A program made the translations under genes and the position numbers. The notes beneath the pieces were generated by a model, which was given only the letters and a program-made list of their open reading frames with translations, did no database searches and was not told the origin of the DNA. Shown piece by piece: positions 1 to 64,000 of a DNA stretch of 64,000 nt. The DNA is from Mustelus asterias. Lineage: Eukaryota. Location: the NCBI RefSeq assembly GCF_964213995.1, contig NC_135808.1, forward strand, positions 24,676,001 to 24,740,000, in the 5' to 3' direction. How positions within the stretch are numbered: position 1 is the first letter of the stretch; the number at the start of each line of letters is the position of its first letter.

Positions 1-590
1 TCCCATTGACATGATTTCATTCTTGCCAATCAACCTAATTACACCCGACTCTGAAACACCAGGAGAAAACCACAACATTTCACAAAACTGCATTAGCTCA
101 GATTAAAACAAACACCCCAATACTTAGGACCAATTACTCTTCTGCATTATGTTGTGAAGTTTATGTTTTTAAAATGATAACACAATTGTAACAATTGGAG
201 TTTTCTAAACAGCATTCCATTGGAATCGTGCTTTATTCGGTTTGTTAATTGTTTTGTTAACCTGATTGCTGTTAGTTAGATAAATAAAGTGTTACTTGTT
301 GCTTTACAGAGGGAATCTCAGGTAGTTATTTTGATTTGACCACTAAAAGTTGCTGAAGAGCAGATATTAACCCTTCTCACACACACTTTAACAGATTATG
401 AAGGGACGTAATGCTCTTTCAGTGGCTGAGTATCAGTTCTCAGAGAGGAAATCAACTTCCACTTCGTAACAATTATCAGCATGTGGGCTGCTGCAGTAAT
501 CAGAGTTGACACATAAAACAGTCCCTTTAGAAGAAATGCAAATACATTCCTTAAAAGCACAGTTCTGACACAGGGGACTTAGAGTGAGTG
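1..590. repeat. Local duplicate of 3204-4300, lacking an internal ~510 bp
   Basis: 1-190 matches 3204-3394 and 193-590 matches 3905-4300; both copies run into the same 25-bp minisatellite. Confidence 0.9.
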
Positions 591-1104
591 AGGGAGGGAG
601 GGAGTGAGATTCGGTGAGTGAAGGAGGTGAGAGAGCCGGTGAGTGAGGGGGGGGAGTGAGAGTTGGTGAGAGAGGGGGGAGCGAGAGTCGGTGAGTGAGG
701 GGGGAGTGAGAGTCGGTGAGTGTGCGGGAGTGAGAGTCGGTGAGTGAGGGGGGAGTGAGAGTCGGTGAGTGAGGGGGGAGTGAGAGTCGGTGAGTGGGGA
801 GGGGAGTGGGACTCTCACTCCCGCTCACTCACCGACACTCACTCCTCCCTAACTCACCCACTCTCACTCCCCCCTCACTCAACGACTCTCACTCCCCCCT
901 CACTCACCGACTCTCACTCCCCCCTCTCTCACCGACTCTCACTCCCCCCCCTCACTCACCGGCTCTCTCACCTCCTTCACTCACTGAATCTCACTTCCTC
1001 CCTCCCTCACTCACTCTAAGTCCCCTGTGTCAGAACTGTGCTTTTAAGCAATGTATTTGCATTTCTTCTAAAGGGACTGTTTTATGTGTCAACTCTGATT
1101 ACTG
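494..1104. repeat. Spacerless inverted duplication (palindrome), arms of about 300 bp
   Basis: 494-810 is the reverse complement of 811-1104; ORFs 433..828(-) and 794..1105(+) share their translation. Confidence 0.92.
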
Positions 1105-3010
1105 AGGGGAGGAGTGAGCATCGGTGAGTGAGGGGGGAGTGAGAGTCGGTGAGCGAGGGGGGAGTGAGAGTCGGTGAGCGAGGGGGGAGTGAGAGTCGGT
1201 GAGTGAGGGGGGAGTGAGAGTCGGTGAGTGAGGGGGGGAGTGAGAGTCGGTGAGAGAGGGTGGAGTGAGCATCGGTGAGTGAGGGGGGAGTGAGAGTCGG
1301 TGAGTGAGGGTGGAGTGAGAGTCGGTGAGCGAGGGGAGAGTGAGAGTCGGTGAGTGAGGGGGGAGTGAGAGTCGGTGAGTGAGGGGGGAGTGAGAGTCGG
1401 TGAGTGAGGGGGGGAGTAAGAGTCAGTGAGTGAGGGGGGTAGTGAGAGTCGGTGAGAGAGGGTGGAGTGAGAGTCGGTGAGTGAGGGGGGAGTGAGAGTC
1501 GGTGAGTGAGGGGGGGAGTGAGAGTCGGTGAGAGAGGGTGGAGTGAGAGTCGGTGAGTGAGGGGGAATGAGAGTCGGTGAGTGAGGGGGGAGTGGGTGTC
1601 GGAGGGTGAGGGGGGAGTGAGAGTCGGTGAGTGAGGGGGGAGCGAGAGTCGGTGAGTGAGCGGGGAGTGAGAGTCGGTGAGTGAAGGGGGAGGGAGGGTC
1701 GGTGAGTGAGGGGGGAGTGAGAGTTGGTGAGTGAGGGGTGGAGTGAGAGTTGGTGATTGAGGGGGGAGTGAGAGTCGGTGAGTGAGGGGGAACTGAGTCG
1801 TTGTGCGAATGTGAGTGAGGGGGGAGTGGGAGTCGGTGAGTGAGGGGGAACTGAGTCGTTGTGCGAATGTGAGTGAGGGGGGAGTGAGAGTCGGTTAGTG
1901 AGGGGGGAGTAGGAATCAGTGGGTGAGGGAGGAGTGAGTGGGAATCGGTGAGTGAGGGGGGAGTGAGAGTCGGTGAGTGAGGAGGGAGTGAGAGTCGGTG
2001 AGTGAGGCGGGAGTGAGAGTCGGTGAGTGAGGCAGGAGTGAGATTCGGTGAGGGTGGAGGTATTGGGAATCAGTGGGTGAGTGAGGAGTGAGTGGGAATC
2101 GGTGAGTGAGGGGGGAGTGAGAGTCGGTGAATGAGGGGGGAGTGAGAGTCGGTGAGTGAGGGGGGAGTGAGAGTTGGTGAGAGAGGGGGGAGTGAGAGTC
2201 GGTGAGTGAGGGGGAATGAGAGTCGGTGAGTGAGGGGGGAGTGGGAGTCGGAGGGTGAGGGGGAGTGAGAGTCGGTGACTGAGGGGGAAGTGAGAGTCGG
2301 TGAGTGGGGGGGAGTGAGAGTCGGTGAGTGAGCGGGGAGTGAGAGTCGGTGAGTGAAGGGGGAGGGAGGGTCGGTGAGTGAGGGGGAAGTGAGAGTCGGT
2401 GAGTGAGGGGCGGAGTGAGAGTTGGTGATTGAGGGCGGAGTGGGAGTTGGTGAGTGAGGGGGGAGTGAGAGTCGGTGAGTGAGGGGGAACTGAGTCGTCG
2501 TGCGAATGTGAGTGAGGGGGGAGTGAGAGTCGGTGAGTGAGGGGGGAGTGAGAGTCGGTGAGTGAGGGGGGAGTGAGAGTCGGTGAGTGAGGAGTGAATG
2601 AGAATCGGTTAGTGAGGTGGGAGTAGGAATCAGTGGGTGAGGGAGGAGTGAGTGGGAATCGGTGAGTGAGGGGGGAGTGAGAGTCGGTGAGTGAGGAGGG
2701 AGTGAGTGTCGGTGAGTGAGGCGGGAGTGAGATTCGGTGAGGGTGGAGGTAGTGGGAATCAGTGGGTGAGGGGGGAGCGAGAGTGGGTGAGTGAGGGGGG
2801 AGCGAGAGTGGGTGAGTGAGGGGGGAGCGAGAGTTGGTGAGTGAGGAGGGAGCGAGAGTCGGTGAGTGAGGAGGGAGCGGGAATCAGTGGGTCAGGGTGC
2901 GTGAGGGGGGAGTGAGTGGGAATCAGTGGGTGAGGTGGGAGTGAGTGGGAATTGGTGGGTGAGTGAGAGGGGGGTGGGAATCAGTGGGTGAGGGGGACTG
3001 AGTCATTGAG
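1105..3010 (+). repeat. 25-bp G-rich minisatellite (GAGTGAGAGTCGGTGAGTGAGGGGG)n
   Basis: Period 25 is visible at 2521/2546/2571; further arrays at about 580-810 and 4290-4780. Confidence 0.95.
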
Positions 3011-3389
3011 TGACGCGTGACAGATAGAGAGAAAGGTAGAAAACACCGAGTGCATTTTGCAGAAAGCTGGAGGGAGATACTTATTTTCTATCAGCTTCCA
3101 GACTGCAATTTCCAGACAGAGAAAGGGAGAGAGAAAGAGCTGCTCCTTCCTTTTTCAAATTGAAACAGCAACTGCCTGCCTGTCCCTCTGTAACCCAAAC
3201 TGCTCCCATTGACATGATTTCCTTCTTGCCAATCAACCTAATTACACCCGACTCTGAAACACCAGGAGAAAACCACAACATTTCACAAAACTGCATTCGC
3301 TGAGTTTAAAACAAACACCCCAATAATTAGGAGCAATGATTCTTCCGCATTATATTGTGAAGTTTATGTTTTTAAAATGATAACACAAT

Positions 3390-4105
3390 TGTAAAAATGC
3401 TCGGAGCAGAAGGCATTGCATGGGCTGTTTAAAAAAAGGTTTTTATTTCTGTACTGAAGAGTAGGCTGTACACTGCTGTACACTGTACATTGTATCATGA
3501 GCCTGGGCAGTAACTTTAAACAATCAGTTTAAATTAGGGATTTGAATAGCAGCAGCCTCTCAGATTTGAATTTGATGTTTTGATAACTAGTGGTAAACCA
3601 ATCCTATTGTGGGGATTTTTGATATGTCATCAGGGGTATAAAAGCCACACTCCTGCCTCTGCCAGCAAATGCATCTGCCACGGTTTACAGCTTGAGAGAG
3701 AGAGGGAGAGAGAGACAGACAGCAACTGTCTCTAACAGAGTGACAGCCACATTTATGTCTTAAAAGAAAGCCTCATCTCAAGCGTAAAGGTACAAACGGA
3801 AGTTAGTGGAAACAGAAGATAAAGACAGAGCATTCCGGAAGATGACAAAACTGGTTAAAATTTTGAGAGTGACTAGAAATTCAAATTGTTTTGTAAAAAA
3901 TGGGAATTGGATTTATCTAAAGAGCATTCCATTGGAATCGTGCTTTATTCGGTTTGTTAATTGTTTAGTTAACCTGATTGCTGTTAGTTAGATAAATATT
4001 GTGTTACTTGTTGCTTTACAGAGGGAATCTCAGGTAGTTATTTTGATTTGATCACTAAAAGTTGCTGAAGTGCAGATATTAAACCTTCTCACACACATTT
4101 TAACA
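3390..4105 (+). mobile_element. Possible solo LTR
   Basis: Begins TGTAA and ends TTAACA; TATA-like GGGTATAAAA at about 3634; AATAAA in the paralogous copy near 283. No clear TSD. Confidence 0.45.
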
Positions 4106-4289
4106 GATTATGAAGGGACGTAATGCTCTTTCAGTGGCTGAGTATCAGTTCTCAGAGAGGAGATCAACTTCCACTTCGTAACAATCATCAGCATGTGGGT
4201 TGCTGCAGTCATCAGAGTTGACATATAAAACAGTCCCTTTAGAAGAAATACAAATACATTCCTTAAAGGCACAGTTCTGACACGGGACT

Positions 4290-4780
4290 TAGAGTGAGTG
4301 AGGGAGGGAAGGAGGGAGAGTCGGTGAGTGAGGGGGGAGTGAGAGTGGGTGAGTGAGGGGGGAGTGAGGGGGGCGTGAGAGTCGGTGAGTGAGGGGGGCG
4401 TGGGAGTCGGTGAGTGAGGGCGCGTGAGAGTCGGTGAGTGAGGGGGGAGTGAGAGTCGGTGAGTGAGGGGGGAGTGAGAGTCAGTGAGTGAGGGGGGAGT
4501 GAGAGTCGTGAGTGAGGGGGGAGTGAGAGTCGTTGAGTGAGGGGTGAGTGAGAGTGGGTGAGTGAGAGTGGGTGAGTGAGGGAGGAGTGAGAGTCTTTGA
4601 GTGAGGGGGGAGTGAGAGTCTTTGAGTGAGGGGGGAGTGAGAGTCGGTGAGTGAGGGGGGAGTGAGAGTCGGTGAGTGAGGGGGGAGTGAGAGTCGGTGA
4701 GTGAGGGGGGAGTGAGAGTGGGTGTGTGAGCGGGGAGTGAGAGTCGGTGAGTGAGCGGGGGAGTGAGAGTCGGTGAAGGG
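4290..4780 (+). repeat. 25-bp G-rich minisatellite, second array just 5' of the alpha-3 exon
   Basis: Same unit as 1105-3010. Confidence 0.95.
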
Positions 4781-4842
4781 GGTGATGCCGGGACCCTCCA
4801 TCTCGAGGTTCCTGTACTGACTCCTCTTTCTTTCTCTCTCAG

Positions 4843-5106
4843 TTGCCCCGATCGTGTCCTTTACCCGTCTGGGTGATTCTAACCAGCTGTCCTGTGCCGT
4901 CACTGGGTTTTACCCTCAAGCCATCGAGGTGAATCTGTGGAGAGATGAAGTGGTGATTGATGAGACTCTGTCCAGTGGGATCTTACCCAATCACGACAGC
5001 ACCTACCAGATCCGGAAATGGGCAGAGTTTGATCCAGAGGACCAGGCCGAGTATTCCTGTCGGGTGGAACACAGCGGGATGAATGAGACACTGGTGGTGA
5101 TTTACG
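4843..5106 (+). CDS. MHC class I heavy chain, alpha-3 (IgC1) exon
   Basis: Polypyrimidine tract plus AG at 4841-4842 and GTAAGA donor at 5107. The 264-bp phase1-phase1 exon reads (V)APIVSFTRLGDSNQLSCAVTGFYPQAIEVNLWRD...GILPNHDSTYQIRKW...YSCRVEHSGMNETLVVIY, with class I C1-set motifs C..GFYP, LPNxDxTYQ and YSCxVEH. Lineage (UAA vs non-classical) cannot be assigned without alpha1/alpha2. Confidence 0.93.
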
Positions 5107-5451
5107 GTAAGACTATTTCTCACTGTTCGAGAGGACCCAGCCTCAGACCAGGGTCACAGGAGGGAGGGTCAGTGCTGAGCTGTCAGCCCAGGACAGCCTG
5201 AGGCCCAGTATAGAGCAAGAAGGAAATAAATATTAATCTTCAATGCATTACATCATCATGGTGTCACCATTAAAGGAAAGTGATTGTGTGTCCTGGGGTT
5301 TTACTGTGCAATCTGCCCCAGTGTATCCTGCGATATTATAGCATGACAGGGCCCGGTGCATTGTGGCAAATAACAGGAAGTGCAGGACCCATTGCATTGT
5401 TGAATATTATAGTAGGAAAGGGCGCCTGTGGATCATGAGATATTACTGTGT

Positions 5452-6320
5452 GACAGGCCAGTGTATCCTGAGATATTACAGTATTACAGGGCCAGTGTAT
5501 CCTGGGATATTACAGTATTACAGGGCCAGTGTATCCTGAGATATTACAGTATGACAGGGCCAGTGTATCCTGGGATATTACAGTATTACAGGGCCAGTCT
5601 ATCCTGGGATATTACAGAATGACAAGGCCAGTGTATCCTGGGATAGTACAATATTACAGGGCCAGTGTATCCTGGGCTATTACAGTATTACAGGGCCAGT
5701 GTATCCTGGGATATTACAGTATTACAGTGTCACTGTATCCTGGGATATTACAGTATTACAGGGCCAGTGTATCCTGGGATATTACAATATTACAGGGCCA
5801 GTGTATCCTGGGCTATTACAGTATTACAGGGCCAGTGTATCCTGGGATATTACAGTATGACAGGGCCAGTGTATCCTGGGCTATTACAGTATAAAGTTTA
5901 ACAACACCAGGTTAAAGTCCAACAGGTTTATTTGGTAGCTTTTGCTACCAAATAAACCTGTTGGACTTTAACCTGGTGTTGTTAAACTTCTTACTGTGTT
6001 TACCCCAGTCCAACGCCGGCATTTCCACACTATTACAGTATTACAGGGCCAGTGTATCCTGGGATATTACAGTATGACAGGGCCAGTGTATCCTGGGATA
6101 TTACAGTATGACAGGGCCAGTGTATCCTGGGATATTACAGTATGACAGGGCCAGTGTATCCTGGGATATTACAGTATTACAGGGCCAGTGTATCCTGGGA
6201 TATTACAGTATGACAGGGCCGAGTGTATCCTGGGATATTACAGTATTACAGGGCCAGTGTATCCTGGGATATTACAGTATGACAGGGCCAGTGTATCCTG
6301 GGATATTACAGTATTACAGG
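5452..6320 (+). repeat. 34-bp minisatellite (CAGGGCCAGTGTATCCTGGGATATTACAGTATTA)n
   Basis: About 20 copies, interrupted at 5893-6029. Confidence 0.95.
5893..6029 (+). mobile_element. Mini Penelope-like insertion (family 1): terminal hairpin plus tail
   Basis: Perfect ~46-bp stem AAGTTTAACAACACCAGG...GGTAGC/TTTT/GCTACC...TTAAACTT, then tail TGTGTTTACCCCAGTCCAACGCCGGCAT..CCACA. Flanked by CTATTACAGTAT repeats (5881-5892, 6030-6041); matches the ends of 13961-17056. Confidence 0.85.
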
Positions 6321-6423
6321 ACCTAGTGTATTCTGGATGTTTACTCCAGTCAACTTCGGATGAATGTTCAGAAAAATACTGGAACTCTGTCTATTGGAGA
6401 GAATTCATGAAAATCTAGAAAGT

Positions 6424-7600
6424 CTATTTGGACTTCAGTAAGGCCTTTGATAAATTTCTATATGGCAGGCTGCTCTGGAAGGTGAGATCACATGGAATCC
6501 AGGGAGAGCTGGCAAATTGCTGATGTAATTGTCGTGATGATAGGAAGGAGAAGGTAATGGTGGAAGGGTGCTTGTCGGACTGGATGCCTGTGACTAGTGT
6601 ATGCCCCAGGGGTCGGTGCTGGGCCCATTGCTGTTTGTTATCTATATCAACAATTTGGATGAGAATGTACACGGCATGATCAGTAAGTTTGCAGAAGACA
6701 CTAAAGTAGGTGGTATTTTAGGCAGTGAGGAAGCTTGTCAAAAATTGGAGCAGGATCTTGATCAGCTGGAGAAATGGGCCGAGAAATGGCAAATGGAGTT
6801 CAACACAGATGAGTGTGAGCTGTTGCATTTTGGAAAGTCAAATCAAGCTCAGACTTTAACAGTGAATTGTAGGACCTTAGGGAGTTTCGTTGAACTTAGG
6901 GACCTTGGAGTTCAGGTGCACAGTTCTCTGAAAGTGGAGTCACAGGTAGATAGGGCAGTGAAGAAGCCTTTTGGCACGCTGGCCTTCAGTCAAGTCACTG
7001 AGTATAGAAGTTGGGAAGTTATGTTGCAGTTGCACAGGACGTTGGTGAGGCCGCACTTGGAGTATTGTGTTCAGTTTTGGTCGCCCTGCTACAGGAAATA
7101 TGTTATTAAACTCGAAAGAGTACAGAAGAGATTTACAAGGATGTTGCCAGGACTGAAGGGACTGTGTTGTAGGGAGAGATTGGACATGCGAGGACTTTTT
7201 TCCTTTGGAGCGTAGGAGACTAAGGGGTGATCTTGTAGAGGTATATAATAAGATCATGAGGGACATGGATAGGGTGAATGCACTCAGTCTTTTTCCCAGG
7301 GTTGGGGAATCGAGAACTCGAGAGCATAGGTTTATGTTAAGAGGGGAAAAAATTAATGGAAACCTGAGGAGCAACTGTTTTACACAGAGAATGGTACATA
7401 TGTGCAAAGAGCTGCCGGAGGAAGTGGTTGAAGCAGGGACATTGACAACATTTAAAAGGCATTTGGACAGATACATGGATCTGAAAGGTTTAGGGGGATA
7501 TGGGTCAAATACAGGCAAATGGAGTTAAGTTAGATGGATATTTTGGTCGGCTAGGGCCAGTTTCGGCCAAAGGGCCTGCCTCTGTTCCGTAGATTCTATG
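6424..7600 (+). mobile_element. CR1 LINE, 5'-truncated (RT C-terminal half plus 3' tail)
   Basis: [26 protein letters not shown] and LEYCVQFWSP motifs; ends GATTCTATG. Confidence 0.92.
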
Positions 7601-7620
7601 AAAGCAAAAAATATGAGAGT

Positions 7621-9515
7621 TGTGATAACCCCCAGCACCTACAAGGGGAATCCCTGATTGACCCCCCAGTCAGACTCATGGGAATCTGAGTTCCAGTGGC
7701 GATAGGCAATTGCCTAACCAGGTGGAACTCGTATCCAGAGCCCTTGATAAGTCAATCCCTTGAGCGTGTCCGGTGTTCTATCATCCTGGATGGGACTCAT
7801 GTACATGGACCACAAAGTTGTGTTTTAACTTTTACTTTGACAAATACAATGTCGAATGATGAAAATGTGAGCTGGAAACTATGTTTGGCAGCCTGGTACA
7901 GATGGGGACATAGAGGAACTGGTTCAAACATGCAAAGCTTGCCAGGATAACCAGGGGGCCCCACCAGTAGCCTCTCTGTTCTCCTGGGAATGGCCGGGAA
8001 GTCCTTGGATTGTGCAGGGCCATTTATGGGCTCAATGTTTCTGATATTGATTGATGCCCACCCGAAGTAGATTGGTCTACACCGGGTGGCTTTTACCACT
8101 TCATATAACACCATAGAAAAGCTCGGGCAGTCTTTCAGTACGCATGAGATACCAGAGGTCCTCGTAACAGGCAATGGGACCCGTTTACCAGTGAAGAGTT
8201 CAAAACATTCATGACCACAAATGGAGTAAGACATGTCTGCACAGCCCCATATCACCTCTCATTGAATGGCTTCACAGGGCGAGCAGTCCAAGTAGAATCA
8301 TAGAACCTTAGAAACCCTACAATGCAGAAAGAGGCCATCTGGCCCATTGAGTCTGCACCGACCACAATCCCACCCAGGCCCTACCCCCATATCCCTACAC
8401 ATTTACCCGCTAATCCCTCTAACCTACGCATCTCAGGACACTAAGGGGCAATTTTAGCATGGCCAGTCAACCTAACCCGCAGATCTTTGGGTTCAAAAGC
8501 AGTTCAAAAAAGTGTTCAAAAGCAGCATGAAAAAAACAAACTCAGGGCTCCTTGGGCACAAAGTTGGTACAGTTCATTTTAACTCCAGGGCAACCCTGTA
8601 CATAATGACGGGTTTCGCCCCAGCAGAATTCCTGATGGGCACACGCCTGCGGGATCAGGCTGAGCCTCACTTTCCTGAATCTAAGTGTAAAAATTGAGGA
8701 GAAACAAAAAGCACAAAATATGGGCCAAGGGGGGACATTCGCCTGATTGGAATTTTAAACCAGGAGACACCGTCCACGTGCAAAACTTTGGAGATAGCAC
8801 CCAATGGACACCACGGGTTCCTCCCTCAAGGATCGGTCCAGTGTTATACACTGTAAAAACTGAAGACAAGATAGTAAGGAAACATATTGACCCTCTGACG
8901 CCGTCCGAAACGTTCGACAGAAGCAACTGGCACATCGAACGTGCCATCTTCGGCACCGTGCACATCGACTGGCAGCAAAGAAACTCAACCAACGCTTGGC
9001 TTCAAAACAGCTGGGGAGGACTCGGCCTTAGAAATGGAAATTGAGGCAGCGGAATCTCAGCCAGAGGTTGTTGTGGAGAGTGAGCCACCTGCAGTGACAC
9101 TTCGGCGGTCATCAAGAAAGAGACGGTCGCCGACTCGATGGACCTCTCCTGACCAGGTGGAGGATGCAATGGAAAGAAAGCCATTGGTCAAAGGATGAAG
9201 ATGTTCTTGACATCTCAGGAGTGAGGGAGAGCCCTCAGGCATGGAGGTGGAGGGATGTGATAACCCCGAGTACCTACAAAGGGAATCCCTGGTTGACCTC
9301 CCAGTAAGACTCATGGGATACGAGTGCCTGGGTGATTGGCAATTGCCTAACCAGGTGGAACCCGTATCCAGAGCCCTTGATAAGGCGGTCCCCTGAGCGT
9401 CCGGTATTCTATCATCCAAATGGAACTCATGTACACGTACCACAGGGTTGTGTTTTAATTTTACTTTGACAAACAAAACATTGTTCCTTTCCAGTCGGCT
9501 TCCTGAGTTATTACA
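7621..9515 (+). mobile_element. Internally deleted Gypsy/Ty3 LTR retrotransposon
   Basis: LTRs at 7621-~7850 (3'-truncated) and 9256-9515 (TG...CA), with purine tract GGAGGTGGAGGGA just before the 3' LTR. Degenerate integrase between them (CKAC, GPFMGSMFLILIDAH, PEVLVTGNG, TAPYH). No gag or RT. Confidence 0.85.
8294..8490 (-). mobile_element. HE1-type SINE, 3' half, inserted in the Gypsy integrase
   Basis: Matches the 3' half of 11256-11573. Confidence 0.85.
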
Positions 9516-9876
9516 ATAATGAATAGTCAGCATGGATCTTGAAATGGAGAGTCTTGTTTTACTCCACTTAGTGGATTTTTTGAGGATGTAACAGGTGATG
9601 ATAATGTAGTAGATATAATTTAATATGATTTTTTCAATGTAATAGATAAGGTGACTGGTGATAGACTAATGGATAAGGTCAGAGAATGTGGAGTTAGGGA
9701 AAAGTGACAGAATGGATTGCTCACTGACTTTGAGACAGAAAGCAGAGAGTGTGAGTAAAGGGAGTTATTCAGAGTTACAGACAGTGGGAAATGGTGTCCC
9801 ACAAGGATCAGTGCTCGGCTCACCACTGTTCACAATTTACACTCAATGATTTGGTTATTGGAACCAAGAACACCAT

Positions 9877-10699
9877 GGGTAGAATTTTACGACCTCATAA
9901 TGCCCATTTTTCAGCATGAAGATGTACTAAATTGGGGAGTGAGCTGACTGGTGGGAATAGTGCCCCTTTTCCCATCCATTCCTACCTGACCAAAAGAGAA
10001 TGGGTGAAAATGGGTCAATTTGCATTTTTGTGCATTCATCACAATGTAACAAGCGAGCTTCAGTGTTGTCCTGGGAACCACGCAAGACAGGCAATAGCTG
10101 GCCCACCTGAAAGCTTTGGGACTCCTCCCAACAGCCTCACAGTTGGTCCAGTGTTGCTGTCAGCCCTTCCTGCATTCCCTGGCTCAGTTGCTGCATCTCC
10201 AGCAGCGGGGATTTGGTCATTAGGCACAGCGGTTAGCGCTGCTGCCTCTGTCATGATAGGGTTGGCAGGGGAGAGGGTCATGTCACTTGGCAATTAGGGG
10301 CAGGGGGTGATGAGGGGATCATGTGCAAGGGGGTGTAAGGAGGGTAAGGCAGTCGGAAAATTGGGCAGAGTCCCTGATGTCCGTGGCGGGGAGGGTGAGG
10401 CTGTATCTGGCCGGGGGAAGGGTCGGGGGGGGGGGGGGGGGGGGGAGTTGTGGCAGGGTAACGGCTGCCTTTTTCGCCTTTTCTGCGAATGTGCAGTTTG
10501 TGGCTCCGATCTGAGCTGCAGGCTGTCTGTCGGGTTATGCCCCAACCACTGCCTCTTTTGGATAGAAACAGTCTAGCCCATATTGTCAATATTTCCGTCT
10601 GTAAGATTGGGAGTGAAAACACGCTCAAAGAAATGGTTCAGGCACTCTCTCGTTTTCACGCCAGCCGGACAATGAAAATAATCTCGGAAAATTCCGCCC
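9877..10699. mobile_element. Non-autonomous DNA transposon, PIF/Harbinger-like
   Basis: Imperfect TIRs GGGTAGAATTTT / AAAATTCCGCCC and a 3-bp TSD CAT (9874-9876, 10700-10702). Removing it restores the LINE frame AAC ACC ATT TCT CAA TTT GCA. Confidence 0.75.
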
Positions 10700-11255
10700 C
10701 ATTTCTCAATTTGCAGAGGACATCAAATTGTGATGAATTAGTCAATATTGAGGAGAACTGCAATACATTAATTGGACATTCATAAACCTTTCGAATGAGC
10801 AAATAATTGGTGAATGGAGTTCAGCACAGATAAACGTGAAGGTAGTTTTCTGTTAAAGATGTATCGGGAGGTCACTTATTACCTGGAAGGTGCCGGTGTG
10901 GATGGAGTTGAGGAACAAAGGGATCTGGGTGTACAAATACACCAATCAGTAACAGGTTAGACAAGGTCATAAACAAAATAAATGGAAAACCAGGTTTTAT
11001 TTCTCGAGAGATTGAATTGTAAAGCAGGGATGTTATTGCTAAACCTGTATCAGCCTTCATTATAGGACATTTAGCACGTGTGCAGTTCCGGTCACCATTT
11101 CATACAAAGGATATAGATTCAGGGGAGAGAGTGCAGAGATGATTTACAAAGATGATTCCAGGAATGAGTGGGTGGACATCTCGGTGAAGGATTGACCGGG
11201 TCTCCGCACTCAGGAAAACAGAAGGCTGAGGGTTGACCTAGTCGAGGTCTTGAAA

Positions 11256-11573
11256 ATCATAGAACCCTACAGTGCAGAAGGAGGCCATTCGGCCCATCGA
11301 GTCTGCACCGACCACAATCCCACCCAAGCCCTACCCCCACATATTTACCCGCTAATCCCTCTAACCTACGCATCTCAGGGGCAATTTTTAACCTGGCCAA
11401 TCAACCTAACCCGCACATCTTTGTGGGAGGAAACCGGAGCACCCGGAGGAAACCCACGCAGACACGAGGAGAATGTGCAAACTCCACACAGACAGTGACC
11501 CGAGCCGGGAATCGAACCCAGGACCCTGGAGCTGTGAAGCAGCAGTGCTAACCACTGTGCTACCGTGCCGCCC
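11256..11573 (-). mobile_element. HE1-type tRNA-derived SINE, full length
   Basis: Head GGGCGGCACGGTAGCACAGTGGTTAGC (A box), GGTTCGATTCC (B box), CR1-like TTCTATGA tail. Confidence 0.9.
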
Positions 11574-12122
11574 AAAATTATGCAAGGTTTTTATAGACTG
11601 GAAACAGAAAGAATGTTTGCTCTTGTGGGAAGGACAAACTGGAGGCCATCAATGCAGGATAGTCACCAAGAAACGCAATGGGAAATTCAGGAGAGATCTC
11701 TTTACCAAAGAATGAAGAGAATGTGGAGCTCGCTACTGCAGGGAGTGGCTGAACTGAACAGTAGATTAAGAGGAAAATAGACAAGCAAAAGAGAAGGGAA
11801 TAGAGTTAAAATGGTTGAATTGGATGTGGGAAGATGGGAGGAGGCTCAAGTGGAACATAAACACCAGCATCAACTGGATGGGTTGATTGGCTGATTTTTA
11901 TGTCGTATATCCTGTGTTTCCTGATTCTCTCTCTCTCTCTGACTCACTCTCTTTCATTTTGTCTCTCTCTCTGATTTCTCTCTCTTTCTGATTCTCTCTC
12001 TCTCCCTCCCTTCTTGGCCTCTTTCATTCTCTCCCACTTTCACGTTCTCTCTCTCCCTCTCTCTGATTCTCACTTTTCCCTCTCCCTGATTCACTCAGTC
12101 TCTCTGATTCTCTCTCTAACAG

Positions 12123-12227
12123 AACCAAAGTCTCGCTCCCAGGTTGCTGTTACTGTCGGGATTGTGGTCGGGGTCCTCGTGCTCATCGCTCTCATCATTG
12201 TGGCTGTCGTCATCTACACCAAGAAAG
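12123..12227 (+). CDS. MHC class I connecting peptide/transmembrane exon
   Basis: Long CT-rich tract then AG at 12121-12122. Phase 1 joins alpha-3 to give EPKSRSQVAVTVGIVVGVLVLIALIIVAVVIYTKK (hydrophobic helix plus basic stop-transfer). It ends at a candidate GC donor AAAG/GCAGGA (12228); if unspliced it reads GRNLKGK to TAG at 12248-12250. Confidence 0.85.
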
Positions 12228-12489
12228 GCAGGAATTTGAAGGGAAAATAGCAGCTCCTCACTGGGGGGAGGGATTGTGGGAGAGTATTCCAGGTGGGGGT
12301 GGCTCAGGCTGTGGGACTCAGGTTGGTGTGGAGGAGGTCACAGAGTGGGTGGGAGAGCCGCAGGGTTGGGATAGGGAGGGTGAGGGGCTCAAGAAAAAGG
12401 GGGAGAGTTTGAGAATTCTGGGCTCTCATGTTGGATGAGGAGTTGAGGGCATCAGTGAGAGTCCCGGATCCCTGCAGGAGTGAGGGGCT

Positions 12490-13438
12490 CAGGTCAGTGT
12501 GGGAGTGGGGGACTCGGGTCAGTGTGGGAGTGGGGGACTCGGGTCAGTGTGGGAGTGGGGGACTCGGGTCAGTATGGGAGTGGGGGGCTCGGGTCAGTGT
12601 GGGAGTGGAGGACTCGGGTCAGTGTGGGAGTGGGGGACTCGGGTCAGTGTGGGAGTGGGGGACTCGGGTCAGTGTGGGAGTGGGGGACTCGGGTCAGTGT
12701 GGGAGTGGGGGACTCGGGTCAGTGTGGGAGTGGGGGACTCGGGTCAGTGTGGGAGTGGGGGACTCGGGTCAGTGTGGGAGTGGGGGACTCGGGTCAGTGT
12801 GGGAGTGGGGGACTCGGGTCAGTGTGGGAGTGGGGGACTCGGGTCAGTGTGGGAGTGGGGGACTCGGGTCAGTGTGGGAGTGGGGGACTCGGGTCAGTGT
12901 GGGAGTGGGGGACTCGGGTCAGTGTGGGAGGGGGGACTGGGGTCAGTGTGGGAGTGGGGGACTGGGGTCAGTGTGGGAGTGGGGGACTGGGGTCAGTGTG
13001 GGAGTGGGGGACTGGGGTCAGTGTGGGAGTGGGGGACTCGGGTCAGTGTGGGAGTGGGGGACTCGGGTCAGTGTGGGAGGGGGGACTGGGGTCAGTGTGG
13101 GAGTGGGGGACTGGGGTCAGTGTGGGAGTGGGGGGCTCGGGTCAGTGCGGGAGTGGGGGGCTCGGGTCAGTGCGGGAGTGGGGGGCTCGGGTCAGTGTGG
13201 GAGTGGGGGGCTCGGGTCAGTGCGGGAGTGGGGGACTGGGGTCAGTGTGGGAGTGGGGGACTCGGGTCAGTGTGGGAGTGGGGGACTCGGGTCAGTGTGG
13301 GAGTGAGGGGCTCGGGTGCGTGTGGGAGTGAGGGGTTTGGGTCAGTGTGGGAGTGAGGGGCTCGGGTCAGTGTGGGAGTGAGGGACTGGGGTCAGTGTGG
13401 GAGTGAGGGGTTTGGGTGAGTGTGGGAGTGAGGGACTC
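12490..13438 (+). repeat. 25-bp G-rich minisatellite (GGGTCAGTGTGGGAGTGGGGGACTC)n, G-quadruplex-prone
   Basis: About 38 copies with three G-runs per unit; all three + frames are open only because the unit has no stop codon. Confidence 0.95.
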
Positions 13439-14016
13439 GTGTTTGTTGCTCTGATGAATTGTGCTGGTGTTTAGGGGTCTGATGGGTTTGAGCTCATCAA
13501 GCCTCCTTCTCCCCTCTTCCAAATTTTCAATGATGAGCTCACCTTAAATCCACGCTAACTTTCCTTGATTAATCTGTGCCTTTCTAAATGAAGGTTTATA
13601 CTTCATCACATTGGAATTATTAATTCCAATAATTTTCCCACCAAGTAAGTTAAACTAACTGGTGTATAATTACTCAGATTGCCCCTTCATCCCTTTTCAA
13701 TCCATGGTGTAATGCTGTCAGTCCTTTAATCTCCGTTCACTCTCCTGTGACCGGGAAGAATGATTCTGATTATCGGAGCCTCTGCAATTCCCTCCTTTGC
13801 TCCTTTTAACCTGGTGATTTATCTCCTCTCAAACTTGTAAAATCCCTGAATACATCATCTCTTACAATGTTTATCTGATGCAGTAATTCACACATTTCCT
13901 CCTCAACTGCAATGTCAACATTGCTCCCTGTTTCCCAAACACAGTGGCAATGTATTTATTGTAAGAAGTTTAACAACACCAGGTTAAAGTCCAACAGGTT
14001 TATTTTGTAGCAAAAG

Positions 14017-14061
14017 CCATACGAGCTTTCGGAGCTCCAAGCCCCTTCTTCAGGTGAGTGG
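14017..14061 (-). ncRNA. Hammerhead motif, inverted pLTR copy
   Basis: Minus strand reads CACTCAC-CTGAAGA-A-GGGGCT TGG AGCTCC-GAAA-GC-TC-GTATGG. Confidence 0.7.
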
Positions 14062-16918
14062 GAATTCTGTTCACAAACAGGGCATATAAAGACACAAACT
14101 CAATTTACATGAATAATGGTTGGAATGCGAATACTTACAGCTAATCAAGTCTTTAAGATACAAACAACGTGAGTGGAGAGAGCATCAAGACAGGCTAAAA
14201 AGATGTGTATTGTCTCCAGACAAGACAGCCAGTGAAACTTTGCAGGTTCAGGCAAGCTGTGGGGGTTACAAATAGTGTGACATGAACCCAATATCCCGGT
14301 TGAGGCCGTCCTCGTGTGTGCAGAACATGGCTATCAGTTTCTGCTCAGCGACTCTGCGCCGTCGTGTGTCGTGAAGGCCGCCTTGGAGAATGCTTACCCG
14401 AATATCAGAGGCCGAATGCCCGTGACCGCTGAAGTGCTTCCCAACAGGAAGAGAACAGTCTTGCCTGGTGATTGTCGAGCGGTGTTCATTCATCCGTTGT
14501 CGCAGCGTCTGCATGTTTTCCCCAATGTACCATGCCTCGGAACATCCTTTCCTGCAGCGTATCACGTAGACAACGTTGGCCGAGTTGCAAGAGTATGTGC
14601 CGTGTACCTGGTGGATGGTGTTCTCACATGAGATGATGTCATCTGTGTCAATGATCCAGCATGTCTTGCCGAGGTTGCTGTGGCAGGGTTGTGTGGTGTC
14701 GTGGTCACTGTTCTCCTGAAGGCTGGGTAGTTTGCTGCGGACAATGGTCTGTTTGAGGTTGTGTGATTGTTTGAAGGCAAGAAATGCGGGTGTGGGGATA
14801 GCCTTGGAGAGATGTTCGTCTTCATCAATGACATGTTGAAGGCTCCGGAGGAGATGCCGTAGCTTCTCCGCTCCGGGGAAGTAATGGACGACGAAGGGTA
14901 CTCTGTCTATTGTGTCCCATGTTTGTCTTCTGAGGAGGTCGGTGCGGTTTTTCACTATAGCACGTTGGAACTGTTGATCAATGAGTCGAGCACTATATCC
15001 TGTTCTCATGAGGGCATCTTTCAGCGTCTGGAGGTGTCTGTTGCGATCCTCCTCATCCGAGCAGATCCTGTGTATACGGGGGGGGCTTGTCCGTAGGGGA
15101 TGGCTTCTTTAACATGTTTAGGGTGGAAGCTAGGGCAGTGGAGCATCGTGAGGTTATCCGTGGGCTTGCGGTACGGTGAGGTACTGAGGTGACCATCCTT
15201 AATGGAGATGCGTGTGTCCAAGAATGCAACCGATTCCGGAGAGTCGTCCATGGTGAGTCTGATGGTGGGATGGAACTTGTTGATGTCATCATAGAGTTGT
15301 TTCAGTGATTGTTCACCATGAGTCCAAAGGAAGAAAATGTAATCGATGTATCAGTACACTTCTAAATGACAACTAAACAATGAGGAACACTGCAGACAGT
15401 TACCTGCAGATCCGACCAAAGAACACACCCATCAACTCAACACTCTGATCAAGACCTTTGATCCGGACCTTCAGAGCACCCTCCTTGCTCTCATCCCACG
15501 TACTCCACACGTTGGAAATCTCTACTGCCTCCCGAAGATACACAAGGCAAACACACCTGGCCATCCCATCATATCGGGCAATGGAACCTTGTGCGGGAAC
15601 CTCTCCGGCTATGTCGAGGGCATCCTGAAACCCATTGTACGAAGAACTCCCAGCTTTTGTCATGACACTGTGGACTTCCTACAGAAACTCGGCATACATG
15701 GAGCAGTTGAACCAGGAGCACTCCTCGTCACAATGGATGTCTCGGCACTCTACACCAGCATCCCCACGATGATGGCATTGCTGCAATGGCCTCAGTGCTC
15801 AGCGCCGACAAATGCCAGTTTCCAGATGCAATTTTACAACTCATCCGCTTCATCCTGGACCACAATGTCTTCACCTTCAACAACCAGTTCTTCATCCAGA
15901 CACACGGAACAGCCATGGGGACCAAATTCGCACCTCAATATGCCAACATCTTCATGCACAGGTTCGAACAAGACTTCTTCACCGCACGGGACCTTCAACC
16001 GATGCTATACACTAGATACATCGATGACATTTTCTTCCTTTGGACTCATGGTGAACAATGACTGAAACAACTCTATGATGACATCAACAAGTTCCACCCC
16101 ACCATCAGACTCACCATGGACTACTCTCCGGAATCGGTTGCATTCTTGGACACACGCATCTCCATTAAGGACGGTCACCTCAGCACCTCACTGTACCGCA
16201 AGCCCACGGATAACCTCATGATGCTCCACTTCCCCAGCTTCCACCCTAAACAGTTAAAGAAGCCATCCCCTACGGACAAGCCCTCCATATACACAGGATC
16301 TGCTCAGATGAGGAGGATCGCAACAGACACCTCCAGACGCTGAAAGATGCCCTCATGAGAACAGGATATAGTGCTCGACTCATTGATCAACAGTTCCAAC
16401 GCGCCACAGCGAAAAACCGTACCGACCTCCTCAGAAGACAAACACGGGACACAGTGGACAGAGTACCCTTCGTCGTCCAGTACTTCCCTGGAGTGGAGAA
16501 GCTACGGCATCTCCTCCGGAGCCTTCAACATGACATTGATGAAGACGAACATCTCGCCAAGGCCATCCCCACACCCCCACTTCTTGCCTTCAAACAACCG
16601 TACAACCTCAAACAGACCATTGTCCGCAGAAGACTACTCAGCTTTCAGGAGAACAGTGACCACGACACCACACAACCCTGTCACAGCGACCTCAGCAAGA
16701 CGTGCCGGATCATTGACACAGATGCCATCATCTCACGTGAGAACACCATCCACCAGGTACACGGTACATACTCTTGCAACTCGGCCAACGTTGTCTACCT
16801 GATACGCTGCAGGAAAGGATGTCCCGAGGCATGGTACATTGGGGAAACTATGCAGACGCTGCGACAATGGATGAATGAACACCGCTCGACAATCACCAGG
16901 CACCTGTGAACAGAATTT

Positions 16919-16963
16919 CCACTCACCTGAAGAAGGGGCTTGGAGCTCTGAAAGCTTGTGTGG
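16919..16963 (+). ncRNA. Minimal type-I hammerhead ribozyme motif in Penelope pLTR
   Basis: CAC-CTGAAGA-A-GGGGCT(TGG)AGCTCT-GAAA-GC-TT-GTG: core CUGANGA and GAAA, stem II, stem I CAC/GTG, palindromic AAGCTT at helix III. Confidence 0.75.
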
Positions 16964-17427
16964 CTTTTGCTACCAAATAAACCTGTTGGACTTTCACCTG
17001 GTGTTGTTAAACTTCTTAATGTGTTTTACCCCAGTCCAACGCCGGCATCTCCACATAATGTATTTATTCACAACCTCGCCACATTCTCCACCCTCTCTCA
17101 CAGGCTATCTTGTTGGTCTCCAAAAAGTTCTCCCCTTTCCTTATCCTTTTCTCTTCATGTACTGATACAGCATGTTTGGAGGTTCTTTGATATTTTCTTG
17201 GCAGCATTTTTCATGCCCTCTCTTTACTTTTCTGATTTCCTTTTTAATTTCACCCTGACACTCTCTGTACTATTCCAGGTTTCTGCATTATTAGGCGTGA
17301 GGCGTCTGATGGACTTTGCTGTTGGTATATGTGGGAGTTGGGTGGATCTGATGTGTTTTGTTGGGGGTGCTCCAGCTCTGCTGGGTTTGCCTCACTCTAA
17401 AGTGATGTCTTTCTTTCTCATCCCCAG

Positions 17428-17531
17428 TGCGGGCCCGGCAGTTTAATCCAGAGGTACCAGTCCCTGAGAACAGCAGTGGACAAGAGAATGAGGGAAGATG
17501 TGATGTCATCAAGCTGACAACCATTAACTGA
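17428..17531 (+). CDS. Candidate MHC class I cytoplasmic (last) exon, copy 1
   Basis: Acceptor ttctttctcatccccAG. Phase-1 join with the TM exon gives an open frame VRARQFNPEVPVPENSSGQENEGRCDVIKLTTIN-TGA; AATAAA follows at 17710-17715. Confidence 0.6.
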
Positions 17532-17709
17532 TTCAAGTTCCACATTTGTAACTCTGTAACTGGAACTGTGGTCATGGTTTGTCAGGAATTCCCCTATTTG
17601 GTGCTGCACTTTTTAAGCTATTCTGATCTGCCCTATCATCCTGCACAAATTCTAGGAACTTGTCTCGTTCACTGCAAACTGCAATCTGTAACTTTGCTGC
17701 AATGTCTGC

Positions 17710-17715
17710 AATAAA
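17710..17715 (+). promoter_or_regulatory. Candidate polyadenylation signal of the MHC class I gene
   Basis: AATAAA about 180 bp after the stop codon of the candidate last exon, followed by T-rich sequence. Confidence 0.45.
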
Positions 17716-17814
17716 TGATTTATTTTCACTTCCTGCCTCTGCAAAGTCTTCAATACAAAACTAATATTACTGGGGTAGGGTAACACCACTGCAGTGGAGA
17801 ACATTTCAAGACAT

Positions 17815-18138
17815 GGGCGTTACGGTGGCACAGTGGTTAGCACTGCTGCTTCACAGCGCCAGGGACCTGGATTCAATTCCCAGCTTAGGTCACTTTCTGT
17901 GTGGAGTTTGCACATTCTCCTCGTGTCTGCGTGGGTTGCCTCCGGGTGCTCCGGTTTCCTCCCACAGTCCAAAGATGTGCGGGTTAGGTGGACTGGCAAT
18001 GCTAAAATTGCCCCTTAGTGTCAGGGGGACTAGCTAGGGTAAATGCATGGGTTGCGGTGAGAGGGGTCTGGGTGGTATTGTGGTCGGTGCAAACATGATG
18101 GGCTGAATGGCCTCCTTCTGCACTGTATGATTCTATGA
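17815..18138 (+). mobile_element. HE1-type SINE
   Basis: A/B boxes and GATTCTATGA tail; the paralogous copy at 23253-23487 is 3'-truncated. Confidence 0.9.
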
Positions 18139-18189
18139 ATTTGAGAAGAAATGACCAGAAATGTACATCAAGAGGAATTAGTAACAATA

Positions 18190-21100
18190 AATTAGCAGCA
18201 AGAACAGATTTCAAAAAGGAAGGTCAGGTACTAGAGAGTACCCCAGTGGCTGTGCCCCTTAAAAATAAGCACTCCTGTTTGAGTGCTGTTGAGGGGAGCA
18301 GCCTACCTGGGGGAAGCAATAGTGGCCGTGCCTCCGGCGCAGAGTCCGGCCCGGCAGCTCAGAAGGGTAGGGGAAGGGAGGATGAGCAAACTAACCGCCG
18401 CACCAAGGTACAGTGAGCCGTCCAAGTGGGGGGAGAAACAAGAAATGTAGTAGAAATTGGGGACAGTACACTTTTGGATGCCTTTGGGGGGGGGGGGGGG
18501 AAGACTGAGCAGGGGTAAGCCATAGTGTACAGGTCGCTGACTCAGAGTCTGTCCTTGTGGCTCAGAAGGGAAGGGGGGAGAGGTGTAGAGGATTAGTCAT
18601 TGGGGACTCCATAGTTGAAGGGACGGACAAGAGATTCTGCGGGAACGAGAGAGACTCGCGGTTGGTGTGTTGCCTCCCAGGAGCCAGAGTCCACGATGTC
18701 TCGGATCGTGTTTTCGAAATCCTTAAGGGGGAGGGGGACCTGCCCCAAGTTGTGGTTCACATAGGTACTCAAGACATAGGTAGGAAAAGGGGTGGGGATG
18801 TAAGGCAGAAATTCAGGGAGTTAGGGTGGAAGCTTAGGGCTAGAACAAACAAAGTTGTTATCTCTGGTTTGTTACCCGTGCCACGTGATAGTGAGGAGAG
18901 GAATAGGGAAAGAGAGCAGTTGAACACGTGGTTACAGGGATGGTGCAGGAGGGAAGGTTTCAGATCCCTGGACAATTGGGGCTCTTTCTGGGGTAGGTGG
19001 GACCTCTACAAACAGGATGGTCTGCACCTGAACCAGAGGTGTACCAATATCTTGGGGGAGAAAATTTGCTAATGCTCTTCGGGAGGGTTTAAAGTAATTC
19101 AGCAGGGGGGTGGGTACCTGAATTGTAGCTCCGGTGTGCAGGAAGTTATGATGTGGAGATGCCGGCGTTGGACTGGGGTAAACACAATAAGAAGTTTAAC
19201 AACACCAGGTTAACCTGGTGTTGTTAAACTTCTTACTGTGCAGGAAGTTGACAGTAGTGAGGTCATGAATGAGGTTTCAGGGTCGCAGGAGTGTACTAGC
19301 AGGCAGGAAGGTGGTTTGAAGTGTATATACTTCAACGCCAGGAGAATCCGGAATAAGGTGGGTGAACTTGCAGCATGGGTTGCTACCTGGGATTTCGATG
19401 TTATGGCCATCTCGGAGACATGGATAGAGCAGGGACAGGAATGGTTGTTGCAGGTTCCAGGGTTTAGATGTTTCAGTAAGTGCAGGGAAGGTGGTAAAAG
19501 AGGGGGAGGTGTGGCATTGTTAGTCAAGGACAGTATTACGGTGGCAGAAAGGACATTGAGGAGGACTCGTCTACTGAGGTAGTTTGGTCTGAGGTTAGAA
19601 ACAGGAAAGGAGAGGTCACCCTGTTGGGAGATTTTTATAGATCTCTGAAAAGTTCCAGAGATGTACAGGAAAAGATTGCAAAGATGATTCTGGATAGGAG
19701 CGAAAGTAACAGGGTAGTTGTACTGGGGGACTTTAACTTTACAAATATTGACTGGAAAAGCTATAGTTCGAGAATTTTGGAGGGGTCGGTTTTTGTCCAA
19801 TGTGTGCAGGAAGGCTTCCTGACACAGAATGTAGAAAGACCAACAAGAGGCGAGGCCACATTGGATTTGGTACTGGGTAATGAAACAGGCCAGGTGTTAG
19901 ATTTGGAGGTAGGTAAGCACTTTAGTGACAGTGACCGCAATTCGATTACGTTTACCTTAGCTATGGAAAAGGATAGGTATATACCAAAGGGCAAGAGTTA
20001 TAGCTGGGGGAAAGGAAATTATGATGCGGTTTGGGGAGATTTAGCTGGCATAGGGGAAGGAAACTGCAGGGGATGGGCACAATTGTAATGTGGAACTTGT
20101 TCAAGGAACAGCTACTACACGTCCTTGATAAATATGTACCTGTCAGGCAGGGAGGAAACAGACGTGTGAGGGAACTGTGGTTTACTCAGGAGATTGAATC
20201 TCTTGTGAAGAGGAAGAAGGAGACTTATGTTAAGATGAGACATAAAGGCTCAGTTAGGGAGCTTGAGAGTTACAAGTTAGCCAGGAAGGACCTAAAGAAA
20301 GAGTTAAGAAGAGCCAGGAGCGGACATGAGAAGTCTTTGGCAGGTAGGATCAAGGAAAACCCGAAAGCTTTCTATAGGTATGTCAGGAGTAAAAGAATGA
20401 CGAGGGTAAGATTAGGGCCAGTCAAGGACAGGAGTGGGAAGTTGTGCGTGGAGTCTGAAGAGATAGGAGAGGCACTAAATGAATATTTTTCGTCAGTATT
20501 CACACTGGAGAGGGACAGTGTCGAGGGGAGTACTGAGATGCAGGCTGTTGGACTGGATGGGATTGAGGTTCATAAGGAGGAGGTGTTAGCAATTCTGGAT
20601 AGGGTAAAAATATATAAGTCCCCTGGGCCGGATGGGATTTATCCTAGGATTCTCTGGGAGGCTAGGGGGGAGATTGCAGAGCCTTTGGCTTTGATCTTTG
20701 GGTCGTCATTGTCTACTGGAACAGTGCCAGAAGACTGGAGGATAGCAAATGTTGTCCCCTTGTTCAAAAAGGGGAGTAGGGACAACCCTGGTAATTATAG
20801 ACCAGTGAGCCTTACTTCTGTTGTGGGCAAAGTATTGGAAAGGATTATAAGAGATAGGATTTATAATCACCTGGAAAGGAATAATTTGATTTGGGATAGT
20901 CAGCACGGTTTTGTGAAGGGTAGGTCGTGCCTCACAAACCTTATTGAGTTCTTTGAGAAGGTGACCAAAGAGGTGGATGAGGGTAAAGCGGTTGATGTGG
21001 TGTATATGGATTTCAGCAAAGCGTTTGATTAGGTTCCCCATGGTAAGCTTTTGCAGAAAATACGGACACATGGGATTGAGGGTGATTTACTGGTTTGGAT

Positions 21101-21907
21101 CAGGAATTGGCGAGCTGTAAGAAAACAGAGGGTGGTGGTTGATGGGAAATATTCATCCTGGAGTTCAGGTACCAGTGGTGTACCGCAAGGATCTGTTTTG
21201 GGGCCACTGTTGTTTGTCATTTTTATTAATGACTTGGATGAGGGTGCAGAAGGATGGGTTAGTAAATTTGCGGATGACACTAAAGTCGGTGGAGTTGTAG
21301 ACAGTGCGGAGGGAAGTGGCAGGTTACAAAGGGACATAGATAAGCTGCAGAGCTGGGCTGAGAGCTGACAAATGCAGTTTAATGCAGAAAAGTGCGAAGT
21401 GATTCACTTTGGGAGGAGTAATAGGAATACAGAGTACTGGGCTAATGGTAAGATACTTGGTAGTGTGGATGAACAGAGGGATCTGGGTGTCCATGTGCAT
21501 AGATCCCTGAAAGTTGGCACCCAGGTTGATAGGGTTGTTAAGAAGGCGTACGGTGTGTTAGCTTTTATTGGGAGAGGGATTGAGTTTCGAAACCAGGAGG
21601 TCATGTTGCAATTGCACAAAACTCTGGTGTGGCCGCACTTGGAGTATTGCGTACAGTTCTGGTCACTGCATTATAGGACAGATGTTAGAGGTAGGTTCTT
21701 TACTCAGAGAGTAGTAAGGGCGTGGAATGCCCTGCATGTAGCAGTAGTGGACTCGTCAACATTAAGAGCATTCAAATGGTTATTGGATAAACATATGGAT
21801 GATATTGGAATAGTTTAGATTAGAGGGACTTTAGATTGGTTTCACTGGTTGGCGCAACATCGAGGGCCGAAGGGCCTGTACTGTGCTGTAATGTTCTATG
21901 TTCTATG
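18190..21907 (+). mobile_element. Near full-length CR1 (HER1-like) LINE
   Basis: ORF1 SGNH esterase (VIGDS, CLPGARV, HIGTQD, DGLHLN); ORF2 APE endonuclease (FNARRIRNK, ISETW, GDFN) and RT ([36 protein letters not shown]); (GTTCTAT)n tail. Several stops and frameshifts. Confidence 0.95.
19148..19236 (-). mobile_element. Mini Penelope-like insertion (family 1), 89 bp
   Basis: Tail plus short hairpin centred on CCAGGTTAACCTGG; 13-bp TSD TGTGCAGGAAGTT (19135-19147, 19237-19249). Confidence 0.88.
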
Positions 21908-22254
21908 ATGGTGCTTCTCAAAGGTCCGAGTATTCTTTGAGATGGTAACAGACATGATGATGGGAAAACGTGGTGGATATGTGCAGCTGGATTTTAGAAA
22001 AATGTTCCCACACAGGGATTATCAGTTAAGATTAAATGAGTACTTTGCGCATCTCTTTAACTGGATCACAATGTTCTTGTATCATTGCCGCCTCTCATTC
22101 CAGATTAAAACCTGGAAGATGCATGAAGGTGACAATAAGTAACCTTTGCGGTCTTGTCCAGTTCCACCTCCCAAGCTGTAATTCCTGATTTTGATAACCC
22201 ACCACACAGGTGTGTGACGCATGTCCTGTAGTTCCATGTGGAATTTAGGCTGCC

Positions 22255-22560
22255 AGCTGAGTAGAGGTATTGCAACAGGACTAGTAATCCAGAGACACAG
22301 GATAAATTTCTGGGAACCGAGATTTGAATCCCACCAAGACAGAGGGTGGAATTTGACCTCAAGAAAAAATAAAATCTGGAATTAAAAGTCTAATGATGAC
22401 CATGAAACCATTATTAATTGTTGTAAAAACCCATCTTGTTCACTGCTGTCGTTTAGGGAAGGAAATCTGCCATCCTTACCTGGTCTGGCCTGCATGTGAC
22501 TCCAGACCCACAGCAATGTGGTTGTCTCTTAAATGTCTTTGGAAATGACCCAGCAGGATC
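22255..22560 (+). mobile_element. Second SINE-like family (degenerate)
   Basis: B-box-like GATTTGAATCCC; its 3' segment (GACTCCAGACCCACAGCAATGTGGTTG) recurs at about 32780-32885. Confidence 0.55.
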
Positions 22561-22867
22561 TAGGTGGAGGGCGTGCAATGTTCATCTACCCACTTCAGCT
22601 GCATCACTGTAGCTTGTCACCAGGTGGTTCCACTGCGGCATCCTCTTTGACAGAGCTGCCTTGGGCTCAGCACACTGTGGGGGGAGCTGATTAAGATCCA
22701 GCAGAGGGAGTGTCTGCTGGGTAGTTGTTTATAGAGCTGGCCAATTAAGATGCCGTGTCCAGCACCCAATGTGGGAGTTGGGTGGATCTGATGTGTTTTG
22801 TTGGGGGTGCTCCAGCTCTGCTGGGTTTGCCTCACTCTAAAGTGATGTATTTCTTTCTCATCCCCAG

Positions 22868-22971
22868 TGCGGGCCAGGCAGTGTAATCCAGAGGTACCAG
22901 TCCCTGAGAACAGCAGTGGACAAGAGAATGAGGGAAGATCTGCTGTCATCGAGCTGACAGCGACCAACTGA
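22868..22971 (+). CDS. Candidate MHC class I cytoplasmic (last) exon, copy 2
   Basis: Same acceptor, same length, open frame VRARQCNPEVPVPENSSGQENEGRSAVIELTATN-TGA. The downstream AATAAA-containing segment of copy 1 is absent. Confidence 0.45.
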
Positions 22972-24585
22972 TTCAAGTTCCATATTTGTGACTCTGTAAA
23001 TGGAACTGTGGTCATGGTTTGTCAGGAATTCCTCTATCTGGAGCTGCACATTTAAAGCTATTCTGATCTGCCCTATCATCCTGCACAAACTTGAGGAACC
23101 TGTCTCGTTCACTGCAAACTCAGTCACCTGTTTCTGCAATCTGTCACTTTGCTGCAATGTCTTTCACTTCCTGCCTCTGTGAAGCCTTCAATACAAAACT
23201 AATATTGCTGGGGTAGGGTAACACCACTGCAGTGCAGAACATTTCAAGACATGGGCGGCATGGTGGCACAGTGGTTAGTACTGCTGCCTCACAGTGCCAG
23301 GGTCCTGGGTTCAATTCCCAGCTTGGGTCACTGTCTGTGTGGAGTTTGCACATTCTCCGCGTGTCTGTGTGGGTTTCCTCCGGATGCTCCAGTTTCCTCC
23401 CACAGTCCAAAGATGCGCAGTTGAGATGGATTGGCAATGCTACAATTGCCCCTTAGTGTCAGGGGGACTAGCTAGGGTAAATGCATGTTGAATTCAGAAC
23501 AGCTTGTGGATGCGGCCCTGTGCCGTCCGCTGAGGGGAATGGTCTGGCCCGTTAAGCAATAGCTCTGAGTTGAGTTTGATTGCACTGTGCAACTGCTGCG
23601 ATTCGAGCTCCAAGTAGAGTTGACATCAGCAGGTGAATAGTCGATTTTGTGAATCCAGTATTCCATTGTTTAGTGGCGAATTTCCCAGTTTTTTATTGAG
23701 CTGCATTCCTTGTTGACTTGGCTGACTTCCACAGTCAGAGAGAGAGATTTGAGATATACCTGTAAAAGGGCCACTGTAGTGTGTGATCACCCCCATGAAC
23801 ATAGAACATAGAACATTTCAGCACAGAAACAGGCCTTTTGGCCCTTTTTGCCTGTGCCGAACCATTTTTGTGCCTAGTCCCACTGACCTGCACCTGGACC
23901 ATATCCCTCCACACCCCTCTCATCCATGTACCTGTCCAAGTTTTTCTTAAATGTTAAAAGTGCATTCACCACCTCATCTGGCAGCTCATTCCAAACTCCC
24001 ACCACTCTGTGCGAAGAAGCCCCCCCTAATATTCCCTTTAAACTTTTCCCCCCTCACTCTTAACCCATGTCCTCTAGTTATTTTCTCCCCGAGCCTCAGT
24101 GGAAAAAACCTGCTTGCATTCACTCTATGGATACCAATCATAATTTTATACACCTCTATCAAATCTCCCCTCATTCCTCTATGCTCCAGGGAATAAAGTC
24201 CTAACCTATTCAACTTTTCTCTGTAACTCAGTTTCTCAAGTCCCGGCAACATCCTTGTAAACCTTCTCTGCACTCTTTCAACCTTATTAATATCCTTCCT
24301 GTAATTAGGTGACCAAAACTGCACATAATACTCTAAATTCGGCCTCACCAATGTCTTATACAACTTCACCATAACATTCCAACTCCGATATTCAATACTT
24401 TGATTTATAAAGGCCAATGTACCAAAAGCACTCTTTACGACCCTATCTACCTGTGATGCCACTTTTAGGGAATTATGTATCTGTATTCCCAGATCTCTCT
24501 GTTCTACTGCACTCTTCAGTGTCCTACCATTTACCTTGTATCTTCTACCTTGGTTTGTCCTTCCAAAGTGCAATACCTCACACTT

Positions 24586-26981
24586 AGAACATAGAACATT
24601 ACAGCGCAGTACAGGCCCTTCGGCCCTCGATGTTGCGCTGACCAGTGAAACCAATCTAAAGCCCATCTAATCTACACTATTCCAATATCATCCATATGTT
24701 TATCCAATAACCATTTGAATTCTCTTAATGTTGGCGAGTCCACTACTGCTGCAGGCAGGGCATTCCACGCCCTGACTACTCTCTGACTAAAGAACCTACC
24801 TCGAAAATCTGTCCTATATCTCTCACCCCTCAATTTAAAGCTATGTCCCCTCGTGTTAGCCATCACCACCCGAGGAAAAAGGCTCTCACTATCCACCCTA
24901 TCTAATCCTCTGATCATCTTGTATGCCTCTATTAAGTCACATCTTAACCTTCTTCTCTCTAACAAAAACAACCTCAAGTCCCTCAGTCTTTCCTCACACG
25001 ATCTTCCCACCATACCAGGCAACATCCTGGTAAATCTCCTCTGCACACTTTCCAACACTTCCATGTCTTTCCTATAATGTGGCGACCAGAACTGTACGCA
25101 ATACTCCAAGTGCGGCCGCACCAGAGTTTTGTATAGTTGCAGCATGACTTCATAGCTCCGAAACTCAATCCCTCTCCCAATAAAAGCTAACACACCGTAC
25201 GCCTTCTTAACAATCCTATCAACCTGGGTGCCAACTTTCAGGGATCTATGCAGATGGACACCCAGATCCCTCTGTTCATCCACACTACCAAGTATCTTAC
25301 CATTAGCCCAGTACTCTGTATTCCTGTTACTCCTTCCAAAGTGAATCACCTCACACTTTTCCGCATTAAGCTCCATTTGCCACCTCTCAGCCCAACTCTG
25401 CAGCTTATCCATGTCCCTCTGTAACCTGCCACTTCCCTCCGCACTGTCTACAACTCCACCAACTTTAATGTCATCCGCAAATTTACTAATCCATCCTTCT
25501 ACGCCCTCATACAGGTCATTTATAAAAATGACAAACAGCAGTGGCCCCAAAACAGATCCTTGTGGTACACCACTAGTAACTGAACTCCAGGATGAATATT
25601 TCCCATCAACCACCACACTCTGTTTTCTTACAGCAAGCCAATTCCTGATCCACACCACTAAATCACCCTCAATCCCATGTGTCCGTATTTTCTGCAACAG
25701 CTTACCATGGGGAACCTTATCATATGCTTTGCTGAAATCCATATACACCACATCAACCACTTTACCCTCATCCACCTCTTTGGTCACCTTCTCAAAGAAC
25801 TCAATAAGGTTTGTGAGGCACGACCTACCCTTCAAAAAATCGTGCTAACTATCCCTCATCAAATTATTCCTTTCTTGGTGATTATAAATCCTATCTCTTA
25901 TAATCCTTTCCAAAACTTTGCCCACAACAGAAGTAAGGCTCACCGGTCTATAATTACCAGGGTTGTCCCTACTCCCCTTCTTGAACAAGATTTTCTATCC
26001 TCCAGTCTTCTGGCACTGTTCCTGTAGACAATGACGACACAAAGATCAAAGCCAAAGGCTCAGCAATCTCCTCTCTAGCCTCCCAGAGAATCCTAGGATA
26101 AATCCCATCTGGCCCAGGGGACTTATTTATTTTTACCCTTTCCAGAATTGCTAACACCTCCTCCTTATGAACCTCAATCCCGTCCAGGCCAACAACCTGC
26201 ATCTCAGTACTCCCCTCGACAACACTATCCTTCTCCTGTGTGAATACCGACGAAAAATATTGATTTAGTGCCCCTCCTAGCTCTTCAGACTCCATGCACA
26301 ACCTTTGACAAGGTTCCGCATGGGAGGTTAGTCAGGAAGGTTCAGTAGCTAGGTATACATGGAGGGGTAGTAAATTGGATTAGACATTGGCTCAATGGAA
26401 GAAGCCAGAGAGTGGGAGTGGAGGATTGCGTCTCTGAGTGGAGGCCTGTGACTAGTGGTGTGCCACAGGGATCAGTGCTGGGTCCATTGTTGTTTGTCAT
26501 CTATATCAATGATCTGGATGATAATGTGGTAAATTGGATCAGGACGTTTGCTGATGATACAAAGATTGGCTGTCCTTGACTGGCCCTAATCTTACCCTAG
26601 TCATTTCTTTTACTCCTGACATACCTATAGAAAGCTTTAGGGTTTTCCTTGATCCTACCTGCCAAAGACTTCTTATGTCCCCTCCTGGCTCCTCTTAACT
26701 CTTTTTCTTTAGGTCCTTCCTGTCTAACTTGTAACTCTCAAGCGCCCTAACTGAGCCTTCACGTCTCATCTTAACATAAGTCTCCTTCTTCCTCTTCACA
26801 AGAGATTCAACCTCTTTAGTAAACCACGGTTCCTTCACACGACTGCTTGCTCCCTGCCTGACAGGTACATATTTATCGAGGACGCGTAGTAGCTGTTCCT
26901 CGAACAAGCTCCACATTACAATTGTGCCCATCCCCTGCAGTTTCCTTCCCCAACCTATGCCACCTAAATATTGTCTGATTA
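24586..26981 (-). mobile_element. Nested CR1 LINE (subfamily A, same as 18190-21907)
   Basis: RT ORF 24672-25835 is near-identical to 20900-21820; flanked by duplicated ACTT (24582-24585, 26982-26985). Confidence 0.92.
26302..26569 (+). repeat. Inverted copy of 27086-27353 inserted into the nested CR1
   Basis: Reverse complement of neighbouring CR1-B sequence, including the atypical AGGACGTTTGCTGATGAT motif. Confidence 0.85.
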
Positions 26982-28338
26982 ACTTGTCTGCATTAAACTG
27001 CATCTGCCATTTTTCAGCCCATTTTTCTAGCTGGTCCAAATCCCTCTGCAAGCTTTGAAAGCCTTCTTCACTGTCCACTACACCTCCAATCTTTGTATCA
27101 TCAGCAAACGTCCTGATCCAATTTACCACATTATCATCCAGATCATTGATATAGATGACAAACAACAATGGACCCAGCACTTATCCCTGTGGCACACCAC
27201 TAGTCACAGACCTCCACTCAGAGAAGCAATCCTCCACTACCACTCTCTGGCTTCTTCCATTGAGCCAATGTCTAATCCAATTTACTACCTCTCCATGTAC
27301 ACCTAGCGACTGAACCTTCCTGACTAACCTCCCATGCGGAACCTTGTCAAAGGCCTTGCTGAAATCCAGGTAGACAACATCCACTGCCTTCCCTTATCCA
27401 CTTTCTTGGTAACCTCCTCGAAAAACTCTAATAGATTGGTTAAACATGACCTACCACGCACAAAGCCATGTTGCCTCTCCCTAATAAGTCCCTGTCTATC
27501 CAAATATTTGTAGATCCTATCTCTTAATACTCCTTCCAATAATTTACCTGCTACTGACGTCAAACCTACCGGCCTATAATTTCCCGCATTACTTTTTGAA
27601 CCTTTTTTAAACAATGGAACAACATGAGCTATCCTCCAATCATCCGGCACCTCACCTGTGGATACCGACATTTTAAATATATCTGCCAGGGCCCCTGCAA
27701 TTTCAACACTAGTCTCCTTCAAGGTCCGAGGGAATACCCTGTCCGGTCCTGGGGATTTATCTACTCTGATTTGTCTCAAGACAGCAAGCACCTCCTCCCC
27801 TTTAATCTGTATAGGTTCCATGACCTCCCTACTTGTTTGCCTTATTTCCATAGACTCCATGCCAGTTTCCTTAGTAAATACGGATGCAAAAAACCCACTT
27901 AATATCTCCCCCATTTCTTTTGGTTCCATACATAGCCGACCACTCTGATCTTCAAGAGGACCAATTTTATCCCTTACTATCCTTTTGCTCTTAATATACC
28001 TGTAGAAGCACTTAGGATTATCCTTCACCTTGTCTGCCAAAGCAACCTCATGTCTTCTTTTAGGCTTCCTGATTTCTTTCTTAAGTAGTTTCTTGCACTT
28101 TTTATACTCCTCAAGCATCTTATTTGCTCCCTGTTGCCTATACATGTCATACATCTCTCTCTTCTTCTTTATCAGAGTTCCAATATCCCTCGAGAACCAA
28201 GGTTCCTTATTCTTATTCACTTTGCCTTTAATCCTGACAGGACCATACAAACTCTGCACTCTCAAAATTTCACCTTTACAGGCCTCCCACTTACCATTCA
28301 CATCCTTGCCAGGGAACAGCCTGTCCCAATCCATGACT

Positions 28339-28420
28339 TGCATGGGGAATCAGTCATTGACCTCCCAGTAGGACTCATTGAATATGAGCTCCCTGGGAAT
28401 TGGTAATTAACCAACCAGAT
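28339..28420 (+). mobile_element. LTR fragment related to the 7621/9256 LTRs
   Basis: Shares GGGAAT..TTGACCTCCCAGTA.GACTCAT..GGCAATT-like sequence. Confidence 0.5.
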
Positions 28421-29307
28421 TTAATTTACTTAAAGGCTGCTGGTTTAGGTCAGAATCTGGCTTTTACTCTACATTTGAACGTGTAAAAGATCTATGAGTT
28501 GAATTTCCACTTGGACCCACATTCCCTAATTTACTGTCGCACTCAGACTGAAGCCTCACCTGACTGATCATGCATTTCTAACTTCACACATAACAGAATG
28601 ACACATCCAATCACACTTGCATTAATATCCTAACATTTCTAGCCATGGCGGGGAGGTGGAGGAGGGGGAGTTAGGGGACCTCTTGTGGAGTCTTTGCTTC
28701 CACCCCAATGCACGGTCCCAGGGCCTTTGGTAACGGCCAGCCTGTGACCTGTCATTTTAAAGAAATCAGACTCAAGGGCAAAGACACCACCAAGCGTAAG
28801 TTAGCAAATTAATCTATATTTTCCTTTCTCTAAAATATACATCAATACCAAATTACACCCATGACGATTTATGCTAATTTGGTGGTGTGTGTGTTGTGTG
28901 TATGTTTCCTAACACTACATCTCATTCTCAATCATTTTCCTCACAAACATCCCATTAGTTTCCATCTGATCCCATCCCTGAGCCCTGGAGATTATTGACT
29001 GTCCAATATAACATTTTCTGTTTTGACATTGAATTTGATTTCTGGCACTAACATGTTTGCTCCTTAACTCAGGTAACGTCTCATTACTTCAGCAGAAGAC
29101 TATATGAAACTGATATTTTCCAAATCATCTCAAATTCAGATAGCCCCATGTATCGTTTATTTCTTAACATTCATAGAAAGGAGCTAACGTGTATTTTAAT
29201 TCCCAGCAAATTTCTCCTTGAGCATTTTAAAGTATTAATTCACATGTATTAAATTCATGAATTCCAATTTCTTCTGTTGTTTTTTCATGTTTCTTTAAAT
29301 GAGTGTA

Positions 29308-29600
29308 TGGGGCAGCGTGGTGAACAGCACTGCTGCCTCACAGTGCCAGTTACCCGGGTTCGATTCCCGGCTTGGGTCACTGTCTGCGCGGAATCTGTGC
29401 GTTCTCCCCGTGTGTGCATGGGTTTCCTCTGGGTGTGCAAAAGATGTGCTGGTTAGGTTCATTGGCCATGCTAAATTCCCCCTCAGTGTCCGCAAACAGG
29501 CACTGGAGTGTGGCGACAAAGATTCTGATAGTAGATTCTGAAAGCCATGATAGTATTAAATGGTGTAGCAGACTCGAGGGGCTGAATAGTCTGCTCCTGC
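29308..29600 (+). mobile_element. tRNA-derived SINE (variant)
   Basis: GGGCAGCGTGGTGAACAGCACTGCTGCCTCACAG...GGTTCGATTCCCGG head. Confidence 0.8.
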
Positions 29601-30691
29601 CCCTAATTCTTATGTCATTATGTTTTTATATTATCATCTCACATCTTATCAATTTGATTCTGAGATGTTGCAGTTCTCTTTATTATGGATGTCAAATCTA
29701 CTGAGAAGTTTTGGACCCAGCTCATTGCCTTCAGTGTTTTTTCATGCAACGCAAAGGTGAGTGTATTGGGAGGGAGTTGGACTGAAATGCAGGAGGATTA
29801 TGCTTCGCGATACTACCTCCGAGCTATTAGTCTCGATATCTGAGGAAGGATGCTAATGCGAAAGAAGCATTTTAGAAAATGTATGAACATGTACTGGAAG
29901 CATTAGACTATCCCCTATCCCGATGGACTGGTGGGTTTGAAACAAAATGATTGGCACAATACTGTTCCCTGCTTCTTTTAAAGTATTAGTGCTGATACAG
30001 TATGTGTAGATTTAAGTGATTCCAATAGGTGTTGGGTTGGACATGTGAAGGTATGGGGGCGGAGGATGCTGGGGGCCGAGGCCAGTTAATATTTCATTCC
30101 AAATTCCCGATGTTTTCCACGTTTAAAACTTGGTCAGTGCTCTCATTCCTCACATATTTTAACATAAGTGCATGTGGGATCATAGGAACATCGGCACAGC
30201 AGTAGGCCATTCAGCCTGCTCCGCCATTCAATAAAACCGGACACCTCAATATATTTTACACGTTATGTCGGTATAGCGCGCAAGAAACAATACTTTTCAC
30301 TGCATACAAATATATGAGTCAAAATCAAATCAAACATACTAACCCCAAACCCTTCCGATATGTTAATGGGAAACATATTTAACTCTTCCATAAAAATACT
30401 CAATTTTCCTGCCCGACTGCAGAATGCGGCCATGACACTATGTCGTTTTGCAATTTTAATTCTGTTACGTTGTTTCCTCGCTCTGTCAGAGAGGAAATAC
30501 CGGAACCCATAACACCTTCTTTCTTAACACTGATCCACGCCCAGTATTTTTTTCACATTTCGGTCTTTGCTGTCAGCTGGAACAACACAGGCTACTTTGT
30601 ACAAGCACATCGAGCAGGGCAGATTCTAATCTCGATATTTCACGCTCTTGGACTGTTAGTTGCAGCATTTCCAAACTCCATTCGCAACAAT

Positions 30692-31242
30692 GGGCGGCAA
30701 GGCGGCACAGTGGTTAGCACTGCTGCGTCACAGTGGTTAGCACTGCTGCGTCACGGTGGTGAGCACTGCTGCGTCACGGTGGTGAGCACTGCTGCGTCAC
30801 AGTGGTGAGCACTGCTGCGTCACGGTGGTTAGCACTGCTGCGTCACAGTGGTGAGCACTGCTGCGTCACAGTGGTTAGCACTGCTGCGTCACGGTGGTGA
30901 GCACTGCTGCGTCACGGTGGTTAGCACTGCTGCGTCACGGTGGTTAGGCACTGCTGCGTCACGGTGCTAGGGACCCGGATTCGAAATCCCGTTTGGGTCA
31001 CTGTCTGTGTGGGGACTGTACAATCTCCCCGAGCCGGCATCGGTTTCCTCCTGGCGCTCCGGTTTCCTCCCACAGTCCAACAATGTGCGGGTTAGGAGGA
31101 TTGGTCATGCTAAATTGCTCCTTAGTGTCAGGGAAACTAGCTAGCTTAAGTGCATGGGTTTAAGGGAATAGGACCTGGGTAGGATTATGGTCGGTGCAGA
31201 CTCGATGGGCCGAATGGCCTCCTTTATTATAGGGATTCTATG
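30692..31242 (+). mobile_element. HE1-type SINE with an internal 23-bp tandem expansion
   Basis: About 11 copies of CACRGTGGTKAGCACTGCTGCGT at 30706-30965 inside the tRNA head. Confidence 0.9.
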
Positions 31243-31929
31243 CAATGAACAATGCTTTTAAGCATTCAATTGTATTGGGGGGGGGGGGGGGGGAGGATGG
31301 GGGGTGGAGTTCACACAGCATTGCAAATGCAGATTTTGGGGGCCTTATATCGTCTTACCATGACTTCTGTGGACTTCGGTTGTGCAATTTGACTTGGATT
31401 CGTATCATTTCTTGCAATTGAGTACGTTCTTCTGCTAAAGTGTGAACCTTTGCCGCTGCCCATCTAAAATGGCAATTTGCTCCGACAGAGCATTTTTCTC
31501 GATAATATTGCTGGTTCAGCTATTACTTATCGATAATTTTGGTGGTTTCTGTTCAACATAGATTAATTTGGCTTTAATACATCATGATTTAAACGACTGT
31601 CCAGCTCTCCCTTTTCCTGTGTCCATCATGGTTTACTTCTTACTTTATATCATCATCCTTAATTGTCTCATATTCTTATCATTTCAACTTGATTGTTATT
31701 CATTTGGATGTTCGGAAATCAGCTCATGTCTATCCTTATTGTTTGGATGTCACCTTCTCACTGGAACATATGTGAGTGACTTGATGAATTTAGATAACGT
31801 CTCATTCTAATGGTCACATTAGCGATGTCATGGATATCGTTTGTCAAATGATTGTGCATAGCTGAGACCCGTGCTTTGGTAAATTCACAAGGCGTTTGCA
31901 CTCGGTACTTGCTCCATACGCACCAAATC

Positions 31930-32130
31930 ATATTTCCACATTCAAAATGGCATCCCAATATTGGAGTGAATACAAGCCCAGTCAACCCAATCTCTCCTCT
32001 ATCGACAGTCCTGCCATCCCAGCAATCAACCTGTCGACATTTCGCTGCACGCCCTCTGGTAAGTACGTCCTTTGTTAGATAAAGAGAACAAGTCCGCACG
32101 CAATGCTCCAGGTGTAGTCTCACCAATACC
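31930..32130 (-). mobile_element. Degenerate CR1 RT fragment
   Basis: LVRLHLEHCV...LYLTKDV motif. Confidence 0.65.
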
Positions 32131-33927
32131 GTTGTAATGCTGCTTTTTTGTAAAGATGGGGCATGAACTGCAGCTGTAAATATTCATGACATCTCCTCAT
32201 CTTTAGGTGTCTCGAAGAAATTCTGGAGTTCGAAGTGTCGCAAAACTCCTGAAACTCCATCGTGATATTGCGCTGTCAGGATCCCGTCCTCCCTGGAGTG
32301 GAAGTGGCGGCTTTGGGAGATGCTGTTGATAAAAGCTGTCGGGAGTTGCTTGGAGATGCTTGGTGTTGGAGATGGCGACTTTGCGAGGTGCTGTTGAAAG
32401 AAGCTGTTGCTTTGTGATGCTTAATGTGACAGAGCCCCAACTCGCCAATTGGACTCTGATTATCCACAAGCATTTCCCCCAACCTTGCACCGTAACCTCA
32501 CATCATTCAAGCCAGTGAGTTTCGGGCCAGTAACATCAATAACCCCAACCTTTCGAACAGGCAACAGTGAAGGAGTTCAACTGAATAATTGCATTACTTT
32601 TGACGTTGATATCTCGTGATGACAAGGAGTATCAACCGTTTGCACAGGTATTTCAGTGTTTTGATTTCCACAATTTGATCTCAAATCCCGCACTCCATTC
32701 AATGGTGAAAAACTCTCTTGTAATGTCAACATTTCCTCTTTAAAATTGGAACCATTCTCTATCACTGAGCCGACGGGTGACTCCCGATCCACAGCAATGT
32801 GGTTGATTCTTAGCTGTCTTCGGGGCAATGGGGATGGGCAATAAATGCTGACCAGCCAGTGATGCCCATGTCCCACGAATGAATAAACAGAAAATGTGTA
32901 CCTTATAGAATGCCTTTCGAAAATTAAAATACACCACCTCTACTGTTTCTCCCTTTCGAGCTATAAAGGCCTATATTACCCTTAACTACCCTATTTATCC
33001 GGATATATTATTAATAAACTTTAGTATTGTCCCTGATATTCCTCACGGTGCCACGCCCCCTTCCCTCCATAGAACTCTCATTGTTCAGCTCTTCCTTTGT
33101 GGATGTTTGCATCTTTCCCTCTCTCCCGGATCGTCCCAGTGCCATGCCCTCACATCAGTTTGATGGAATTTGTCACTCCCTTTGATGACACCAATGGAAG
33201 TTTTTGTATCGTTGGTTTCATTGAGGGTAGGTGATGAATATTTCTATTGATGGTGCATAAAGCTTTGGCATATTGTAACTTGTGGACTTGTGAGTCGAAG
33301 TATTGCTAATCCATGCACAACATCGCTGTACATGTGCCTGTACCACATGGACTACTGTCCTTTAAAAAAGGCAGCTCACCAAAAACATTTAAAGGGCGAA
33401 TTTTGGCCTAGCCAGCACACCCACATCCCATTAATGATTTTAAAAAATGATGCAGAATGATATTTATTCAGTTGAAGGAGAAGTGGAGAGATGTTTTTAG
33501 AGCGAACGATGGGTATTGATGCATTGTCCTATTTGAAATAAAGTGAGCTACTGAATTGGAGTGTGTCTGAATACATTATGGCATGATTTGCCACAGCGTC
33601 AGCACCCTTTGGAAGAAATGAACACAGCACGTGCTGTTTGTGTGTACTACTAAAATGCCCACTAAAATGCAACTTGATCAGTTTCTGAGACAACTTTGGC
33701 AGATGCCCAGATTTGATAGTTAGTTAAGACTGCAGTGTGCTTTCTTTGCATTCTCATTAATGCATGTGCAATAACTGATCATTTGGTAACGATATCTCTT
33801 CACTACACTTGCTGTTTGGCGTACAGGATATCATGCATTGCAGTTTCACCAGGCTAACACGGTTGATGAAAAGATTGGGATCAATATAATATTTATTCAT
33901 ACAAAGCATGTTGTTCTGCTCACAGAT

Positions 33928-34829
33928 CTATTGTTTATTAATGAAACGGATAATTGATGTAAACGGATATTTCAGCGCGCTCTTGAACTGATCCCTGAAC
34001 TTAGACTGAGTCACTCCATATATAAATGCATTTGTGCAGCAACTTAAATCCACCAGCATAACTCCAACTTGATCAAATATATATAAAGAATCGTTATAAT
34101 TTGCGGGATTAGTTCCTGAAATTATATCATATAAGAAATTTGTAACATATAAAAACCATAAGAGTATGAAGCTCCCAGATATGGTGAAGAGTAAAATCAT
34201 AGACTTCCTTCTGCCCTCCATCTCTGGGTCACTGCGATTATCGCATTTGCTCTGACCCCTCAGTCCCTTCCGTACTCGACTGGTCACTAAAATATATCTG
34301 ACTGTAAGAGTGTTGAGCAATAGAATTGAAACATATGGGATCAATGGAGTTGAAACCGTTTCAAACCATTCAAATGCCACCCATCCTGGGTCAGTATAAT
34401 AACTTGGTTTTTCATTACAGAACCAGGGGACATTGTCGATTATCTCTCTAGGTTCAAACCTAAAGTAGATCGGAATGGCTTTTAAACACATCAGGGTGCA
34501 AGTGGTTGATAGTACTGCAGCTGCAGTTTGTTCGGTGCAGTATTTCGTTTTCAGCTTCTGACAACAAATGGCCACAAATCGATCGAAGGAGAAAGTGACG
34601 GTGAACCAGACAGAACAGTTCACAGTTGCATAAAGCAGTACAAAGATAATAGTACATGCAGGGGTGATGTTCAGTAAAGATCCTGGGAAAAAGTAGCTGA
34701 TCCGATATAATATGACCGCAGTGATAATCACCAGAAGATCTGCCGCTGCCATGGCCACGAGGTACCGAGTAGTACAGCTGGAGAGACCGCAGTTTCTCCG
34801 GGACAGGATCACGATTGCCATTAAATTAA
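33928..34829 (-). CDS. GPR139/GPR142-like orphan class A GPCR, exon 2
   Basis: Acceptor ctcccatacAG. Open 300-codon frame with AAADL (TM2), CSVWFTVTFSFDRFVAICC (TM3), TM5 PLIPY, SGSFILLW (TM6) and CCTNAFIYGVTQSKFR (TM7/H8). Confidence 0.92.
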
Positions 34830-35399
34830 CTGTATGGGAGGGATAAAAATGTAGACTGTAAGTTACTGATCCAGCATTCTCCATATCGGCTGGGTTGGTG
34901 TGGGGCATCAGCTGATTGTTTGAAATAGATCTTTATTTACCCAAAGACAATTTAAACTTGCAAATATCTGTGCTTAACAGAATTAGGATTGTGGGCTCTG
35001 GGAGGGGTTATCATAATTTCTTTTATTTTTTAATAAACTTCAAATAATCTATTGCACATACGTCACAGACACAGTTCTCAGACTTTGGGCAATGTGAAAG
35101 GTGAAAGAGGGATGAGCACAACTTCAAGGCTAAGGCAAGTGTCTTCATAACACCTCTTATGTGCAAGGGGAAAGTAGTAGTTTTCTTGCTTCACCTCCAC
35201 CTTGCACGCAATACACAAACTCCACCACCGCCTCAACCCCATCCAAACAGAAAGGAACCCGAAGCAGCCATCAGTCCCTGCATGTCCAGACAACCACGCC
35301 CAGTAACGAAGTTAGAACGGAACAGAACTGCTCCTGAAGAGTGCTATGAAGCCTCGCCCGCCCTACCTCCGCCGAATGTGGAGAGAGCCCTGACAACTG

Positions 35400-38200
35400 G
35401 GCTACTCTGAGAACAAGAAACTTGTCAGGTATTACAGAAGCATGAAACGAAGTTTATAATATCACGGTAATTGGGGAAAGTCTAACTTGTGTTGCCTGCC
35501 CGATGCCAAAGTTCAAGACATCTGCTGAAGTCTGGAGAGGAAATTGCAGTGGGATCCACTTACTATGGTCCAGTATGGATCAGCGACATAGACAGGATAA
35601 ATAAAGACGTTGTGCAGAGGCAAAACGGGATCCTCGGCAGCAGATTATGAAGTAAAACCTGAATGGTCATAACGTCGAGCTACGTGCAAATTAGCATAGG
35701 AAAATCGTATTTGAGGGCGGAAGGCATGGAGCAAACGGTGTGGGCGAACATAGTTCCGGTTCGGGGGCATTGGCAGAATAATTGCGGAAAGTTGCACCTT
35801 AACCATTGAAACGGTTAACACCTAACTTAGAAACAGATCATTCGGACCATCGAGCCTGCACCGACAATAATCCTACCCAGGCCTTATCCCCGGAACACCA
35901 AATATTTATCCTGCTAATCTCGCTGACGCAAAGGGGCAATTAAGAATGGCCAATTAAGCTAATCCACACAAATTCGGACTGTGCTGAGGCTAGTTTTCTT
36001 GTGAGGAGTGGAAAGTAGAGAGGTTGTACTTGACCTGGTATTCTGCGATTAAATGGAAATAATTAATCATCCAATAGTGCAGGAGCCCCGAGGTAGCAGC
36101 GACTAAATTACAATTGAATTTTGCACTCCGTTTCAGGGGTGGAGAAGTGGGTCTGCGAATTTCAACTGATCAATGGGATCAAGCCATCGAATCTGGGAAA
36201 AGATCGCCAATAAATGAACCGAGACAAGGCAAAAAAGGAAGGGATTTTTACAGGCACGGAAGAACAATCTATGACAGGAAGGGAGAGAGAGCATTAATCC
36301 CACAGTGAACCAATGGATGACACCAGTGTTTATGAAAATAATAAGATGATCATAGATTCCCTACAGTGCAGAAGAAGGTTATTTGGCCGATCGAATCTGT
36401 AACGAGCACAATTCTACCCAGCGCCTATCCCGGTAGCCGCACACATCTACCCTGCTAAGTGGAAATTCAGCATGGCCAATGAACGTGACCTGCACATCTT
36501 TGGACCGTGTGGAAACCGGAGCACCCGGAGGAAACCCACAGAGACACAGTGAGAACGTACAGACTCCACGTAGACGCTGGTCCAAGCTGGGAATCGAAAC
36601 TGGCGCTGTGAGGCAACAGTGCTAACCATTGTGCCACCATGCCACCCGGAAAAATGATAAAACAAAATGTTCTGTCTCTGAATGCACATAACATTCAGAG
36701 CGAAGCAGATGAAACTGGAAATAAACAAGTTATATTTTAGAGCTTTTATGCTGACATGGCTGCAGGAAATGTAGTTTGACCTCAATATTATTGGAGTACA
36801 AAATGTTTCTGAAGTACAAGAGCGAGGAACAGGTGGAAGGGTGGTTCGTTTAGTTAATAATGGTGTTAGAACAACAGTGTGGGATGGCTGAAGTTCAGAG
36901 AACATGGATGTTGAAACGGTTAGGATGAAGAATAGAAATGATAACTGCAGGAAGCAAGCTGTGGGATTTGTGTACAGGCCCCCTAATTGTTATCACTGGT
37001 AGGCGATAGCATAACGGCAGAAATAATTAAAGCTAATCAGAAAGGGGTGTTCTTAATCTAAATATAGATTGGAAATGTCAGAGGGACAGTGAATGTTTTT
37101 GGGATAGTTCCTTATAACAGCATGTTGTGCAGCCAACGAGAGAGCAGCCTGTACTTGACCTGGTATTCTGCGATTAAATGGAAATAATTAATAATCTAAC
37201 AGTGAAGGAACCCCTAAGTAGCAGCGACTAAATTACAATTGAACATTGCACTCCGTTTGAGGGGTGGAGAAGTGGATCTGCGACTTAAAAAAATGATAAG
37301 TGCAATTGTGAGAGCATGAGAACTGAACTGGCTAAATTGATGTGAGAAATTAGTTGAATGGATCGGCCAATAGAGATACAGTGAAAAACATTTAAGGGGA
37401 TATTACAAAATGCGCAGAACAGATACATGCCAACGAGTAAGAAAAACACGAAGGGGCGGACTCACCATCTATGGTTAAAGACGGAGATTAAATATACTAT
37501 CAAACTAAAAGAAAACGCATATAATTGTACAAATAAAGATGACTGATTAGAAGATAGGAGTGAACATAAGGATCAGCAAAGAATGACCAAATGCCGAGAA
37601 GGAGGAAAATTTAGCATATGAGGGAAAGTTAGCCACATAGCAAATGGTTTACAAGTATTAAAAAAGAAAGCTTATAACATGATGAACATTGTTTCAATAT
37701 AATGTGTGTCTGGAGAAATAAAAATGGGAAACAAGGATTTGACACATTTACTGAACAAATATGTTCCATCGGTTTGCACAAAAGGGGGACACATGTAACA
37801 TACCAGAAGAAATTATAGTTCAGAAAATAGAAGGGAGGAAGTTAAGAAAGTTACAGCCACCAGAGAGGTGGTGCTGCGAAAATTGTTGCAGAGCCAGGCT
37901 GATAAGTGCCTGTGTCCTGATGGACTTCATTCTCGGGTCTTAAATAGATGTCTCGTGAGATAATTGATGCATTGATTTTAGATTCGAAGATTGCAAATGT
38001 AATGAATAAATGAAATTTATTCAAAAAGCAAGGGAGAAAGTAAGCTTGAAACGACAGGCCTCTTCACTTAAAATCTGCCAGAAGGAAAGACGTTAACGCG
38101 AGCCATTTGGATAAGTTTAACGCAGTCAGGCAGATTCAACAAGGTCCTGTGCAAAAAAAAGTTTAACTAGCTTGTTGGAGTACTTTGTTGAAATAAAAGG
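35400..38200 (+). mobile_element. Old degenerate CR1 LINE (esterase, APE and RT remnants) with SINE insertions
   Basis: CCLPDAKV near 35490, GFVYRPP near 36965, LDLV and PDGLH motifs; 36026-36165 duplicates 37151-37283. Confidence 0.65.
36350..36647 (-). mobile_element. HE1-type SINE
   Basis: Same head and tail as other copies. Further copies at about 35830-35985(-), 38243-38465(+), 40900-41191(-), 43085-43180(-), 50040-50300(-) and 50640-50800(+). Confidence 0.85.
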
Positions 38201-39374
38201 TGCAGTGGATAAATGAGAAACAGTGTTTGCATTTACAAAATGTGCGGCACGGTAGCACAGTGATTTGCACTGCTGCCTCACAGTGCTGGGGACCCAGGTT
38301 CAATTCTGGCCACGGGTCACTGTCTGTGTGGAGTTCTCACTTTCTTCTCATGTCTGCGTGGGTTTCCTCCGGATGCTTGGTTTCTCCCACACTCCAAAGA
38401 TGTGCATGTTCGGGGGATTGACCATGCTCAATTGACCCTAGTGTCAGGGGGATTAGCAGGGTAAATGATGTAAGAAGTCATAGATTATGTCTATCCAGAA
38501 ATAAGGAAGGAGCTGATTTTTTTTTAGCCTCAGAGAAGATTTAATGCAGAAACTGAATTTATAAGGTCGACATACTGAACAGATTTTCAGTTCTTAGGGG
38601 CTCCAGAATTAGGGAACATCAATATAAGATCCTCACTGATAAATTCAACAAGATATTCAGGAGAACTGCCTCAACTCAAATAATTATGTGGCACTCACTG
38701 CAAATTGGAACAGTTCATCCATGTAGCTCAGTTTACAAAAAATAAATATTTATATTTGTGGCAAAGACTGGAAGGTTACTGTGCCCAGGTTAAATGGATG
38801 AGATGAGAGAAGGTTCGGCTGGAGCATAACAACTATCAGAAATCAATTGTCTTAAATGGGCTGTTTCGGTGCTGCAAATTCAATCGTAGAAATAACTTGA
38901 GTCATCACAGCCGCAGAATTACAGAATGGTTATGGCGCAGAAGGAGTCCATTCGGCTCATCTTGTGTGCACCAGCTCTCTAAATGAGTAGTATGACTGAG
39001 TACCATTCCCCTACATTTTCTCCATACTCTTTAACATTGTGTCCATTCAGATAATCATCTAATACCCTCTCGAGTGCTTCGATTGAAGCTACCTTCACCA
39101 TAATTCAGGCAGTGCATTTCAGACATGCACACTAGTTTTTTGAAAGCCTCATGTTGGTATTTACTGTGGTGGAACTGATCCCTTTCTAAATGAAAACCAA
39201 TATCTATGATCTTCAGTTTCATGTTTGTTTCTTTTCAAGGACTGAGCTAAGAGCAGGGATCAGTGTAGGTTAAATACATAGAAATTCTGAATCATAGATA
39301 ATTACTGGTCTGTCAAACATTAGTCGGATACAGAAGTGAGCAATGCAAGAACTACATCCAATACTAAGATTGAA

Positions 39375-40765
39375 GCAAAATACTGCAGATGCTGAAACCT
39401 GAAACAAAATCAGAAAAGGCTGCAAAATCTCAGCAGGTCTGACAGCATCTGTGGCAAGATAATAGAGCCAACGTTTCGAGTTTGGATGAACCTTCTCCGG
39501 AGCTCAAGGCAAACAAAATAGAACTAGATTTATGCTGTAAGGGTAGGTGACGGGGTGGGGGTTGCTCTCTAATTGAAGCGGACAGAATAGACAAAAATAT
39601 ATGCAAAAGGTAATAAAAGCTGAGAATGGTGCTAACATCATCCACTAGTAGATCGGGATGTGGCAGCTTTCACAATGGTTCATGTGCACCTCCTTCAACC
39701 TGATCTATTGTATTTGCTGGACACAATGCGGTCCACTCTACATTAGAGAGACCAACTGCAGGCAGTGTGGCCGCATTATAGAGAACATTTTATTGTCCAC
39801 AAGCAGGAGCCAGGCCTTCCTCTCACTTGCCATTTTAACACCTCATCCTTCTCTCATGTGCACATGTCCGTCCTTTGCCTGTGGCAATGTTTGTGTGAAG
39901 CCCTATGCAAATTGGAGGAACAGCACCTCATCTTCCGAGGAGGCACTTTACAGCCTTCCAGACTGAAGATAGAGTTGAATAAATTCAGAGAATGAACTCT
40001 TTGCTCCACCTCCACTCCATTTATTTCATTTTATTTCATATACTTTTCTCTTATGAATCCATTTTTATTACTTAATTTTTTTTATAATCAGTTTGATTTT
40101 TAATTTAATCCATCGTTTCATTTGTGTACTCTCTAATCTTCCTTTCCGTCTCCACCTACCCCTTCCCCCCAAACACACACACACAAACGCACACATCCCA
40201 CTCAGGTCATCTGCCACATACCTCAGCTTGTCCTTTGACATTTTACACCTGTGTTCTCTTTTTTTAGGTATTCAGATCGCTTAGTGGATGTTGCTAGCAC
40301 GATTCTCAGCATTTATCAAAGCTCACATTCCCTTTTGTCCTTTGTCCATGGAATCCCTATCAGTTCTGTGCCTCTCTCTCCCCTCACCATTGCACTATAC
40401 ATCTCGTCCTATTTTCTATGTCTTCAGCTCTGAAGGAACGTTATCATTCAGCTCTATTCTGTCTCAACAGATGCTGTAAGAAGTCTCACAACACCAGGTT
40501 AAAGTCCAACAGGTGTATTTGGTAGCAAATACCATAAGCTTTATATATACGATAAATACGAAAGCTTACGGTATTTGCTACCAAATAAACCTGTTGGACT
40601 TTAACCTGGTCGAAAGCTTATGGTATTTGCTACCAAATAAACCTGTTGGACTTTAACCTGGTGTTGTGAGCCTTCTTACTGTGTTCACCCCAGTCCAACG
40701 CCGGCATCTCCACATCAACAGATGCTGTCAGACTTGTTGAGATTTCCAGCATTTGTGTTTTTTTT
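39375..40765. mobile_element. Penelope-like element (family 2), inverted-terminus arrangement
   Basis: GIY-YIG remnant on + (NLIYCI..PLYIRET..HFN..LEEQHLIF..TLQP) at 39655-39995; terminus at 39375-39640 is inverted relative to about 40260-40765. Confidence 0.8.
40478..40714 (+). mobile_element. Mini Penelope-like insertion (family 1 variant) nested in the family 2 terminus
   Basis: One inverted plus two forward partial pLTRs, then the tail; TSD TCAACAGATGCTGT (40464-40477, 40715-40728). Confidence 0.88.
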
Positions 40766-41583
40766 ACGACAGTCCTTCATTCAGCACTTGTGATAGGCGG
40801 ATCGTTAAAAACAGTGACGCATTCTCAGGACTATGTTGGATGAAGTTGATTAATCAGCAGCAAAATAAATATTAAGGGTTTACTGGAAATATTGCAAATA
40901 CTAGTATTGGTGACCGACCACACCCACCCCATGCCCGTAACCCTTTGCGTTTATCGTGGCTGATCCATCGAACCTATACATCTTGGGAAACAAAGGCCAA
41001 TTTAGCATGGCCAATTCACCTAACCTGCACATCTCTGGACTGTGGGAGGAAACCAGAGCACCGAGAGGACACCCACGCCAACGTGGGTGAATGTGCAAAC
41101 TCCACACGGACAGACATCAAAGGTCGGAATTGAAAGTGGGTCCCTTGCGCTGTGAGGCAGCAATGCTAATCATTGTGCCACCGTGCCGCCCAATGTCAAT
41201 GCCAATACAATTCACATTAGAAGTTTATTACCAAACATCTTGAACCAAAAGTAAAATAAATCACTTGGCCACAGATAAGCAATAAAATACGAAGGCAAGC
41301 ACACAGATCAGGGATCAGACAAATAAAACAATGATACAAAAATACAACCAAATTGTTTCATACCAGTTAGTGACTACAGTCAGTACAATTCTACAGTGAC
41401 AGCGACTCCCGAAATCTCCCTCTGAGAGTTTCCTGCGCTGAGTCCGATTCAGTTCCACACATAACACAATTACTGATCGTGCATCTGTGCAAAATTCAGT
41501 ATATCACTGTATGAAACGCAGAGCAAGGTCCTGGACCAGCTCTGGCATATCGCCAGACTTACTCAATTGCCATACTTACTCAC

Positions 41584-41647
41584 TTGGAATGCCAATGACA
41601 GCAAGAACCATGTAGTATATTTTCCTGATACTATCAACATATTCCAT
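41584..41647 (-). CDS. GPR139-like GPCR, exon 1
   Basis: ATG GAA TAT... gives MEYVDSIRKIYYMVLAVIGIP plus A|GTGAGT donor. The phase-1 join gives GIPINLMAIVIL (TM1). There is an in-frame TAG just upstream of the ATG. Intron 6754 bp; total 321 aa. Confidence 0.88.
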
Positions 41648-42139
41648 GTTTTTCTATGTGACGTGATCTGTCCTTCAAGCAATCTTTCTGTCTCCAACTC
41701 TGGCATGGTACATTTGTGCACGTTTTAATTAATATGGATTCTCCACTGGGACCATGAAGTTGTAAAATCATTGACGTAGATTCTTTAAAAAAATCAAACA
41801 GATTGTGAGGACCAATTTAATCCCTGCTGTGACAACTATATTTGGAGCTGAGATTGAATTGGAAAACACTAAAGAATGAACAATTTTGATCACACTATTT
41901 TTAAAAAGATGGAAATGTTGATCATTATAAAACCGTCAGGTCCATCTCTAGAATACACACAGTTTCAGTGACCACTTCACACTGCTGTTTCCAATCAGCA
42001 ATTAAAATACAAAGTTGAACTGCTAATTCTGGGCTGCACCATTGAAATATTGGATATGGCTGCAGTCTTTAACTGTAACCATTCGCTTCGATTATTCCAG
42101 TGGAAGTTTTGTGTCTGTGCAGTGGGAAAATAACCCAAA

Positions 42140-42620
42140 CCCTCAAACGAATATAATCCCTCAAATTGATAAGAGTGTCGCAAACAAATACAAACCCTCA
42201 AACTGATACAATCCCTCAAACAAATACAGACATTCAAACTAATACAGTCCCTCAAACTGATTCAGGCCATCAAAGTAATACAATCCCTGAAAATGATACA
42301 GTCCCTCAAAATAATAGCCTGTCAAATTAATATATTCACTCAAACTGTTACAGTCCCTCAAACTAATGCAGCCCATCAATCTAATGAAATCCCCCAAACT
42401 AATACAATCCTTCAAACTGATAGTCTTCAACCGAAAAAAGTCCCTCAGACAAATGCTTTCCACATATTAATACAATGCTTCCAACGGATACAGTCCTTCA
42501 AACGAATACAATCCCTCAAAGTAATACAATCCTTCGAACTGATCAATGGCCGCAAACAAATACAGTCCCTCAAACTAATACTGTCCACAAACTAAGACAG
42601 TCCCTCAACCTAATACAGTG
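42140..42620. repeat. Degenerate ~18-bp minisatellite (CTAATACAGTCCCTCAAA)n
   Basis: About 25 diverged units, roughly 500 bp upstream of the GPCR start codon. Confidence 0.85.
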
Positions 42621-43689
42621 CCAACTGCGACAGTTTAAAACATTCTTGACATTCAGTGGAGTTACCATCGCTCAGTGCCTGACTATATCAAACTCCAGGG
42701 GTTGTGGAGGAGTCAGGGTTGGGGAGGAACGGGAGAGGAGAATGGCTGTCGGAGTTACCATTGATCAGAAACTGAAGTAACTCAACTGTCTAAATGTTTT
42801 GCCTGTAATAACAGATCTGATCCTGGGAATGCACTTTCAGCGTCCATAAAGCCAGTCCACCATCTGCAAGGCACAAGTCAGGAGTGTGACGGAATATTCT
42901 CCACTTGGCTGAGCTGGTGCAGCTCCAACAACACTCAAGAATCTTAACAACATCCAGAATAAAGCAACCCATCAACATCCACAGTCAACACCATTGATTC
43001 AGAGTAACAGTAATGTCTACCATTTACATGATGCCCTTCTGCAACTCACCAAGTCTTAGGCAATATCTTTCAACCATGCACAGAATAGATCAAAGCATAG
43101 AATGTGTACAGTGCAGAAGGAGGCATTCAGCCCATCAAGTCTGCACCGAATCTCTGAAACAGCACCTTAACCAGGCCTTGATTTGAACTCTGTGCATCTA
43201 TTTTTAAAGCCAAGGATTCTGCGTGCTGTTTTAACCAAAATAATAACCTGTCTGCCACATTCAGAGATTTCTGCATACGCACCTTCAGATGTTGTGCTAA
43301 TACTGTGCCATTATGAAAAAAATAAAAAAAAATATAGTTATATCATGTTTTATTGCAATGGATGTGTTTGCAATTCAAATCTGTTTTATAGGGTGCCAAT
43401 TTGTCTAAGAAGAAAATTAAATTGGTAGGTGGTGGAACACCTGTTTTCTCTACTTAAATGCAATGGATTAAGCAGATAGACTGCTGCTGCGCACAGTAAC
43501 ATTAAGAATTGCAATTCTAAGAACTTGCAGTGCGTTTGCTTGCAGAGGAACATGGAGGGAAATGCTGAAATAACATTCCATTCCTCTGATTGTTGTCAAA
43601 TCAATTCCTAAAAATGTTAATTAGCTTGTTCCAATCGTGAAGGGAGGCAGGTGGGCAGGGCAGACAGGGAGGGTGCTGGCAGCCATGCC

Positions 43690-44900
43690 AACCCTGGAGC
43701 CACATCTCCCTAATGCCAAATATATCATGCACGTTTATCTGAGCAACAAATTCTTCCATTTTGTTTCGAATGCTCCGAGCAGTCAGGTATAACACCTTAA
43801 GGTGAGAACTTTTAACATTTATTTTCCTTTTCCTACTATTTTTACTCGGTCTGTATACGACTCTGGCCCTTGATTTCTCTGCCTATCACGTTCCTTATTC
43901 GCCTTACTGTCTTTTATTCTTGTTCTTAATTCCCCTGCTCTGAATTCTTGCAAAGGTTCCCATCCCCCTGTCATATTAGTTTAAACCCTCCCTAACCACT
44001 CTACTATGTACACTTCCAAGGACATCAGTACAGGTCCTGCCGAGATTTGCACGAGTCCCACCTGCCCCAGAACTGGTCCCAACGCCCTAGGAATCTGAAA
44101 CCATCTTTTCAGCCACGTATTCATGCTATGTATCCTGCTGTTTCTACACAGGTTAGCATGCGGCACAGGTAGTAATCCTGAGATCACCACCTTTGATTCC
44201 TTTTCAGCTTGCTCCCTACATCTGTATACTCTCCTTTTAGGACCTCATTCTTTTTTAAATGTATCGTTTTTACCAATTTCTACTGCAACCACTGGTGGTT
44301 CACCCTCCACCTTCAGAATGTCCTGCAGCTGCTCCGATACATCCTTGACCCGAGCACCAGGGAGGCAACATACCTCCCTGAAGTCTCGTTTGCAGCCACA
44401 TAAACACCTATCAGTTCCCATTATAATTTAATCCCCAATACCTATTGCATTTTCACAAATTTTACTCCTCCCCTCTGCAGAACCAACAGTGGTACAACGG
44501 ATTTGGCGGTTGCTGATTTCCCCTGAAAGGCCAATCCCCTCAACATGATCCATAACATTGTCTCTGTTTTGCATGGCAATAGCCACAGGAGATTCCTGCA
44601 ATGCCTGCCTAGCTCCCTTGCTTTGCTGTGGCCACCTCTCTATATGTGCTATCAACAATACTCCCCACCTCGTAGATACTCCATAGTGTCTCCAACCGCG
44701 GCTGTATTTCCGGGATGTGTGTTTCCAGGAGTTGCAGTTGGAGACACTCCTGCACACATGCTGGCCCCGGGCACTGGAAACATGGTGCACCTCCCACATG
44801 GAGCACGAAGAGCATACACGGCTTGGAGCTCTCCTGTTATGTCTTACCCCTTTAAATTAAACTTTTGAAAGATGTTTTGTTTCAGATTATATCTAATTAT
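43690..44900 (-). mobile_element. CR1 LINE 5' portion (ORF1 zinc finger and esterase, start of APE)
   Basis: SMWE...HVCR/ECLQLQLLE, VCCLPGARV, VVISGLLPVP, LYLTARSIRNK. Confidence 0.8.
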
Positions 44901-46299
44901 CTAGGTCTCGTATTTCCTGCTCCTCGTTCCTACCGGATATCAACTTTAAAAACTATAAACCAGAAAATTACCTCCGAGACTACAAGCAATAAAATAATTA
45001 AATAAATGCCCGAACTTGCTACCTACCAATCAGCTCGTTCCTTATGCCCTCTACTACTTCAGCAGGGCAAGGCCACACCTTACTTTTCCTCTTCACCTTT
45101 TCGCTCGAGGAGGAAGGAGAGAGGGAAACACTAACGTTGTGTCTTAAGCTTAACCGCTCCTTGACACCAGTTCATCCGCTGTCCACTGTACATTCGAGGT
45201 GACCTTGCTGAGCTCTCCCTGAATGCTCATCTACTGCCTCTTTTGGATGATTTTCCTACTGTTTTTCTCTGGAAAAATCCACTGTACAGTCGAGGTGACT
45301 GCACTGACTTCTCCCAAAATGTTCCTCTGCCATTTCTGCTCGATGTTCTTCCTCCTCTTTGTCTATGGAGGGTTTCTTCTGCCGGCTACTCCCATGAGGA
45401 CATGACGCTACAGATTTTTGTTGAGCGCAATTCTGTTGCTATCGATTGACCACAGTGGCTCATGGAAGCCGAGTCCTTGTTGTTCGATCGATTCTATCGT
45501 TTTTTTTTCCAACATCGCATGTGCCACAGGAATTGATGTATCGTTTCTTCACTGTGAAGAGGGGCCTTTCTCTCCACATGAACACCGCGGTGGTCTCTTC
45601 TCCAAATCATGTCATGGATAAAGCAGCTGTGGTCGGCAGGGTGGTTGAAATGAGGTGGAATATGTTTTTTTCTTCTTAATGTGGGCAGAATTTTCCCATG
45701 TGCGCAGTGGGGTGGCTGCTGCTGCGACTCTCCAACTGACCAGAATGGTGGATTCCCACACCACATGCACCGCTTTCATTCTCATTAATTGGATCCGTTC
45801 TGACTCTCCTGGCAGGACGCCAGCTAATTCGTCCAACCGCCCTCAGCTGGCAGGTGTGAAGCTTCCGGCGCCACATTTAACGACCAGTGGAACACATCCA
45901 CCTTCCAGTCTCTCAGCCCACGTGTTTTAATCAGACCATGTAGAATGTCATCAACCCAGAGGGGTATGCAATAAGCCTGAATTAAGAAATATGTTCCTTG
46001 ATTCAAGAACCGCCCCCCCCCCCCAACCCATCATATGCTCCACTTAGACCTCAACCCTAGGTGCAGTATTGAACCAATACTGTTACGCAGGAGGATCAAT
46101 GGGTCTAACAGCACTGTGCTGTCCATGAAGACCAACTCAGCATCGAGACAGAGGCAGAAACTAATTTGTCCCGGCTGAATGGTGAACTGCTCATTCGGAC
46201 CAGTGCGGCATTACGGCAGAAAGTTTGTTGCACTGACCCCGAAGAACCATGGGGATGAAGGATCGCTTTGCACTTATTCGCTGTTTGCAGTCAACGTTA

Positions 46300-47310
46300 A
46301 CACAATGAAAGGTGATTGTGGGAATTGGAGGTCAGTCATCTCAACTATTGGGACATCACTGCTGCAGGTACACAAGAAGGTGCCTGAGACGCAATCATCT
46401 TCAGCTGCTTCATCAATGACCGTGCCCTATCCGAAAGTCATAAGTGTGGTTTTTCGCTCATTAATGCACAATATTCAGCACCGTTCGCATCTCCTCCGGT
46501 ACTGAAGTAGTAAGAACTGGATCATTACTCAGTCCTGGACTGGCAAGTAGCAAGTAACATTCCCAACACACAAGTACCAGGTAAGGACCATCCTCAAACA
46601 TAAAGGTGCGAAATATTCTCATTACATTCAATAGAATTGCCATTGCTGAATTCCCATGCTTTCAATATCCTAGGCTGGTACGACTAAACTGAAATCGAAT
46701 TGGACTTGATAGAGAAATACTGTGGCTCGAAGTGCAGATAAAAGGCTGGGAAATCCGTGGGGAGCAAGACACTTCCTAAAGCCGACATGCTGCCCACAAT
46801 CTACAAGGCAGAAGTCAGCAGGGTGATGGAATACTCAACATTTGTCTGGATATCTGCAGCTGGAACAACACTCAAAACGCTCGAAACCATCCAGGAGAAA
46901 GCAATGCGCTTCATTGTCAACACCTCACCCCCCAAAAAAGAAACATTAATACCCTTCACCACTAATAACCAATGCCAGGCGTGTATACCATCTACACCAT
47001 ACATTGGATCACCTCGTTTTTTTCTTCGACAGCACTTTGCAAACCCACATCATCTACAATCTAAGAAAAAGGGAAGAGGCCTCTTGGAAAAATACCAAAC
47101 TGGAAGTTTCTTCCCATCCGGTCACCATCCTGACTTCAAAATATGACGCTGCTCCTTCACTGTTACCCAGTCAACATCCAGGAACTCCCTCGCTAACAGG
47201 ACTGCAGTGCACCAAGAAGAGGGCCCACCACCAGCTTCTTAACGCCAATTAGGGGAGGGCAATAAATGCTGGCATTACCACCGATGTGCACAACCTTTGA
47301 CAAAAGACCC
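46300..47310 (+). mobile_element. Degenerate LINE (L2/CR1 group) RT 3' end
   Basis: IYKAEVSRVMEYS...LETIQEKA; 3' end GGGCAATAAATGCTGG is shared with about 32840. A related fragment lies at 42830-43080. Confidence 0.65.
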
Positions 47311-47346
47311 TGAATGTTTAGTCATTAAACTTAAGGCCGAGCTCTT

Positions 47347-47674
47347 TTTTTAAATACTTTTCCAATTCAATCAAATCAAATCCAATTCAGAGTCTCAACA
47401 AGTTGAGACATTTCAGATCCAGGCTGACAAGACAGGGCGAGCGACCAAATCACCCTGTCCTGGGCCTGATCTCCATGAGCCAAGTTGATTGGAGGAGCAA
47501 AGCAACACCTCCTCCAAGACTTGAGCTCATTTGCATCTTAGCCAAAAGGCCGGGATGCCGCTTTTAAAAATTGCTTCATATGAAACATATGAAGCCTCAA
47601 TGTAACCCAATGACCTCAACCAAGTGCAGCATCCAATCCATACTACACTTGATCTTCGCCAAAAGGCCGAGAAG
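47347..47674 (-). mobile_element. U2 snRNA-headed short retroposon (SINEU-like), two U2 heads
   Basis: Minus-strand 5' end CTTCTCGGCCTTTTGGCGAAGATCAAGTGTAGTAT matches vertebrate U2 nt 5-39 with one mismatch (U2 sequence recalled). Second U2 piece CGGCCTTTTGGCTAAGAT at 47552-47535; short A tail; 18-bp TSD ACTTAAGGCCGAGCTCTT (47329-47346, 47675-47692). Confidence 0.88.
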
Positions 47675-48403
47675 ACTTAAGGCCGAGCTCTTATATTAAT
47701 TCAGCATTCCTCCCAGTTCCTATCTCTGCAGCTTGTCCCAAAATGAAATACGGAAACTGGATTTAAGCACCCCCTTTCAAAGTGCAGCTGTCTCACTTCA
47801 TTCCTTGCACTAGTATTGTCTATGCAGCATTAGTGCTGTATTTGATGCCCTCTGAGATGGGTTCCAGATGGATCTCACTCAGTCTAGCATCCCCCAATAA
47901 GGGGTACCTGGGGTGTTACAATGGGCTGTTAATTTTCATGCAAAGCTCCTGTTGAAGCGATAGAATAGTGAGAAGCTTAAATGAAACAAAAAGAAATGCA
48001 TTGGGTGACAGTCAGAAAATGTGTTCACGCAATCCAGGAAAAGGGAAAATAATTTTAAAAAAGTAAGTAAACCAGATGGGAGCAAAAGAAATATGTGATT
48101 AATTGTGGACAACGGCCCTGCAGTCATCCGCAAACTGCAGATCTGGTTTGTTGATGGTGGTGAATTAAATTTTGGCACTGAGGCATCTGAGGTTAAAGAA
48201 CTTTCCATCCAGAATGGACTTAATAGTTGACTTCTGGTCAGCTGAATAGCCACTTTCAGGTAGATTGCGAATATTAAGGTGGTTTATCAACCTTGATGGA
48301 CACAGGTCCACATCTTCACATTAATAACCATGGTATCAGCAAAATACTGCGGATGCTGCTGAAAAATCTCATCAGGTCTGACAGCATCTGTGGGGAGAGA
48401 ATA

Positions 48404-48445
48404 GAGCCAACGTTTCGAGGCTCGATGATGCTTCGTCAGAGCTGA
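48404..48445 (-). ncRNA. Hammerhead motif (family 2 pLTR)
   Basis: AGCT-CTGACGA-A...CTC-GAAA-CG-TT-GGCT, with stem I AGCT/GGCT and palindromic AACGTT. Stem II is decayed here but intact (GGGTC/GACTC) in the 49761-49796 copy. Confidence 0.6.
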
Positions 48446-49162
48446 ATGCAAAGAGAATATGCAGACATTTATATTTTAAGGGTCGGAAGATGGGGGTGGA
48501 ATTGAACAAAAGCAATGGAAACGAGGATACAGAAGGCTGGGAAGATGCTAAGAGTGTCCATTAAGTGATGAGAATGCAGGAATGGCAGAACACAGGTACG
48601 GATTGTTAAAGGACTGCCTGAGGAATGTGGCAGTTGCAGTGAAGGAGAGCTGGAATGGAGAAGTGAAAATATATAACTGAAAAAGGATGATTAAATGGAT
48701 GAATGATAGGACTTGAAATGAAATAAAATAAATTGAAATGGGGTGACGGTGGAGGAGAGAGTTCATCCTCTGAAGTCGTTGAACTCAATGTTCAGTCCAG
48801 AAGGCTGTGAAGTGCCCAATCGCAAGGTGGGGTGCTGTTCCTCCACTTTGTGTTGGGGTTCGATAGAACATTGCAAAAGGCCGAGGATGAACATATGGAC
48901 AGGAGAGCAGGGTGGTGTGTCGAAGTGGCAAGCGACCAGAAGGACTGTGTCCTGTTTGCCGACGGACTGAGTGTGTTCAGAAAAGCGGTCACCCTGTCTG
49001 CATTTTGTCTCTCCGATATAGAGTTGACTGCATTGGAATCAGCGAATGCAATAGTGCTGTTTGTAGGAGGTGCATGTGAACCACTGCTTCACCTGAAAGG
49101 AATGTTTTGGACCCGTGACGCAGGGAAGAAGTAAAGGAGCAGGTGTTACACCCTCTACGATT

Positions 49163-49520
49163 CATAGAAATCATAGAAGAAATCATAGAAGCCCGACAGT
49201 ACAGAAAGAGACTATTCGGCCCATCGAGTCTGCACCGACCACAATCCCACCCTGGCCCTAGCCCCACATCCCTACATATTTACCCACTAATCCCTCTAAC
49301 CTACGCATCTCAGGACACTAAGGACAATTTTTAGCATGGCCAATCAACCTCACCCGCAGATCTTTGGACTATGGGAGGAAACCGGAGCACCCGGAGGAAA
49401 CCCACGCAGACACGAGGAGAATGTGCAAACGCCACACAGACAGTGACCCAAGCCGGGAATCGAACCCAGGTCCCTGGAGCTGTGAAGCAGCAGTGCTAAC
49501 CACTGTGCTACCGTGCCGCC
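49163..49520 (-). mobile_element. HE1-type SINE, full length
   Basis: Near-identical to 11256-11573. Confidence 0.9.
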
Positions 49521-52084
49521 TGCATGGGAAGATGCCGTGGGCAGTGGGTGAGGAGTTGGGTGTGATGGAGGAGTGGATCAGCCTATCCCAGAACGAGTGG
49601 TCCCTGTGGAATGCTGACAGCGGGGGCGAAGGGAAGCTGTGTTGGGTAGTGGCATCATGCTGGAGTTGGCAGAAATGGCTGAGGATAGTCCTTTGAATGG
49701 GAACAGAAAATACTGGAAAATCTCAGCAGGTCTCACAGCCTCTGTGGGGAGAGAATAGTCCCAACATCTCGAGTCTAGATGACCCTTCGACAGAGCGGTC
49801 TGTATTGCCATTAATGGGTTTACCATGTGAAAACAAACAGATTAAAGAAGGCCAGGGCTATCGCTCAGCAAGTATGGACCCACTGAAATCCATAAGCACT
49901 TGGGGCTCAGTCATTTTGGAATAGAACCATAGAAAATTTCAGCTCAGAAACCGGCCTTTTGGCCCTTCTTGTCTGTGCCGAACCATTTTTTGCCCAGTCC
50001 CACTGACCTGCACTTGGAATAGAACCATAGAAAATTTTCTTCAATTTTCTTAAAGGTTTATTTGTTAGTGTTACAAGTAGGCTTATAGTAACACTACAGT
50101 GTGAAAATCCCCTAGTCGCCACACCCCGGCACCTGTTGGGGTACATTGGGGTAGAATGTAGCCTGGCCAAAGCACTGAACCTTCACGTCTTTTGTCTATG
50201 GGAGGAAACCAGCGCATCCGCACAGACAGTCATCCAAGCTGGGAACCAAACCTAGGTCCCTGGCGCTATGATTCAGCAGTGCTAACAACTGTGCCAATTG
50301 AAACCTCAACCGTGGAGAATTAATAACAGTGCACAATGACAGATCACAGGACTATACCATACCAATCCCAATGTATTAGAAAGAATCAGATGAGTATATT
50401 GCAGATGTTACAGATATAACCTTCCAATGTTTCACCATGTCGGGAACTACTTGATCAATAAGGTTCTGTTCACTCAAGTTAAAGAAGTGCACAAAGGCCA
50501 ACTCCCAGTTCAAGATATGAAAGGTGCAGATGTGATGCAGTTGGCTGGCGAGAAGCCAGACATCTTAAACAATCCTGAGATTGGTGATGGCGTAATACAT
50601 TCTATTAAGCAGCGTGCTCTGTTGGTGTGGTTGGGTTACCGAGTTGTGCAGGTTAGGTGGATTGGCCGTGCTAAATTGCCCCTTAGTGTCAGGAAGACTA
50701 GTTAGGCTAATACAGGGGGTTATGGGGACAGGGCCTGGGTGAGGTTGTGGTCGTTCCAGACGATAGGCTGAATGGCCTCCTTCTGAACTGTACGATTCTA
50801 TGACTCTCATAAACCTGAGCTGCAAAGGTGTCTGGGAAAGGGGAGCAGAGATTGAATGTGATGGAAGTGTGGGCCAAGTTTTCCACGCCACAAAGAGGTG
50901 AGGGCACCCTGCTTATCCTTATAACTGTGTGCAAGATATTCAGCTGTTCCATTGACCCAGGCCTGCGAAGAATGACCACTTAGAGCCATAGCAGTGACGG
51001 AAATCAGAGGCTGCTCGGCACTTTAAATAATTGAAGCAGATTGTTTTCTTCCACTTGTAACGTGTCTCCAATGCAGCCAATAGTGAGCAAGTTTGTGCTA
51101 TGCGGATATTGGTGAGTGAATTTCGTTTGAATTTTAAACTTTAAATCAACACATGCTGCGTCAGAAGTTGAATGGTAAACCATAATTTCTAGCTACATTT
51201 TCGTTTTCTCTCTTACAGTTAAGTGTAGTGGCGATTGCAGTCCTGACCTGAGGGAAGTGCAGCCTTTCCACTTTCACCACTCGCTACATGGTGGCCATGG
51301 CAATGGTAGATCTGCGAGTCATTATCAACGCTGTCATATTCTTAGGAATCAGTTCTTATTATTTGCTGTCATCTTTTTGGAACATCGCCCCTGTTTGCAG
51401 TGTTAGCTTCATCCTGATTTATGCAGCTGCGGAATGTTCTGTCTGGTTCATTGTCGTTTTCTCCTTTGATAGATTTGAGACCATTTGTTGCTCGAAGATT
51501 GAAACAAAATATTGCTCCGAGAAAACGGCAGTTGTTGTTCTTTCGACGACTTGAACTCTACTCTGTTTAAAAGCCAACCTGGTCAATTCAGACCTGAACC
51601 TGGAGAGGTAATTGACAATGTTCCCTTGTTCCGTAATGACAAGCAAAGCTATTATACTGATCTTGGGTGGCATTTAATTTATTTGATAGCATTTTTACAA
51701 CATTGCTCCAGTTGACTACAATTATGTTGCTCAATGCTATGACAGTCAGATATATTTTAGTGACGTGACGAGTCCTTAAGGGACTGAGGGGTCAGAACCA
51801 GGGAGAGAATCGCAGTGACCCAGAGGTGGAGAGCAGAAGGAAGTCTGTGATTTTGCTCTTCCCCTTTTCTGGCAGTCTCATACTTCAATGGATTTTAAAT
51901 GGAATCAAGTTGTCGTGTGTTGGAGTGCAGGAGGTAATCACGAATATTACAATGATTCCTTGAAAGTCTTTGTGAAAATCAGACCGATGCTGGTGGATTT
52001 AAATTGCGATACAAACGCATTTATTATGTAGTGGCCCAATGCAAGTTCAAAGAACAGTTCAAAAGTCTGGTGAAATATTCGGTT

Positions 52085-55000
52085 TGTCGAAATCTCGACT
52101 TCTGAGTTTGACTTTATCGCAAACACACATAAACACAATATACTTAACAGACAGATTGTCTTTATTTACTTGCTAGCAAGGGGACGGTCTTGACACAATG
52201 GGTCAGAGGCACCACTCCACCGGACCAAAGAAAACCATCCTGGTTTATCCAATTCTGCAGCTCACAGTCAGTTAGGCACAATCCAATCAAAAGTGTTACA
52301 AATGACATACTTTAAGTATTGATCCAATAGAATGAAAGTACTGAACCACGCTGATGTACAAGATCACGATACCTCGTGGGATAACCCAATATATCATCCC
52401 TAAGCCTGTCTTCTAGTCTTTTAATCAGACATCATGTCTCTATTTTGATAGCAGCCTCACAAAATATCTTCACGAAAACAGTCTCACATGGACATTCTTT
52501 AATTGAGAAAGGGGTCATACAAAGGCCATTAGCATTTTAGGGCCTTGTCAGTGAAGTTAACTGAATCTCTAAGGGATATGGTCAACTCAACTTGGCCTCA
52601 GAATATTCCCTGATTATAGCCCTGATATGTTTGTTTATGGCCAACATAATGAAACACGTGTATATATTGCTTATCAATTCAATGACTGACCTTTTTATCA
52701 CTACCTACAATTTCGAGGGGTGTCATCATGTTTCTATTAATCATTGTCAGTTCCCATTAAGTCCCCAACCATAACTCTTTCGTTAGCTGTGATACTCATG
52801 TCTTTCTGACTCTGTTTTGATTAGAAACTGTGAAGGCAGCCTCATTAAAACTCACTCTTGTATCAGTTGTTTCTGATAAAGGATCTGGTAAGGCAATTAA
52901 GTGTCCTTTATGGCCTTGTGATTCCAACAGTTGGATGCTTTAAATGAATGTATCTAACGTATGTTTAGTATCAAAGGACACTCTATAACTGTGCATCTAA
53001 ATTTCTTTGTTTAACTTCTAAAAATATACAGAAGATATATTTATATTTATAGACTAATTGAAGGTATTAAACATATCTTTAAAAGTACAAAGTACTAAAA
53101 ACACCTAATTACAATTACGAACAAACTTGGTCCCCATTGATAAAATGAATTCTACATCTAAGTTTGATTAAACAGAAAACTCAAGCAGAGTCTGGCAATC
53201 TCGGAGTAACCCTTTTCTTTTCTATCTTTCGACATGCCCTCCTCTTGTCCTTGTCAAGGACAACAATTTCAATCTAACTGAATCTTGTAAAGTCTCTTCA
53301 TTTCCTTGTCTACTGCATTCTCTGAGAGTTCTGGAGTTGTTATTATCATCATAGTGGCTACAGCTCCTGGTATAACTGCATTTCCAAACCGTGCACGGCA
53401 ACACTTTATCATGGCAAATACCAGACATCGGGTAACGATAACGGCCAAAAATACGATTAACCCATGTACTAGGAACCTACCTATTGCTCCTAAACATCAC
53501 CCCACCCAACCCAAAAATTCTCGAAGAATCTGGTTCCTTAAACATCTTATCCTTCTTTTGGACATGGTCCACTAAACTACCAATTTCATCAGAATACTTG
53601 GGGATATATGTACAGCATTCAGACCTTATTATCGCACATGTCCCACCTTTTTCAGCAAACAAATAATCTCGGGCCATCCTGTTCTGTAAAGTCACTGTCC
53701 TAATGGCTCTCATCTCATTGCTTAACCCTTTTATAGCTTTTGTGATTTCATTTGCCACCACTTCTAATAATTTAACTATTTTTATTATTTCGACTGAGGT
53801 AAATCCCATTCCAACAGAGGGAAAAGGGGTGGAGAAGGATTGTTGTGTTTCTGTAAGAGCGCGTTTATACCAATAAAGGGGGTGATGTGCTGGGGAGGGC
53901 AAATGATGGATATAAGACATTACATATCCCAGGTAACATGACCCTTCCCAATTTAATGGCAACCAGGGATATGCTTTATGTCGATACAACAAAGTATGTT
54001 CCATTTAAGGTTCACAAACTGATACCATTTCCTTCAGTTATAGTGTTTGCAAATGTGCGGATCAGTGAAATGTCACACTTACTTGTTCCTGCATTCCATC
54101 CACCTGTCTGTATGCTGACCAGACAAATTGCCCCATTGGGTCTCCCTTGTTCTGTTGTGTTAGTAAGGAACAAGAGAGGGGGCTTCTGAGAAAGGTTATA
54201 ATGAGCTTGGAACCTTCCATTAAATTTATTCATATTACACCCAGCTGATTCCCAATGTTCCCTGCTATTCCCTCGTCGTTCCTTAAGAAGGACTATTGTT
54301 CTGGTTTTGGGCGACATTTTCTGATTCAGCCACCATTCTGATTCATTGAAAGGAATTGGACTTAAAGGAATACCTCCTTCGGGTGCGTCGGTACATGAGT
54401 ACACACCCAACAGCTGGAAGCGTTGATATCCTTGGCATAGGTGTATCACATGTGCATGAAGGTATTTATGTGCAATTCACACAATACATGTATTATATAT
54501 GTCACAAGAAAATATAGAGTCTTAATGTCCAGTTTCCTATATCGATGAGGCTGATGATTCCTTTTCCTCGGGACCTGGAGCCCATTTGCAATGCGATGCG
54601 TGGATCCATGACGGTCTTTCCTTCACCTTGATCGCAGTGTTGGTGGTCAGCAAGACGTGAGAGGGGCCCTCAAATCGTGGGTGAAGACTATTCTCTCTTT
54701 TAAACACCTTCACATGAAAGACGTCGCCCAGTTCTAAGTTGTGGCACCTCCCTTCTGTGGGATCAGTCTGAGCTTCCTTTACCTGGGAATGGAAACTAGA
54801 AATACATTTTGTTAACGCAATACAATCGTTTAGCACATTTTCTTCCATTCTGTGGATATTCAAATGCTTAACAGAAATAAAAAGGCAAATGTTACGGGCT
54901 TGTGTGGTAATAGCCCAATTGTTCTGTTTGTTGCTGACCGCATTACCATTACTGCTCAGGGTAACAGTTGAACCGATTTTATTCCGGTTTCCACACAATG

Positions 55001-57723
55001 TTTGCCAGCTTGTTCTTCAGCATTCCATTATATCTCTATACCAGTCCAGCTGACTGTGGAGGATAACTGCAATGAAAATGCTGATTGATTCGCAATGCTT
55101 GACACATTTCTTTCATATCTGTCCCGTTAAAATGTGATCCATTATCACTTGAAAGTTGTAGAGGTATGCCAAATCGTGGCACAATTTATTTTAGAAAATA
55201 CTTAGCAACAATAGTAGCATCATTATTTTTAAATGGAAAGGCTTCAAGCCATCTAGGAAATACATCAATAATTACTAATATACACTTAACCCCCATGCAC
55301 GGGGGTAATTCAATAAAATCAATTTGCAGATTTACAAAGGGTCCTGTTGGATTTGGGTGGGAGGCAGCCTATACCTTTTCTGTTTTTCCCAGATTTATGG
55401 TTTGACAGGAAACACATCTTTCAGTAATTTGTTTGTGGTTGCTGAAATATCTGGTGCATACCATTTTTAAAAATATAGTCTGCCACCTCCCCCACCCACC
55501 CCCTTTTTCGAATCTCCAATTTACCTTCTTTTTTTTCCTTCCTCCCGGGATCTCTGTTCAAAAGGCATTCTTCTAGACAGGATATTCTATCGAGGTTGAA
55601 TGTATCAAAAGGTGGGAAAGATTTATTCTTACCCTTGGTCCATTCTACCCATTGTTGCAGGTCACTGATTGGTGACTGACCACAATTTTGAAACAAAGAA
55701 AGCTGATGTTCCCTTCTGTGAAATTTTATTCGAACTAGCTCCCATTCTCTTAACTGATTGAGTTGGCACAGGTCACAGTATACAATCCCATTGCATCAAC
55801 CGGTATTCTCTTCGCTCACTTCACCTGGCCTTCATGTGCCCATTTGGGCTCTTAATTCCGGCTCAGTCTGGGTGTCTGTGATATTTGTTGGATGCAAGTC
55901 ACTCGTTTGCTGATCAACCGATTATCACAGCAACTCAATCAGTTAAGGGTGATTTACTTTGTATCCCTCTGTTAATTCCCAGTGATTTGATTCCCAAGGG
56001 CTCGACAGGAACATAAAGTACAAAACGCACAACAAATATCACAAACAGTACAATCTTATACTTTAACTAAACATAAAAACAATTCTCTGTCTACGTTGTG
56101 TGCCACCACAGACAGAGCCCTTAACACATTATCTTAAACTCTAACAATGCACTTTACTTAATCTCACTTATGATCCTATCACAGAAGGATCGGTCCTATC
56201 ACACAAGGACTCAATCTGTCCCTTTTAACTTTTTTGCCCCATCAAACAAGGGCTTATTCCTCTCACAGAGGGAACAGTAACTTTCTCTCTTTCTTCTGAC
56301 GTCTTTCCTTTAGGCTTACTTACACAATCTGTCCGGTCTGTTCAGGAATGGATTTTCAACAATCTGTCCCTCTTTGTCGTCAAGCTAAAGAAGAGGAAGT
56401 GATAAAAATAAATTACTGAAATCAGTCAAATATCGCAGGACACCCGCCGGGACAAACAGACTGCACTTTCATCCATCCAAGGGAGGGCCTCTTTAGTGAC
56501 TAAAGTATCACCCTTTATTTCACTGGCCAGTTGGAGTCATTCCTTGGAGAGCCGCTGTCCTTGTGTCTGTTTACTCACCAGGTAGGGGCAAGTGATCTTG
56601 GAGGAACCTCCAAGGAACACTGTCGAAATCTCGACATCCGAGTTAGACTTTAACATAAACACATATCAACACAAAATACTTAACCGGCAGATTGAGTTTA
56701 TTTACTTTGCTAGCAAGGGGATGGTCTTGACACAACGGGTCAGAAACACCACTCCACCGGACCAAAGAAAATCATCCTGGTTTATACAATTCTGCAGCTC
56801 GCAGTCAGTTGGACACAATCCAATCAAAAGTGTTACAAATGACATACTTTTAGTATTGATCCAATAGAATGAAAATACTGAAACACTCTGATGTATGAGA
56901 TCATGATACTTCGTGGGATACCCCAATATATCATCCCTAAGCCTGTCCTCGAGTTTCTTAGTCAGATATCATGTCTCTATTTTGATAGCAGCCTCACAAA
57001 ACATCTGCACGAGAACAGTCTGACGTGGGCATCCTTTAATTGATAAAGGGGGGGCTACAAAAGCCATTAGTATTTTATGGCCTTTCAGTGAAGTTAACTG
57101 AATCTCTAAGGGATGTGGTCAACTCAACTTGCCTTCAGGATATTCCCTGATTATAGCCCTGATAAGTTTGTCTGTTGCCTACATAATGAAACACATGTTT
57201 ACATTGCTTATCAATTCAATGACTGAACTTTTTATCACAACCTACAATTTCAAGGGGTGTCATCATGTTACCATTAATCATTGTCAATTCCCACTAAGTC
57301 CCCTACCATAACTCTTTCGTTAGCTGTGGCATTATTGTCCTTCTGACTATGTTTTGATTAGAAACTGTGAAGGCAGCCTCATTATGCTTGCATCAGTTGC
57401 TTCTGATAAGTATCTTCTAAGGCAATTAAGTATCCTTTATGGCCTTGTGTATCTCACATATGTTTAGTATCAAAGGACACTCTGTAACTGTGCATCAAAG
57501 TTTCTGTGTTTAACTTTTAAAAATGTATAGAAGATATATTTATATGTGTGGACTAATTAAAGATATTACGCGTACCATTAAAACTACAAATTATTTAAAA
57601 CATCTAATTATAATTATGAACAAACTTGCTCCCCATTGATAAAGTGAATTCTACATCTAAACAAAAAACCCAAGCAGAGTCTGGCAATCTTATACTAGCT
57701 CTTTTCTTTTCTACCTTTCTGCA
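52085..57723 (-). mobile_element. Class I (gamma/epsilon-like) endogenous retrovirus, internally deleted
   Basis: LTRs 56621-57723 and 52085-53234 (TG...CA, about 1.1 kb); TSD GGTT (52081-52084, 57724-57727); PPT at 53235-53250. Gag start MGASS at 55745; integrase (QIDFIELP, SSDNG, PQSAG, GPSHVLLTT..WIHASHCK); env with YKR cleavage site, ISD LQNRMARDYL and CX6CC. Confidence 0.95.
56595..56612 (-). promoter_or_regulatory. ERV primer-binding site, tRNA-Gln-like
   Basis: TGGAGGTTCCTCCAAGAT vs the Gln PBS TGGAGGTTCCACCGAGAT (16/18), 8 nt inside the 5' LTR; splice-donor-like GGTGAGT follows at about 56579-56573. Confidence 0.75.
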
Positions 57724-58479
57724 GGTTACATCAATTATTCAAAATGGAATAAACAAAACGATTGAGAGCAGCCCAGAGGAGGATCCAAGTGCTTCTGAGC
57801 CATTAGAACATTGTGTCTCAGAGTTCCATAATCTGAATGACGACTGGAATCGCTGGGTATCCGAAAATAGCTGGAGCTGATGGGGTCTTCACTGTGTGGA
57901 GGACAACTTCGTTTTTGACTGTTGCGATCACGCTTTCTTCCATGACATGACTAAAGTATTTTTGCATTCCATGTGACGTCTTCTGGAAGAGATAGTGATC
58001 GTGTGGAACAAATAATTGACGGCTCCCAGAGCCGCAGCCCCCTCAGGAAGGAGAGCTAAGTTGTAGTTTGGAGAATTTCATTACATAGAATGCGAAAGAC
58101 TTTCTGCCCAACTAGCTTGTACTGGTCTTAATAAACCTCAGGACTCTCCTCCCATTTCATTATCTGAGCTCTTCAGCACATCATGTTGTTTTTATTTTCC
58201 ATCTTGCCCGTGTTATTTTTTCACTTTTTTATCTTCACATCCATTTGTTTCAACCACTGCCTGTGTTCCTAAATTCCGCTTTCTAACCTCCTTGTTAACT
58301 CAATCCCAATTTCCCGACCGGATTCATTTGTAACCTCACAAAATAGCAGAATTTCTGCAGCACAGGAGGAGGTATTTGGCAAATTGTGCCTGAGGTGTGT
58401 GCTGTGTCTCCGAATGTGTCGTTCACATCGTGCCATTCTCCCGTCTTTCTCCCTGTAACCCTGTACTTTCGTCTTTTGC

Positions 58480-60800
58480 AGATAACAGTCCAATTCCCTT
58501 TTTGAGTTTCCATTTCACCTGCCTCCACCATAGTCTCAGATCATGCAATCCAGCATTTAATCGCTAGCTGCATGAAGAGTTTTCTCCTCATGTCGCTTTT
58601 GCTTCTTTTGAAAATCACTTCAAATCTGTGTTCTCTCATTCTCGACCTTTTCACGAGGAAGAATAGATTCTCCCTGTGATCTCTGTCCAGATTCATTATG
58701 AACTTCAATCAAATCTATGAAATCTCCTTTCAGCCTCTTGGTTTGTTCTCTCCAAGGAAAATAGGCTGAAACTTTCCAATATATCTTCATCACTGAAGAT
58801 CTTCATCACTATACACATTCACAATAATATTGTTTGCATCTTCTCCAACGCCGTGTAATCGTTCCTAATGTGCAGCACTCAGACTTGGACACAGGAGAAC
58901 CACAGAAATTATAGAAGGGGGCCATTCGACCTATCTGTCCCATACAGACCCAAAGACACAGAAGTGCACTTCCAAAGCCATATTCTTGCACATGCCCGAT
59001 AGCCCTGCACCCTAGAGCACTTAAAGTGCAGATCCAGGTAATATTTAAACGGGTTGAGGGTCTCCGCCTCCACCAACAACCCAGGAAGTGAATTCCATAT
59101 AGCTACTCCCCTCTGCATAAAAATGTTTTCCTCATGTACCCTCTATTTCTTCTGTCACTTGGCCTGAATCGAAGATACCTGGCTTTTGCACTCTCTGCCA
59201 AGCGAAGCAGGATCCTCCTCCGTCATAGAATCATAGAATCCCTACAGTGCAGAAGGAGGCCATTCGGCCCATCGAGTCTGCACCGATCAAAATCTCACCC
59301 AGGCCCTATCCACGTTACCCCACGCATTTACCCTAAGGGCAATTTACCACGGACAAATAACTAACCTGCATATCTTTGGGCTGTGGGAGGAAACCGGAGC
59401 ACCCAGAGGAAACCCACGCAGACACGGGGAGAACGTGCAGACTCCACACTGACAGTGACACAAGCTGGGAATCGAACCCAGTTCCCTGATGCTGTGAGGC
59501 AGCAGTGCTAGTCACTGTGTCAGCGTGCCGCCCCATGGTGTCTACTCTTCCCGACCTCACAATTTTATGTAGCTCAATCATGTCACCCCCACCACCCAGC
59601 CTTCTCTGTTCCTCGGAAAACAACCCTAACCCCTCCAATTACTCCTTCAGCTAGAATTCTCCAGTCATGGCAACATTCATGTACATTTTTCTTGCATTAT
59701 CTCTGGAGCACTTATGCCCTTCCTGTAATCTGGTGACGAGAACCGCACACAATAATTCAGTTGAGGCCTCACCAGTGTCTTCTACAGTTTCGTCATAAAA
59801 CCCCTACTTCTGTATCCTCTACCTCTGCCAATGAAGGGGACCATTCTATGTGCCTTGTTTACAAACTTACCTACCTGCACTGCTATCTTTAGGGACCTGT
59901 GCCCAAGACCTCCCACTTCATCTATCCATTTCATTATAATACCGTTTTTTGTGCATTGCCTTTTACTGTTTGCCCTTTGGAAATATGTTGCCTCACGCTT
60001 AACCGAGATGAAATCCATCTGCCGCTTTCCTGTTCACTCCACCAACCTATTTAAATCATTCTGAAGCTGACAGCTATGCGCTGCGCTGTCCACTAAGCAA
60101 CGAATTTAGTGTCATCTACAAATCTCCCAATCGTGACCACATGTTCAATTACAAATCGTTAATATTAAAACAAACACCAGGAGTCCCAACACCGACCCCC
60201 GGGGAACACCACTTGAAACAGTTTCCCATTCGCAAGGCAGCCATTGTTTCCTGTTACTAAGCCAATTCTGGATCCAATTCACCACATTACCATGTATCTC
60301 ATATTTTATCCAATATTTCACACTGCTCCGCTTGGATTACTATATCCGCATGGTCGCTTTTCTTTGTGAACACGGAGACAAAAAAAAGTCATTCAAAACA
60401 CTTGCAATATTCTGTCCGTCTTCTCACAATACTCCATCGGAGGCAGAACTTGTGTCACGTAATTATTCAACATAACTTCCTTGCTCTTGTACTCTCTGGA
60501 CCGACTAATGAACCCTGGGATACTGTACGCTTTGCAGCTGTCCTGCCACTGTGAACACATTATACACATGTACACCGAGACCCCTCGGCTCCCACCCCTC
60601 CTTGTGTCCTTTAATTTATATGTTTGATTCATGTTTTTCCGATCAATATTAATCACTTAATCTGCACTTGACCACCAACTCCACCAATTTATCTCAGTCA
60701 TTTAGAAGTTCTACACTGTCCACCTCCAAATTCCACAATTTTGCGAATTTGCATATCATCTACAATCTTTGAAAGTCTGCCCTGTACAATAAAGGATGCA
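58480..60800 (-). mobile_element. Degenerate CR1 3' fragments with an HE1-type SINE at 59223-59533
   Basis: WNSLPG..VEAETL..FK..LD and GVPRGSVLG remnants; SINE head and tail. Confidence 0.7.
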
Positions 60801-61683
60801 ATATGAGAAGTTTGATTGATCCGAACTAAGATTTATGGGGACCACTTTCTAACAATAACGTCCAATCGGAAAACGCATCAGGTTATAGAAACGTTAACCA
60901 TTGAGCAGGAAACAAACTTTAAATGATGAATTCAGAAAGAATATGAACCAATTGCCAGTAATTAGCAGCATTTAACAAAAAGAGAAGACAGAGCATCGCT
61001 CTATCCACTTCTCTCTAACAACACCTTCTCCCAACACCTCTCGCTACATCTTGATCTCTATCTCTCTCTGCAATTTCCTCAACGTATCTTCCCATCGCAG
61101 TTCTTCTCATCCTTTTATATGCCACAGCAGATTTCTTTACTATTTAAGAATAGAGAGGTAATTCTGCTATTTCCCCAGAACTGCTCTACGGCAAATACTT
61201 CTCTGGGCGGATTTTAAGCCTACATTGTCCCGAGTGCACTTTCCGTGCCCCTTACATCACATTCTCGAATTGGAGGATACTTTTTCATTTCTTCGTATAT
61301 CACATCCTGTGTCGCACATTCTGTCATCTTCCCTCACTGGGAACTTTGTTTTGGAGATGGCGAGCATAGAGCTGAAGACAAAGGTTAGCTTTAGTTTAAT
61401 TGCCTCAATTTTTAATCATTTCGATTATTTTTTCGGGGATTGGGGGTTGGGAGGGGGGGGGGTGGTGGTGGTGGCGCGGTGTTCTTCACAATGCACCAGT
61501 GTAGCTTTGCAGACCAGCTGGGAACCACTGCTCTAACGTTCTTTTAACATCTCCTTTGGCCCTTCTCTCAACAAGAAGGCTTCTGAGAGTCATTTTAAAA
61601 AAATTCCTTAAACTGTTTAAATCTCACCTTTTTTCCAATTTTTGGAAATTACCCTGGATAAAATATTCTGAAGAACAGCTCAT

Positions 61684-63125
61684 GTGCTCCCACTATTGAA
61701 GAAAGGTTGCAGAGACAAGCCAGGGAAAGTCAGACCAGTGAGTCTCATGTCTGTAGTTGGAAAACTACTGAAGAAGATTCTGAAGGAGAGAATCTCTCTC
61801 CATTTGGAGAGGCAAGGTTTGATCAGGGCTAGTCGGCATAGTTTTGTCAGTGGGAGGTCATGCCGAACAAATTTGATTTTTTTTGAGCATGTAACGAAGT
61901 GAGTGGATGAGGGTAGTGCGGTTGATGTAGTTTACATGGATTTCAGCAAAGCCTTTGACAACGTCCCACATGGGAGACTTTTTAAGAAGGCCAATGCACA
62001 TGTGATGCAAGGTGATCTGACAAGGTTGACTCATAATTGTCTGAGCGGTAGGAGACAGAGGTGACAGATGGCTGCTTTAGTGACTGGAGGCCAGTGAGCA
62101 ATGGTGTACCACAAGGATCTTTGCTGGGTCCACTATTGTTCATCATTTATATAAAAGTCATAGATGACTATGTGGGGCGTAGGATCAGTAAATTTCCCGA
62201 TGACACAAAGATTGGCCTGGAAGTTAACAATGAGTTTGAGTGTCTTGGGTTACAGGAAGAGATTGATGCGATGGTCGAATGGACGGAAAAGTGGCAGATG
62301 GAACTTAACCCCAAAAAGTGTGAGGTGATGCATTTTGGAAGGAGTAATTTTACAAGGAAGTATGTTATGAAAGGTCTGACACTGGGAAGTTCCGAAGAAC
62401 AAAGGGACCTTGGTGTGTTTGTCCATAGATCTCTGAAGGCCAAAAGGCAGGTAAATAGGGTGGTAAAAAGGCACATGGTACACTCGCCTTTATCAATCTG
62501 GGCATAGATTACAAAAGCAGAGAGGTCATAATGGAATTGTATAAAACTTTGGTGAGGCCACAGCTGGAGTACTGTGTGCCGTTCTGGCCGCCACAGTATA
62601 GGAAGGACGTGAACGCACTGGAGGGGGTGCAGAGGAGATTCACCTGGAAGCTGCCTGGAATTGAACATTTAAGTTATGAAGAGAGGTCGGATAGGCTTTG
62701 GTTGTTTTCGTTGGAGCAGAGAAGACTGAGCGTTGACCTGATTGAGGTGTTCTATATTATGAGGGGCATGGACAGGATGGATAGGGAGCAGCTGTTTCCC
62801 ATAGTTGAAGGGTCAGTTACGAGGGGACACAAGTTAAAAGTGAGGGATGGGAGGTTTAATGGGGATGTGAGGAAAAATATTTTTACTCAGAGGGTGGTGA
62901 GAGCCTGGAATGCACTGCCTGGGAGTGTGGTGGAGGTGGGATGCCTCACATCCTTTAAAAAGTACCTGAATGAGTACTTGACACGCCATGACATTCAGGG
63001 CGATGGGCCGCGTGCTGGTAAGTGGGATTAGATGGGCAGTTCAGGGCATTTCATGCATCGTTCAGGCTTAATGGACCAAAGGTATTCTTCTGCACTGCAG
63101 TCTTCTGTGATTCTGTGATTCTGTG
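61684..63125 (+). mobile_element. CR1 LINE, RT region to 3' tail
   Basis: RPVSL, DFSKAFD, PQGSLLGP, FPDDTK and LEYCVPFWPP motifs; (GATTCTGT)n tail. Confidence 0.92.
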
Positions 63126-63127
63126 AA

Positions 63128-64000
63128 AAGCAAATTACTGCGGCTGCTGGCATCTGAAACCAGAAGGAAAAATGATGGAAAAACTCAGCTTGTCTGGTGA
63201 GCATCTGTAGGGAGAGAAAAGAGAGCTGACGTTTCGAGCCAAAACTCAAAGGGATAGAAAGTGGACGATATTTATACTGCAGGGTAATCAAATGAAAGAT
63301 GAATAGTAGGCATAGAAACAAGGCGAAAGGCTGCTAATGGCAGTCCATAGAGAGAACAGAAAGCGTGAATGGCCAAACGGCAGAGAAGCTAAAATCAGAG
63401 GCTAAACTGTGATAGATAAAGATGTGGGTGGAGGTGGGAGATGGGTGGAGGTGGGAGATGGGTGTGAGAGAGGTAAAATTGAGAAAGGGCGAAAGGGGGA
63501 GAAAAGGTAAGGAAAAGGGGGGAATACATAGGGGTAAAGAGTGGGAGGGGAAAGAATAACAAAAAAAGACAATGAAGAAATAAAAGGCAGGGAACAGTTA
63601 AAGTTAAGTGAAATGAAAACAAAGGGGTCGAGATGGGGTAGAGCTAATCACCTGAAGTTTTTGAATTCGATGTTGCGACCGGAAGACTGTAACGTGTCTA
63701 GATGGACAATGAGATGCTGTTCCTCCAGTTTGTGTTGAGCTTCACTGGAACATTGCAGAAGGCCAATGACAAACATATGGGCATGGGAGCAGGGTCGTGC
63801 ATTAAAATGGCAAGCAACTGGAAGGTCAGGGTCCTGATTGCGCACAGACTGAATGTGCTGAGCAATGCGATCACCCAGTCTATGTTTGACCTCTCTGATA
63901 TAGAGGCCACTATATTGCTAGCAGTGAGTGCAACAGACCAAACCGCACCCTGACCATCCCTGTTGGCCGAGGGTTTTCGGAAACAAATGAAAATGGAGGA
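63128..64000 (-). mobile_element. Penelope-like element (family 2) 3' end with GIY-YIG remnant
   Basis: PDLPVACHFN...KLEEQHLIVHLDTLQSSGRNIEF; terminus like 39375 and 48338; partial hammerhead CTCGAAACGTCAGCT. Confidence 0.8.

What the first reader, a model, noticed from the sequence alone, without database searches (positions are those of the whole stretch)
17329..23487. Duplicated cytoplasmic last exon gives one MHC class I gene two alternative tails
Seen: a ~720-bp block is present twice, 5.4 kb apart, with a near full-length CR1 between. Each copy keeps the same acceptor and a 104-nt open frame in phase with the TM exon: VRARQFNPEVPVPENSSGQENEGRCDVIKLTTIN vs VRARQCNPEVPVPENSSGQENEGRSAVIELTATN. 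Differences cluster at the C-terminus and are mostly amino-acid changing. The F/C codons (TTT, TGT) are each one step from TAT, the tyrosine usual near this position of class I tails. Only copy 1 has AATAAA. Neither exon is in the ORF track. Inference: alternative last exons could tune trafficking of a probably non-classical class I molecule.
Basis: partly seen in the sequence, partly recalled or inferred. Interest (0 to 1): 0.7.

Follow-up and report, generated by a model that had tools for sequence, protein, structure and literature searches.

The report
Shark MHC gene lost tyrosine tail
The doubled block is likely the normally untranslated last exon of a shark immune-display (MHC class I) gene family; this gene and five sisters lack both normal tail exons, so they would make a tyrosine-free tail, and the second copy is likely a spare left by a local duplication rather than a tuned alternative tail.

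Summary
The duplication is real (724 nt, 90%), but the block is not a decayed cytoplasmic exon. In 14 of 14 ordinary paralogues of this shark UBA cluster it lies behind two tail exons. The second of these ends in a stop, one base and a GT donor (12 of 14), so the block is likely the 3'-UTR exon, joined in phase 1. Six genes of one divergent branch lack both tail exons and carry the block twice. One contig from run X1 joins TM to a copy-1-type exon of a sister gene, giving a 5-residue stub, as RefSeq P0010 does. In the window gene the TM donor has changed GT to GC, and no RefSeq model uses either copy. The F codon comes from TGT, not TAT. Copy differences look neutral (6 non-synonymous, 3 synonymous; p=0.44). 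Verdict: a tail-loss branch with a probably spare duplicate; two regulated tails are not shown. The scan noted the same tail deletion earlier in another shark genome (e1-9321173).

The parts
4843..5106 (+). alpha3 (Ig C1) exon of a UBA-lineage MHC class I gene; the leader, alpha1 and alpha2 exons lie about 10.7, 2.0 and 1.3 kb before the window
   Evidence: open frame, GT/AG sites intact
12123..12227 (+). TM exon; its donor is GC (AAG|GCAGGA), where 22 of 27 donors read have GT
12228..12250 (+). read-through into the intron ends at a stop after 7 residues (tail KKGRNLKGK), the ending of RefSeq models P0009, P0073, P0074
13435..13493 (.). approximate junction of the ~2.5-kb deletion that removed both cytoplasmic exons, at the end of a 25-nt minisatellite
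   Evidence: the match to paralogue L068 jumps from ~756 to 3242, skipping its cyto1 (828-908) and cyto2 (1460-1617)
13961..17056 (.). Penelope-like retroelement insertion (inverted RT pieces; name from recall), absent from sister genes E and F
17329..18049 (+). copy 1 of the block, in the ancestral position: 99 nt intron, acceptor 17428, 33-codon phase-1 frame to 17531, AATAAA 17710, SINE from 17813
   Evidence: collinear with paralogue L032 on both sides
18223..21906 (+). CR1 LINE with broken ORFs, inserted after the duplication (empty site in sister gene E, whose copies are 1.75 kb apart)
22769..23487 (+). copy 2, the derived duplicate: acceptor 22868, 33-codon frame to 22971, AATAAA deleted; next AATAAA at 24192

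Best explanation
The block is likely the normal 3'-untranslated last exon of shark UBA class I genes; one branch of six genes deleted both cytoplasmic exons, so its TM exon would splice straight into this exon, and the doubling is likely a selectively neutral local duplication. Shown in DNA: the exon order in paralogues, the deletion, the duplication, the later CR1 and Penelope-like insertions, and the GT>GC change. Shown once in a contig: TM joined to a copy-1-type exon of a sister gene, where a 1-nt deletion gives the stub KKVRARQ. Inferred: order of events is deletion, then duplication (copy 2 new, 1.75 kb downstream), then conversion of the 5' 170 nt, then insertions and the GC donor in the window-type genes. 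Inferred for the window gene: the weakened donor gives mostly read-through (7-residue basic stub) and at best some splicing to copy 1 (33 residues of former UTR). Copy 2 lies behind copy 1's poly(A) signals and would be reached rarely. Every possible tail lacks tyrosine, so the protein, if made, would be taken up from the surface more slowly, as with HLA-G (inferred by analogy).
For: Order TM-cyto1-cyto2-block in 14 of 14 ordinary paralogue loci. Stop, one G, then GTATGA in 12 of 14, which explains the phase-1 fit. The phase-1 frame of the block is 3, 4, 8, 17, 19, 28 or 33 codons among 25 rows, with frame-shifting indels in 6. cyto1 and cyto2 are absent in 4 of 4 branch genes read through (window, B, E, F), and no cyto2 hit lies there in C or D (40 of 45 candidates scored). 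Exactly six alpha1 exons are 83-100% like the window gene's, the next 66%; they are the six genes with a doubled block. dN 6/78, dS 3/24, p=0.44. Site 17354 is shared by both copies in A-D and differs in both copies of E and F, a conversion mark. Copy 1 is frameshifted in E and F. An X1 contig joins TM to that frameshifted copy-1 type; the junction is in no stored DNA locus; RefSeq P0010 (gene F) ends the same way. 0 of the stored proteins carry either 33-codon tail.
Against: The cyto2-to-block junction of ordinary genes was not seen in RNA; it is inferred from splice sites and gene models. The X1 junction is one contig of one run, kind 'RNA?' by guess, under another organism label, with 30 letters on the TM side (14 printed), one short of the tool's 31-letter rule. 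Copy 2 keeps its acceptor and 33-codon frame in 6 of 6 genes (about three independent lines, 1-4% apart). The branch lost the family's early stop and took a 6-nt in-frame deletion. The last 33 nt differ more than the UTR (p=0.022). Many ordinary paralogues also have no AATAAA within 520 nt of the acceptor, so its loss need not silence copy 2. 11 of 95 stored class I proteins use this exon as coding or partly coding sequence, from five shark genera, so its frame may not be free of selection. About 15-18% of human GT>GC variants still splice (PMC8375439, abstract start in listing).
Confidence: 0.7

Rival explanations
1. One reading: the window gene splices its TM exon through the GC donor to either copy and makes two 33-residue tails under regulated choice.
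For: Both acceptors and both frames are intact in A-D. A GC donor can work. Five of seven residue-level differences lie in the last 11 codons.
Against: The donor is a derived GT>GC in a weak context, 6 of 9 consensus matches. Changes are at the neutral rate. Copy 2 is downstream of AATAAA at 17710 and 18186. RefSeq models of this type read through or go elsewhere. Neither tail has a Tyr or dileucine motif.
Confidence: 0.08
2. The window-type genes (four near-identical copies) are decaying pseudogenes and make no protein; only sister genes E and F are expressed.
For: GC donor; three large insertions (about 8 kb more in intron 1 than the upstream paralogue, Penelope-like, CR1). None of 4 RefSeq models joins the real leader exon. 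The one junction seen is of the E/F type.
Against: Leader, alpha1, alpha2, alpha3 and TM are open with usable splice sites. Read-through alone gives a membrane protein with a short basic tail. The model of gene F also lacks the leader although its junction type is seen in X1.
Confidence: 0.3
3. The last exon is an old, selected second tail of shark UBA genes, reached by skipping cyto1 and cyto2; this branch fixed that isoform.
For: RefSeq isoforms of Cetorhinus (P0104 beside P0051), Scyliorhinus (P0027 beside P0098), Carcharodon and Heterodontus splice TM or alpha3 into this exon with a similar peptide.
Against: The frame is broken or shifted in 6 of 25 Mustelus rows and ends differently in Heterodontus. 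Those proteins do not group with this branch in the quick tree. Slow shark DNA change can keep a UTR peptide alike without selection (inference).
Confidence: 0.2

Closest known systems
Shark UBA non-classical MHC class I lineage (nurse shark AAC60347, labelled UBA in the supplement of PMC10751288; horn shark AAC60348)
   Same: alpha3 79% and 84% identical; sits in a large multicopy cluster, as that paper describes (passages).
   Different: Typical members end in a Tyr exon and a Ser-rich exon (59 of 95 stored proteins by a simple pattern). This branch has lost both and has a divergent alpha1 (66% or less to other paralogues).
HLA-G short cytoplasmic tail (PMC3021195, passages read)
   Same: Non-classical class I with a short tail lacking an endocytosis motif; its last exon is untranslated.
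   Different: HLA-G uses a premature stop in exon 6 and skips exon 7. Here two exons are deleted from the DNA and the last exon becomes partly coding. Analogy only, no orthology.
Exon 7-deleted class I splice variants of mouse, cow and chicken (PMC3157908, passages read)
   Same: The class I tail is changed by exon choice, which alters internalisation.
   Different: Those keep the exon 6 tyrosine and are splice variants; here the tyrosine exon is gone and the change is genomic.
RefSeq models XP_078073715.1 (P0010) and XP_078075050.1 (P0073), Mustelus asterias
   Same: Already annotate this branch: the first splices TM to copy 1 of sister gene F (5-residue stub), the second reads through the TM exon.
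   Different: Neither notes the deletion or the duplicate; no stored model uses copy 2 or the 33-codon frame.

Membership tests
Shark UBA class I lineage | Sequence closest to reference UBA proteins | tested here: met
   alpha3 79% to AAC60347 (P0049), labelled UBA in the PMC10751288 supplement; falls among shark UBA rows in the quick tree
Shark UBA class I lineage | Multicopy cluster apart from other class I genes | tested here: met
   44 of 85 alpha3 matches are 90% or more and lie at C8:21.6-24.7 Mb; other full-length matches are 60% or less
Shark UBA class I lineage | Cluster flanked by c4 and rxrb (PMC10751288) | not tested
   flanking genes were not searched
Tyrosine-bearing class I cytoplasmic exon (exon 6 type) | Membrane-proximal Tyr codon, in the exon directly after TM in ordinary paralogues | tested here: not met
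   That exon is a different one (cyto1) and is deleted here. The block has TGT in 3 of 3 outgroups and no TAT in 12 copies
Class I 3'-UTR terminal exon (exon 8 type) | Lies behind the stop-bearing exon, which ends in a donor | tested here: met
   14 of 14 loci for the order; 12 of 14 for stop-G-GTATGA
Class I 3'-UTR terminal exon (exon 8 type) | Joined to the stop-bearing exon in mRNA | tested here: inconclusive
   That junction was not displayed; the acceptor is used from TM in one contig and in RefSeq isoforms
Pair of alternative last exons | Two intact acceptors behind one exon | tested here: met
Pair of alternative last exons | Working upstream donor | tested here: inconclusive
   GT>GC in the window gene; GT in sisters E and F
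Pair of alternative last exons | Each exon has its own poly(A) signal | tested here: inconclusive
   Copy 2 lost the AATAAA; the next is at 24192
Pair of alternative last exons | Both junctions present in RNA | tested here: inconclusive
   Only a copy-1-type junction of a sister gene was seen; contigs cannot show absence
Pair of alternative last exons | Divergence of the two frames departs from neutrality | tested here: not met
   6 non-synonymous and 3 synonymous changes, p=0.44; low power
HLA-G-like short-tailed class Ib (works-like comparison) | Longer surface half-life from loss of the endocytosis motif | not testable with these tools
   No Tyr in any possible tail; trafficking needs a cell assay

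The most novel reading that the evidence does not exclude
A divergent branch of shark UBA genes has turned a former 3'-UTR exon into a new tail and doubled it, so that last-exon choice switches the protein between a 5-residue HLA-G-like stub (copy 1 in genes E and F) and a 33-residue tail born from UTR (copy 2, open in 6 of 6 genes): de novo tail evolution caught in progress.
Probability: 0.12. Interest if true: 0.6.

Novelty: new variant of a known kind. Interest (0 to 1): 0.3.

Why it matters
Shark UBA genes have no known function. A branch in which a divergent groove goes together with loss of the conserved tyrosine tail gives a concrete test: these molecules should stay longer at the surface and not cycle through endosomes, as HLA-G does. 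It also shows how phase-1 junctions let class I genes gain a new tail from 3' UTR in one deletion. The duplication itself probably matters little unless copy 2 proves to be spliced.

Tried and rejected
Run search: no RNA holder on record was listed. X2, X3, X5 and X6 behave as DNA, with contigs running unspliced across the acceptor; they give no junction. No X1 contig with copy-2 alleles or with the window's own copy-1 alleles was among those listed (some rows cut); contigs do not show absence, so this is not used as evidence. Contig depths were not used to rank expression. Rejected: origin of F/C from a Tyr codon. Rejected: assembly artefact for the two copies; whether all four 400-kb units A-D are real was not tested. 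Rejected: one ancient short-tail lineage across sharks; last-exon users do not group in the quick tree (careful search unfinished, 61 rows, P0056 dropped as too short, P0104 mislabelled 'other' there). PMC8454915 and PMC7002201, the main UBA/UDA/UEA papers, are not held, and Bartl 1997 was seen only as a reference; they or their supplements may describe UBA tails. Paper searches listed nothing on shark UBA tail exons or a duplicated last exon; one search was empty. Other shark genomes could not be fetched, so their exon structure rests on RefSeq proteins.

Full report
Observation. The block 17329-18049 recurs at 22769-23487 (724 columns, 90.3%). Both copies keep the acceptor and a 104-nt frame in phase with the TM exon 12123-12227. 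AATAAA at 17710 is deleted in copy 2. A 3.7-kb CR1 with broken ORFs lies between. Contigs of other samples hold each copy with its own flank. A 33-codon open frame arises in 14-21% of random trials.

The gene. The alpha3 exon is identical to RefSeq proteins labelled Mustelus asterias on a contig of the same length as C8, and 79-84% identical to nurse and horn shark proteins. The nurse shark protein AAC60347 is labelled UBA in the supplement of PMC10751288. That paper describes a multicopy UBA cluster (passages); PMC12562908 calls UBA an expanded non-classical family (passages). Leader, alpha1 and alpha2 lie before the window and are open. The cluster holds 44 alpha3 exons at 90% or more (44 of 85 matches). 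The block has 49 matches, all on C8 at 21.8-24.7 Mb (40 of 56 candidates scored).

What the block is. In 14 of 14 ordinary paralogue loci the order is TM, a 33-nt exon with the tyrosine, a Ser-rich exon, then the block 1.5-6 kb further on. The Ser-rich exon ends in the stop, one G and GTATGA in 12 of 14; L032 has a dead donor and L080 was not matched. So the block is most simply the 3'-UTR exon, joined in phase 1, which is why it fits the TM exon. Its phase-1 frame is 3, 4, 8, 17, 19, 28 or 33 codons among 25 rows, a few of them near-duplicates, with frame-shifting indels in 6. The joining of cyto2 to the block was not seen in RNA and is inferred.

What happened in this branch. Six genes (A = window, B-D near-identical to it, E, F) have alpha1 exons 83-100% alike; the next is 66%. 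They are the six with a doubled block. cyto1 and cyto2 are absent in the 4 read through, and no cyto2 hit lies there in the other two. The deletion is about 2.5 kb. Copy 1 is collinear with ordinary paralogues on both sides, so copy 2 is the new one. In E and F the copies are 1.75 kb apart; the CR1 and a Penelope-like element came later in A-D. All six share one origin, so the link between divergent alpha1 and tail loss is a single event. In E and F the donor is GT and copy 1 has a 1-nt deletion that stops the frame after four codons. In A-D copy 1 is open but the donor is GC; 22 of 27 donors read are GT, 5 GC, and 5 of 32 loci were not matched.

The T that makes F is found only in copy 1 of A-D; the other 8 copies and 3 outgroups have G, and no copy has TAT. 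The copies differ by 6 non-synonymous changes in 78 sites and 3 synonymous in 24 (p=0.44). The ORF differs no more than UTR plus SINE (p=0.85). The 5' 170 nt, intron included, are nearly identical (p=0.0009), and site 17354 is shared by both copies within A-D, as gene conversion would give. The last 33 nt show a mild excess (p=0.022, boundary chosen afterwards), which I count against my reading.

RNA evidence. In run X1 (kind 'RNA?' by guess, another organism label) one 272-nt contig has the TM end joined to the exon start with the E/F deletion and copy-1 alleles. This junction is in no stored DNA locus. It gives the stub that RefSeq P0010, the model of gene F, also has. Of 4 RefSeq models of the window type, 3 read through the TM exon and 1 leaves it out; none uses either copy or the true leader. 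Eleven of 95 stored class I proteins from five shark genera run into this exon; in Cetorhinus and Scyliorhinus they are isoforms beside other tails. The evidence behind those models is not visible here. They do not group with this branch in a quick tree.

Mechanism. Deleting two phase-1 exons brings the UTR exon next to TM. In E and F the product has a 5-residue stub. In the window gene the GC donor would favour read-through to a 7-residue stub, with some splicing to copy 1 possible; about 15-18% of human GT>GC variants still splice (PMC8375439, abstract start in the listing). Copy 2 lies behind two AATAAA and would be reached rarely, though many ordinary paralogues also lack a near AATAAA. 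No possible tail has a tyrosine. In mammals the exon 6 tyrosine is needed for endosomal trafficking (PMC3157908, passages), and the short HLA-G tail prolongs surface life (PMC3021195, passages). The same effect is inferred here, not tested.

Novelty. Searches listed no paper on shark UBA tail exons; two key papers were not held. An unchecked note of this scan reports the same deletion in another shark genome, and another describes this gene's branch as having an oily groove. I had stated my reading before seeing either. Verdict: a new variant of a known kind, interest 0.3. The tail loss is the real feature; two regulated tails have about 8-12% odds.

Noticed in passing
L032 (G000:C8:24646.5-24660.8 kb, just before the window): The upstream UBA paralogue has a frameshifted alpha3 and a dead cyto2 donor (ATATGA); it recurs in four of the ~400-kb repeat units.
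   Followed up: partly
G000:C8:21.6-24.7 Mb: The UBA cluster holds about 44 alpha3 exons in near-identical ~400-kb units repeated up to four times; real segmental duplication or assembly expansion was not tested.
   Followed up: no
L063 (G000:C8:24408873-24409025, -): Another paralogue, with a cyto2 exon, also has a GC donor after its TM exon.
   Followed up: no
L081 (G000:C8:22515000-22524500, -): A TM exon and a divergent last exon with no cyto1 or cyto2 between them and no alpha3 hit nearby: possibly a second, separate loss or an orphan fragment.
   Followed up: partly
P0027, P0099, P0103, P0011, P0054: Several RefSeq isoforms skip the TM exon (alpha3 joined to the last exon or to cyto2) and would be secreted UBA forms.
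   Followed up: no
window 52085-57719: Two direct repeats of 0.8-1.1 kb (83-89%) around a ~3.7-kb stretch with a broken env-like frame near 54004 (-): likely a decayed LTR element or provirus. Observed only.
   Followed up: no
window ~33930-34932 (-), with an inverted look-alike at 51208-52085: A 334-codon open frame that reads like a single-exon GPCR (from recall, not searched).
   Followed up: no
window 9013-9200: RefSeq model P0072 joins alpha3 to a frame inside an LTR-type element in the alpha3-TM intron; probably a modelling artefact.
   Followed up: no

What the first reader, a model, noticed from the sequence alone, without database searches (positions are those of the whole stretch)
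47329..47692. Dimeric U2 snRNA-headed, hairpin-packed retroposon: candidate shark SINEU family or structured ncRNA
Seen: a 328-nt insert on - with an 18-bp TSD and a short A tail. It starts with U2 nt 5-39, including the branch-point pairing GUAGUA, and has a second exact 18-nt U2 piece (47552-47535). The body is a run of stems: GCTTCATATG/CATATGAAGC (47573-47595) followed by an Sm-site-like AAUUUUUA; TTGGAGGAG/CTCCTCCAA (47489-47517) nested in ATGAGC/GCTCAT; GACAGGG/CCCTGTC (47431-47459); GTCTCAAC/GTTGAGAC (47392-47409). TTGCTCCTCCA resembles U2 stem-loop III. Known: snRNA-headed SINEU families occur in crocodilians, and long TSD plus A tail is the L1/Tx1 signature, unlike the CR1-tailed SINEs elsewhere here. 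Inference: an independent U2-derived SINE, or the retrocopy of a novel snRNA-like RNA that might interact with Sm proteins or branch points.
Basis: partly seen in the sequence, partly recalled or inferred. Interest (0 to 1): 0.82.

Follow-up and report, generated by a model that had tools for sequence, protein, structure and literature searches.

The report
U2-headed short retroposon in a shark
This is a 328-base, hairpin-rich retroposon copy that begins with the first part of U2 spliceosomal RNA, most likely one member of a shark counterpart of the crocodilian SINEU elements rather than a new working small RNA.

Summary
A 328-nt insert lies on the minus strand (47674..47347) between two exact 18-bp direct repeats, and it ends in a short A run. 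It starts with U2 nt 5-38/39 (Rfam U2, 38.4 bits, E 2.8e-5, below the gathering score of 46). It carries a second 18-nt U2 stem-loop I piece. It folds far better than shuffles (z -8.9), while the neighbouring flank is ordinary (z -0.6).

Best reading (0.7): one copy of a U2-headed, non-coding, SINEU-like retroposon moved by a Tx1/L1-type LINE.

New here: the head stops within one base of the site where the U2-specific LINEs Keno and Utopia insert. The next ~44 nt fold back over the head.

I could not align other copies, so the evidence for a family is indirect. Words of the element stand in 20 runs under 14 organism labels. Unchecked first-reader notes of this scan describe similar 317-353-nt U2-headed elements on other pieces of this genome.

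The snRNA-like functional reading is not supported: without its U2 pieces the body matches no Rfam family.

The parts
47675..47692 (-). 5' copy of the 18-bp target site duplication
   Evidence: Exact match to 47329-47346.
47640..47674 (-). U2-derived head. It matches U2 nt 5-39, and the last base may instead belong to the element, making it nt 5-38.
   Evidence: cmscan alignment to U2 model positions 5-39 with one mismatch. The end coincides with the Keno/Utopia insertion point at nt 38|39.
47596..47639 (-). Fold-back (antisense) arm. It pairs with almost the whole head in three helices of 15, 8 and 4 bp, 8 of the 27 pairs being G-U.
   Evidence: MFE fold and pair count.
47573..47595 (-). Perfect 10-bp hairpin with a 3-nt loop
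   Evidence: Inverted repeat I1, 100% complementary; present in the fold.
47564..47572 (-). A-U5-A-A run: the 'Sm-like' site and also an oligo-T stretch
   Evidence: Read. The U run of 5 is at 47570-47566. No Rfam support.
47533..47558 (-). Second, internal U2 piece. 47552-47535 equals U2 nt 10-27, it folds as a stem-loop I-like hairpin, and its ends are degenerate.
47475..47530 (-). Nested hairpin: an 11-bp outer helix around a 9-bp helix with an 11-nt loop
47415..47472 (-). Composite hairpin: a 9-bp outer helix and a 13-bp inner helix
47392..47409 (-). 7-bp hairpin with a 4-nt loop
47347..47391 (-). A/T-rich tail with short GATTT-like repeats, ending in A5
   Evidence: Read.
47329..47346 (-). 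3' copy of the 18-bp target site duplication
   Evidence: Together with the next 10 nt it aligns to the Keno 3' target motif at score 9, which 936 of 127,944 window positions reach.

Best explanation
This is a dead copy of a short, non-coding retroposon of the SINEU kind, headed by U2 snRNA. It was inserted by target-primed reverse transcription by a LINE of the L1/Tx1 group.

Shown:
- A 328-nt insert with an exact 18-bp target duplication and a short A tail.
- A head equal to U2 nt 5-38/39.
- An older-looking internal U2 piece.
- No ORF of note.
- A very stable chain of hairpins.

Inferred:
1. The RNA is made by RNA polymerase II or by read-in from outside, not by polymerase III, because runs of 4, 5 and 4 U lie inside it.
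2. The head is the upstream half of the U2 target of a Keno-like Tx1 LINE. A master copy sitting at nt 38|39 of a U2 gene would be transcribed from the U2 promoter and would carry U2 nt 1-38 along. The alternative origin is a template switch of the reverse transcriptase onto U2 RNA, which Kojima proposed for crocodilian SINEU.
3. A second round of the same process explains the internal U2 piece.
4. The arm after the head folds back over it. This buries the branch-point-pairing stretch and gives a rod that the LINE protein may recognise.
5. The LINE endonuclease nicked the bottom strand at CTCTT|AT and the top strand 18 bp away.
For: - Anatomy: TSD, tail; U2 alignment; longest ORF 54 aa, longest stop-free stretch 81 aa.
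- Structure: with the flank control.
- U runs inside the element. Kojima uses the same argument against polymerase III for SINEU.
- Match to the published SINEU description: snRNA head, repeated 5' addition of U1/U2 pieces, polyA tail, a 16-bp TSD for SINEU-3, Tx1 partners that cluster with Keno, and some Tx1 carrying the same U1/U2 heads.
- Head boundary: the U2 3' flank of Utopia starts at nt 39 and is identical to that of Keno, with nt 1-38 expected upstream. The Keno 3' target begins TCTGTTC, which is positions 39-45 of the consensus printed. The head's identity ends at position 39.
- Family, indirect: sampled 31-letter words of the stretch stand in 20 listed runs from 14 studies under 14 organism labels. 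Shares are 0.42-0.61 in four runs of organism A, 0.35-0.39 in organism B, 0.26 in C and 0.23 in D, and the holders include small runs of 33 to 924 million letters. Single-copy DNA of a multi-gigabase genome should rarely be assembled from so few letters. This rests on my recollection of how Logan drops words seen once, and on an assumed genome size.
- Unchecked first-reader notes list U2-headed elements of 317-353 letters on other pieces of this genome: 22 notes hold 'SINEU' and 77 hold 'U2 snRNA', in 816 windows. They also list Keno-like Tx1 LINEs with a U2 cap and an antisense arm.
Against: - I never saw a second copy. There is none in the 64-kb window.
- Nothing was retrievable through protein, metagenome or genome searches.
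- No LINE partner was seen, so a shared tail or head with a Tx1 is untested.
- The run kinds are unknown ('?'), so enrichment or RNA cannot be excluded. No run is on record as RNA.
- The bases at the nick itself (CTCTT|AT) do not resemble the Keno nick in U2.
- The U2-likeness of the target is modest (p about 0.007, post hoc).
- U2-loop-like 12-13-mers also occur by chance in ordinary repeats of this window.
- A head ending at nt 38/39 could also arise from a template switch into the single-stranded part of U2.
Confidence: 0.7

Rival explanations
1. A one-off chimeric retrocopy. A LINE reverse transcriptase copying some polyadenylated RNA switched templates onto U2 snRNA (twice), as in the human L1 chimeras headed by U6, U1 or U2. 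On this reading there is no family and no master copy.
For: No second copy in the window. Chimeras of snRNA with L1, Alu or mRNA pieces, carrying TSDs and A tails, are known (Kojima's discussion). A first-reader note mentions a U1-U4-U2 chimera elsewhere in this genome, so template switching onto snRNAs may be common here.
Against: Words of the element stand in 20 runs under 14 organism labels, some of them very small runs. First-reader notes describe elements of the same size and build elsewhere in the genome. Two ordered U2 pieces plus a fold-back arm fitted to the head is a lot for a single accident. The snRNA part covers only nt 5-38/39 and is not full length.
Confidence: 0.1
2. An internally deleted Tx1 (Keno-like) LINE, that is, a non-autonomous LINE. 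Its first ~115 nt would be the LINE's own U2 cap plus 5' UTR, and its last ~190 nt the LINE's 3' UTR. This is a sub-case of the best explanation that differs in origin and classification, so its probability lies inside the 0.7 given there and is not additional to it.
For: Unchecked notes describe full-length Keno-like Tx1 LINEs in this genome with a U2 cap and a 5' UTR that 'starts with an antisense arm that can fold back over its U2 head'. That is the arrangement I find here. Kojima reports Tx1 families with the same U1/U2 heads as SINEU, and short elements such as Bov-A made of LINE ends.
Against: I have no LINE sequence to compare. The internal second U2 piece needs a further event.
Confidence: 0.3
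3. A retrocopy of a working, structured snRNA-like RNA (a U2 variant, or a decoy for Sm proteins or branch points) whose source gene lies elsewhere.
For: Very strong, strand-biased predicted structure: -139.9 against -107.7 kcal/mol, with 15 G-U pairs. A U-rich run follows a hairpin. cmscan can stretch the U2 model over 203 nt.
Against: - The U2 score is below the gathering score.
- The body and linker alone match no RNA family at E below 0.1.
- The U-rich run lacks the G of the Sm consensus (recalled).
- The branch-point-pairing stretch is buried in a 15-bp stem.
- By eye I see nothing like an snRNA proximal element upstream (consensus recalled).
- No run is on record as RNA.
- Structure alone does not show function.
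Confidence: 0.05

Closest known systems
SINEU (SINEU-1, -2, -3) of crocodilians (Kojima 2015, PMC4494074)
   Same: A short non-coding retroposon whose 5' end is a piece of U2 snRNA. More than one snRNA piece has been stacked at the 5' side. It has an A tail, a TSD in the range of the 16-bp SINEU-3 one (18 bp here), internal oligo-T and no polymerase III promoter. Mobilisation by Tx1-type LINEs related to Keno is inferred for both.
   Different: The host is a shark, and the paper found none outside crocodilians. I could not compare the body with the crocodilian consensus sequences. The head is followed by an arm that folds back over it, and the body is a chain of long hairpins, neither of which is mentioned in the sections I read. 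The target here is not a Mariner element.
Keno (U2-specific Tx1-clade LINE) and Tx1-Mar LINEs with U1/U2 heads
   Same: The U2 piece of this element ends within one base of the point where Keno (and Utopia) split the U2 gene, at nt 38|39. Some Tx1-Mar LINEs carry U2 heads like those of SINEU.
   Different: This element is 328 nt long with no ORF. It lies outside a U2 gene. The bases at its nick do not look like the Keno nick, and only a 12-of-14 match to the downstream part of the Keno target is present.
L1-made chimeric retrocopies headed by snRNAs (U6, U1 or U2 joined to L1, Alu or mRNA pieces), cited by Kojima from Buzdin 2002 and Garcia-Perez 2007
   Same: An snRNA piece at the 5' end, other sequence at the 3' end, an A tail and a TSD.
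   Different: Those are single events. As I recall them, they usually hold the snRNA through to its 3' end. Here only nt 5-38/39 are present, twice, and the element appears to be multi-copy.
U2 snRNA genes and U2 retropseudogenes (Rfam RF00004)
   Same: 35 nt at the 5' end and a further 18 nt are U2 sequence.
   Different: Below the family threshold (38.4 against 46 bits). Stem-loops II to IV are not recovered when the U2 pieces are left out.

Membership tests
SINEU (snRNA-headed SINE, Kojima 2015) | 5' region derived from a U1 or U2 snRNA gene | tested here: met
   cmscan aligns the first 35 nt to U2 positions 5-39 with one mismatch. The whole hit has E 2.8e-5.
SINEU (snRNA-headed SINE, Kojima 2015) | Short (under 500 bp) and non-coding | tested here: met
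   328 nt. The longest ORF overlapping it is 54 aa, and the longest stop-free stretch is 81 aa including flank.
SINEU (snRNA-headed SINE, Kojima 2015) | 3' polyA tail and retroposition marks (TSD) | tested here: met
   An A5-7 tail, which is short, and an exact 18-bp TSD.
SINEU (snRNA-headed SINE, Kojima 2015) | Many copies with one shared structure (a transposing unit, not separate chimeras) | tested here: inconclusive
   No second copy in the window and no copies retrievable. Words of the element stand in 20 runs under 14 organism labels. Unchecked scan notes describe similar elements.
SINEU (snRNA-headed SINE, Kojima 2015) | Mobilised by Tx1 LINEs (shared target preference or shared heads) | not testable with these tools
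   No Tx1 LINE was identified in the window, and the clade of its RT ORFs was not determined. There are only hints: the head ends at the Keno site and the target partly matches the Keno target (p about 0.007).
SINEU (snRNA-headed SINE, Kojima 2015) | Sequence kinship of the body with SINEU-1, -2 or -3 | not testable with these tools
   Repbase and Dfam are not on hand. The paper's figures and supplements were not visible.
U2 snRNA (Rfam RF00004) | Score at or above the curated gathering score | tested here: not met
   38.4 bits against 46. No gathering-level hit anywhere in the window.
U2 snRNA (Rfam RF00004) | Sm site and 3' stem-loops III and IV | tested here: not met
   With the U2 pieces left out, no U2 match appears at E up to 10.
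L1-type snRNA chimeric retrocopy | A single event: snRNA copied to its 3' end, joined to a 5'-truncated LINE, SINE or mRNA | tested here: not met
   The U2 part stops at nt 38/39 and occurs twice. The words are found in many runs. The origin of the 3' part is unknown.
Non-autonomous (internally deleted) Tx1 LINE | 5' and 3' ends identical to those of an autonomous LINE | not testable with these tools
   No LINE sequence is available. Only unchecked notes exist.

The most novel reading that the evidence does not exclude
The U2 head is not a random pick-up. It is the upstream half of the target of a U2-specific (Keno-like) Tx1 LINE. Master copies of this element, and of its LINE, would sit at nt 38|39 of U2 genes, borrow the strong external U2 promoter, and export RNAs that start with U2 nt 1-38. 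A fitted antisense arm would then hide the branch-point-pairing stretch of that head. If this is right, it answers the question Kojima left open for SINEU, namely how elements without any promoter of their own are transcribed and where their snRNA heads come from. It would also show the same solution arising in sharks and crocodilians.
Probability: 0.4. Interest if true: 0.65.

Novelty: new member of a known kind. Interest (0 to 1): 0.5.

Why it matters
snRNA-headed SINEs have been described in one paper and one animal group. That paper found none outside crocodilians, and its author could not say how they are transcribed.

A shark family would be a second, very distant occurrence. A head that ends exactly where U2-specific LINEs cut the U2 gene offers a concrete and testable origin: co-transcription with the target gene, as is known for R2 in ribosomal DNA.

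For genome annotation it matters in a plain way. These copies carry 35 nt of near-perfect U2 and can be mistaken for U2 genes or pseudogenes.

This single copy, sitting in repeat-rich DNA of an MHC class I region, has no visible effect of its own.

Tried and rejected
- Second copy in the window: a local blastn (word size 9) found only the element itself, its internal U2 repeat and its palindrome. Other hits were 15 nt or shorter.
- U2-loop-like 12-13-mers at 48874-48885 and 49951-49963: on reading they lie in ordinary shark repeats, so I took them as chance.
- Flanks as a repeat: 47000-47328 and 47693-48100 have no other copy in the window, so a preferred target repeat could not be tested.
- Spurious-ORF trick to fish out other copies: the plus-frame 62 aa gave no candidate. 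The minus-frame 52 aa gave 5 hits at E up to 0.001. All were short stretches of 16-33 query residues, four of them in proteins with 4-7 matched stretches. I took them for low-complexity matches and did not follow them.
- Exact look-up of 10 ORFs within 10 kb, hoping to fetch the same locus from other assemblies and find an empty site: 0 of 10 are on record.
- Pattern scans of metagenome contigs (2 scans) and prokaryote genome contigs (1 scan): 0 matches. These collections are unlikely to hold shark DNA, so the blanks say little.
- Rfam on the body and on the linker alone: only weak chance-level matches, the best being E 0.17 on the plus strand and E 0.3-0.5 on the minus strand. I therefore rejected the stem-loop III/IV and Sm readings.
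- tRNA scan: none in the window, so there is no tRNA-linked target here.
- A PHROGs scan of the flanking ORF was pointless and blank.
- The flank as a decayed LINE ORF2 end rests on a weak BLASTP (E 0.04) and a recalled motif.
- Papers: searches found no description of an snRNA-headed SINE in cartilaginous fishes in the held library. Only PMC4494074 uses the SINEU family names. Repbase and Dfam could not be consulted, so the family may already be catalogued there.
- What I saw of each paper:
  - PMC4494074: abstract, passages, and all of Results and Discussion.
  - PMC4640811: passages and the whole of section 6.
  - PMC6136364: four passages.
  - PMC5381603 and PMC5786205: passages only.
  - Kojima and Fujiwara 2004: not held, cited only through the others.
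  - Figures and supplements were not visible. Fig 1B and supplementary figures S1-S6 of PMC4494074, and S4 Fig of PMC4640811, may show head extents and U2-like off-target sites that bear on my half-target claim.
Full report
**What is there.**
On the minus strand an insert of 328 nt (47674 down to 47347) lies between two exact copies of the 18-mer AAGAGCTCGGCCTTAAGT, at 47692-47675 and 47346-47329. It ends in an A/T-rich tail with short GATTT-like repeats and five A (seven if the first two A of the repeat are counted). The longest ORF overlapping it has 54 codons, and the longest stop-free stretch is 81 codons including flank. The window holds no second copy: a local blastn with word size 9 found only the element, its internal repeat and its palindrome.

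**The U2 parts.**
cmscan aligns the first 35 nt to positions 5-39 of the Rfam U2 model with one mismatch. It then stretches the model over 203 nt for 38.4 bits, E 2.8e-5 in a 5-kb search, below the gathering score of 46. Nothing in the whole window reaches a gathering score.

A second piece, 47552-47535, equals consensus positions 10-27 as printed. It is 90% identical over 21 nt to the head. A local alignment of the first 57 nt with the internal unit gives 42 identities in 60 columns, score 44.5. Shuffles gave 20.2 +/- 3.7, and 0 of 2000 reached the observed score. The internal unit therefore looks like an older, worn copy of head plus following sequence.

With the U2 pieces left out, the 188-nt body and the 84-nt linker match no RNA family at E below 0.1, and U2 does not reappear at E up to 10. 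The suggested likeness to U2 stem-loop III and the Sm-site reading have no support beyond the eye.

**The structure.**
- The minus-strand RNA folds at -139.9 kcal/mol. Shuffles gave -93.3 +/- 5.2, so z is -8.92, and 0 of 100 shuffles fold as well.
- The plus strand reaches -107.7 kcal/mol, z -7.91.
- The fold has 116 pairs (54 A-U, 47 G-C, 15 G-U), and 71% of the bases are paired.
- The body alone has z -6.13, with 0 of 200 shuffles as good.
- The 329-nt flank next door has z -0.60, with 27 of 100 shuffles as good. The structure therefore belongs to the element and not to the region.

The 44 nt after the head fold back over almost all of it in helices of 15, 8 and 4 bp, and 8 of these 27 pairs are G-U. 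The U2 stretch that pairs with branch points lies inside the 15-bp helix. Eleven of the 15 pairs in that helix are Watson-Crick and four are G-U, so the RNA of this strand pairs better than its complement would. By eye, the arm differs from a perfect complement of the head only by transitions. I cannot tell whether that reflects selection for pairing, RNA editing of a once-perfect duplex, or chance.

**What it is.**
The anatomy is that of a retroposon inserted by target-primed reverse transcription with a long staggered cut, the L1/Tx1 style. The bottom strand was nicked at CTCTT|AT and the top strand 18 bp away (read). Runs of 4, 5 and 4 U inside the RNA argue against polymerase III, and no tRNA-like part exists.

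Kojima's SINEU paper describes this kind of element in crocodilians:
- heads taken from U1 or U2;
- repeated addition of further U1/U2 pieces at the 5' end;
- polyA tails;
- a 16-bp TSD for SINEU-3;
- internal oligo-T and no known promoter;
- partners in a Tx1 group that clusters with Keno, some of which carry the same snRNA heads.

That paper found no SINEU outside crocodilians. My searches of the held library found no later report for cartilaginous fishes. Repbase and Dfam could not be checked.

**Where the head may come from.**
The U2-specific LINEs Keno and Utopia insert at one point in U2. The downstream U2 part starts at nt 39, nt 1-38 are expected upstream, and the Keno and Utopia 3' flanks are identical. 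The Keno 3' target is quoted as TCTGTTCTTATCAGTTTAAT, which is positions 39 onward of the consensus.

The head of this element is identical to U2 up to position 39 and then departs. Position 39 is a T that could belong to either side. The head therefore ends within one base of the Keno site. If ends were spread evenly over about 190 nt, that would happen roughly 1 time in 60. That figure is my estimate, and ends made by template switching need not be spread evenly.

I read this as a hint that the head is the upstream half of the LINE's target, carried along when a master copy inside a U2 gene is transcribed from the U2 promoter. The rival origin is a template switch onto U2 RNA, which Kojima proposed for crocodilian SINEU. 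A first-reader note about a U1-U4-U2 chimera elsewhere in this genome would favour that rival.

**The target.**
The duplicated 18-mer holds a 9-mer equal to U2 nt 8-16 (read). The 28 nt from the nick onward align to the Keno target as CTTA--AGTTTAAT, score 9, and 936 of 127,944 positions of the window score as high (0.73%).

It is weak evidence all the same:
- it is post hoc;
- the offset from the nick differs by 1-3 nt from that in U2;
- the bases at the nick itself do not match;
- U2-loop-like 12-13-mers occur by chance in common repeats of this window.

The site lies in what looks like the decayed 3' end of a LINE ORF2 on the other strand. The evidence for that is weak: BLASTP E 0.04, no Pfam hit and a recalled motif.

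**Is it a family?**
Directly, I cannot say. Every route to other copies failed or was closed:
- the protein-space tricks were blank;
- the DNA collections on hand hold no match.

Indirectly, yes, on two lines.
- Of 31 sampled words of the stretch, 42-61% stand in four runs of organism A, 35-39% in two runs of organism B, 26% in C and 23% in D. There are 20 listed runs from 14 studies under 14 organism labels, several of them small (33 to 924 million letters). For a genome of several gigabases, single-copy DNA would seldom be assembled from so few letters. That argument uses my recollection that Logan drops words seen once, an assumed genome size, and run kinds that the tool marks '?'.
- This scan's first readers wrote 22 notes with 'SINEU' and 77 with 'U2 snRNA' in 816 windows of this genome. 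Among them are elements of 317-353 letters with a doubled U2 head and hairpins, and Keno-like Tx1 LINEs with a U2 cap and a fold-back arm. These notes are unchecked and are not independent evidence, but they tell where to look.

**Verdict.**
The SINE reading is the best one at 0.7. Within it, an internally deleted Tx1 is a live sub-case. A one-off chimera gets 0.1 and a working snRNA-like RNA 0.05. It is a new member of a known kind unless already catalogued.

Its main value is the head boundary at the Keno site and the fold-back arm. Together they turn the open question of how SINEU elements are transcribed into a simple genome-wide test.

**Limits.**
Depth, empty sites and expression therefore remain untested.

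Noticed in passing
window 47319-47346 and 47675-47692: The duplicated target and the next 10 nt resemble U2 in two overlapping ways. A 9-mer equals U2 nt 8-16, and CTTA--AGTTTAAT resembles the Keno 3' target. The empirical frequency of such a score in the window is 0.73%.
   Followed up: partly
window 46757-47328 (+): The flank on the tail (3') side of the insert reads like a decayed C-terminal part of a LINE ORF2 (a YK..V....EY..W motif and a weak BLASTP to the LINE at 24 kb, E 0.04). If so, the element sits antisense in the 3' region of an older LINE. There is no Pfam hit.
   Followed up: partly
window 53477-54004 (-): A 175-aa ORF matches the retroviral envelope family TLV_coat (E 1.6e-10). 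It is part of an endogenous retrovirus about 6 kb from the insert. I only observed it.
   Followed up: no
window 33928-34908 (-): An intact 326-aa single-exon ORF with a full rhodopsin-type 7tm_1 domain (E 3.4e-22), lying in an MHC class I region.
   Followed up: no
window 23986-28343 (-), 20031-21032 (+), 6601-7215 (+): Several LINE reverse-transcriptase ORF fragments (RVT_1). None shares sequence with the U2-headed element. None was identified as Tx1, and their clade was not determined.
   Followed up: partly
window 49940-50000 (+) and 48874-48885 (-): Common shark repeats contain 12-13-mers identical to the U2 stem-loop I region. This is a source of false U2-like hits in this genome.
   Followed up: yes
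window 47618-47632 against the head: By eye, the fold-back arm differs from a perfect complement of the head only by transitions that turn Watson-Crick pairs into G-U. This could reflect selection for pairing, or editing of a former perfect duplex.
   Followed up: no
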